From positions 4,800,001-4,832,000 of the forward strand of contig CP104013.1 of the NCBI GenBank assembly GCA_025839675.1: a stretch of DNA of 32,000 nt, written 5' to 3'. This DNA comes from Candidatus Lokiarchaeum ossiferum. GTDB lineage: Archaea; Asgardarchaeota; Lokiarchaeia; Sigyniarchaeales; Promethearchaeaceae. Within the stretch, counting starts at the first letter, position 1; each line of letters starts with the position of its first letter. This document shows positions 1 to 32,000 of this stretch, piece by piece. Both the position numbers and the translations under genes were made by a program. The notes beneath the pieces were generated by a model. The model saw only the letters and a program-made list of their open reading frames with translations, was not told the origin of the DNA and did not search any database.

Positions 1-219
1 ATCGGCACTGATCACTTTGCGTTCATATAAAATTTCAACATGACCTGCATCAAAAGAAAATTTTATTGCTTTGTACATATCGTTTTGTTGATCGAGGGGA
101 GTTAATCGTAAGACGTCGACAAAATCTTGTTCTATGGCCTCATCTATCATGCGTTCTAAATACTGCGGAAGTGCATCGGGTTCGTTGAATAGACTGGGCA
201 TAGTGAAGTTTAACTCCAT
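1..219 (-). CDS. hypothetical protein, N-terminal fragment (gene continues past the window start)
   Basis: Absent from the ORF track because the window edge truncates it. My reverse-complement reading gives ATG at 217-219 and 73 open codons to position 1 (MELNFTMPSLFNEPDALPQYLERMIDEAIEQDFVDVLRLTPLDQQNDMYKAIKFSFDAGHVEILYERKVISAD...). AGGTGA Shine-Dalgarno-like motif at 228-233 (minus strand), 8 nt upstream. No family recognised. Confidence 0.4.
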   Translation of the reverse strand, partial: MELNFTMPSLFNEPDALPQYLERMIDEAIEQDFVDVLRLTPLDQQNDMYKAIKFSFDAGHVEILYERKVISAD

Positions 220-382
220 CAAATTTTTCACCTAAATTGCACGATTTATGGCAATTTTGTTTTATGATTGATTAAAAACTAATGTTCTAATTTAAATTCT
301 AGCATTTTGTTTTTATACGTGTCACGTCGAAATTTTTATATATATTAAAAGTAACATATATTGAGCACCTATTTAAAGCTAA

Positions 383-413
383 CCCACTTTCGACAAAAAA
401 AATTTGAGGTGGG
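383..413 (-). terminator. candidate terminator downstream of the GTPase pair (oligo-T tract within a short inverted repeat)
   Basis: On the minus strand, a T8 run (395-402) is flanked by the inverted repeat CCCAC (383-387) / GTGGG (409-413), about 45-75 nt after the stop at 457. Archaeal termination commonly uses oligo-T tracts. Confidence 0.3.
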
Positions 414-456
414 CGACTAAAAATTATAATTTTCTAAGAATTGATTTCCATAAATG

Positions 457-1215
457 TTAATCTTGCCAAATTCTTTCATTATCTTCAGGGTTCAACTCTT
501 CATCAAGATTTTCTTGAAAACCGATCTTTTCTTTGTCTTGCTTGGGAGAATTTTCGGGAATCTCTGCCAAACCATCATCTTCTAAGTTAACATCAATTTT
601 ATCATCGGGAAGTAATTTCATAGAGACTAATTCGGATCCATGTTGGACTCGGGACGATGTGACCGATATCTGTAATGAAGAAAGTACATAATTTAAGGTA
701 AATTGGAAGCCTTTGTAAAAATCGGGTAGGATTGAAGTACCAAAAACGCGAATTTTATCCTTACCAAATTTTTTCTCAATGGCTAAGCGAATTGTGCTTA
801 TTTTTTTTTCCCGCTTTTTATCAGAGGGAATTAAATCTATTTTGTGAAGCAGAACATACACGAACGGAATATCATAGCGAGATACGATGGTATTTAGCTG
901 TTCCACCAACTCAAGTATTTTACGTTTCGAATGTCGACAATCGAAAATAATAAGTAATTCATCCGTTGCCGGAAAAATATATTCATTTTCTCTCTTAAAC
1001 CATGTTTCTAATTCTTGGCCAGCAAGGTCAAAAACTCCAATTTGTAAATTTCTCCATTGAAAATTAGAAACATCAATTCCTCGGGTTGGTTCAATAGAAC
1101 TTCTCAATATGACTTCAGGTTCGACATATCCAAAAGTAGTTAGGACAATCGAGGATTTACCACTCGCGGGAGGACCGACGAAAATTACTTTTTTTTCAAT
1201 TTCCATTATGATCAA
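457..1215 (-). CDS. Rag/Gtr-like small GTPase (paralog A)
   Basis: P-loop GPPASGKSS, switch-I EPTRGIDV, G3 DLAGQE, G4 LLHKIDL (His in place of the usual Asn, as in Rag/Gtr HKxD), then FGTSILPD..YKGF (compare Rag TSIWDE..YKAW). The segment GQELETWF..YIF..ELLIIFD aligns by eye with RagA GQDTFMENYF..NIF..VLIYVFD. The ORF-track start is TTG at 1215; ATG at 1204-1206 (MEIEKKVIFVG) is the more likely start. Confidence 0.75.
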   Translation of the reverse strand: MIIMEIEKKVIFVGPPASGKSSIVLTTFGYVEPEVILRSSIEPTRGIDVSNFQWRNLQIGVFDLAGQELETWFKRENEYIFPATDELLIIFDCRHSKRKILELVEQLNTIVSRYDIPFVYVLLHKIDLIPSDKKREKKISTIRLAIEKKFGKDKIRVFGTSILPDFYKGFQFTLNYVLSSLQISVTSSRVQHGSELVSMKLLPDDKIDVNLEDDGLAEIPENSPKQDKEKIGFQENLDEELNPEDNERIWQD

Positions 1216-1245
1216 TTTTTTAAGGGATTAAAGGGTGCTTCTGGC

Positions 1246-2034
1246 TCAATCACGATCTCGTTCAATTTCCTGGATGGTTAAATCTTTTTTGACTGTTGCC
1301 ATTTCATTATATCCGTTTGGGTTGACCTTCGGGACTTCTGCTAAACTATCATCGTCTAAATTAACGCCAATAAATCCTGCTGTCCGTAAACTTTTTAGCA
1401 ATGCTTCGGAGACTGGAACTGCTCGGAGTTCTTTCATATTTCGGACAGATATTTCCAAGGCGGTAAGCATCCAATCCATTTGAAATTTGAATTTTCCAAA
1501 ATGATCTGGAAATAGTGAAGTAGCAAAAATTTTGATCCGATCCATTCCAAAGGTATCATCAATATTCTTTTTTAAAGTCGCAATATAAGTTTCCCGCTCG
1601 TTGATGGTTTTTGCTTTATCAATTTTATGTAAAATAAGGTAATAATAAGGGATTTTAAACTTTTTAACAATGGAGAGTAACACTTTTATTAACCCGACGA
1701 TTTTTTTCGGATTCATACCAAACTCAAAAACAATGAGAAGTTCATCAGTTCCTGGAAAAATGAAATCTTGTTCATTAGTAAGAAAGAAATTGAGTTCTTG
1801 GCCTGAGAGATCATGAACTCCAATATTGACATGCCCATAACGATAAACTGAGTTCTCCATTCCACGTGTGGGTTCTGCTGGTGATGCTAAAATCAAATCT
1901 GGTTCAACAGAACCAAAAATAGACAACAATATTGAAGTTTTCCCGCAGTTCGGGGGACCTAAAATAACGAGTTTTTTATCAGAATCCATATCAGAATTTT
2001 CCATATATACACTTATATCTGCAATTTTCACCAA
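1246..2034 (-). CDS. Rag/Gtr-like small GTPase (paralog B)
   Basis: GPPNCGKTS, EPTRGMEN, DLSGQE, ILHKIDK, FATSLFPDHFGKF. It aligns along its whole length with paralog A. The ORF-track start is TTG at 2034. ATG at 2002-2004 or 1987-1989 (MDSDKKLVILGPP, matching MEIEKKVIFVGPP of A) is more likely. It lies 39 nt upstream of paralog A on the same strand. Confidence 0.75.
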   Translation of the reverse strand: MVKIADISVYMENSDMDSDKKLVILGPPNCGKTSILLSIFGSVEPDLILASPAEPTRGMENSVYRYGHVNIGVHDLSGQELNFFLTNEQDFIFPGTDELLIVFEFGMNPKKIVGLIKVLLSIVKKFKIPYYYLILHKIDKAKTINERETYIATLKKNIDDTFGMDRIKIFATSLFPDHFGKFKFQMDWMLTALEISVRNMKELRAVPVSEALLKSLRTAGFIGVNLDDDSLAEVPKVNPNGYNEMATVKKDLTIQEIERDRD

Positions 2035-2121
2035 AATAGCCTTGCTATTAGAAAAAATCCAACGATGTTTTTAAAATGATGAACGAACTTAAATCCAAGT
2101 TAGCATGTAGATACATAAGAA

Positions 2122-2913
2122 ATGAAATTTTACTCTGCTTTTGAACCTCTCGATTCATATCCTACTGAGTTATTTATGCAAGATGCGATTCCTTTTTGGT
2201 TAAAGGGAAAATCCGACAACGCTATTGTGATTTGTTTGCATGGACATGGCGCTACCACCTATGAAGCTTTACCCATCGGGCGAATTATCTTTGAGAAAAA
2301 AATTGATTGCGCAGGTCCATTGTTACCTGCTCATGGATTAAAAAATATAAAGATGGCTCAAAAACACATGAGCGGTATTAAAATGGAAGATTGGATTGCT
2401 CATGCACGTAAAGAAATTCAGATTGCCCGTAGTCTCTATTCTCACGTATTTATTTATGGACAATCCATGGGGGGTGCTATTGCATTACTTTTGGCTGCTG
2501 AAGGATTGGTTGATGCGTGCGCCGTGACTGCTCCCGCATTGCTACTGCCTCGTATTACTAACCTTAGTCCATTCTTAGGGTGGTTGAATGTCAATATTCC
2601 TGTTGATACGACCCAAAATTCTTTTTTTAATGAAGTTTATTCTTTTAGAAACATCAAGGAGAGTAAACAACTCTATAAATTATCAAAACTAGCACGAAGA
2701 AAATTAAAATTGATTACTTGCCCTGTTTGTGTGTGCCATTCTCATAATGATCAAACTGTTAATCCCAAGGTGGTAGACATCATCTGTAGATCTGTGAAGG
2801 GGTATGTAGATGTGGGATGGTTTGATAAATCGCAACATTCAATGACTTTGGATATTCAAGCGAAGGAAATCGGCGACAAAATTAGTCATTTCTTCCAAAA
2901 ATCGATTCACTGA
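2122..2913 (+). CDS. alpha/beta hydrolase, carboxylesterase / monoacylglycerol-lipase-like
   Basis: HG oxyanion motif (CLHGHG), nucleophile elbow GQSMGG, acid HNDQTV, catalytic His in SQHSMTLD. Length and motif order resemble Est/YvaK-type carboxylesterases (C-terminal GWFDKSQHSMTLD compares with KWYEQSGHVITLD). Confidence 0.75.
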   Translation: MKFYSAFEPLDSYPTELFMQDAIPFWLKGKSDNAIVICLHGHGATTYEALPIGRIIFEKKIDCAGPLLPAHGLKNIKMAQKHMSGIKMEDWIAHARKEIQIARSLYSHVFIYGQSMGGAIALLLAAEGLVDACAVTAPALLLPRITNLSPFLGWLNVNIPVDTTQNSFFNEVYSFRNIKESKQLYKLSKLARRKLKLITCPVCVCHSHNDQTVNPKVVDIICRSVKGYVDVGWFDKSQHSMTLDIQAKEIGDKISHFFQKSIH

Positions 2914-2998
2914 GATGTTTCTTTTTATTTGTCGTTTAATAAATTGAAAGCGAGGGATTTATAAACTATTTTAAAGCTTATTATCGTGTGAAGAACAC

Positions 2999-4063
2999 TT
3001 GAAGCAAATAAGAAGAAAAACTATCTTTAATTCGACTTTTGGAGTCGTTTTATCCATCTTAATTCTAAACATCTTTATTGGTTCCGTTTCGGGTTGGAAA
3101 AATGGATCCTTTGCGGATGATCCTGCAGTGTATAATTATGTCGATGATTATGGGACACATGATTGGATTGCTGATTACGCTTTGCAAAGTCTAATGGCGC
3201 TGAATGGTTCCCAATGGCAATGGTTGGAGGATCGTAAGGAAATTTACTATGTTGGGACGGAAGCTCCAGATAATTCTGGGATAAATATTGTCCTTGATGG
3301 ATCTACCATTGAAGGCTTTGGGGATACAACCTATCATCATGTGTATTTCTACGAAAATGGAACTGTGCTGGAAGACGATTCTGCAGTGCGAGCAAAATGG
3401 TGTGGTGATTGGGCAGATGTTTCATTTTCTGCAGGAGATTTTGATAAAGCCGCTTTCTATTTGGGTGCTATGACACATTATATTGCTGATCTTGGCATGT
3501 ATGCCCATGTTGCTGACAACTATGTTGCCCCATACAATATCTATTTTGATGAACATCATTCTACCATAGAAGGATATGTTAACACACGAACTAATGAATA
3601 TGATGATATGGTTGAGTTTTTTCACATTTCAAATATCAATGTAACCTCAATCACTCCTTATAATTCTGCAATTCAACTTGCTTGGCAAACCTACAAAGAC
3701 CCTTCTCCTTCTGAATCTATAACCCGAGATGCATTGTGGTTACATAATAATCATTTTACAGGCTGGGCATTGACCTATGATTCTCGAATGAGTGAAACGA
3801 ATGAAACCAAACTTCAATATTACGATCGCTTCGAAGAAAACTTGTGGAATGCAATTTCTAAATGTGCTTCTTCCATTTACAATGTATGTGGATCCGGTGA
3901 TACCGCTTCTACATCCACTACCGCCACCACGACGACTACAACTGAATCTGAACCAGATGTCATCGATCAGATTTTATCCATTTTTACAATAATTCCTTGG
4001 TGGACAATTTTGATTTTACTCGGGATCGTTGTTATTATCGTTGTTATTAAACGGAATAACTAA
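2999..4063 (+). CDS. secreted zinc-dependent phospholipase C / P1-nuclease-fold protein with Thr-rich linker and C-terminal TM anchor
   Basis: Signal peptide KQIRRK + hydrophobic core ...GSVSG, followed by Trp (WKNG), as in the mature W1 zinc ligand of PLC/P1 nuclease. Further motifs: GTHDWIA; YHHVYF; HYIADLGMYAH (H-x3-D-x5-H, the spacing of PLC HYLGDVNQPMH and P1 HFIGDMTQPLH); HSTIE (H-x3-E as in PLC). Linker TASTSTTATTTTTTESEP, then TM WWTILILLGIVVIIVVI-KRNN. There is no Met before the signal peptide, so the start must be TTG 2999 or GTG 2987. Confidence 0.65.
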   Translation: MKQIRRKTIFNSTFGVVLSILILNIFIGSVSGWKNGSFADDPAVYNYVDDYGTHDWIADYALQSLMALNGSQWQWLEDRKEIYYVGTEAPDNSGINIVLDGSTIEGFGDTTYHHVYFYENGTVLEDDSAVRAKWCGDWADVSFSAGDFDKAAFYLGAMTHYIADLGMYAHVADNYVAPYNIYFDEHHSTIEGYVNTRTNEYDDMVEFFHISNINVTSITPYNSAIQLAWQTYKDPSPSESITRDALWLHNNHFTGWALTYDSRMSETNETKLQYYDRFEENLWNAISKCASSIYNVCGSGDTASTSTTATTTTTTESEPDVIDQILSIFTIIPWWTILILLGIVVIIVVIKRNN

Positions 4064-4090
4064 ATTTTTTCGAATCTTTTTTATTTATCG
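4064..4090 (+). terminator. candidate oligo-T terminator after the PLC-like gene
   Basis: Two T6 runs lie directly after the TAA stop (taaattttttcgaatcttttttattt). An 8-bp inverted repeat AAATCGAG/CTCGATTT follows at 4114-4143. Confidence 0.35.
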
Positions 4091-4180
4091 CTTCTTTACT
4101 CTCAAACGAGTTAAAATCGAGAAATTCCTTTTTACCTCGATTTAAAAAACGGTTCAAACTGATTGAGATGATAACTATAT

Positions 4181-4459
4181 ATGGTGTCAATAGAAAAAAT
4201 CCATCTGGAACATGAAAAACTAACCGAAAAAATTAAGAAAATTGAACAAAATATCAAACATAAATCAAACGAAATGAAAATGCAGAAGAAATATGGACAT
4301 AAACATCATGATACCGAAAAATTTGCCCGGGAAATAAGTATTTTAACTCGGGAAAAACGAAGTTTAATCCATAAACTTGAAAAACTGAAACTTAAGGAAC
4401 AGAAAGTGCAAGCAAAATTAGACAAAAAAAAACCAAAAGTGGAACCACCCGTTAAATAA
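4181..4459 (+). CDS. hypothetical Lys/Glu-rich coiled-coil protein (92 aa)
   Basis: ATG-initiated ORF filling an otherwise ~400 bp gap. TTTAAAAAA TATA-like box at 4141-4149, about 35 nt upstream. Heptad-like charged sequence (KLTEKIKKIEQNIKHK..LEKLKLKEQKVQAKL). The K-rich composition could also arise from A-rich DNA, so this is uncertain. Confidence 0.4.
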   Translation: MVSIEKIHLEHEKLTEKIKKIEQNIKHKSNEMKMQKKYGHKHHDTEKFAREISILTREKRSLIHKLEKLKLKEQKVQAKLDKKKPKVEPPVK

Positions 4460-4465
4460 ATTTCA

Positions 4466-6703
4466 TTAATCTTTTTTTTCTTCGCATTGATTAAGATGAC
4501 ATCGTCGGCAGCTTTGACACCCTGAATGATCAAGTAAGTTTTCTTGAATTAGAATGGTTTGTTCTGGAGAACGATTCCTATGATGTTTTTTTTGATGATT
4601 TGAATGTTTTTTGATTAGATGCAAGGTTAAAATCATCAATCCAAAGAGGAATGCGAATGTGGTGATCATAACAACGGATTCTGAACGCTGAGGTAAAATA
4701 AATGCAAGAAGAACATAACTCCACCGAACGATTGCAGAGATAAATACCGCTCCAAGTAACTCAAATAGAAAAATTTGTAACGCGAATTTTTTTCCAGACT
4801 CTTTTCCGATTACTACTATCGTTGCCAAGCATGGCACATAGAGCATCGTCACCAATGTAAAAGTTATCATTTGAATTGGTGTCATATATTCATTCATGGT
4901 CATACCAATAGAAAGGACATATAATTCCAAGAGAATAAGATTTAATTCTTTTCGCAAAACTCCATAAAATAAATATATTCCTACACCAATAGGTAATCCC
5001 AAAATATAGACTGTAATGGGTGAAATCATTATATTAAGGCTCTCAACTATATTAAATTCCATCATAATTTGCATTAAAATACTCAGAATAACGATGAGTG
5101 GGAGAGCTAATACCACAAATTCTTTGCTCCGATGCCAGGTTTGTTTGGCAATGACTTTCAAATTTGGACGCCGAAAATCATGAAGTTCAATGATTAATTC
5201 TGATTGAATACCCCCTTCTTCAAACCAATTGGACATTAATTTCCCAACTATGATTATAACCATCAGATTAATTAAATATAATAAGAAGGCCCATCCGATT
5301 CCGAGATATTTGCCAACTAATCCCAATACAATGGTAGTCACTGCTGAGCATGGGATTAGCGAGGAAATCACTATTGCTCGCTTCTTTTCCGCTTCTGTTT
5401 CCATGATTGACGTTGCACTGATTGCTGGAACGTTGCAACCTAATCCTATAAGTACGGGAATTATGGTTTTTCCATGCACTCCAATGGAATGCATAAAGCG
5501 ATCCATTAGATAGGCTGCCCGAGGAAGATAGCCTGTGTCTTGTAAAATTTCAATAATTGCAAAAAATGGAATAACATAAGGTAAAACTCCGCCGATTCCT
5601 GCAAATAATCCCCCTATGATACTGCTCCAAATAATTTTAAATGCCCAAGTATCCGCTCCTAAGAGATTAATAGCACCAGGAGTAATCAAACCAAACAGAT
5701 TATCCATTAATCCAGAAATCCAGTTTCCAAAAGAAAATATTGCAAGATATATTCCGAACATAACCACTGCTAACAATATGTAGCCTTTGATGTTGTCTAA
5801 TGTTATATGATCAATTAAATGGCGAATTTTACTTTTCCGTGTTTGAGTCTTGAGAAATTCCACTTGGGTAACGATTTGAGATGAAATATTATACATTTCT
5901 GCATTCAGAATAGTGGAAATTTGTTCCCCATGTAAATTTTCTAAATTTGTTCTTGTTTCATTAATTTTATATACTAATTTAGCAGTATCTGATCCGGTCA
6001 CTTCATTAAATGCACGAATATTTTTTAAACAATATTCATCATTTTCCAAGAGTTTCATAGCCATGAATTTTGATGGACAAGATATCTTTCGATAGAGTTC
6101 TTGAACTTCTGCAGATATTTGATTTATTTTTTCTTCTATTTCTTTTCCAAAAGTTATTTTTTTCATACTTAAAGTCTTATGGCCTTCTTCAATTTCGATG
6201 ATTTCTTCTAAAATTTCATGAACTCCTCGATTATGGACTGCAACCGTCGGGACTACTGCCACGCCCAAGAGTGATTCTAATTTTTCTCGGTCTATTTCAT
6301 ATCCTCTTTCTTTAAGTAAATCAATTTGGTTTAAGGAGATTATTGTCGGCCGATTCAACATCAAAAGTTGAATTGTTAAAAATAAATTCCGTTCTAAATG
6401 GTTGGAATCTAAAACATTCACAATATAGTCCGGTGATTCATCTAAAATATATTCTCGACTCACAATTTCTTCTAGTGAATAGGTGGATAAAGAATAAATC
6501 CCTGGAAGATCAATGATTTTGAAAATGTAGTTTCCAAATTTGGCGGTTCCTTCGGCTTTTGCTACGGTTTTTCCTGGCCAATTACCCACCACTTGACTTA
6601 AACCAGTCAATCGATTAAAAATAACACTTTTACCCACATTGGGTTGTCCAGCTAGAGCAATACGAATAATCTTGGGGTCGCTTATTTGATGTTGAGGGCT
6701 CAT
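4466..6703 (-). CDS. feoB: ferrous iron transporter FeoB
   Basis: N-terminal G domain (IALAGQPNVGKSVIFNRLTG, DLPGIYSL, LNQIDL), then a large polytopic membrane domain with typical gate motifs. His/Cys-rich tail (HSNHQKKHH...HSGCQSCRRCHLNQC). Preceded by feoA. Confidence 0.9.
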   Translation of the reverse strand: MSPQHQISDPKIIRIALAGQPNVGKSVIFNRLTGLSQVVGNWPGKTVAKAEGTAKFGNYIFKIIDLPGIYSLSTYSLEEIVSREYILDESPDYIVNVLDSNHLERNLFLTIQLLMLNRPTIISLNQIDLLKERGYEIDREKLESLLGVAVVPTVAVHNRGVHEILEEIIEIEEGHKTLSMKKITFGKEIEEKINQISAEVQELYRKISCPSKFMAMKLLENDEYCLKNIRAFNEVTGSDTAKLVYKINETRTNLENLHGEQISTILNAEMYNISSQIVTQVEFLKTQTRKSKIRHLIDHITLDNIKGYILLAVVMFGIYLAIFSFGNWISGLMDNLFGLITPGAINLLGADTWAFKIIWSSIIGGLFAGIGGVLPYVIPFFAIIEILQDTGYLPRAAYLMDRFMHSIGVHGKTIIPVLIGLGCNVPAISATSIMETEAEKKRAIVISSLIPCSAVTTIVLGLVGKYLGIGWAFLLYLINLMVIIIVGKLMSNWFEEGGIQSELIIELHDFRRPNLKVIAKQTWHRSKEFVVLALPLIVILSILMQIMMEFNIVESLNIMISPITVYILGLPIGVGIYLFYGVLRKELNLILLELYVLSIGMTMNEYMTPIQMITFTLVTMLYVPCLATIVVIGKESGKKFALQIFLFELLGAVFISAIVRWSYVLLAFILPQRSESVVMITTFAFLFGLMILTLHLIKKHSNHQKKHHRNRSPEQTILIQENLLDHSGCQSCRRCHLNQCEEKKD

Positions 6704-6772
6704 TGTTTTAATTCGTTTTTCTATTAAGTAAAAAAAAGAAAGGAAGGTAAATACGAAATATCTGGTCTATTC

Positions 6773-7051
6773 TCACAAAATTTGAATAAGAATCTTTGCT
6801 GCTAATCCTCGACCAATAGCTAATCGAGTTCCCCGCAGTGAAATTTGCACGGGACCTCTAAAAGGTGCAGCAGAAATTTTTTCAATAACTGTCCCTGGGG
6901 TAATTCCCATTCCTGAAAGGCGTTGGGTTGCTCGAATTCCTGCAAAAATATGAGATACTTTGGCTTTCACATTTAATGGCAGATCTGATAATGGAATTTC
7001 TCTAAAATCTTTGTTTTCATAGTTTTTGCTTGATTGTGACAAGATGATCAT
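6773..7051 (-). CDS. feoA: FeoA family iron transport protein
   Basis: Small SH3-like FeoA signature (LSGMGITPGTVIEKISAAPFRGPVQISLRGTRLAIGRGLAAKILI), 69 nt upstream of feoB on the same strand. Confidence 0.85.
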   Translation of the reverse strand: MIILSQSSKNYENKDFREIPLSDLPLNVKAKVSHIFAGIRATQRLSGMGITPGTVIEKISAAPFRGPVQISLRGTRLAIGRGLAAKILIQIL

Positions 7052-7064
7052 TTTTTATTATTTG

Positions 7065-7087
7065 TTAGGCTAGACTAAATTACCTAA
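7065..7087 (-). promoter_or_regulatory. candidate DtxR/IdeR-like iron-box operator in the feoA promoter
   Basis: TTAGGCTAG-ACTAA-ATTACCTAA lies 14-36 nt upstream of the feoA ATG and downstream of a TTTTTAATAT TATA-like element on the minus strand. Each 9-nt half-site matches the DtxR tox-operator halves (TTAGGATAG / TTTACCTAA) at 8 of 9 positions, but the centre is 4 bp longer than the 19-bp consensus. Confidence 0.3.
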
Positions 7088-7293
7088 TATTAAAAAGGAA
7101 GTGGAGGGTTAAAAAGTTTCACTTGGAAAAATATAGAGAATTAATGCGAAATCCCTTTTAATAATTGGAACATTTAGATTTTTTAGAATTCCCATAAAGA
7201 ATTTGAGAACTTATGATGTTTATGTGAATATATATTCACATACAAAAACACTTTTTTATTTTTTTGAACTAAATCGATTTACAATTTTACGGT

Positions 7294-7980
7294 TTAAGGA
7301 TTCAGAAATCTATCCAAATTTTTATTTCGAAACCGATTTTCAACGCCTCCTTTCATTCCAGGGAGTTGCATGCAGTTTTCAGGGATCATTTTCTTAAAAT
7401 ACTTTCGGTTTTCTCGTTCAGCGATAAATTGGGAAGCGTAAAATTCTTCGAAGAGGTCTGTATTATCAAAAGTAATATCATCAAAATAGGGTTGATCGGC
7501 ACGATTAACACTCAATTGTATGATTACAGTATCCAAAGTTTTTTTAAATATTGAAATTTGCCCCATTTCATCAATTGAAATTGTTTCTCTTTTCAAAGAG
7601 TTGTATAAACACACTATGAAATTTGGAAATCTATCATGAAAATATTGAAGAACGAAATCTTCTACAGCGTGGGAAATTGATATTTCACCCGCCAAAATTC
7701 CCTTCTTATTTAATTTTGTCCGCGTAAATTGTTTGCATCGTTCCGTTTCCTTGAATAATTCTTTGATCATTTTATCTACTTTACGTGCAAAGGGTGATCC
7801 AATATTTTGTAATACCGCTTCTGGAGTGGATTGAATTCTTTTGTGTATAATGGGAGAATAATTTGCATGACGTGGGATCAAATCTAAGATTTGAGCTTTT
7901 TCATATCCTTTTAATCCACATCGGCCATTAGATTCTACTTTTTTCTTTGGATACAAAGTTGGAACCCATTTTTCTAACAT
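7294..7980 (-). CDS. DUF4130 / TIGR03915-like 'probable DNA metabolism protein' (partner of the radical SAM protein)
   Basis: KQFTRTKLNKKGILAGEISISHAVEDFVLQYFHDRFPNF and the C-terminal EEFYASQFIAERENRKYFKKMIPENCMQLPG resemble family motifs recalled from memory (GFlRF..g.l.A.i.P.h.v....hF..Rfp ; Yf..i.I..R.N.....mP.ryW..LpE). The start overlaps the upstream radical SAM stop (ATGTTAG, 7974-7980). Confidence 0.6.
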   Translation of the reverse strand: MLEKWVPTLYPKKKVESNGRCGLKGYEKAQILDLIPRHANYSPIIHKRIQSTPEAVLQNIGSPFARKVDKMIKELFKETERCKQFTRTKLNKKGILAGEISISHAVEDFVLQYFHDRFPNFIVCLYNSLKRETISIDEMGQISIFKKTLDTVIIQLSVNRADQPYFDDITFDNTDLFEEFYASQFIAERENRKYFKKMIPENCMQLPGMKGGVENRFRNKNLDRFLNP

Positions 7981-9332
7981 ATCATCTTCAATCCTTTATC
8001 TATAAAACGATCCAATTTGTTTTGGCGATATCCATTAATTGTTAAGAATGGATCTGCTCTTTTTAAAACAACGCCCATGGAATGCAGTTGCTCTCGGGAT
8101 TTGATAGGGATTTTATGTCGTCTTAATTGCATGATTCGATTTGCTGATTTAATACCAATACCTGGAACCCGCAATAAATCTGCTTTTGAAGCTGTATTCG
8201 GGTCAATAAAACCCTTTTCTCCAAAATATTGATCCGCAAGAAACATCTTAGGATCTCCTTTTGGTAAATTATTTTCATTTGTTAAAATTGCTTTAATTTC
8301 CGGTAATTTGATATGGTAGAGTCGTAATAACCAATCTGTCTGGTACAAACGGTGTTCTCGCTCTAAAGGTGCTGCTTGTTGCTTTTCTAAGGGTGTTCCT
8401 TCTATGGGGGCAAATGCTGAGAAATATCCTCTCCGAAGATCAATTTCCTTATATTCCCAATCTAATCGTCTGAGAATATCATAGTCATTTTCCGATCCGG
8501 CCCCTAACACCATTTGGGTAGTCTGTCCGGAGTTCATGATTGGGGCGCCATCCCATCGAATTTTTTTATATCCAGTCGAACGTCGTTCAATTCCATGTTC
8601 ATCAATCCATCCATCTTCCAATGGATTTTGGGACTTTTTCGTTAAGGATATTGTTTTTTGGGGGAAATCATCAGCAAGATGATCTTGAATTTCCTTTTGA
8701 GCTTCTTGATTATGGCGAATTCGAATGGATTTAAGCCATTTTTGGCGGGAAAGAATGTCTGTATTGTAATTTTTTTGTTCGGCAATCTCAAGAAGATGTT
8801 GTTTGGTAGGAGCTTCCACATTCACCGAGATACGATCGGATAATTTGACTGCTTCCTTTAGTAGATATTGACTGGTTCCAGGAAGACATTTAAAGTGAAC
8901 ATATCCTTGAAACTTGTATTTAAACCGTAATAATTCTACTGTTTTAAGCATATCCTTGGTGGTTTCATCTGCATCTCCACAAATTCCAGATGACATAAAT
9001 AATCCTTCCAATACATTCATAGAATAAAGTTTCATAAAAGTTCGAGCATATTCCTCTGGTGTAAAGGACATTCTTTGCTTACAGACATTGTTAAAACAGT
9101 ATTTGCAATTATAAATACATTTATTTGTAAATAACACTTTGAAAAGGGACACACATCGCCCATCAGGAGTGTAGGAATGACATACACCCGATGCTATGGT
9201 AGATCCGATCCAATCATTCCCTTTTCCAAATAAATTTGGAGCTACTTCGGATCGACTGCTTGATGTACTCGCACAAATGTCATATTTTCCATTTTCCCCC
9301 AAAACTCGAATTTTTTCTAAGGTCGAAGGCAT
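7974..9332 (-). CDS. radical SAM protein with C-terminal helix-hairpin-helix (TIGR03916-like putative DNA modification/repair radical SAM protein)
   Basis: CxxxCxxC cluster motif CIYNCKYC near the N-terminus. C-terminal HhH LLRVPGIGIKSANRIMQLR. It has a 7-nt overlap with the DUF4130 gene, the partner this family is typically found beside. Confidence 0.75.
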   Translation of the reverse strand: MPSTLEKIRVLGENGKYDICASTSSSRSEVAPNLFGKGNDWIGSTIASGVCHSYTPDGRCVSLFKVLFTNKCIYNCKYCFNNVCKQRMSFTPEEYARTFMKLYSMNVLEGLFMSSGICGDADETTKDMLKTVELLRFKYKFQGYVHFKCLPGTSQYLLKEAVKLSDRISVNVEAPTKQHLLEIAEQKNYNTDILSRQKWLKSIRIRHNQEAQKEIQDHLADDFPQKTISLTKKSQNPLEDGWIDEHGIERRSTGYKKIRWDGAPIMNSGQTTQMVLGAGSENDYDILRRLDWEYKEIDLRRGYFSAFAPIEGTPLEKQQAAPLEREHRLYQTDWLLRLYHIKLPEIKAILTNENNLPKGDPKMFLADQYFGEKGFIDPNTASKADLLRVPGIGIKSANRIMQLRRHKIPIKSREQLHSMGVVLKRADPFLTINGYRQNKLDRFIDKGLKMIC

Positions 9333-9578
9333 TTATATCCCATTCCAAAAAACCATCTCCCTTCATATTGAAATGAATATGGTGACGATGTTTTTGTATA
9401 TTAAGTTCCGCTTCGTATAAATCCCTCAAGACCCCAATGACTTAGTAATTTGAATGTGGTTTTATCAGATGTTTTTTTCTTGTGAAATTGTTATTGTAAT
9501 TTTCGGGTCATAATATCTCCATGTTATTTTGATGATAACTCGATCTTAACACCCTTCAATAAGACAAAATCTCTGTGT

Positions 9579-9884
9579 ATGCATAGGTCTTCCTTCTCTG
9601 GTGTCATTATGTCCACAACCAAAACAACTCCGCACATTCAAATCTCCCAGCTCGAATTACCCTTAAAACAAAATTTGTCTGAAATTGAACACTTTCTTTC
9701 CCAAGGTCAAGTCTTATTCATCCAAACAGGGAAATATTTTGCTCATTATCAAGATGATGTGCTAAAGTTAAAGGATACAATGGATCAATTAAAAAAGATT
9801 TGTATTCGACGGGGGGGATCCATGGGAAGAGTAGGCGAAAACATTCTCATTATCACACCTCACAAAAACTTTAAACTCGGTTAA
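9579..9884 (+). CDS. SepF-like (DUF552) cell-division protein, short form
   Basis: The core pattern SEIEHFLSQGQVLFIQTG...LKDTMDQLKKICIRRGGSMGRVGENILIITPHKNFKL matches the archaeal SepF layout as I recall it (ikd.v..G.iv..di......l.dlk..a.e.gGdi..ig.d.iiitP..v.i). An alternative start is ATG 9609 (MSTTKTT). T6 run directly after the stop. Confidence 0.5.
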   Translation: MHRSSFSGVIMSTTKTTPHIQISQLELPLKQNLSEIEHFLSQGQVLFIQTGKYFAHYQDDVLKLKDTMDQLKKICIRRGGSMGRVGENILIITPHKNFKLG

Positions 9885-10095
9885 TTTTTTCCTGAATTCT
9901 GTGATACAATGTTTTTCTCAAGTTTAATTATACCTTAGCGGTGAATATCTATTGATTTCTTTCCTTGTCATAATTTTCCTCAAAATTAACAAAGAATCAT
10001 TTAATTGTCTATTAAATTTCAAGAGAGAGTAAAAGGGAGAAAAAAGGTATGTCTTTGACAAAATGTAACGTGATTTTTCGTTGAAGAAAAAAGAA

Positions 10096-10347
10096 CTAAT
10101 GCTTCTTAGTATGCTTACCTTTAATTTTGCGTTTGAACATTTCGTCGCGACCATTACGTCGTTTATTGCCATAAAAGGCTCGGATTTTAACCATCCAGTT
10201 GTAATGTCGAATTTTTGAAGTTTTTCCATAACCACAAGAGGCACAGAATCCTTTTCGTTTGAAATAACTATGACTTCCGCATCGTCTGCAGATTGTATGT
10301 GTTGCGCCTTTATTGTGCTTACCGAAGGCTGCTGTTCCTTTACCCAT
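10096..10347 (-). CDS. rpl37e: 50S ribosomal protein L37e (with basic C-terminal extension)
   Basis: [51 protein letters not shown] is the canonical L37e N-terminus with a CxxC-x11-CxxC zinc ribbon. It starts 1 nt after the Sm gene stop, the conserved archaeal Sm-L37e pair. Confidence 0.9.
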
Positions 10348-10348
10348 T

Positions 10349-10600
10349 TTATATCACTGAACTTAATGCTATAATAGAATCGCCACGTAATAGAATTGGA
10401 CCGGAATATTTTTCGTGTTCCACTAAATTGCCCGATTCTTCATCTTGTTTATACTCGATAGCATTTTCCAAAAGAACATTAGAGTACTGATCAAAGGAAG
10501 CTAAAGTACCTTTCAAAAAGGTTCGGTAGAGCCGAATCTTGACAGTTACTTCTTTATCAAGCATATTTTTCAAGTTTAATCGTAAAGATGGATTTCGCAT
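10349..10600 (-). CDS. Sm-like archaeal protein (SmAP/LSm)
   Basis: Sm1/Sm2 fold signature: [37 protein letters not shown]...[12 protein letters not shown] place the start at the internal ATG 10598-10600 (84 aa). The 117-aa ORF-track version (to 10702) adds an unlikely Pro/Phe-rich extension. Confidence 0.8.
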
Positions 10601-10829
10601 GCGATTCTCAACTGAGGTAAAAAAAGCGGGATTTAATTTATTTTTTTCGTTTTCTTGCCTCTTCGGTGCAAAAAAACTCGGAAAGGGAGGTAAGAAAATC
10701 AAAAATTATATATTGGATAAATCGAAGCCCCTTGATTTCTTGATGGAAGCTATTAAAGATATTTTGTGTTTGCTCGTTCAAAATTTTTTTGATTTTATTG
10801 GAAATATGTGATTATTTGGAAAAGGGTTT

Positions 10830-10857
10830 AAAAAAAGGGGAAGAATACTCATTCCCG
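10830..10857 (-). terminator. candidate terminator of the giant-protein operon (short hairpin + T7)
   Basis: On the minus strand, just after the stop at 10872: GGGAA-tgagtattc-TTCCC (5-bp stem), followed immediately by a T7 run (10830-10836). Confidence 0.4.
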
Positions 10858-10871
10858 GGTGTTTGTTTTGT

Positions 10872-13800
10872 TTATTGTTTGGCTTTACGTCGTTTTTTGA
10901 TGATAAGGAACTCGGGTATTACTAATGTCATACCAATTGGGATCCAGAAAAGACCCACATCTTCATACCAGTGAGAAATAGTTTCTCCAAATTCTGATGC
11001 AAAACTTTTCAAAGGAATTGTGTCAGTCGCCGAAACAATATGGATATTATTCTCAAATAAGTATGTCACATCGAATTCCCCTCCATCTGAGGTGAATTGT
11101 CCGAGCATTGGTCTACTTATCCGACTTGATCCAACATAATGCCATTTTAGTTTTGAAGTTGCACCGTCAATGATGTTTAAGTAGTTATAATTTGTATAAA
11201 CTAAATCATTTGTTCCATCATCATCCATATCCTTAACTATCATGTAGGAATTAACCGCACTCACCATGAGTGGAGCATTGAATCGCCAGACTTCCGTACC
11301 GACATTGTTGTAGGCAACAACACCTTCTCTTTCGAGATTGAGGATTAATTCATCATAGCCATTACTTTGATAGATATCTCCTGCCATGAAACTCCGAAGT
11401 GATGTATCTGCAGCATAAGTGACTGATACTGTATTATGTGATATGATATCAAACATGGTAATAGTCCGATCATAACGATAGGCAATACTTGAATAGGAAG
11501 AAGAAGTGTAATGGAAATTTCCTACGACCATATCCCAAATATTGTTTCCCGTGTTGTGGGTCCAAATATGAGATCCATCTCCGCCTTCAACAAAATATAT
11601 ATCATCATTGTCTCCACCGAAAGCAACATCGAGAGTAGTTAAATCATTGAAGTAACCTACTACAATTTTGTTATTATTGTCATAGATTGTATCCTCACTT
11701 TTATACAATGAATTTCCATCATTGTCATACCATTCAAGATAAGATTCTGTTCCACTACTCTTTTCAAATAGAATAACACATTCATCACCAGGATTTTCAG
11801 AATCTGTATTAAATTCTCCAAAGTAATAATCAGCAATATCATAACCCGTTGGAGCAGAAATAGTGGCGATTGTTTTACCCGAATCTCCATCTAAATATAA
11901 TAGTTCAAATTCTCCATCGGTTTTATTCTCAAAACTAACCGCAAAATCCAAATTTCCATCTTGATTTAAATCGGCAAATTTAACATTACGGATTGTTTTC
12001 TTATATTGAACGCTTATTATTACAGAAGGTTCACTTGTCCATAAATTCAAGTTCATTCCGTCGTTTATTACCAAAATTTCATCAATTCCAGGGGTGGAAG
12101 GGTCAATATCTTCGATATAATATTGGTCAATTTTATCCCCATTGGTCTCGAAATCAAGGTATAGTTGATGAGGATCAAATCCAGCAGGAGCATGTTTGGA
12201 ATATCTATCAGTAGAATCATACACATTGATATATTCAAGATCGTTCCAAGATGCGATTAAATCAAAAGGACCATTACGCTTAAGGGATACTACGGCTCTA
12301 TTTAGTGAGTTTGTTTTGTTAAACCACATAGCCATTCCACTCTTTCCATCAACAGCAACAGTATATCCATCATCTCCAACAACTATTACATCAAATAAAC
12401 CATTTCCTCCAAATTTTCCAATCGTTATATCTTTGATTGTAAATGTTGGGGAATAATTCCATTGAGTTGCTCCACCTTCTAAATCCTCCAAGAATATTCC
12501 ATTGGATTCTGTCTGGGCCAAGACTTCTAATCCTCCATCTCCATCAAAATCTTCAAGATATATTTTTGGACCGATTTTTCCGAAGTAGGTCGAGTTATGC
12601 AAATAATAACTATTATTTACATCGATGACATGAATCGCATCTCCACCAACAATCAGTTCCTCGAATCCATCTTCATTCAAGTCAATAGGGATCATTTCAT
12701 ACCTTCGTCCGCTATTAGAATTCATAACTCCTTCAGAAGTTTCAAAAATTAATGATCCATCAGTGATATTTATGACTGACACTCTTCCATATTGTTCTGA
12801 AATTGCCAATGATGAAACATTTGCATTGTTATAATATCCTGTTTGCATTGAATAGATGCTATATGTACAAACATCTTGTAGATCATCAATTTCTGTGCCA
12901 TTATAGTCCAAAATTTGAATATCGTTTTCATATGCCAATAAGAATTCCATATATCCATCATTATTAATGTCAGCAATATGCCATACTGGAGTGTAATGAG
13001 TAGATGGTTTGGTCCAAATAACTGATCCATTTAAAGCACTAACCACTACAATTTCATCACTTTCATGATGTTTGAAACAAATTTCCAAATATCCATCAGA
13101 ATTTAAGTCAACCACGTCCATGGTCAATGTGTGAGTTCCTGATCCAAAAGAATCTGCCCACAATAGACTTCCATCTTTCTTTAATACGGTCACTTGCTTT
13201 CCTTGCGTAGAAATTGTAATTATTTCATCATTACCATCACCATCCACATCAACACTTTTCATCAAGTCAGAATCGGGAACGTAGTTGATGTCATAATACC
13301 AAGCGCGTTCTGAATTATATAATTCCACTGGGCCTTCTGAAGGATCCCGAAATTCGTAGAAAAATACATTTCCGCGTTTAGTTGCGACGGCAATTTCCTC
13401 AAATCCATTACTTTTTGTATCATACACTGTTAAACCTGTGAAATCATTCTCATACTTCGGTGAAAGCCAAGTTTCTTCATAGGTCATGAAATCCGTTCCA
13501 TCAGTAGAAGATTTCATTTCATAAACTCCAACTTGATCTTCCCAACCCGCGATAACTTCACGACGACCATCAGAATCAGTATCACCAACATCTAGATCCA
13601 ATACTCTTAGTAGTTGATTAGCGGTCCAATCTGATTGTGGATTAATTCCATAACTTTGAACTCCTGCCCAATCAAATTGATCTCCGATCCATGACCAATC
13701 AAAGACATCTACTGTCCAAACGAGCGTATACATAAAACCTTCTCCATCCATTCCTACTATTGTTGGTGAAAATACTCTTGGATTAAAATAGCTCCAAGAT

Positions 13801-16800
13801 GTATAGCCATACTCTGGATATTCCGTTCTAACTAAATCCGGTGGTATGGTGTTTAATGTGTGTTCTCGTCCCCAAGTCATTCCTAGATCAGAACTCGCAA
13901 TAATTCCTATTCGATCCTCATAGGGGACCCCAACATTTTCATAAACTACAATAAGAGACTCATCATCTGATTTTAAAGTATCAATTTCTGGAAAAACTTC
14001 ATCTGTGTATGAATCAGTTATTTGTCTTGCAATTGAATCAGAAAAACCTGATGAATCCCATTGAAGTAAATAAATATCATGATCTGGTTTTCCATTTTTA
14101 GCTGTAAGGGCTGAGAAAACAGTTGCATAGCTTCCATCCGATAATGTTGTTGTTGAAGTTGATTGAATGTCAAAATCAGCATATCCATCAAAAAATAATA
14201 TTCCACTACCTGCATAAGATAAAGTTGATGAAATATCCATTGAGAATGCACCAATCCAGCTTCCCGATCCTAAATAATCATAATCGGCTCTAAATGTAAT
14301 TCCAATATAATCAGAATCCATTTGAAATAAGCTTGGATAATGGAGTAAATCATTTGTGTTCAACGCACCTATTCCTACTGGTGTGTTCCATAGACCCGTT
14401 CCAGTATTCAATTCTGATGCCCAGAATTGTGTATCTCCAATGTTAGTTACGATTTTCCAAACAGCAAAAATTCGACCTGTTGTTGTACATGTAATCGTTG
14501 GTTCGCATTCATATATGAAAGATGCATAGGATGAATCTGGCATCACTTGTTTTGGAACTTCCCATTCTTCAGTACCCTTATTATAACGTTTCCACCAAAG
14601 GTCTGACTTGTTGTTATAAATTTGTAGAATGAAATTACTATACGGTCCACTTTCACAGTTCACCGCATCGCTTCGATATTCATTTTTAAGCCACAAATAC
14701 TCGGTTGTGCTGGGTGCGTAAGTTTCATCCAATTCGATGACTGGGTAATTGGGGGAACTAGTTACATATTCGATTTTTTGATATTCAGAATCTGTTGAAG
14801 GAATATGTTCCCAAATATCAAAACCTTGACTATGACCTATGATTATTTCTTGAGACCAATCATAATCCTGATCATCTAGTTTGATAATTGTAATTGGATT
14901 CCAGTAAACAACTTCACGGGGTGCATTCCAAACCTCATAGAATGTACCACCTTGGCATTCATAAATATTTACAAAACCGTTTTTTCGAATAGCACGTGTA
15001 TCATTGATACCACCTAATATAAGTTCCTTGTATCCATCTTGATCAGTATCTCCCGATGCGAGTGTGTCAATCCAAAAATATTTAAAATTGCTGTCTGCAA
15101 TTGGATTACCAACTAAATCATATCTACCTTCCAAGCTCTTGCTTGTAACAAAGTATTCTTGATCCTCAATCCCTTCATAATTATTTTCGGGGACATTATA
15201 AACAAATAAATAGGGTCCTGCAGCCAATATCAATTCTCTTTGGCCATTATAATCAAGATCATCACCATTAATTAATGCGGTGATCTCAGTTACTTGATCC
15301 CAACCTGATTGGCCAACAAATTCTGAGTCCCAGAGATCAATTGAGTAAATAAATTGCATCTCATCTCCTCCAGTTAATCCCCTATCTTCAAATACATAGG
15401 CTTTTAGATTTGCTGTCACTATCATTTCTTTTAATCCATCCTGATCTAAATCAACATCAGCTAGAAGATTTGTCGCATGATCCCAAATCGTTCGAGTAAA
15501 TTCACCAGATATTCCTTCCAAATCTTGATATAAATAGGGACTTTCTGTTGTACTTTCTTCATGGGTCAAATCAAAAGTTTTATACATCCGTTTATAATTA
15601 TTTTCCACTAAGTTTTCAAATAGATAGACATTGTTATCATAATCACCAACAATTATTTCTCCTTTTCCATCTCCATCAGTATCTGCAGATGTAATTGATA
15701 ACGTCCAATCTTTGAGATCCTCTTCAGTACTCCATGATTCAAGAACATGGTAACCAAAATTCATGAAGTTTGTATCTCCACTATCAAGGAGACTGAATTC
15801 CGTTCTGATAACTTCTGGATAGGATGCTACTATATAACTGTCGATTGCATCATATACTGGTTCTGCCCAGTGTGTGGTATGCGTTTCATTATTATATGTA
15901 ACCATTAAAAACTCTGGATCATCATAATCGTATAAATTTGAATAGATATCATATGTTGAACCCGTACCTACTGGAATAATTCTTGTATCTGTCATTCCCA
16001 AAAATTTTAAATTCGTTTCAGGGCGAGTATTTGAAAATATTCGTTTATCTTGTCTCCAAATAGGCTTGTCCTTAGTTCCGTGATTCAAGAATGCTGTGGA
16101 TCCATTTTTATTGGCGTAACTTAAAATTAAGTCCAAATCGTCATCTTTATCTAAATCGAAAAGTTCTGGTTGGCCCCATGCATTGGATTTTAATTCACTG
16201 TTCACATCTGCAAAGTAATCATGAATAAGGGTGAAATTCATAGTTTCCGTTTCAACCCAAAGATTTTTTGCCAAATATAAACGACCATTGGTGAAAATTA
16301 AATCTTGATCTCCATCTCCGTCGATATCATCAAAGACCATTTTTGGAGTGGTTTTTGACATTCCAACTAGTGCAGTGATTTCTCCAGTTAAATCATAATA
16401 ATTGATATTCCTTCTTAGCGAAAATGGATCACTGAAACCTCCTCGAAACCAGAAATTCAATTCTGCGTTATATGTATCTACATCGTTACCATAAGGTTCG
16501 ATATCTGGGCTGTATGATGCTACGGCGAGAAATGGTAGTGGACTCCCTGTGGCTGGAATTAAGGGGACTTCTACAGATACGAAAGGTTTATCTTTTATTG
16601 CTAAGTAGTTATTGATATCATTAAGATAGGCTTGAACTGTTGAATCTGGCAAGTTCGGAAAAGCTTCATAGGCAAATATTTCTGATTGCTGGGTTCCTAC
16701 GAAGTAATTTGGTGCATCAAAATATGGATTAATATTTCCAAAAGTCCATGAGTTATAGTCTCCCGAAAGTGGTGGCAAAGGCATTGGAACATAATTGGTT

Positions 16801-18761
16801 GGATTGGGACCTTTTAGAAATCGCCATCCTGGAATACTCGCAACGGATTCAATGTGTTGCAAATCCCAAATTCCTGTTCCCGCTGCATAAAATTCGTCAT
16901 CGCCAGAATCCCATACTAATTCATAGATATCTTCTGCACTATTCCACTGAATCCCTAGATATTTACCAGTCACTGTTCCAACAACAATCTTATTGGCTTC
17001 TTCTTCTCCATCCATATAAGCTTGTCCGTCTAATCGTAGTGGGCCAATGGTAAGGGATAATCCATCTGTTAAAAGGTTGTACACTTGCATCAATTCTAAA
17101 GAATTGATGTCATAGTTAGCATCGTTAAATACTGATAATTTTGCATACCTGAACCAATCCCATTTTCTCTCAATGAGTGCGTCATCTACATCAATTCGCA
17201 GTTTGTTTCCCGAAATTGTGAAATGATCTGAGAAAATTTGATCGAAATCTACCCCATCTTGAGAAATTGAGAAATTAAAATCTGAATAAATTGAAGTTGT
17301 TAGACTGGTTGAAAATGTGATTTCAACATCATAAGCATCACTTGCACTTCCAGATCCTTCTTCATCTAATCCAAAATCGACCACTGCAGATGCATTAGTC
17401 ACCCCTGGAATTGAAGCATCAAAAGTTGAATAATTCCCATCGGGCGCCATTGACATTCCGGTATTGTAAGGATAGCAATCAGCATCTGGTTCAAAATGAT
17501 CTGTTACCCAGACATAGTCTATTGGTTCAGGTGCATCGAAGTAAGGTGAGATTGGATTGCTATAAGTGACATTATTTGCCGAGATAACTCTGTCAACATA
17601 ATGATCTAATCCCCAATAGCCAAAAGTTTCCCAATCCTCGTAAGCTCGAACTATTTTTTTATAATCAAAGGTTTTGGTAATTTCATTCCAATCTAATGAG
17701 AACACCCCTTGTCCTTGAGCGATCAAAGCTAATTCTTCTCCCTCACTTCCATCAAGTTCTCCAATATCCATTGATAGAATCGGGGTCCAAGTATAATTTT
17801 CACTCGTCCAAATTAATTCATACGCGTTATCTTGAATTAAGGGGAAATAATCACCATTGATTTCCATACTAATTCCATCATTTTCAAAAATAAACACAGT
17901 TCCTTCGCGAGTTCCAACAACAATTTCAGGAAGTCCATTATGATTAGTATCTCCCGATTCAAGAGAATAGATTTTTTCTCCATCCACATCATCATGATAA
18001 ACTTGACGGTAGGTTATCCAATGTTCTTCGTTGAATGGATAACCAGAATGTTCATCGTATTCATAAAGGTATAATCCATCCCAAGATCCAACAATAATAT
18101 CCGGTCGATAGTCTCGATCGGCATCTTCAATTTTCACATCAAACACTCGAAACATGGAAGGTGATGTCCATACCAATTCAAACATATTTTCAGTATTAGT
18201 GAATGGATCATAGATATGGCGTTGTTCAAAAACATACACATGCCCATCAGAACTTCCTGCAACGATTTCTAAGAAATCATTCAAATCAGTATCTCCAAAT
18301 GCAATTGCCATTACATCACTTTGAATAATTCCATCACCACATACCCAAACCTTGTCAAAATCCCCTGTTTCAGTATTTAAACGATACAAATGTACTTCAT
18401 TATCATACAAATATCCTCCAGCCATAGCTAAATATCCTGTATCTTCATGATAAGATACTGCATGAATGGCTGCTTGTGACTTCCAAGGTTGGTATATTTC
18501 AGTGTAATCATTATCCCGATCCCCAAGAACAACTCCAATATCTTGATCTGAAGGAAATTTAACCATTTCTTCTTCCAACAGATTAGTTACAGCGGGTTGA
18601 ATGTCCATAGGGAGTTCATCTAAAATGTTTTCACCTACATCTTGAGTAATTTGTTTCAATTCTTCTTTTTGATTATAATTGGGCAATAACGATACTACGT
18701 TCATCATTACTAAGCTAAGTACGATTAAACCTGCAATTTTTGTTTTAATTAAGTTTTTCAT
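10872..18761 (-). CDS. giant (2629 aa) surface protein: FG-GAP/VCBS (integrin-alpha-like) and PQQ-like beta-propeller repeats with discoidin-like and BNR-like inserts; signal peptide and C-terminal TM anchor
   Basis: Signal peptide MKNLIKTKIAGLIVLSLVMMNVVSLL. At least 15 Ca2+-loop + strand repeats of FG-GAP type (GDTDLNDFLEIVAGSSDGHVYVFE, GDTNHNGLPEIVVGTREGTVFIFEN, DDIDGDGDQDLIFTN, ADTDGDGKGEIIVGDYDNNVYLFEN, GDTDSDGRREVIAGWEDQVGVYE, VDVDGDGNDEIITIS, IDLNEDGFEELIVGG, EDFDGDGGLEVLAQ, KDMDDDGTNDLVYTN...). The C-terminal third has 'DGs..W' PQQ-like turns. Many N-x-S/T sequons. C-terminus LFWIPIGMTLVIPEFLII-KKRRKAKQ. Confidence 0.8.
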   Translation of the reverse strand: MKNLIKTKIAGLIVLSLVMMNVVSLLPNYNQKEELKQITQDVGENILDELPMDIQPAVTNLLEEEMVKFPSDQDIGVVLGDRDNDYTEIYQPWKSQAAIHAVSYHEDTGYLAMAGGYLYDNEVHLYRLNTETGDFDKVWVCGDGIIQSDVMAIAFGDTDLNDFLEIVAGSSDGHVYVFEQRHIYDPFTNTENMFELVWTSPSMFRVFDVKIEDADRDYRPDIIVGSWDGLYLYEYDEHSGYPFNEEHWITYRQVYHDDVDGEKIYSLESGDTNHNGLPEIVVGTREGTVFIFENDGISMEINGDYFPLIQDNAYELIWTSENYTWTPILSMDIGELDGSEGEELALIAQGQGVFSLDWNEITKTFDYKKIVRAYEDWETFGYWGLDHYVDRVISANNVTYSNPISPYFDAPEPIDYVWVTDHFEPDADCYPYNTGMSMAPDGNYSTFDASIPGVTNASAVVDFGLDEEGSGSASDAYDVEITFSTSLTTSIYSDFNFSISQDGVDFDQIFSDHFTISGNKLRIDVDDALIERKWDWFRYAKLSVFNDANYDINSLELMQVYNLLTDGLSLTIGPLRLDGQAYMDGEEEANKIVVGTVTGKYLGIQWNSAEDIYELVWDSGDDEFYAAGTGIWDLQHIESVASIPGWRFLKGPNPTNYVPMPLPPLSGDYNSWTFGNINPYFDAPNYFVGTQQSEIFAYEAFPNLPDSTVQAYLNDINNYLAIKDKPFVSVEVPLIPATGSPLPFLAVASYSPDIEPYGNDVDTYNAELNFWFRGGFSDPFSLRRNINYYDLTGEITALVGMSKTTPKMVFDDIDGDGDQDLIFTNGRLYLAKNLWVETETMNFTLIHDYFADVNSELKSNAWGQPELFDLDKDDDLDLILSYANKNGSTAFLNHGTKDKPIWRQDKRIFSNTRPETNLKFLGMTDTRIIPVGTGSTYDIYSNLYDYDDPEFLMVTYNNETHTTHWAEPVYDAIDSYIVASYPEVIRTEFSLLDSGDTNFMNFGYHVLESWSTEEDLKDWTLSITSADTDGDGKGEIIVGDYDNNVYLFENLVENNYKRMYKTFDLTHEESTTESPYLYQDLEGISGEFTRTIWDHATNLLADVDLDQDGLKEMIVTANLKAYVFEDRGLTGGDEMQFIYSIDLWDSEFVGQSGWDQVTEITALINGDDLDYNGQRELILAAGPYLFVYNVPENNYEGIEDQEYFVTSKSLEGRYDLVGNPIADSNFKYFWIDTLASGDTDQDGYKELILGGINDTRAIRKNGFVNIYECQGGTFYEVWNAPREVVYWNPITIIKLDDQDYDWSQEIIIGHSQGFDIWEHIPSTDSEYQKIEYVTSSPNYPVIELDETYAPSTTEYLWLKNEYRSDAVNCESGPYSNFILQIYNNKSDLWWKRYNKGTEEWEVPKQVMPDSSYASFIYECEPTITCTTTGRIFAVWKIVTNIGDTQFWASELNTGTGLWNTPVGIGALNTNDLLHYPSLFQMDSDYIGITFRADYDYLGSGSWIGAFSMDISSTLSYAGSGILFFDGYADFDIQSTSTTTLSDGSYATVFSALTAKNGKPDHDIYLLQWDSSGFSDSIARQITDSYTDEVFPEIDTLKSDDESLIVVYENVGVPYEDRIGIIASSDLGMTWGREHTLNTIPPDLVRTEYPEYGYTSWSYFNPRVFSPTIVGMDGEGFMYTLVWTVDVFDWSWIGDQFDWAGVQSYGINPQSDWTANQLLRVLDLDVGDTDSDGRREVIAGWEDQVGVYEMKSSTDGTDFMTYEETWLSPKYENDFTGLTVYDTKSNGFEEIAVATKRGNVFFYEFRDPSEGPVELYNSERAWYYDINYVPDSDLMKSVDVDGDGNDEIITISTQGKQVTVLKKDGSLLWADSFGSGTHTLTMDVVDLNSDGYLEICFKHHESDEIVVVSALNGSVIWTKPSTHYTPVWHIADINNDGYMEFLLAYENDIQILDYNGTEIDDLQDVCTYSIYSMQTGYYNNANVSSLAISEQYGRVSVINITDGSLIFETSEGVMNSNSGRRYEMIPIDLNEDGFEELIVGGDAIHVIDVNNSYYLHNSTYFGKIGPKIYLEDFDGDGGLEVLAQTESNGIFLEDLEGGATQWNYSPTFTIKDITIGKFGGNGLFDVIVVGDDGYTVAVDGKSGMAMWFNKTNSLNRAVVSLKRNGPFDLIASWNDLEYINVYDSTDRYSKHAPAGFDPHQLYLDFETNGDKIDQYYIEDIDPSTPGIDEILVINDGMNLNLWTSEPSVIISVQYKKTIRNVKFADLNQDGNLDFAVSFENKTDGEFELLYLDGDSGKTIATISAPTGYDIADYYFGEFNTDSENPGDECVILFEKSSGTESYLEWYDNDGNSLYKSEDTIYDNNNKIVVGYFNDLTTLDVAFGGDNDDIYFVEGGDGSHIWTHNTGNNIWDMVVGNFHYTSSSYSSIAYRYDRTITMFDIISHNTVSVTYAADTSLRSFMAGDIYQSNGYDELILNLEREGVVAYNNVGTEVWRFNAPLMVSAVNSYMIVKDMDDDGTNDLVYTNYNYLNIIDGATSKLKWHYVGSSRISRPMLGQFTSDGGEFDVTYLFENNIHIVSATDTIPLKSFASEFGETISHWYEDVGLFWIPIGMTLVIPEFLIIKKRRKAKQ

Positions 18762-18764
18762 TGA

Positions 18765-21700
18765 TTATGCCCCTCCTTTTTTCTTTTTCAAAATTATTAA
18801 AATCGTGGTTCCTATTAATAGAACTGAACCACCTCCAATACCGCCCCAAAAGAGTGCAGGGTTAATTTGGGTGATCACCTCAAAATAGACAACCACTTTA
18901 TGAACTGTGCCGTTGAGATCCCGGCCATAGACTTCCATTGTGTAATTTCCGGGTTCCCAAGTAATCGTGTCATTAAACCATTGTTGTTTATCCGCTTCAT
19001 AGGTCATCGAGACATTATCACTCCATCCCGTGCCATTATCAAAGCGATACCATACATCACTAAAGGATGTAAAATTAACCACTCTGACTTGAGTTTTTAA
19101 ATAAACTGTAGACTGGTTTTTAGGTAGTAACACTTTCATGCTTCCAGAACCTAGCGCAATACTTAGCATGTTATTAAATTCTTCTTTTGAGGTCCATACT
19201 AAAGGATCAGTACCAACAGCCATTTCAGTTCCATCGGAAAATCCATCTCCATCTGTATCTGATTTAGTAGGATCTGTTCCGTAGAGATAGTATTCATCTC
19301 CATCTAAGAGTCCATCAAAATCTGAATCGGGATTTTCAATACCTCCTCCATAAATTGCTTGAGTCCCAATTTTGAATTCTAATCCATCTGCTAATCCATC
19401 AAAATCTGTATCAAATTCGTATCCATCAATAATTCCATCGTTATCAGAATCATCATCCATTGGATCCGTGCCATAATAATGCACCTCTGCTCCATCAGGT
19501 AATAAATCGCCATCCGAATCTGGGTTTAATGGATCGGTGTTATATGTGGTAATTGTTACCGAAGCCACGAATGGAATCGGGACTTGGGATGCTGAAGCAG
19601 GCAATATAATTGTGAGTAATTCTTCATTATCATATAACCCATCTCCATCCGTATCATTATAGATGGCTGAAGTATTATATTTGAAAATTTCATCATAATC
19701 TGATAAAGTATCATTATCGGTATCTATCACTTGTGGATTAGTGTTGTATACAATAACTTCTAAGTAATCATTTACTCCATCCCCATCTGTATCATTCAAA
19801 ACAGCACTTGTATTGTATTGAAATACGAGCGTTGCTGAAATGAAGGGGTAAAGTATATCAGTTTGATTCTTTAATTGCACTTCTAAACCGTCTTCAAGTC
19901 CATCTCCATCTGTATCATTACTTAATGGATTCAATGGGATTGGATCGGTCCAAGGAATTTGTCCAGAACCTAAATAAAGTTCAAGACCGTCTCTTAATCC
20001 ATCCATATCGGTATCCGATCGGGTGGCATTTGTTCCATATACCATGACTTCATCATAATCGCTCATTGGCCAAGTCATTTTTCCTTCGGCATTTGGTTCA
20101 ACAATAGAATCTCCATCGGTATCCCAATTGAGTGGATCGGTGTCATAGAACAAAATTTCTTCACCATCGGAAAGTCCTTCGCCATCAGAATCATAATCAA
20201 ACGGATCCGTTCCATAGACAAATATTTCTTGATAGTCCGTGAGTCCATCATTATCGGAATCCTCATCCATTGGGTCGCTACCATATTTTAAGACTTCATC
20301 TCCATCAACAATGTTGTCTCCATCACTGTCATCGGTCAAAGGATTACTGTGCCAAAAGTAAACTTCTTCTCCGTCTGTCAGACCATCAAAATCCGTATCA
20401 ATCAAGTTTGGATTAGTGAAGAAAATATAAAATTCATCACCATCAGGGATCATATCAAAATCACTATCCGCGGTTCGAGGATCTGTCCCAAGCAAAATTT
20501 CTTGCATATCAAATAGTCCATCATCATCGGTATCAGGATCGTTGGCATTTGTGTGGTTGCTATATGGATTGAGTACTCCTTCAATTCCATCAATTAATCC
20601 ATCATCATCACTATCCCCATCTGTAGGATCGGTTCCATAGGCTAATTCAAATCCATCTCCGTTTAACCATTGACCTGGCAGTGGCGTATGATCGCTGTTA
20701 CCCGTATCACCATCCGTATCAGGATTCACCGGATTTGTAAAAACATGCTTGAGTTCAGGTTCTCCCTCATCATCATAAACAATTAGATCAAAACCCGCAA
20801 CTTCAGCTCCATCATTGCAGTCGAAGAGATAATAATTATTCAATTGCTTGTCGACCATTCCATTGTATAATTGATAATTGGAATCATCATCAGTATCCGC
20901 ATCTAGAGGATGTGTGTATCCATAAAAGAATATGAGTGGATCTCCTGCAACTGCAGTATCGGTCTCATTATAGAGTGAGTCCAAACCATAATATGCTCCC
21001 ATTGGGCCTTCATCTCCATCCATTAAACCATCCCCGTCCGTATCGGGGTTAAGTGGATCCGTGTGGTCATTGTAGGTTTCTCCTCCGATATTGATTTCAG
21101 TTACTGTGGTGGTAACATTATCAATATCCCATTTAGTGTAAATTTCATAAGCATCTGTCAATCCATCTCCATCTGTATCTTGAGAGAAAGGATCTGTGTT
21201 GTAAACTTTTAGTTCTTCATAATCAGTGACATCGTCCCAATCGGTATCTGGTTGAAGAGGGTTTGTTCCTTCATCCCATTCTTCCCCATCAGTTAATCCA
21301 TCATTGTCTGTGTCTGGATCTGTGGCATCAGTTCCCATGGTTTTGACTTCAAGTTTATCTCCGGCTCCGTCTCCATCTGTATCTGGATTATTTGGATCTA
21401 ATCCGGGGATCGTAGCTTCATACTCGTCTCCAAGCCCATCACCATCTGAATCGAAACCTATACCGGCATCTTCGTAATCGGTGTCACCCTTATTTGGGGA
21501 TAAATCCCATGGACCGCCAGGTTCCCATGTCCAAGTTTTAGTTGTTGAAGCAAATAAAAACCGTAGCTTAATTTTAAGCGTTAGTATTAACCTAAGAGTT
21601 ATCTTCATAGGAGCACTTGATGACAGATCTTGGAAGAATGTGAGAATTATTTCTAGTGACCCATCAATCACGATTTCGACGATCAAAAGATTAATGCCAA

Positions 21701-24700
21701 TATGAATCGCCACTCCCAAAGTAATGACAATCGTCAATGTCGATACTTCGGGAGATGTTGCACTGGCAGCTTTCTTGCAAATATCTATTTCGACCCCTAA
21801 ATATATGGAAATCGTTATCGAATCTAATCCCAGAAATTCGGCTACTGCATTAATTGCTCCTCCACCCATACCACCTGTGAAGAATTCTAAAAGGGTCATG
21901 GTTTTAGAAAGTTGGATTTTTATATTAAATCCCCATTCAATAATATTAAAGAAGTCTTCCCATTCAAAAATACCTCCTTTGAAAGTAAAGAGACTCATCT
22001 TGAAATGAGCACTGCCGGAAAATGATAATTCTAATCCCAAAGCGCCTAATAAATACTGCATAAAAGAGTTTTTAGATGAATCCATACCATCTACTCCCAG
22101 TTCTGCTACAAAAACGGGACTTATTTCAAAACATGCAAAAATAGTTTTGAAGAAATCACCTACGGAGTTCAATGAAAAAGTACTTCTTCCATCAAAGATC
22201 AAACTTTTAATAAAATCTAAAAGGGGTGTGGGATCGATATTAAAGTTGGCTGTAATTCCTAAATCTATTTTTAGATCGAAAAGCGACCATTCTCCCAATC
22301 CAATTGGGATTTTTCCATGGTAACCAATTATTTCTTGTCCTCCTCCAAAGATTCCCAAAATGGCTGTTTCCAGTTCATCTATCATAGGATTGAGTAAACC
22401 TGTTAACCAATCCATCACTTTTCCAATTATCCAATCTAATCCATTCGTAAATAATCCTTTAAGATCCATGGCAATTTTTAAGAACTGGTTTAACATTTCA
22501 CTATACTGAGTTGGTATTAATCCTGAAACAATAGACATTATTTCATTAATGATTTGCGTTGCACTGGGTAGATCTTTTGGTTCTAAGCCAAACATCTCGG
22601 GGAAAAAGGATTTTAAGAGGTTCAAAAATGCATCTATAGGGACTCCATCAAAATAAGGGTGAATTGTAATAATCGACCCTACCGAAGTCCATAATGCTTG
22701 GAGTATACCTTTGAAAGACTTACCTTTCACCGAAGAAACGAGATTTAGAATTCCACTGGCAATTTCTCCAAAAGTGTTAATTGTTGAATTGAATGTTTCT
22801 GTTCTTTTTGCTTGAGGGGTAAATCCCGTTATCACACCTTTCAATAATTTAGGAATCGCTTGATACAAATTGGTCCCAACATCTTTCAGAGCATTTTTCA
22901 TTAATTGTTTAAGAGACCCTGAATCGGTAATATAGGCAATCATACCTAAAATAGGTCGAACGGTTTCGTTCACAATTTTTTTTATGGTTGTTAAATCCGT
23001 GCTACCCATCCCTACTTCATCCAAAATGTCAAATGCAATCTCAAATAAGTCGGGTAATTGATTAACATCAAATCCATCATTGTAAATTCCGGTAATAATT
23101 GTCATAACATCTGCTATTATATTCCGAAGATTCGATGAAACTGAAGAAGCTAAACCTTCTTCTAATTTTGCTATGATTTCTGCTTTGAAATTTGCAACAC
23201 TGGTCATTCCTCCTTCCTTGTAGTTTTTCACAATATTCATGACTTTTCGGGCTAGTTCTTCAGCATCTCCAACGATACTTGAATCCCCCACGAATTCTTG
23301 TAAAACTACTTTAACCAACTCAATTACTGATTCGGCATTGAAGTTGTCCACCAAATCGATTACTTTGAACGATAATTTCATCATGGATGTTATTTTGTCC
23401 ATTCCGGCTTGCATATCGGTGCTAACTGTTCCAGCCAATAATTGGAGTAAAGGTCCACCTATGTTTTCTAATAATTCTTCAATATCAAAATTCACAAGAA
23501 AGGAAACGAGACTTTTTACCACTGATTTTACTTTTGGCAACATATCGGAGACTTCAGAAGGTGTCCATCCTAGTACGCCTGCAATAGTTTTGTTTAACAG
23601 TGCATCTAAGACGTTTTCCATAAAGAAACTAACCATTACATCAAAAACATTTTTCCCTTCATTGACCACTTCATCAATAGAATTCCACAAATCTTCTCCA
23701 AAATCTAAAATACTAAATATTGTATCCACAATTCCGCTAGATTCTTCTGGTAGTAGATCTGCCATGAGGGTCTGAATTAATTCCATAACAATTTCCATGA
23801 TATCGGAGGTATCCCCACGTAAGTTGAATAATGCCTTCACAAAGATATTCAAGTAATCTTTCATGCTTTCAATAAAAGGAAATTCATTCGAAATAGCATC
23901 GATAACTATTTTTAGTGCACTTTCAGCGCTGGGATCTTTTGCCAATCCAATTAATTGAGTTATTTGTCCAAAAGATGATTGGATTGTTTCCATGATGTTC
24001 GAAGGGATAGATAGGGATGTATCACCTGTTGATTCCATAATGGTTAAGAGCACATCAACAATTTCTCCAATAGGTCCACTTAATCCTGAAAAGAGTGGAA
24101 GTTCTCCTAAATCAAAATCATCTTCTGCGGCAGCTTCCGGTGCGGATAGTTTGATTATTGGACTGAATCCTTCATCTAGTTCTTCTTCCGGAATTTCGGT
24201 AAGCTCTCCTTCTTCATCTTTATAATATGCGGTAGGTTCTAATTCAGCTTCATGACGATCCCACATGGCATTTTTCCGTTCTTCGGCTGCTTCGGGATCA
24301 ATTTGTCCAACAGGTGTTTGAGGTTCGGTTGAAACTTGGAAGAGTGCATTGAAATTATCTGCGTAAATTTGCCCACTCATTTGTTTTAAGTCCTCAGCGG
24401 CTTTAAGATAGTTTTCATCTTCAGCGGATTTCTTTTCAGCAAGTTCTGCAACACTCCAGATATCGAACATAGTTAGTAAAATGGCATCGGTTTGTTCCGC
24501 TTCGCTGTGATGGATATAATTCGCATCGGAAGGAATAAATTTGTCAAAAGTTAGAGTGTTTCCCATTCCCATAATATGTTGGGTGTTTGGTTGAGCTAAA
24601 AGAAGTTTAGTAAAGGTGCGCCACGAAAGTGAGTACTCTTCAAAATTAACACCATACAAGTTTGAATCCAAAGCATAGATGGCCAGCCATGGAGCATCAT

Positions 24701-25001
24701 AAAGTTCAAGTCGCAGATCTGTTGCGGAACTAATTGGGATCATTCTTACATTTTTCAATCTAAATCCGATCACCTCATGTACTGATTCTGCAATATCTAT
24801 CATTTTTGGGAGATTAGGATCATAAAAGATGTAAACCCAATCTAAATCATATTTGTCTAACGGATTAGTGTCTTTCCGTTGACTTTCTTCCATAAATTCG
24901 GCAGCTGAAGCCGCTTGCGGAATAATACTAAAAGCAAACGTTGCTATAACGAATACTGAAAGAAGTTGAATGTGAAATTTGTGAGATTTATAAAACTTCA
25001 T
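18765..25001 (-). CDS. giant (2078 aa) surface protein with ~26 thrombospondin-type-3-like Ca2+-binding repeats, a large unassigned N-terminal region, an Ig-like C-terminal domain and a TM anchor
   Basis: Signal peptide ...VFVIATFAFSIIPQAASAAEF. Residues ~1165-1935 carry repeated D-x-D-x-D-G-x-x-D-x-x-E units (DTDGDGLTDAYE, DTDNDGLTDGEE, DSDDDGLIDGIE, DTDFDGLTDGEE, DSDNDGIIDGYE, DTDGDGFSDGTE...). A beta-sandwich-like segment follows (VWYRFDNGTGWSDNVSMTYE..YTMEVYGRDLNGTVHKVVVYFEV), then TM GGIGGGSVLLIGTTILIIL-KKKKGGA. Its stop is 3 nt before the start of the FG-GAP gene. Confidence 0.8.
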   Translation of the reverse strand: MKFYKSHKFHIQLLSVFVIATFAFSIIPQAASAAEFMEESQRKDTNPLDKYDLDWVYIFYDPNLPKMIDIAESVHEVIGFRLKNVRMIPISSATDLRLELYDAPWLAIYALDSNLYGVNFEEYSLSWRTFTKLLLAQPNTQHIMGMGNTLTFDKFIPSDANYIHHSEAEQTDAILLTMFDIWSVAELAEKKSAEDENYLKAAEDLKQMSGQIYADNFNALFQVSTEPQTPVGQIDPEAAEERKNAMWDRHEAELEPTAYYKDEEGELTEIPEEELDEGFSPIIKLSAPEAAAEDDFDLGELPLFSGLSGPIGEIVDVLLTIMESTGDTSLSIPSNIMETIQSSFGQITQLIGLAKDPSAESALKIVIDAISNEFPFIESMKDYLNIFVKALFNLRGDTSDIMEIVMELIQTLMADLLPEESSGIVDTIFSILDFGEDLWNSIDEVVNEGKNVFDVMVSFFMENVLDALLNKTIAGVLGWTPSEVSDMLPKVKSVVKSLVSFLVNFDIEELLENIGGPLLQLLAGTVSTDMQAGMDKITSMMKLSFKVIDLVDNFNAESVIELVKVVLQEFVGDSSIVGDAEELARKVMNIVKNYKEGGMTSVANFKAEIIAKLEEGLASSVSSNLRNIIADVMTIITGIYNDGFDVNQLPDLFEIAFDILDEVGMGSTDLTTIKKIVNETVRPILGMIAYITDSGSLKQLMKNALKDVGTNLYQAIPKLLKGVITGFTPQAKRTETFNSTINTFGEIASGILNLVSSVKGKSFKGILQALWTSVGSIITIHPYFDGVPIDAFLNLLKSFFPEMFGLEPKDLPSATQIINEIMSIVSGLIPTQYSEMLNQFLKIAMDLKGLFTNGLDWIIGKVMDWLTGLLNPMIDELETAILGIFGGGQEIIGYHGKIPIGLGEWSLFDLKIDLGITANFNIDPTPLLDFIKSLIFDGRSTFSLNSVGDFFKTIFACFEISPVFVAELGVDGMDSSKNSFMQYLLGALGLELSFSGSAHFKMSLFTFKGGIFEWEDFFNIIEWGFNIKIQLSKTMTLLEFFTGGMGGGAINAVAEFLGLDSITISIYLGVEIDICKKAASATSPEVSTLTIVITLGVAIHIGINLLIVEIVIDGSLEIILTFFQDLSSSAPMKITLRLILTLKIKLRFLFASTTKTWTWEPGGPWDLSPNKGDTDYEDAGIGFDSDGDGLGDEYEATIPGLDPNNPDTDGDGAGDKLEVKTMGTDATDPDTDNDGLTDGEEWDEGTNPLQPDTDWDDVTDYEELKVYNTDPFSQDTDGDGLTDAYEIYTKWDIDNVTTTVTEINIGGETYNDHTDPLNPDTDGDGLMDGDEGPMGAYYGLDSLYNETDTAVAGDPLIFFYGYTHPLDADTDDDSNYQLYNGMVDKQLNNYYLFDCNDGAEVAGFDLIVYDDEGEPELKHVFTNPVNPDTDGDTGNSDHTPLPGQWLNGDGFELAYGTDPTDGDSDDDGLIDGIEGVLNPYSNHTNANDPDTDDDGLFDMQEILLGTDPRTADSDFDMIPDGDEFYIFFTNPNLIDTDFDGLTDGEEVYFWHSNPLTDDSDGDNIVDGDEVLKYGSDPMDEDSDNDGLTDYQEIFVYGTDPFDYDSDGEGLSDGEEILFYDTDPLNWDTDGDSIVEPNAEGKMTWPMSDYDEVMVYGTNATRSDTDMDGLRDGLELYLGSGQIPWTDPIPLNPLSNDTDGDGLEDGLEVQLKNQTDILYPFISATLVFQYNTSAVLNDTDGDGVNDYLEVIVYNTNPQVIDTDNDTLSDYDEIFKYNTSAIYNDTDGDGLYDNEELLTIILPASASQVPIPFVASVTITTYNTDPLNPDSDGDLLPDGAEVHYYGTDPMDDDSDNDGIIDGYEFDTDFDGLADGLEFKIGTQAIYGGGIENPDSDFDGLLDGDEYYLYGTDPTKSDTDGDGFSDGTEMAVGTDPLVWTSKEEFNNMLSIALGSGSMKVLLPKNQSTVYLKTQVRVVNFTSFSDVWYRFDNGTGWSDNVSMTYEADKQQWFNDTITWEPGNYTMEVYGRDLNGTVHKVVVYFEVITQINPALFWGGIGGGSVLLIGTTILIILKKKKGGA

Positions 25002-25024
25002 GAAAAAATTACTGCGAATTAGCT

Positions 25025-25032
25025 TAATTAAT
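25025..25032 (-). promoter_or_regulatory. candidate TATA box for the giant-protein operon (possibly a leaderless transcript)
   Basis: Palindromic TTAATTAA centred about 28 nt upstream of the ATG at 25001. No Shine-Dalgarno-like motif lies in between. The spacing fits an archaeal TATA-to-TSS distance with a near-leaderless mRNA. Confidence 0.25.
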
Positions 25033-25241
25033 GTTTTCTTCGATATTGCCCCAATATTAGAATAATTCCAAAAAAAGGGATTGATTTCATTGTATTTTTT
25101 CCAAATTTACATCTGAAAATCTAGAAAAATTACCAAAAAAACCATTTCTAATTATTGAAGGGACTTAGATTATTACTACATGGAATAACAACTATTTTCA
25201 GTAATTAAGATTTAACCAATAATAAATATTTGGTGTGCTTT

Positions 25242-27599
25242 ATGATATCCTTAAAACTCTCAAAAAATGAATTTTTAGATTTGATTTCTGCTTTTGAGAA
25301 TTTTTGTTTTCATAATCACTCCAATATTTATCATTATGCTGGCCAAAGTGTGAGTTTCTCTGAAAATGAATTTAATGATGAGACTGTGAATCCAAAAATG
25401 TTGGTTGAGCTACTTGAAGATAAACCATTGATGAAACGACAACAATCTGGCACGGTTTTTACTCCTGATACAATCACATACGAGATCGTATCTTTAGTCT
25501 TAAATATGAAAATGAGTCATCATTTTGCCAAAACCCCAAATTCTCACAATTTATTTAATTTCAAAGGGAGTTTCTGGGTTAATTTTAATAAATGGGTTAA
25601 AAAATCTTCAATTTCACAACTTTCTTCTTTTTTAAGTGAATTGTTCGGTTTATTTCTTTCCAAAAATAAAATATTAGATCCTGCTGTAGGGGGTGGATCT
25701 TTCATTTTCACTACTTTTCTAAAATATTTAGAATTTTATGTTCTTCTCTATCCTTATTACATTAATCCTAACAAGAGTCAATTGTCAAAGATGTCTTTGG
25801 TGCAACTTTTGGGAGTATGGAATCAATGGGAAAATACATCTTCCATTGAAAAACGGTTTAAATTCCTTCATCTGACATTCCATAATTCGACTCCATCTCA
25901 AAAAAGTGATATAACTCATAATTTTCTTAAAATATTAAATGAAAATATTGTTTGTTTCGATATCGACCCTATTGCAGTACGAGTTACGAAAATTCGACTC
26001 CATTGTTTATTAAAAACTTTTTTTGGTCATTCTGCGATGGAAAAAACACCTCTTTCGATCCAAACCCACTCGCTTGATTTTCTTTCTGTCACTTCAAAGA
26101 ATCTCCTACCTTACTTTGACATAATATTGGGTAATCCTCCATATGTGGGATCTGATTCATTGGCAAAATTCTATCCTCGCTCTCATCATGAGGATCTAAA
26201 AAATAAATTTAGGGAGGTCGTTTTATTAGGGAGTAAACCTGATCTATATTTTTATTTTATAAAACGAAGCCTCGATTTACTCGCCAAAGAGGGAATTTTA
26301 GGCTTTATCATACCCAATCGAATTCTATCGAATACTTATGCTCAGAAGTTGCGGGAATATATCTTCTCAGTAACACGAATTGATTATGTGATTACTTTTT
26401 CTGATACGCTGGAAATATTTCCTTCCGCAAATGTTCATCCTTGCGTTATTCTACTTAAAAAACCAAACATAGTTGGAGATCCCGAAAATTATATTACTAA
26501 ACATTTTACGAATTTAGAAAAATCAAATCAGAGTGGATGGGATCTTGGAATGAATACTCAAATTCCCTTAACCTTAGCTAAAAATTATAATCTATTTTTA
26601 TCCGGTCTATCCTCTAAAAATATTTTATTTTTAGAAAAAATGGCTTCTTTTTCGCCGCTTAAATCCATTTTGCACATTCGAGAAGGTACCCGACTTGCAC
26701 GTTTTAAATCCAAATACCCTCCCAGCTTCCCTTATCGAATATCTAAGGATGAATGGAGTAATTTGTCACTTCCAGAACAATCTCAATACTTGGCAGAAAT
26801 TCGGGGAAAACAAATTAAATCTTATTCTATCTTACCTACTACATCTTATCTTGCCCTTCCCAATCTTCTTTTGTCTAATAATATTGTTTCCCAACGATTA
26901 GCTTTGCTAGAAAAATATTCCAAACCTACCGTGTTTATTCGGGAGTTGGGTAAAGAAATTTTTGCTTCCTACATCGATTGCAGTTCCCAACCTTCCATTG
27001 GTTATGGGGGGGTTTATTTCTTTCAATATGCTGATTTTACGGCAAAATTTCTTAAAACTTTTGAAAAAATTGATCTTCCTTCATCTGATGTTTTATTGGC
27101 TTTTTTAGTATATTTTTCTTCGACTTTCTTCTTAAAACTTTACAGGATTCTATTTACAACAGGATCTTGGGGAAATGCGCTTAAATTCCGTAGTTCATAT
27201 TTTGAACAGATCCCTTTTGTTCCCTTCAATTATGAGTTGTTTGCCGTGTTTGGTCAAATTTTGATGATACTTAATCATCCTTCTTCCTTAAAATCCTATG
27301 AAAAAGTTAAAAATACTACACAACTCATCACTTGGATTGAGGGCATACGAGAGAAATTATTAATTGGGCGAATTTATTCTCAAGATGTTCCTACTATCTC
27401 CAATTTTGAGAAATTTCTTCTTGGTTCTCTAAATGAATTCCACTTTTCCAAGGATCTAGAATACTCCTTGGATAAATTGGAGAATCTTCTAAATTTTTTG
27501 TCAATAACACGAACTAAAATTTCAAGTCAAAAGTTTTATAGTGTATTTCTTAAGGAAGTGAGTGATTGTGAGAATAGATTGATTAAAGAATCTCAATAA
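25242..27599 (+). CDS. gamma-class N6-adenine DNA methyltransferase (TaqI/Eco57I-methylase-like), stand-alone
   Basis: Motif X GTVFTPDTITYEIV, motif I ILDPAVGGGSFIF (25677-), motif IV ILGNPPYVGS (NPPY at 26133-26144). The post-NPPY block (KPDLYFYFIKRSLDLLAKEGILGFIIPNRIL) parallels M.TaqI ([31 protein letters not shown]), and a long C-terminal region contains a TaqI-like TRD start (LKSILHIREGTR). The ORF track starts at TTG 25230; ATG 25242 is preferred. Confidence 0.8.
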   Translation: MISLKLSKNEFLDLISAFENFCFHNHSNIYHYAGQSVSFSENEFNDETVNPKMLVELLEDKPLMKRQQSGTVFTPDTITYEIVSLVLNMKMSHHFAKTPNSHNLFNFKGSFWVNFNKWVKKSSISQLSSFLSELFGLFLSKNKILDPAVGGGSFIFTTFLKYLEFYVLLYPYYINPNKSQLSKMSLVQLLGVWNQWENTSSIEKRFKFLHLTFHNSTPSQKSDITHNFLKILNENIVCFDIDPIAVRVTKIRLHCLLKTFFGHSAMEKTPLSIQTHSLDFLSVTSKNLLPYFDIILGNPPYVGSDSLAKFYPRSHHEDLKNKFREVVLLGSKPDLYFYFIKRSLDLLAKEGILGFIIPNRILSNTYAQKLREYIFSVTRIDYVITFSDTLEIFPSANVHPCVILLKKPNIVGDPENYITKHFTNLEKSNQSGWDLGMNTQIPLTLAKNYNLFLSGLSSKNILFLEKMASFSPLKSILHIREGTRLARFKSKYPPSFPYRISKDEWSNLSLPEQSQYLAEIRGKQIKSYSILPTTSYLALPNLLLSNNIVSQRLALLEKYSKPTVFIRELGKEIFASYIDCSSQPSIGYGGVYFFQYADFTAKFLKTFEKIDLPSSDVLLAFLVYFSSTFFLKLYRILFTTGSWGNALKFRSSYFEQIPFVPFNYELFAVFGQILMILNHPSSLKSYEKVKNTTQLITWIEGIREKLLIGRIYSQDVPTISNFEKFLLGSLNEFHFSKDLEYSLDKLENLLNFLSITRTKISSQKFYSVFLKEVSDCENRLIKESQ

Positions 27600-27613
27600 A
27601 AAAATAGAAAAAA

Positions 27614-28141
27614 TTATTTAAAGGTTTTTGAGAATGCCCAGATTCCATCGGTTAAAGAATGGACACATTTGATCACTTTTCCTTTTTCTCGCGCTTCCAT
27701 TTCCGCTGCGTCAAATGTTGCTTCTCCAACTGCTAAAACTCGGTTGTGGCTTGGATCTTTAATTAGAATGATTTCTCCTTCTTTAATGCCTGGATCAATT
27801 GTAGTAATTCCAGGGCGCATAACATCCGCTCCTTTGGATACAAACTTGATTGCTCCTTCATCAACATGAACTGATTTGAAGGGTAATTCATTCTTCATCA
27901 GATAGCTAAGTAAAGGCACTAATTTATCTTCTTTTAACCAAAATGTTAGAACTCCATCTATTGCATACAATTCTTGATTTTGATCTAATCGAATCCATTC
28001 CACTTTCGATTTGGAAGAAAGAATATCACTTGCGGTCGCGGCATTTTCAGCCAATAAAGCATCAAATTTTGCGATCAGTTTCTTCTTATCTTTTGATTTT
28101 AATAAATGCCGTTGATGGATTTTTAAGGGAGCGGGAGCCAT
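27614..28141 (-). CDS. PUA-domain RNA-binding protein (MCT-1/Tma20-like, COG2016-type)
   Basis: The C-terminal PUA signature VHVDEGAIKFVSKGADVMRPGI...GEIILIKDPSHNRVLAVGEATFDAAEM and the N-terminal MCT-1-like domain layout; about 175 aa, as in the archaeal family. Confidence 0.75.
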   Translation of the reverse strand: MAPAPLKIHQRHLLKSKDKKKLIAKFDALLAENAATASDILSSKSKVEWIRLDQNQELYAIDGVLTFWLKEDKLVPLLSYLMKNELPFKSVHVDEGAIKFVSKGADVMRPGITTIDPGIKEGEIILIKDPSHNRVLAVGEATFDAAEMEAREKGKVIKCVHSLTDGIWAFSKTFK

Positions 28142-28182
28142 AGTTATTTACCTTGTAATGAATTTCTATTAAGCCTTTGGGT

Positions 28183-29490
28183 TTATCGTTTTGGGTAACC
28201 CAACGCGTATACATGCGCATAATCATCTGGATTTACCAATGAACGATGCCCTATAAATGTTGGAACGGTTATTTTTGGGATGATTTCTTTGAATTCTGCC
28301 CAATCGGTTGGGATTAATACCAATTCTGCATCTTTAATGCACTCTTCCGCGGAATTCATGTAGTTTACTTCGGTGATCCGTCTTTCTTCTAACATTTCTT
28401 TTGCCATTTCCATTCCTTGGGGACAATATGCTTTAATTTCGCATCCTTGGGAAACTAAGTAGGAAATAATTCGTAAAGCGGGTGATTCACGTGTGTCATC
28501 GGTCTCAGGTTTGAAAGATAAACCTAAGATCCCAACTTTTCGACGTGCGATAGAACCCATTTTTTCTTGAGCTAAATCAATTAAATGTAAATATTGGGTA
28601 TGATTAACCGCTACCACTTCTTCCAAAATCCGAAATGGTGAATGACGAACTTGACCTGCATGCACAATTGCATTCACATCTTTTGGGAAACAACTTCCTC
28701 CATACCCAGGACCATTTCGTAAAAACATGGGGCTAATTCGTCGATCGGCCCCAATCGCTTCCAATACTTCCTTGGCATCAATTCCTGCTGCATCACAAAA
28801 ATTTGCCCACTCATTAGCAAAGGTGATTTTTGTGGCTAAGAATGAATTTTTGGCGTATTTAATTGCTTCCGCTGCTGTGATACCAACATAAGTGAACTTG
28901 CTTTCTTCAGCCCAAGCATACATTTCTCTCATAATTTTTTTTGTTTTTTCATCTTGAGTTCCCAAAACAATGCTATCAGGATGGATGGAATCTTCTACCG
29001 CAACTCCTTCTCGTAAAAATTCTGGATTCATACATAATCCAAAATCAATGCCTGCTTTTTTACCAGAATATTGTTCCAACAGTACATTGACCGTGTTTAA
29101 CGATGTTCCAGGAACAACTGTCGATTTAACCACCACTACATGATAGTTTTCTTTTGTTTTTAATGCTTCCCCAATACCTTTAGCGACTTGTTGAATATAG
29201 GAGAGATCAATCATCCCTCCTTTATCGGGTGTTCCCACACAAATTAATGAAATGTCGGTTGCATGCACAGCTTGTTGTAAATCAAGGGTTGCTCGAAGTG
29301 TTTTTTTCTTGAGCACCAATTCTTGAAGTAAACCTTCTAAACCTTTTTCAAAGATGGTGGGAATCCCTTTATTAAGGGAATCCACTTTTTTAGGGTCAAT
29401 ATCAACTAAAATAACTTCATGGCCATAATGAGCTGCTCCCGCTGCATTTACTTGGCCGACATATCCACTACCAACAAATGAAATCTTCAT
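28183..29490 (-). CDS. ugd: UDP-glucose 6-dehydrogenase
   Basis: N-terminal Rossmann MKISFVGSGYVGQV, NPEFLREG, and the catalytic Cys motif GGSCFPKDV. The ORF track begins at TTG 29505; ATG 29488-29490 directly precedes the GxGxxG strand. Confidence 0.85.
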   Translation of the reverse strand: MKISFVGSGYVGQVNAAGAAHYGHEVILVDIDPKKVDSLNKGIPTIFEKGLEGLLQELVLKKKTLRATLDLQQAVHATDISLICVGTPDKGGMIDLSYIQQVAKGIGEALKTKENYHVVVVKSTVVPGTSLNTVNVLLEQYSGKKAGIDFGLCMNPEFLREGVAVEDSIHPDSIVLGTQDEKTKKIMREMYAWAEESKFTYVGITAAEAIKYAKNSFLATKITFANEWANFCDAAGIDAKEVLEAIGADRRISPMFLRNGPGYGGSCFPKDVNAIVHAGQVRHSPFRILEEVVAVNHTQYLHLIDLAQEKMGSIARRKVGILGLSFKPETDDTRESPALRIISYLVSQGCEIKAYCPQGMEMAKEMLEERRITEVNYMNSAEECIKDAELVLIPTDWAEFKEIIPKITVPTFIGHRSLVNPDDYAHVYALGYPKR

Positions 29491-29577
29491 CTTACGGAAT
29501 AACAATTTAAGAATCTTTTAAAATTCTAACAAACAGTTTTTTTATTATCAAAACTTTGAATTTGTGTAGAATTTCTA

Positions 29578-29976
29578 ATGTCATCTCAAAAGATCTCGCT
29601 TAAACGTTTTAAATGGAAAATTGCACCTTGGTTGCGTCCTGAAAATATCTATGCATTATGGCTCTATTGTAAACAAGGGATCCTCTCCTTTGAATATGAA
29701 ATAAATCCAGAAATAATTTTGCCGAAAAGTGAAGTGCGGGCACGGAATAGTAAAAATTTAGATTTTCCAAATTTCATCAAATTGACAGATCCCAAAATAA
29801 TTGCGATGGTTGGAAATCATTTGAAATCTACCACTGTGAAGGGTGCTATTGGAAAAGGGATTTTCTTGGGAAATATCGAAATTCTATTTGAAAACTCTAA
29901 AAAAAGCATTCCAATGATGTCCACATTAATTGATTGGCGGGAATGGTGGTTATCCACGAATAAGAGGAGTCCTTAA
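29578..29976 (+). CDS. hypothetical protein (132 aa)
   Basis: ATG ORF with an AT-rich TATA-like tract about 40 nt upstream. Basic N-terminus, Trp-rich C-terminus (LIDWREWWLS). No family recognised. Confidence 0.45.
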   Translation: MSSQKISLKRFKWKIAPWLRPENIYALWLYCKQGILSFEYEINPEIILPKSEVRARNSKNLDFPNFIKLTDPKIIAMVGNHLKSTTVKGAIGKGIFLGNIEILFENSKKSIPMMSTLIDWREWWLSTNKRSP

Positions 29977-30067
29977 AAATTTAATCGATTTTCTTTGTGG
30001 TGAAATTATTTTTTAGATATGTAGAATTACATTCTTTAGAAATTATCTTTTTAAAATAGGAACGAAA

Positions 30068-31030
30068 ATGTCCAATTTAGAAAAACCTACTAAACGGTTG
30101 GAGCGTTATAAAATCTTATGGGAAATCAGCGAAGCTTCACCGATCATCCGCCGATATTTTGCTATGAACTTCTTTGATGGTGTTTTAACTGCATTAGGGA
30201 TTGTCCTTGGTAGTTTTGTCATTTTTTTAGATAATAATGAAGCTACATCAACTCCAATTAATGGATTTGTATTTTTCACTGGGTTAACCACTGCTATCGC
30301 AATTGGGATTTCTGGTCTCACGGGAAGTCATCTTGCAGAATCTGCAGAACGCAAGTTAAATGTAATAGAAATGAAAAAAGTACTTGGGTTGGTTGATCAT
30401 CACGGAAATGAGAGAACTGATGATTTAGATCGTCCAAAATGGACAGAACGTGATATAAGGTTGGCTTTGGGTAAATTCGAGAATATTAATGCACCTGTTT
30501 CTCGAAAAAGAGCCAAGAAATCAAGCCTCCATTTGGGATTAACACCTGAGCAAGCAAAAAAATTAAATTTAAATTTAGACGGGTCTCCCAAAGTCGTGGA
30601 TACAAAAAAACCTCCCTTAGTTCAACCAACTCCTAAAAAACAAAAAAACCTCCAAAGTCCAACCAGCGAAGAGCAACCAAGAAAGAAAAAGAAGAAGGTT
30701 GAAAAAGAAGAAACTATTTTCGAGGCTGCGCAGGAATTTGCCAGTAAAGTTGCTGCGGCTGTGGATGGGCTTAGTCCTTTCGCAGGTGTTGTGGTTGTAG
30801 TGATTCCTTTTCTCTTTGCTGGGTGGGATTCTACAGTTGGGTGGGCTTCCTTCATAATTTCGTTCATATTGACAGTAGTTGTGTTATTTTTCTTGGGAAG
30901 ATATTTAGCCATTTTAAGTCGAGAATCTGTTATAAAATATGGTGCTCAGATGGTTTTTGCTGCCTTATTGACTGCATTATTGACTCTTGGATTAAATCAA
31001 ATTGTCCAAGGCTTAAATCGTGTCGTCTAA
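30068..31030 (+). CDS. VIT1/CCC1-family (DUF125) membrane protein with Lys/Pro-rich cytoplasmic loop
   Basis: RRYFAMNFFDGVLTALGIVLGSF (compare the VIT family G.nDGlvs...lv.G), then GLTTAIAIGISGLTGSHLAESAERK (compare SMa.geYls..s). The C-terminal three-helix block AAVDGLSPFAGVVVVVIPFLFA...FFLGRYLA...GAQMVFAALLTALLTLGL follows. Assignment is from motif recall only. Confidence 0.5.
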   Translation: MSNLEKPTKRLERYKILWEISEASPIIRRYFAMNFFDGVLTALGIVLGSFVIFLDNNEATSTPINGFVFFTGLTTAIAIGISGLTGSHLAESAERKLNVIEMKKVLGLVDHHGNERTDDLDRPKWTERDIRLALGKFENINAPVSRKRAKKSSLHLGLTPEQAKKLNLNLDGSPKVVDTKKPPLVQPTPKKQKNLQSPTSEEQPRKKKKKVEKEETIFEAAQEFASKVAAAVDGLSPFAGVVVVVIPFLFAGWDSTVGWASFIISFILTVVVLFFLGRYLAILSRESVIKYGAQMVFAALLTALLTLGLNQIVQGLNRVV

Positions 31031-31139
31031 AATTTCCATTATTCTCCCAAAATTTTTTTACCCGTTTTATTTTCTCAACTATCTTAATATCCTAGAAATT
31101 TTTAGGTCGAGAGGTCTATGAACTACTTGGTGAGATTAA

Positions 31140-31772
31140 TTGGATAAAATTGAGCGAACGGTTTTTGCTAACCTCGAGGCCCAGAGCAAGTTAGTGAGTA
31201 AAACTTTCAAAGAAATGGGCATTTGCATTAATGCATACTTAGAAGGAAATGAAGATGTGCAAAATAGCAGCATTACAAAGATTCGCAGCTATGAAAAAGA
31301 TGCGAGTAAAATTCGAAGGAAAAATTTAGAAGTTGTAGCTCAAACCGTGAGTATTTACCGTAGTGATCTGCTTCGATTGGTAATGAAAATGGCAGATGTA
31401 ATGGCAAATCAAGCAGGTGCTTCAGTACGCCTTGGCAAAGTAAGATACACCCCCCGTTCTGATGATGAAATGGTTCTCAAGTTTAAAACTTTAATTGATG
31501 TTTTCATTAAAATGGGGGAAGAGCTTAGAAATCTAATGTCCAAACTTGGAGAAGATATGGAAAAAGCCCATCATGCTTGCGATAGAGTGGATGAAGTAGA
31601 AGAACAAGTTGATGAAATTTATCGGGATTTACATGGTCATTTGTATAATAGAGAAGATATTCCATTGCGAATTATAATGCAGTTATTAAGTGTTGCAAAG
31701 CATGTTGAGGAAGCTTGTGATCATTGTGCAAGCGTGGCGGATTCTGTCAGAATTATTTTAGTGACGCACTGA
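31140..31772 (+). CDS. DUF47 / PhoU-like (TIGR00153-type) protein
   Basis: Two-repeat helical pattern with a conserved E..D pair in each half (SYEKDASKIRRKNLE ; VDEVEEQVDEIYRDL) and a C-terminal HVEEACDHCASVADSV block. The TTG start at 31140 follows an in-frame stop and a GGTGAG Shine-Dalgarno-like motif 5 nt upstream. Confidence 0.6.
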   Translation: MDKIERTVFANLEAQSKLVSKTFKEMGICINAYLEGNEDVQNSSITKIRSYEKDASKIRRKNLEVVAQTVSIYRSDLLRLVMKMADVMANQAGASVRLGKVRYTPRSDDEMVLKFKTLIDVFIKMGEELRNLMSKLGEDMEKAHHACDRVDEVEEQVDEIYRDLHGHLYNREDIPLRIIMQLLSVAKHVEEACDHCASVADSVRIILVTH

Positions 31773-31794
31773 TTTTAATGAATATTGGTAAACC

Positions 31795-31802
31795 TTTTTT
31801 TT
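31795..31802 (+). terminator. candidate oligo-T terminator after the DUF47 gene
   Basis: T8 run about 20 nt after the TGA stop. Confidence 0.35.
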
Positions 31803-31941
31803 ATGTGAGTTAAAAAGATCAATTAAGCTTTTACCTTTGAAAAAATTAAGTTGCTCAGATTAAAAAAACACGAGATTAATTGAATTTACTTATGTATAAC
31901 TATTTTAAAAGGGTTTTTTATGAAGATGGAGCACACTTGAA

Positions 31942-32000
31942 GTGACGTTCATAGTAAGGATATTAATCCTTGAAGATCGAGAAGATGATTACGTATTAAT
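31942..32000 (+). CDS. possible N-terminus of a response-regulator receiver protein (runs off the window end)
   Basis: GTG at 31942 follows an in-frame stop at 31921-31923 and reads (M)TFIVRILILEDREDDYVL..., resembling the beta1 strand plus acidic pocket of CheY-like receivers. Only 19 codons are visible. Confidence 0.2.
   Translation, partial: MTFIVRILILEDREDDYVL

Follow-up and report, generated by a model that had tools for sequence, protein, structure and literature searches.

Eukaryotic Rag GTPases are obligate heterodimers in which an A/B-type subunit is joined to one of C/D type through a roadblock domain (CRD) at the C-terminus, about 120-160 aa long; they are tethered by Ragulator/EGO and regulate TORC1. 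Arf proteins carry an N-terminal amphipathic helix, often with Gly2, together with an NKxD G4 motif and a WDxGGQ G3 motif. Among prokaryotes, MglA, a GTPase of Ras-like type, is paired with MglB, a separately encoded roadblock GAP, and has NKxD at G4 and a G3 motif without the Asp (TxxGQ).

Rag-like proteins form the second-largest small GTPase class in a Lokiarchaeon, where they occur in many architectures and are structurally close to Arf (Tran et al. 2024, PMC10933270). In the Asgard Rag-like architectures described to date, the G domain comes joined to roadblock and/or longin domains (PMC10933270; Liu et al. preprint 10.1101/2020.10.19.343400), and a Rag-like operon pair in MK-D1 is predicted to dimerise like Gtr1-Gtr2 via roadblock domains (PMC10933270). 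Asgard proteins that were formerly called 'Arf-like' have been placed near Rag (Zhu et al., PMC11914678). Here, a 32-kb stretch of DNA from Candidatus Lokiarchaeum ossiferum (the window) was analysed for a tandem pair of Rag-like small GTPase genes, designated G1 and G2.

Gene models and class assignment

The upstream gene, G1, lies at 1246..2004 on the reverse strand (252 aa from ATG 2004, in a reading frame that reaches TTG 2034), and the downstream gene, G2, lies at 457..1206 on the same strand (249 aa from ATG 1206). Measured from the first in-frame TTG, the open reading frames 1246..2034(-) and 457..1215(-) encode 262 and 252 aa. The likely start of G1 is ATG 2004, which matches the RefSeq model (252 aa), and the likely start of G2 is ATG 1206, as in its orthologues; the RefSeq model of G2 begins at TTG 1215 and has 252 aa. 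Both proteins match L. ossiferum proteins at 99-100%, G1 being RefSeq WP_371803403.1 (GenBank NEF87_004115, annotated "GTPase domain-containing") and G2 being WP_371803402.1 (NEF87_004114, annotated "ADP-ribosylation factor-like"). Identity between the proteins is 41% across 237 aa, tail included (E 4e-65), which is far above chance, and the two same-strand paralogs 39 nt apart that were noted in the preliminary description of this DNA are thus real, with their starts revised to the ATG codons above. The 39-nt spacer (1207..1245, reverse strand) has no oligo-T tract, and the pair is probably bicistronic.

The G domain of G1 spans aa 10-183 (1456..1977, reverse strand), with P-loop GPPNCGKT, switch-I EPTRG, G3 DLSGQE, G4 HKID and G5 TSL, and that of G2 spans aa 5-180 (667..1194, reverse strand), with GPPASGKS, EPTRG, DLAGQE, HKID and TSI. 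Both proteins therefore contain the complete set of G motifs one to five, among them the Lys/Ser-Thr of the P-loop, the Thr of switch I and the Gln of G3, and with complete G domains of RagA/Gtr1 type each is most likely a guanine-nucleotide-dependent switch, judging from the motifs. The HKID at G4 and TS(I/L)xPD at G5 that had been read in both proteins were found again, with G3 as DL(A/S)GQE. The alignment with RagA that had been made by eye stood in part: the T-x18-D spacing is present in both proteins (T41-D60 in G2, T46-D65 in G1), but RagA has T-x19-D, producing a gap in its alignment with G2, so the earlier register was one residue off. Strand 1 begins at residue 5 (G2) or 10 (G1), with only 4-9 residues N-terminal to it. 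AF2 models, which rest on shallow alignments of 13-14 sequences, gave pLDDT values of mostly 63-91 across the G1 G domain, dropping to 46 in a single block at the switch-I loop.

Gtr1_RagA was the top Pfam match for both proteins (E 5.5e-16 and 3.5e-8), with 59.1 and 33.6 bits vs 35.8 and 15.5 for Arf, and spanned model positions 1-162/163 of 232 only. It was likewise the top Pfam match in all of the nearest relatives sampled in an exhaustive protein search. A Pfam Roc match fell under the cutoff (21.9 vs 27) and no COR domain was found, which places the proteins outside ROCO; an LRR protein is encoded as a separate, divergent neighbour gene in four related lineages only. Scores of a family G-domain HMM were 56 for Gtr1, 42 for RagA, 30 for RagC and 27 for Gtr2, and among the non-Rag references 26 for RhoA, 20 for Arf1 and ≤10.5 for the others. 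BLASTP ranked Gtr1 above RagA and RagA above RagC, all of them above every other reference. Foldseek searches of the AF2 models against the PDB returned RagA/Gtr1 as the top nine for G2 (E 6e-12 to 2e-10) and Gtr1/RagA as the top 11 for G1. By phmmer against the PDB, the best matches were Gtr1/RagA/RagD for G2 and RagC/D for G1; this split was considered as A/C orthology and rejected, as it was not reproduced by BLASTP, Foldseek or the tree. By Foldseek and BLASTP both copies are RagA/Gtr1-like, and not one A-like plus one C-like.

A neighbour-joining (NJ) tree was built from 180 columns using G1 and G2, 66 Asgard relatives picked by similarity to the query, four eukaryotic Rags and nine other Ras-superfamily references (Ras, Rab5/7, Rho, Ran, Arf1, Arl8, Sar1 and MglA). 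Among the reference sequences, those of the four eukaryotic Rags were verified. The bipartition separating the Asgard Rag-like and eukaryotic Rag proteins from the nine other references received 98% bootstrap support, with MglA as the most distant reference. HKxD together with TS[IL] is common to 4/4 eukaryotic Rags and 63/66 Asgard relatives, and NKxD occurs in 9/9 non-Rag references. The placement of G1 and G2 in the Rag/Gtr-like class, and not with Arf, Rab, Ras or MglA, is thus supported, and the Rag/Gtr-like reading of the G domains in the preliminary description is upheld by Pfam, PDB phmmer, BLASTP, the HMM, Foldseek, the motifs and the NJ tree. On the basis of a Lokiarchaeial host and the clustering of the G domains, both proteins are assigned to the Asgard Rag-like class.

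C-terminal tails and the downstream region

Each G domain is followed by only about 67 residues. The G1 tail (aa 186-252; 1249..1449, reverse strand) contains the motifs KELxAVPVSExLLKSLRTxGF, VNL(E/D)D(D/E)xLAEVP and GYNEM and is predicted to be unstructured. The G2 tail (aa 184-249; 460..657, reverse strand) is acidic and predicted to be disordered, with the motifs (I/V)DVNLEDDxLAEIP and GFQEN and a C-terminal PEDNERIWQD. A VNL(E/D)DDxLAE(I/V)P motif is common to both, and no Pfam family matched either tail. The AF2 pLDDT of the tails is below 50, which is weak evidence of disorder because the underlying alignments are shallow, and a charge-hydropathy calculation put the G2 tail on the disordered side and the G1 tail on the 'folded' side of the boundary. 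The tails had been characterised as mostly acidic, low-complexity sequence, which holds for G2 (19 D+E vs 7 K+R) but not for G1 (12 D+E vs 10 K+R). Rather than filler, they are conserved like the G domain: identity among G1-group orthologues is 0.66 in tail and G domain alike, and among G2-group orthologues 0.60 in the tail vs 0.68 in the G domain. Given this conservation and the shared short motifs, the tails probably bind a partner.

G1 and G2 have no roadblock domain and their tails are too short to form one, as had been argued from length, since about 67 residues are left, the Pfam match stops at 162 of 232 positions and pLDDT is below 50. By hhalign, the tail profile showed no resemblance to CRD profiles, whether Asgard or eukaryotic (P 0.55-0.84; 0.16-0.84 overall when ~115-aa C-terminal domains were included), in a test that has little power because its positive control, in which the Asgard CRD was compared with the eukaryotic one, itself reached only P = 0.058. 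Roadblock or longin genes were absent from the 32-kb window, and no roadblock neighbour was found at any locus read, whether tandem or single-copy.

A T8 tract (395..402, reverse strand) lies 55 nt past the G2 stop within a short inverted repeat (CCCAC 409-413 / GTGGG 383-387), is partly conserved in L001, and may serve as an archaeal terminator for the G1-G2 transcript. A TATA-box-like element, TTTAAATA (370..377, reverse strand), follows upstream of the next gene; it is conserved across the window, L001 and L005, and L006 and L003 carry variants of it. A scan with sigma-70 promoter and terminator models, which are not applicable to archaea, returned background counts. The next gene, ORF X, is a conserved downstream ORF of which the window holds the N-terminal 73 codons (1..219, reverse strand), with an SD-like GGTGA at 228-232, and it probably forms a transcription unit of its own. 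In relatives, full-length ORF X encodes 157-170 aa, for instance 167 aa at L001:10988-11491, with six conserved Cys. It showed no Pfam or PDB similarity and no detectable roadblock or longin signature, a word-index protein search with the 73-aa fragment gave no match, and a genome scan returned one locus. ORF X adjoins the GTPases in 6/7 loci where it was seen and occurs without a GTPase in L008. The suggestion that this ORF might be a neighbouring roadblock/longin gene was therefore not upheld by the Cys-rich product, and ORF X was rejected as the missing roadblock or longin partner on the grounds of absent family similarity, its own promoter-like and SD-like signals, and its GTPase-free occurrence in L008.

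Distribution, duplication and competing explanations

The family is small: a search of 1.84 billion proteins gave eight cluster representatives at E<1e-30, and all named members are from Lokiarchaeum or Promethearchaeota MAGs. A metagenome scan with the family alignment recovered only distant Rag-like genes (27-38% identical). The tandem pair, which had been described from one genome, was found in five lineages (the window, L001/L002, L003 and L007, and by inference the contig encoding P0009/P0003), and only one gene, of G1 type, is present in three related lineages (L004/5, L006 and L023/24). The slowly evolving copy is G1, of a type present in every lineage, and G2 is the faster-evolving duplicate; in L003, the G2 orthologue is 39% identical and the G1 orthologue 63%. 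Within the pathway of G1, G2 has probably undergone sub- or neo-functionalisation. In the NJ tree, G1 and G2 formed one clade with only 56% support, and the G2 group was not recovered as monophyletic.

The reading that we consider likely is that G1 and G2 are co-transcribed, lineage-specifically duplicated switches in a Lokiarchaeum-clade subfamily of the known Asgard Rag-like expansion, with a tail that docks a partner. The G domain would report the nucleotide state, and the tail would dock the protein onto a separately encoded partner, presumably folding upon binding.

A derivation by domain loss, from an ancestral GTPase-roadblock or GTPase-winged-helix protein of whose linker or C-terminal domain the tail would be a remnant, is possible but rather doubtful; it is a matter of origin alone and does not conflict with the docking-switch reading. 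Nearly all of the next-closest relatives are 290-510 aa long with extra C-terminal or N-terminal domains, and the short family is nested inside the Asgard clade of the NJ tree instead of lying at its base. However, the deep nodes of that tree lack support, P0016, P0050 and P0062 as the nearest sister proteins are likewise short, and the hhalign comparison of tails with longer C-terminal domains speaks against such a remnant, weak as its control was.

It is unlikely that the pair is a convergent Rag-like heterodimer, in which G1 and G2 would be obligate partners through their G domains or tail motifs and analogous to RagA-RagC with an independent origin. The close spacing without an intervening terminator-like tract, the tail motif present in both proteins and the retention of both copies with all G motifs intact in at least five lineages are all consistent with it, and one RagA-like GTPase from a Lokiarchaeon has been solved as a homotetramer (PDB 8yl2 title), so oligomerisation does occur in the Rag-like class. 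Against this, the three lineages with a G1-type gene alone imply that G1 can work without G2, and G2 has been changing much faster than G1, which is not the pattern of obligate partners in tight co-evolution.

Still less probable is a 'split Rag', in which the SExLLKSLR helix, VNLEDDxLAE(V/I)P and G(Y/F)(N/Q)E motifs of the tails would attach G1 and G2 in trans to a separate roadblock/longin dimer or to each other. If true, it would be a two-GTPase-on-platform assembly equal in function to Rag-Ragulator with no fused roadblock, and Rag logic would be buildable from separate parts in an Asgard archaeon.

The preliminary description had favoured a prokaryotic precursor of the Rag heterodimer, that is, a precursor of the RagA/B-RagC/D module (or a surviving relative of it) that predates roadblock acquisition, and this now appears highly improbable. 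In its favour are the Rag-like G domains of two paralogues taken as co-expressed, and the phmmer division into a Gtr1/RagA-like G2 and a RagC/D-like G1, but that division disappeared in BLASTP and Foldseek, where both are nearest to Gtr1/RagA. Eukaryotic RagA/Gtr1 and RagC/Gtr2 are monophyletic with 99.5% NJ bootstrap support, to the exclusion of G1, G2 and the 66 Asgard relatives, and the duplications are therefore independent; on this tree, the G1/G2 duplication is unrelated to the eukaryotic RagA/RagC split. The family is moreover limited to a Lokiarchaeum clade of little depth, and three lineages have one copy only. Asgard Rag-like GTPases that do bear a roadblock domain, an operon pair among them, are already on record (PMC10933270) and are better candidates for the ancestral state; relatives of 290-450 aa, in which the Gtr1_RagA match extends into the CRD part of the model, are further examples. 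The tandem pair goes back to a shallow duplication specific to its lineage, which removes the account of G1 and G2 as a RagA/RagC relic.

That the proteins are Arf-like, after the RefSeq name of G2, is barely credible. In its favour, Arf is the second Pfam match of G2 (E 7.3e-9, over the cutoff) and the Rag-like class is structurally near Arf (PMC10933270), but Gtr1_RagA outscores Arf by 23 bits for G2, G4 is HKID and not NKxD, G5 is TSI and not (T/C)xA, there is no amphipathic helix or Gly2, and both the 98% NJ separation from Arf1/Arl8/Sar1 and the Rag proximity described by Zhu et al. (PMC11914678) agree on Rag.

Comparison with described GTPase systems

The results correct the database label of G2 from Arf-like to Rag-like and define a small, roadblock-less Asgard Rag-like subfamily, whose conserved tail could serve as bait for partners in the culturable L. 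ossiferum; practical value is modest. If the tail does recruit a roadblock or longin protein in trans, the pair would offer a tractable system for the wiring of pre-eukaryotic GTPases to their platforms.

With Arf/Arl/Sar and Asgard ArfR, G1 and G2 share a general small-GTPase fold, besides the secondary Pfam match and the G2 name, and they differ from Arf also at G3 (FDLAGQ / HDLSGQ). MglA-MglB could conceivably serve as a model for a Rag-like protein that lacks a roadblock domain and has its regulator encoded apart; unlike MglA, G1 and G2 have DxxGQ, and they have no adjacent roadblock gene.

Eukaryotic Rag/Gtr is the best-matching family, with HKxD, TS(I/L), DxxGQ, no lipidation motif and two paralogues in common, the latter probably co-expressed in the case of G1 and G2. 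G1 and G2 nevertheless differ in having no C-terminal roadblock domain, and thus no Rag-type dimer interface, in being 23-29% identical, and in a P-loop of GPPxxGK vs GxSGSGK or GxRRxGK. They fall outside the eukaryotic Rag clade in the NJ tree, are both RagA-like by Foldseek and BLASTP with no A/B-type plus C/D-type pairing, arose by an independent duplication, and show no evident TORC1, Ragulator or GATOR context.

PDB 8yl2, 'LokiRagO', a 342-aa homotetramer, has only about 20% identity to G1 and G2; P0155 was checked as its possible counterpart and is not the same protein, and a literature search on 'LokiRag' found no paper. G1 and G2 belong with the Asgard Rag-like GTPases, sharing the NJ clade, the GPP P-loop, HKID, TSI and the host phylum; unlike the architectures described for that class, their G domain is followed by only a conserved 67-aa tail predicted to be unstructured.

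Gene models and class of the G domains

The Rag-like tandem pair lies on the minus strand as an upstream ORF, G1 (1246..2034, 262 aa), and its downstream paralogue, G2 (457..1215, 252 aa), if the first in-frame TTG is counted in each. Orthologue N-termini and RefSeq models place the starts at ATG 2004 (G1, 252 aa) and ATG 1206 (G2, 249 aa). The spacer with ATG starts is 39 nt, the same distance as in the preliminary description. G1 and G2 share 41% identity over 237 residues (E 4e-65), in an alignment that extends far into the C-terminal tails. Near-identical database proteins belong to Candidatus Lokiarchaeum ossiferum, with G1 named ‘GTPase domain-containing protein’ (WP_371803403.1 / NEF87_004115) and G2 ‘ADP-ribosylation factor-like protein’ (WP_371803402.1 / NEF87_004114). 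The G1-G2 spacer has no oligo-T tract. Downstream of G2 comes a T8 tract (395-402) within a small inverted repeat, and after it a conserved TTTAAATA (370-377) and GGTGA (228-232) ahead of the next ORF, X; the pair would thus probably be bicistronic and X transcribed separately.

A Rag-like assignment of both proteins is supported by the agreement of all comparisons run. The top Pfam family was Gtr1_RagA for G2 (59.1 bits, E 5.5e-16, Arf 23 bits below) and for G1 (33.6 bits, E 3.5e-8, Arf 18 bits below). Searches of the PDB using phmmer were led by Gtr1, RagA and RagD for G2 and by RagC/D for G1, and BLASTP against 13 reference GTPases ranked Gtr1, RagA and RagC at the top, in that order, for both. 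The family G-domain HMM scored Gtr1 at 56, RagA at 42, RagC at 30 and Gtr2 at 27 bits; among non-Rag references, RhoA reached 26 and Arf1 20, and Rab, Ran, Ras, Sar, Arl8 and MglA did not exceed 10.5. The G domains were confidently modelled by AF2, and in Foldseek searches of the PDB the best 9 matches of G2 and the best 11 of G1 were all RagA/Gtr1 chains (E 6e-12 to 3e-8).

The motif argument made earlier, from an HKID G4 and a TS(I/L) G5, was borne out in an 81-sequence alignment: HKxD and TS(I/L) occurred in G1, G2 and all four eukaryotic Rags, HKxD in 63 of 66 Asgard relatives, and NKxD in all nine other references. A neighbour-joining, not maximum-likelihood, tree (180 columns, 200 bootstraps) split the Asgard relatives and eukaryotic Rags, with both proteins on this side, from Ras, Rab5, Rab7, RhoA, Ran, Arf1, Arl8B, Sar1A and MglA at 98% bootstrap; a check of the references against PDB chains covered the four Rags, which matched over their full length. 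RefSeq has apparently misnamed G2 as Arf-like, given the 23-bit preference for Gtr1_RagA and the lack of both an Arf-specific N-terminal helix and NKxD. A RagC-like identity for G1, hinted at by phmmer, was not reproduced using BLASTP or Foldseek.

The P-loop reads GPPxxGK(S/T) at aa 16-23 of G1 (1936-1959, minus strand) and aa 11-18 of G2 (1153-1176, minus strand), its prolines standing where Ras has A11 and G12. This GPP form was present in 43 of the 66 Asgard Rag-like relatives and absent from the eukaryotic Rags.

C-terminal tails and gene neighbourhood

Absence of a roadblock domain from G1 and G2, as originally proposed, is supported. The Gtr1_RagA match ends at model position 162-163 of 232 (211-220 in longer Asgard relatives), AF2 pLDDT is below 50 for the tails of G2 (184-249) and G1 (186-252), each containing only two short helices, and no Pfam family matched the tails at E<=1. 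Comparison of the tail profile with Asgard and eukaryotic Rag C-terminal domain profiles using hhalign found no similarity, at low power (positive control weak, P = 0.058). By charge-hydropathy, the G2 tail fell clearly in the disordered region and the G1 tail was borderline.

Orthologues preserve the tail as well as the G domain, with tail identity of 0.66 for the G1 group (G domain 0.66) and 0.60 for the G2 group (G domain 0.68). Three conserved islands are common to G1 and G2: a short helix (SExLLKSLR in G1), (I/V)xVNL(E/D)D(D/E)xLAE(V/I)P, and G(Y/F)(N/Q)E; a further conserved segment, PEDNERIWQD, forms the C-terminus of G2 orthologues. Because the tails are conserved, we infer that they probably bind a partner and fold upon binding. 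The nearest larger Asgard Rag-like group (P0006, P0018, P0020, P0021 and P0027, ~270-350 aa) carries a C-terminal domain of ~115 aa whose sequence (e.g. RLEKLGMIEF) suggests, by eye, a winged helix and not a roadblock, and which had no Pfam match.

A neighbouring roadblock or longin gene had been named as a point to check, with X included; no such gene was found within the 32-kb window, and X had no Pfam or PDB relative, even by profile. Only the first 73 codons of X lie in the window (1-219, minus strand). Full-length copies (L001 10988-11491, L003 9907-10380, L005 8979-9482, L006 1575-2075, L008 1290-1802 and L023 5955-6458, all loci of related lineages) encode 157-170 aa with 67-92% identity among lineages, better conserved than the GTPases, in which six Cys and a His are conserved (LCIF, MLCDGP, CPLTQ, CC, C(P/A)). 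X may represent a metal-binding family restricted, like the GTPases, to this narrow clade. It follows the GTPase gene(s) at every locus with a readable downstream region; this adjacency may be plain synteny, since at L008 X adjoins a phospholipase-C-like gene with no GTPase there.

In four more distant lineages, the gene for an LRR protein (305-318 aa) is oriented divergently to that of the G1-type GTPase and lies ~110-130 nt upstream of it (minus strand; L003 6934-7890, L004 6956-7873, L006 3-494, L007 303-1250); the L. ossiferum and L001 loci lack the gene. This separate-gene pairing of LRR and small GTPase is loosely reminiscent of ROCO proteins. Also kept beside the locus in relatives, L008 included, is the gene for a 354-aa protein (2999-4063, plus strand) with a signal/anchor-like N-terminus, a Thr-rich linker, a C-terminal transmembrane segment and a weak, below-cutoff match to zinc-dependent phospholipase C (E 5e-5). 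Two back-to-back minus-strand ORFs, of 2629 aa (10872-18761; FG-GAP repeats, beta-propellers) and 2078 aa (18765-25001; 10 bacterial TSP3 repeats), are probably large surface/adhesion proteins; the former had below-threshold matches to BBS2/BBS7 propeller models. The DUF4130 and radical-SAM/HhH gene pair (7294-9332, minus strand, 7-nt overlap) and a 789-aa Eco57I/MmeI-type DNA methylase (25230-27599, plus strand) have no connection to the GTPases.

Distribution and origin of the pair

Among 1.84 billion cluster representatives, searched exhaustively by profile, 680 relatives were found at E<=1e-3 but only 8 at E<=1e-30. Named family members were all from L. ossiferum or ‘Promethearchaeota archaeon’ MAGs. 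The next-best matches were multidomain Asgard proteins of 290-510 aa; no eukaryotic Rag was among the top 150 matches, and identity to any Rag was at most 33%. The tandem pair recurred in L001/L002, which represent a close relative (85-90% identity), in L003 (63%) and in L007 (59%, the contig end cutting the second gene), and is probably present on the 2,337-bp contig yielding P0009 and P0003. In three other lineages (L004/L005, L006 and L023/L024), this genomic setting holds just one gene, of G1 type. Against L003, G1 is 63% and G2 39% identical; judged by sequence, G2 is the faster-evolving.

In the neighbour-joining tree, the G1 group was monophyletic (100%) with the single-copy genes included, and eukaryotic RagA/Gtr1 and RagC/Gtr2 were monophyletic (99.5%) with every Asgard sequence outside. 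The G1/G2 duplication is therefore shallow, within one Lokiarchaeial clade, and unrelated to the RagA/RagC duplication; the proposed role of the pair as a precursor to the heterodimeric Rag module is not supported.

Function and relation to known Rag-like GTPases

G1 and G2 are most likely nucleotide switches, as their intact motifs suggest, each tethered to a partner through its tail. Binding of G1 to G2 seems unlikely, given that three lineages get by without G2, and a split Rag docking in trans on roadblock/longin platforms is improbable. The original observation is confirmed.

GTPases of the Rag family abound in Asgard archaea, in numerous architectures (bioRxiv 10.1101/2020.10.19.343400; PMC12290439). 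For the Lokiarchaeon MK-D1, Tran et al. modelled 74 small GTPases, of which the second-largest class is Rag-like and often labelled Arf, and described GTPase-roadblock and GTPase-longin fusions as well as one Rag-like operon pair predicted to form a Gtr1-Gtr2-like heterodimer via roadblock domains (PMC10933270). Zhu et al. placed formerly ‘Arf-like’ Asgard proteins near Rag (PMC11914678). The PDB also holds the crystal structure 8yl2, in which a Lokiarchaeal RagA-like GTPase forms a homotetramer and for which no describing paper was found. G1 and G2 are thus new members of an already known class, from which they differ only in having no folded partner domain, in their conserved tail motifs and in their local tandem duplication.

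What the first reader, a model, noticed from the sequence alone, without database searches (positions are those of the whole stretch)
10872..25001. Coupled two-gene operon of giant Ca2+-repeat surface proteins (TSP3-repeat protein then FG-GAP/integrin-alpha-like propeller protein) occupying 44% of the window
Seen in sequence: two minus-strand ORFs of 2078 and 2629 aa are separated by 3 nt (TAA-tca-ATG at 18761-18767), so they are almost certainly co-transcribed. Both have an N-terminal signal peptide and a single C-terminal hydrophobic helix followed by a Lys/Arg tail, which predicts type-I topology with nearly all of the 4.7k residues outside the cell. The first protein has about 26 D-x-D-x-D-G-x-x-D-x-x-E units by my count. 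The second has at least 15 FG-GAP-type units plus PQQ-like turns. Established knowledge: FG-GAP blades form the integrin-alpha head, and type-3 repeats form the Ca2+-loaded wire of thrombospondins/COMP. Both repeat types also occur separately in many prokaryotic adhesins. Inference: the strict pairing suggests a two-component, Ca2+-dependent cell-surface or cell-cell contact apparatus, perhaps a major envelope decoration. If the host is an Asgard archaeon this matters, because cultured members show unassigned surface densities and depend on close partner contact. The first protein has no VWA/MIDAS motif (no DxSxS), so I do not claim an integrin alpha/beta analogue.
Basis: partly seen in the sequence, partly recalled or inferred. 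Interest (0 to 1): 0.8.

Follow-up and report, generated by a model that had tools for sequence, protein, structure and literature searches.

The report
Asgard-wide paired giant surface proteins
Two giant, calcium-repeat membrane proteins of the cultured Asgard archaeon Lokiarchaeum ossiferum are an always-adjacent, sometimes fused gene pair found across Asgard archaea, which makes them concrete but unproven candidates for the unassigned surface structures of these cells.

Summary
Two minus-strand ORFs, A (2078 aa, 18765-25001) and B (2629 aa, 10872-18761), lie 3 nt apart. Each has an N-terminal signal sequence, one C-terminal helix and a basic tail. The window is Ca. Lokiarchaeum ossiferum B35 (NEF87_004127 and NEF87_004126).

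- **Domains.** A carries 22-24 bacterial-type TSP3 repeats. B carries four FG-GAP/VCBS propeller regions.
- **Linkage.** All 52 assessable Asgard loci (Loki, Thor, Hermod, Hod, Heimdall, Njord) had an A homologue directly upstream of B. Six of these are fused into one ~4800-aa ORF that keeps a TM-linker-TM hairpin.
- **Coupling.** All 47 junctions examined carry a Shine-Dalgarno motif inside the end of A.
- **A's head.** Residues 1-1160 match no Pfam family or PDB sequence. An exhaustive search of 1.84 billion proteins gave only 89 relatives, and every full-length one (about 2040-2330 aa, or a fusion) has a length that fits this architecture.
- **Strain variation.** Between strains B35 and B36, flanking proteins and A are 97.5-100% identical, but B is only 52% identical.

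Best reading: an ancient heteromeric, Ca2+-stabilised surface complex with a conserved core and a fast-evolving outer face. A role in adhesion or contact is inferred, not shown. It is not an integrin or a thrombospondin. I found no publication describing the pair.

The parts
25002..25229 (-). AT-rich intergenic region upstream of A, shared with the divergent type IIG methylase gene. This is the presumed promoter region. There is no Shine-Dalgarno motif before A's ATG.
   Evidence: Sequence read. The promoter role is inferred. Archaeal promoters are not covered by the scan tool, so it was not tested.
18765..25001 (-). Gene A (NEF87_004127, UYP47842.1), 2078 aa. Order of parts: signal peptide, 1130-aa head, TSP3 repeat region, membrane-proximal domain, TM helix, KKKKGGA tail.
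24903..25001 (-). A signal peptide (residues 1-33, ...PQAASA|AE).
   Evidence: Hydropathy. An equivalent h-region plus an AxA-like site is present in all 38 A homologues for which an N-terminus could be defined.
22344..24902 (-). A head, first part. It contains a small alpha/beta domain (residues ~56-145), mixed helices and strands, and a long all-helical repeat region (residues 334-886). No known family matches.
   Evidence: AF2 model, (pLDDT ~85 for residues 56-145, 55-89 for the helical part). No Pfam hit in 16 members. PDB profile hits are only designed helical repeats and syntaxin noise.
21522..22334 (-). A head, second part. A beta-rich domain (residues 890-1160) with about 10 long strands of 14-19 aa that are strongly amphipathic. 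It is the best-conserved part of the head.
   Evidence: Invariant columns cluster at residues 851-1149. Mean pairwise identity is 43-48% over 34 Asgard sequences. Foldseek hits are weak, to LLTP proteins and outer-membrane beta-barrels.
19197..21452 (-). A TSP3 region (residues 1184-1935). It holds 22-24 Ca2+-binding DxDxDGxxDxxE repeats with a 23-aa period and a few insertions. It is the most conserved segment of either protein.
   Evidence: Pfam TSP3_bac 3.8e-41. Motif counts. Strict motif counts of 19-24 in unfused homologues. Mean pairwise identity 60-65%. No DNA-level tandem repeat.
18867..19196 (-). A membrane-proximal segment (residues ~1936-2045), beta-rich by eye. It matches no family.
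   Evidence: No Pfam hit. Its fold was not modelled.
18768..18854 (-). A transmembrane helix (residues ~2050-2071) and cytoplasmic tail KKKKGGA.
   Evidence: A TM helix plus a basic tail is conserved, and the tail is expanded to ~70 Lys/Ser/Thr-rich residues in Thor lineages.
18772..18776 (-). GGAGG Shine-Dalgarno motif for B, embedded in the last codons of A (encoding ...K-G-G) and 10 nt upstream of B's ATG. It is consistent with translational coupling.
   Evidence: A GGAGG-like motif sits at the equivalent place in 47 of 47 loci.
10872..18761 (-). Gene B (NEF87_004126, UYP47841.1), 2629 aa. Order of parts: signal sequence or anchor, four FG-GAP/VCBS propeller regions with two unassigned inserted domains, TM helix, KKRRKAKQ tail.
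16842..18479 (-). B N-terminal module (residues ~95-640). A beta-propeller with an inserted beta-sandwich (residues ~390-575). It is the most conserved part of B and the proposed docking site for A.
   Evidence: AF2 model with pLDDT 81 and pTM 0.77. Foldseek returns generic propellers. Residues 100-400 have 76-92% of columns identical across three Lokiarchaeum alleles that otherwise differ by ~50%. Family-wide mean identity is 55-63%. The docking role is inferred.
14742..16841 (-). B second propeller region (residues ~641-1340), with FG-GAP_3 and FG-GAP hits and a conserved patch around residues 1000-1100.
13602..14741 (-). B middle domain (residues ~1341-1720). It has no Pfam match and is among the most variable parts between strains.
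10977..13601 (-). B third and fourth propeller regions (residues ~1721-2595). They evolve fast: ~20% mean identity family-wide, and only 10-56% of columns are identical in all three Lokiarchaeum alleles.
10872..10976 (-). B transmembrane helix (residues ~2603-2621), the KKRRKAKQ tail and the stop codon.
   Evidence: The last ~30 aa are 90% identical between strains B35 and B36.
10830..10856 (-). Terminator-like element after B: a GGGAA...TTCCC hairpin followed by T7. It marks the end of the two-gene unit.
   Evidence: Sequence read. Its function is inferred.

Best explanation
A and B are the two subunits of one ancient, Asgard-wide complex anchored in the cell membrane and displayed outside the cell.

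**Shown**
- They are made from one transcript-like unit, with B's ribosome-binding site inside the end of A.
- They are adjacent in every assessable Asgard locus.
- In at least two sequence-divergent groups they are fused into one polypeptide. Its TM, Lys-rich linker and second TM place both large parts on the same, outer side of the membrane.
- A's TSP3 array and B's many FG-GAP/VCBS blade loops carry the canonical Asp-rich motifs. The two proteins have net charges of about -264 and -289.

**Inferred**
- The complex has a conserved core and a variable periphery. The core is A's TSP3 array, A's amphipathic beta domain and B's first propeller with its insert. These would hold the subunits together and be rigidified by tens of bound Ca2+ ions.
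- The periphery is B's middle domain, B's C-terminal propellers and A's helical region. It faces the environment and evolves fast, to the point of whole-gene allele replacement between strains of one species.
- The most likely job is Ca2+-dependent attachment or recognition of surfaces, partner cells or the cell's own protrusions. The complex would then account for part of the 'complex surface densities' seen by cryo-ET on cells that lack an S-layer.
- The variability would reflect selection by viruses or by partner or kin recognition.
For: **Coupling.** The gap is 3 nt with GGAGG 10 nt before B's ATG. The same arrangement is present in 47 of 47 loci. A terminator-like hairpin with T7 occurs only after B.

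**Synteny.** Of 64 loci that contain B's N-terminus, 52 have more than 3.1 kb of upstream sequence. All 52 have A: 45 complete, 1 cut by a contig end, and 6 fused. They span Thor, Loki/Promethearchaeum/Harpocratesius, Hermod, Hod, Heimdall and Njord. No other gene is conserved next to the pair.

**Fusions.** Six Thor-type MAG loci, plus a second group only ~30% identical (P0075 and P0078), keep the TM-linker-TM hairpin.

**Restricted architecture.** A's head has only 89 relatives among 1.84 billion representatives. Every full-length one is ~2040-2330 aa or a fusion.

**Conservation map.** A's TSP3 region is 60-65% identical on average, A's beta domain 43-48%, B residues 100-300 are 55-63%, and B's C-terminal propellers ~20%. 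A is more conserved than B in 39 of the 40 closest locus pairs.

**Strain comparison.** Between B35 and B36, flanking proteins are 97.5-100% identical, A is 97.9% and B is 52.2%. A third syntenic locus has A at 93% and B at 54%.

**Topology.** Signal sequences, a single C-terminal TM helix and basic tails are conserved.

**Context from papers.** L. ossiferum has a single membrane, no S-layer, unassigned surface densities, and densities that bridge membranes (PMC9834061; 10.64898/2026.02.13.705702). Its crawling motility depends on adhesion, and no adhesin is named (10.1101/2025.11.30.690169).
Against: - There is no direct evidence that either protein is expressed, surface-exposed, Ca2+-bound or in contact with the other. 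The proteome supplements I could search did not contain them.
- No multimer prediction was possible.
- Adjacency and fusion prove functional linkage, not a stable complex.
- No lectin, VWA or other recognised ligand-binding domain was identified, so 'adhesion' is by analogy with other FG-GAP and TSP3 surface proteins.
- The model of A's head is only moderately confident (pLDDT 66, pTM 0.42).
- Four of the 68 loci carry non-Asgard NCBI labels. Two of them group with Njord. 'Asgard-restricted' is therefore not proven.
Confidence: 0.55

Rival explanations
1. A and B are two independent giant adhesins that are merely co-expressed. They share an operon and a location but do not form a complex, and each binds its own ligands.
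For: FG-GAP and TSP3 repeat proteins commonly occur as stand-alone prokaryotic surface proteins (established knowledge; the VCBS superfamily is reviewed in PMC8023676). No contact was demonstrated here.
Against: Adjacency held in 52 of 52 assessable loci at phylum-scale divergence, while no other neighbour is conserved. There are two divergent groups of fusions. An embedded Shine-Dalgarno motif is present in 47 of 47 loci. A's head is found only in this architecture. B's N-terminal module stays 76-92% identical (columns shared by all three alleles) while the rest of B is replaced. That pattern is easiest to explain by a conserved partner.
Confidence: 0.12
2. The pair's primary role concerns viruses. 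B would be a hypervariable receptor, or a decoy or shield layer, and A its invariant carrier. Adhesion would be secondary.
For: B shows whole-gene allelic replacement within one species, while A and the flanks are ~98-100% identical. Three Lokiarchaeum alleles are each ~52-55% identical to one another. The B36 virus Fyl1 did not infect B35 (10.64898/2026.02.13.705702). A type IIG RM gene is the divergent neighbour.
Against: There are no PADLOC hits for A or B. The two strains also differ in most defence systems, which alone could explain the host range. The RM neighbour is not conserved with the pair in other lineages. Hypervariability is equally expected for partner or kin recognition. This reading does not exclude the best explanation.
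Confidence: 0.13
3. The pair is a polymorphic-toxin or contact-dependent competition system. [quoted passage not shown]
For: An orthologue cluster in the L. ossiferum paper's supplement with PQQ_2, TSP3_bac and FG-GAP_3 domains carries arCOG07561 and arCOG10338 labels, category V. I could not confirm that this cluster contains A or B. B is polymorphic between strains.
Against: Neither protein has a toxin domain. Both end in a TM helix and a short basic tail. The variable part is most of B's ectodomain, not a C-terminal tip. There is no small immunity-like gene downstream: B is followed by a terminator and then by LSM and L37e genes. There are no PADLOC hits.
Confidence: 0.05
4. A is a membrane- or lipid-engaging tether. 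Its distal head (a helical solenoid plus long amphipathic beta strands) would bind lipid or insert into a second membrane. That membrane could belong to a partner cell or to the cell's own protrusions. B would act as a regulatory or recognition subunit.
For: About 10 strands of 14-19 aa have one strongly hydrophobic face. The top Foldseek hits of the head model are large lipid transfer proteins: MTP 6i7s (E 3e-4), vitellogenin, lipovitellin and ApoB. Outer-membrane beta-barrels also hit (FepA, EspP; prob 1.0, E 0.007-0.06). Barrel hits recur in the viral library. Cryo-ET reports thin protein densities connecting membranes.
Confidence: 0.1
5. A and B form the Asgard counterpart of an S-layer: a regular protective lattice.
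For: The pair is conserved, acidic, Ca2+-motif-rich and membrane-anchored, in organisms that lack recognised S-layer proteins.
Against: Cryo-ET of both L. ossiferum strains shows unordered densities and no lattice. Strain-level replacement of one subunit is unusual for a lattice former.
Confidence: 0.05

Closest known systems
VCBS/FG-GAP beta-propeller superfamily (integrin alpha heads, tachylectin, ITFG1/2, FAM234A/B, BBS2/BBS7 propellers)
   Same: B contains four regions that hit FG-GAP_3, FG-GAP, the FAM234A/B propeller, BBS2_Mid and the BBS7 propeller at or above the Pfam cut-offs. The modelled N-terminal region is a propeller whose Foldseek hits include a KICSTOR chain, BBS7 and integrin alphaV.
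   Different: B has four propeller regions in one chain plus two unassigned inserted domains. It has no integrin thigh or calf legs and no GFFKR motif, and its partner lacks a VWA/betaI domain. The Foldseek hits are generic propellers of all kinds, with integrin only at rank 13.
Thrombospondin/COMP type-3 repeat 'wire' and bacterial TSP3 repeat proteins (Pfam PF18884)
   Same: A has 22-24 DxDxDGxxDxxE Ca2+-binding repeats with a 23-aa period. TSP3_bac scores E 3.8e-41.
   Different: There is no TSP C-terminal lectin-like domain, and the eukaryotic TSP_3 model did not hit. The repeats follow a 1130-aa head of unknown family and precede a TM anchor. The array is also unusually conserved, at 60-65% identity across the sampled Asgard lineages.
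Myxococcus TSP3-repeat motility and cohesion proteins CglD and MtsD (NCBIfam NF033765, NF047639)
   Same: These are the best NCBIfam matches for A (157 and 49 bits), through the TSP3 repeats. By their NCBIfam names they are a gliding-motility lipoprotein and a cell-cell cohesion protein. That makes them a functional analogy for a crawling, aggregating archaeon.
   Different: The scores are far below the equivalog cut-offs (400 and 800 bits), and only the repeat region aligns. There is no homology in the head, and the anchoring and partner differ.
Large lipid transfer proteins (MTP, vitellogenin/lipovitellin, ApoB N-terminal region)
   Same: The order of parts is similar: a helical solenoid followed by long amphipathic beta strands. 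These proteins are the top Foldseek hits for the head model.
   Different: The hits are marginal (E 3e-4 to 3e-2, TM <0.11), the model is of moderate confidence, and no sequence-family match exists. This is a lead only.

Membership tests
Integrin alpha subunit | N-terminal seven-bladed FG-GAP beta-propeller with Ca2+-binding loops | tested here: met
   FG-GAP_3 at 1.1e-26 and FG-GAP at 3e-10. The AF2 model of residues 60-700 is a propeller (pLDDT 81). Integrin alphaV is only one of many generic propeller hits. The blade number was not counted.
Integrin alpha subunit | Thigh and calf-1/2 Ig-like leg domains after a single propeller | tested here: not met
   No integrin leg families appear in the Pfam scans of whole B or of its six segments. 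Instead there are four propeller regions.
Integrin alpha subunit | Conserved membrane-proximal GFFKR motif in the cytoplasmic tail | tested here: not met
   No G[FY][FY][KR][KR] string is present. The tail is KKRRKAKQ.
Integrin alpha/beta heterodimer | Partner subunit with a betaI (VWA-like) domain carrying a MIDAS site | tested here: not met
   A has no VWA hit in Pfam, and nor do 16 homologous heads. The two literal DxSxS strings (residues 327, 1125) lie in a low-confidence loop and in the beta domain, not in a Rossmann-like VWA fold.
Thrombospondin/COMP family | Type-3 Ca2+-binding repeats | tested here: met
   TSP3_bac (PF18884) at 3.8e-41, with 22-24 motifs. The eukaryotic TSP_3 model gave no hit at E<=0.01.
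Thrombospondin/COMP family | C-terminal lectin-like TSP_C domain wrapped by the repeats, with EGF repeats and a coiled-coil oligomerisation domain | tested here: not met
   No such Pfam families were found in A. The segment after the repeats (residues 1936-2078) has no hit.
VCBS/FG-GAP beta-propeller superfamily | Repeated blades with DxDxDG-type loops recognised by the FG-GAP or VCBS profiles | tested here: met
   There are hits in four separate segments of B and about 24-26 loop motifs.
Polymorphic toxin / contact-dependent inhibition systems | Variable C-terminal toxin domain and a cognate immunity gene immediately downstream | tested here: not met
   B's C-terminus is a TM helix and tail that is 90% conserved between strains. 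Downstream lie a terminator and then LSM and L37e genes. There are no PADLOC hits.
Archaeal S-layer proteins | Self-assembly into a regular two-dimensional lattice covering the cell | not testable with these tools
   Published cryo-ET reports no ordered S-layer on L. ossiferum B35 or B36.
Large lipid transfer protein superfamily | Vitellogenin_N-type beta-barrel plus helical domain plus lipid-cavity beta sheets, recognisable by profile or fold | tested here: inconclusive
Myxococcus CglD / MtsD equivalogs | Score above the NCBIfam equivalog cut-off over the full-length model | tested here: not met
   157 bits against a cut-off of 400, and 49 bits against a cut-off of 800. Only the repeat region aligns.

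The most novel reading that the evidence does not exclude
The A-B module would be the ancestral envelope machine of Asgard archaea. It would be a Ca2+-rigidified tether. Its distal head, a helical solenoid plus a barrel-like or LLTP-like amphipathic beta domain, would bind lipid or insert into a second membrane. That would physically bridge the archaeon to syntrophic partners or to its own protrusions. B would supply strain-specific recognition. [quoted passage not shown]
Probability: 0.1. Interest if true: 0.9.

Novelty: new variant of a known kind. Interest (0 to 1): 0.62.

Why it matters
Cultured Asgard archaea have no S-layer. They carry unassigned 'complex surface densities', aggregate with partners, bridge their own membranes and crawl by adhesion. 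No surface protein has yet been tied to any of this.

This pair is a specific candidate, and it can be tested in culture. It comprises two proteins totalling 4.7k residues. It is conserved as a coupled or fused unit across at least six named Asgard lineages (Thor, Loki, Hermod, Hod, Heimdall, Njord), and so is probably ancestral to the group. Its 1100-residue head belongs to no described family.

One subunit is replaced wholesale between strains that share 97% ANI. That marks it as a likely target of virus- or partner-driven selection. It also offers a natural experiment, strain B35 versus B36, for host range, aggregation and motility.

If the function turns out to be ordinary adhesion, the result is still a useful annotation of a phylum-wide 'hypothetical' pair.

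Tried and rejected
**Searches that found nothing**
- Sequence searches of PDB with A's TSP3 half, with all of B, and with a 16-member profile of A's head. The results were nothing, nothing, and only designed helical repeats and syntaxin noise.
- Pfam on 16 heads: no family.
- PADLOC on A and B: no hits, so the pair is not a catalogued defence system.
- Tandem Repeats Finder across both genes: no DNA-level repeats, so the protein repeats are old and degenerate.
- Foldseek of the head against viral structures: nothing meaningful.
- tRNA scan of the window: none.

**Searches that could not run or were limited**
- The first word-indexed homologue search with A's head was saturated and returned only 7 hits. 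The family size was settled later through the loci and the exhaustive search.

**Literature and expression**
- I searched for Asgard together with FG-GAP, VCBS, TSP3, thrombospondin or integrin, and for the locus tags and accessions. No paper describes the pair.
- Proteome supplements of three L. ossiferum papers and one P. syntrophicum paper gave no record of either protein.

**Other checks**
- Neighbour conservation: no third gene is conserved family-wide. A PPC-domain gene follows B only in some Hod and Heimdall loci.
- Taxonomic check of the four loci labelled Bathyarchaeota or Nitrososphaerota, using Pfam on flanking genes of two of them (L041, L052), was uninformative. By B similarity, two of the four group with Njord.

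**Readings rejected**
- Integrin alpha/beta analogue, thrombospondin family member, and polymorphic toxin system. See the membership tests.

Full report
**1. The observation**

The window holds two long minus-strand ORFs: A at 18765-25001 (2078 aa) and B at 10872-18761 (2629 aa). A's TAA stop (18767-18765) and B's ATG (18761-18759) are separated by 'tca'.

Each protein starts with a basic n-region and a hydrophobic segment. Each ends with one hydrophobic helix and a Lys/Arg tail: A 2053-2071 then KKKKGGA, B 2603-2621 then KKRRKAKQ. Both are very acidic, with net charges of about -264 and -289, and almost free of cysteine.

- A hits TSP3_bac at E 3.8e-41.
- B hits FG-GAP_3 (1.1e-26), FG-GAP (3e-10), the FAM234A/B propeller (1.2e-10), BBS2_Mid and the BBS7 propeller. 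PQQ_2 is sub-threshold.

My motif counts are 17 strict, 22 intermediate and 24 relaxed TSP3 units rather than 26, mostly spaced 23 aa apart. B has about 24-26 FG-GAP-type loops.

A does contain two literal DxSxS strings, but no VWA domain was detected.

**2. Where the window comes from**

B is 100% identical to NEF87_004126 (UYP47841.1), and A is NEF87_004127 (UYP47842.1). Both are from Ca. Lokiarchaeum ossiferum B35, the cultured Asgard archaeon.

The neighbouring genes fit an Asgard genome:
- LSM and L37e
- a radical-SAM/HhH protein and a DUF4130 protein
- FeoAB
- a PUA protein
- UDP-glucose dehydrogenase
- a type IIG methylase
- two Gtr1/RagA-Arf-type small GTPases

**3. Anatomy of A**

Only residues ~1184-1935 are TSP3 repeats. 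Residues 1-1160 match no Pfam family, either in this protein or in 15 diverse homologues. A profile of the 16 sequences finds nothing in PDB beyond designed helical repeats.

An AF2 model built from 12 sequences has mean pLDDT 66 and pTM 0.42. It gives these parts:
- a signal peptide
- a small alpha/beta domain (residues 56-145, pLDDT ~85)
- a long all-helical repeat region (residues 334-886)
- a beta-rich domain (residues 890-1160)

The beta-rich domain has about ten strands of 14-19 residues. In each, one face is strongly hydrophobic (mean Kyte-Doolittle about +2.4 to +3.9 in the ones longer than 12 residues) and the other is polar.

Foldseek against PDB puts large lipid transfer proteins on top (MTP, vitellogenin, lipovitellin, ApoB), followed by outer-membrane beta-barrels. 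E-values are marginal, and TM-scores normalised to the query are very low. I treat this as a lead only.

An exhaustive HMMER search of 1.84 billion representatives found just 89 relatives of the head. Every full-length one is ~2040-2330 aa or an A-B fusion. The head therefore seems to exist only in this architecture.

**4. Anatomy of B**

Segment-wise Pfam places propeller hits in residues 1-420, 560-1340, 1700-2200 and 2200-2629. Residues 400-600 and 1340-1720 have no hit.

A confident AF2 model of residues 60-700 (42 sequences, pLDDT 81, pTM 0.77) shows a propeller with an inserted beta-sandwich. Its Foldseek hits are propellers of every kind: a phage tail protein, a KICSTOR chain, Elp2, Seh1/Sec13, BBS7 and, at rank 13, integrin alphaV.

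B is therefore a member of the FG-GAP/VCBS propeller superfamily. It has no specific integrin features: no leg domains, no GFFKR motif, and no VWA-bearing partner.

**5. The pairing is ancient and nearly obligatory**

B has more than 150 homologues. Those that cover nearly all of B are mostly 2600-2700 aa long, and the annotated ones carry Asgard labels.

A genome scan with a B alignment returned 68 loci. They come from Thor, Loki (Promethearchaeum, Harpocratesius), Hermod, Hod, Heimdall (three complete genomes), Kari and Njord MAGs.

I searched all stop-to-stop ORFs of these loci with A's head and tallied the result.
- 64 loci contain B's N-terminus.
- 52 of these have more than 3.1 kb of upstream sequence, and all 52 have an A homologue directly upstream on the same strand.
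- Of the 52, 45 are complete, 1 is cut by a contig end, and 6 are fused with B into one ORF of up to ~4900 aa where it is not cut by a contig end.
- The remaining 12 loci end too close to B to be judged.

No other neighbouring gene is conserved across the set.

The fused proteins read: A ectodomain, TM helix, a Lys-rich linker of 55-80 aa, B's N-terminal hydrophobic segment, then B ectodomain. A second fused group, only ~30% identical (P0075 and P0078), has the same hairpin. That arrangement puts both large parts on the same side of the membrane.

In all 47 junctions examined, a GGAGG-like motif lies in the last ~25 nt of A or just after its stop. B then starts at an ATG or GTG a few bases after, or overlapping, A's stop. 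This explains the oddly conserved ...K-G-G C-terminus of A and is consistent with translational coupling.

In the window, a GGGAA...TTCCC hairpin plus T7 follows B. No such element separates A from B.

**6. Which parts are constrained**

Over 34 Asgard sequences the mean pairwise identities are as follows.

| Region | Mean pairwise identity |
|---|---|
| A TSP3 array | 60-65% |
| A beta domain | 43-48% |
| A helical region | 24-28% |
| B residues 100-300 | 55-63% |
| B residues 1000-1100 | ~60% |
| B C-terminal propellers | ~20% |

The 60-65% for the TSP3 array is well above what the motif positions alone would give. The strict TSP3 motif count is 19-24 in unfused homologues. There is no DNA-level tandem repeat, so the array is old and its length is constrained. 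That is unlike the rapidly expanding repeats of many adhesins.

**7. B is replaced between strains**

The second L. ossiferum genome is strain B36 (CP163304), at 97.2% ANI according to 10.64898/2026.02.13.705702. Its locus is fully syntenic with the window.

- Flanking proteins are 97.5-100% identical, A is 97.9% and B is 52.2%.
- The drop in identity starts at B's start codon and ends ~30 codons before its stop.
- A third syntenic locus, from an ENA metagenome, has A at 93% and B at 54%. Its FeoB is 87% identical.
- The three B alleles are ~52-55% identical to one another.
- Even so, residues 100-400 keep 76-92% of columns identical across all three.
- Family-wide, A is more conserved than B in 39 of the 40 closest locus pairs.

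This is the signature of a surface-exposed subunit under diversifying or frequency-dependent selection. It would be docked through a constrained module to an invariant partner.

**8. Mechanism proposed**

*Shown:*
- the genes are a coupled pair
- they are adjacent in every assessable locus
- natural fusions have an out-in-out topology
- Ca2+-type motifs are abundant in both proteins
- conservation splits into a core and a periphery

*Inferred:*
- A and B form a stoichiometric heteromer on the cell surface.
- The core is A's TSP3 array and beta domain with B's first propeller and insert.
- Many bound Ca2+ ions rigidify the complex.
- The variable B propellers and A's helical region are the exposed face.
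- The complex mediates attachment or recognition.

The published biology makes this plausible. These cells have a single membrane, no S-layer, unassigned surface densities and densities bridging membranes. They form aggregates with partners and crawl in a way that depends on adhesion. None of this ties those structures to these proteins.

I put 0.55 on this reading. The rivals are listed separately: independent adhesins, a primarily virus-related role, a polymorphic toxin system, a lipid- or membrane-engaging tether, and an S-layer analogue.

**9. Comparison with known systems**

B belongs to the VCBS/FG-GAP propeller superfamily, and A carries bacterial-type TSP3 repeats. Neither is an integrin subunit or a thrombospondin.

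A's best named matches are the Myxococcus proteins CglD (gliding motility) and MtsD (cell-cell cohesion). Both score far below cut-off and match through the repeats only. They are a functional analogy, not a family assignment.

In the L. ossiferum paper's supplement, an orthologue cluster with the same domain types carries arCOG labels that point to polymorphic toxin delivery. I could not confirm that A or B belongs to that cluster. The defining features of such systems are absent here.

**10. Novelty**

No paper in the searchable library combines Asgard or Promethearchaeota with FG-GAP, VCBS, TSP3, thrombospondin or integrin-like terms. None mentions either locus tag or accession.

The domain types are ordinary for prokaryotic surface proteins. 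What appears new is:
- the phylum-wide coupled or fused two-gene module
- the family-less 1100-residue head
- the strain-level replacement of one subunit

I rate it a new variant of a known kind, with interest 0.62.

**11. Limits**

- The head model is of moderate confidence.
- The genome scan used two conserved B motifs and may miss divergent lineages.
- NCBI labels of four loci are non-Asgard. Two of these group with Njord by B similarity.

Noticed in passing
window 10872-18761 compared with L074 (strain B36, CP163304) and L075 (ENA ERZ26802894): Gene B is only 52-55% identical among three otherwise syntenic Lokiarchaeum loci. A is 93-98% identical, and flanking proteins are 97.5-100% identical between B35 and B36. 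The divergence begins at B's start codon and ends ~30 codons before its stop. Residues 100-400 stay conserved.
   Followed up: yes
window 18772-18776, and the A/B junctions of 47 loci: The conserved ...K-K-G-G-x C-terminus of A across Asgard lineages coincides with a GGAGG Shine-Dalgarno motif for B embedded in A's last codons. The fused genes still encode KKGGSS at the old junction.
   Followed up: yes
L006, L007, L027, L031, L036, L048; proteins P0075, P0078, P0028: A and B are fused into single ORFs of up to ~4900 aa in six Thor-type MAG loci, and in a second group only ~30% identical. All keep a TM, a Lys-rich linker and a second TM between the two ectodomains.
   Followed up: yes
L014 and L032 (same MAG); L021 and L023; L062 and L068; L066:10974-15072; L033, L061, L069 downstream of B: Some genomes carry more than one module: two A-B loci in one MAG, or a new A gene ~6 kb after a B gene. 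Some loci have a second B-like gene 0.4-3 kb downstream of the first.
   Followed up: partly
L062:16026-19058, and 7 other Hod/Heimdall/Hermod-type loci: In the lineages with enlarged B (3100-3200 aa), a conserved gene of ~950-1010 aa follows B directly on the same strand. Its only Pfam hit is a PPC (pre-peptidase C-terminal) domain.
   Followed up: partly
window 25230-27599 (+): The gene divergent from A is an Eco57I/type IIG restriction-modification methylase (PADLOC MTase_II and REase_MTase_IIG). The B36 virus preprint lists 'RM Type IIG' as one of only two defence systems shared by B35 and B36. I did not check that this gene is that system. It is only 65% identical in the third Lokiarchaeum locus and is not linked to the pair in other lineages.
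   Followed up: partly
window 457-1215 (-) and 1246-2034 (-): Two adjacent small GTPase genes with Gtr1/RagA and Arf-type Pfam hits. These are eukaryotic-signature-type proteins typical of Asgard genomes.
   Followed up: no
window 10096-10702 (-): An LSM (Sm-like) gene and an L37e ribosomal protein gene lie directly downstream of B. They are separated from it by a terminator-like hairpin plus T7 at 10830-10856.
   Followed up: partly
B residues 152-290 and 1765-1800 (window ~17892-18307 and ~13362-13468): B scores at or above the Pfam gathering cut-offs for eukaryote-named propeller families: BBS2_Mid, the BBS7 propeller and FAM234A/B. Homologues also hit Itfg2. This probably reflects general FG-GAP/VCBS similarity and not a specific link to BBSome or KICSTOR proteins.
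   Followed up: partly
L041, L042, L052, L070: Four loci that carry the module come from MAGs labelled Nitrososphaerota or Bathyarchaeota in NCBI. By B similarity, L041 and L042 are nearest to Njordarchaeum. The flanking genes of L041 and L052 gave no taxonomic signal. Mislabelling, misbinning or transfer cannot be told apart here.
   Followed up: partly
window 16748-17053 (+) and 23239-23775 (+): Antisense ORFs of 101 and 178 aa lie inside B and A. They are most likely spurious products of the strand-biased composition (GC skew about -0.1 to -0.2 across both genes).
   Followed up: no
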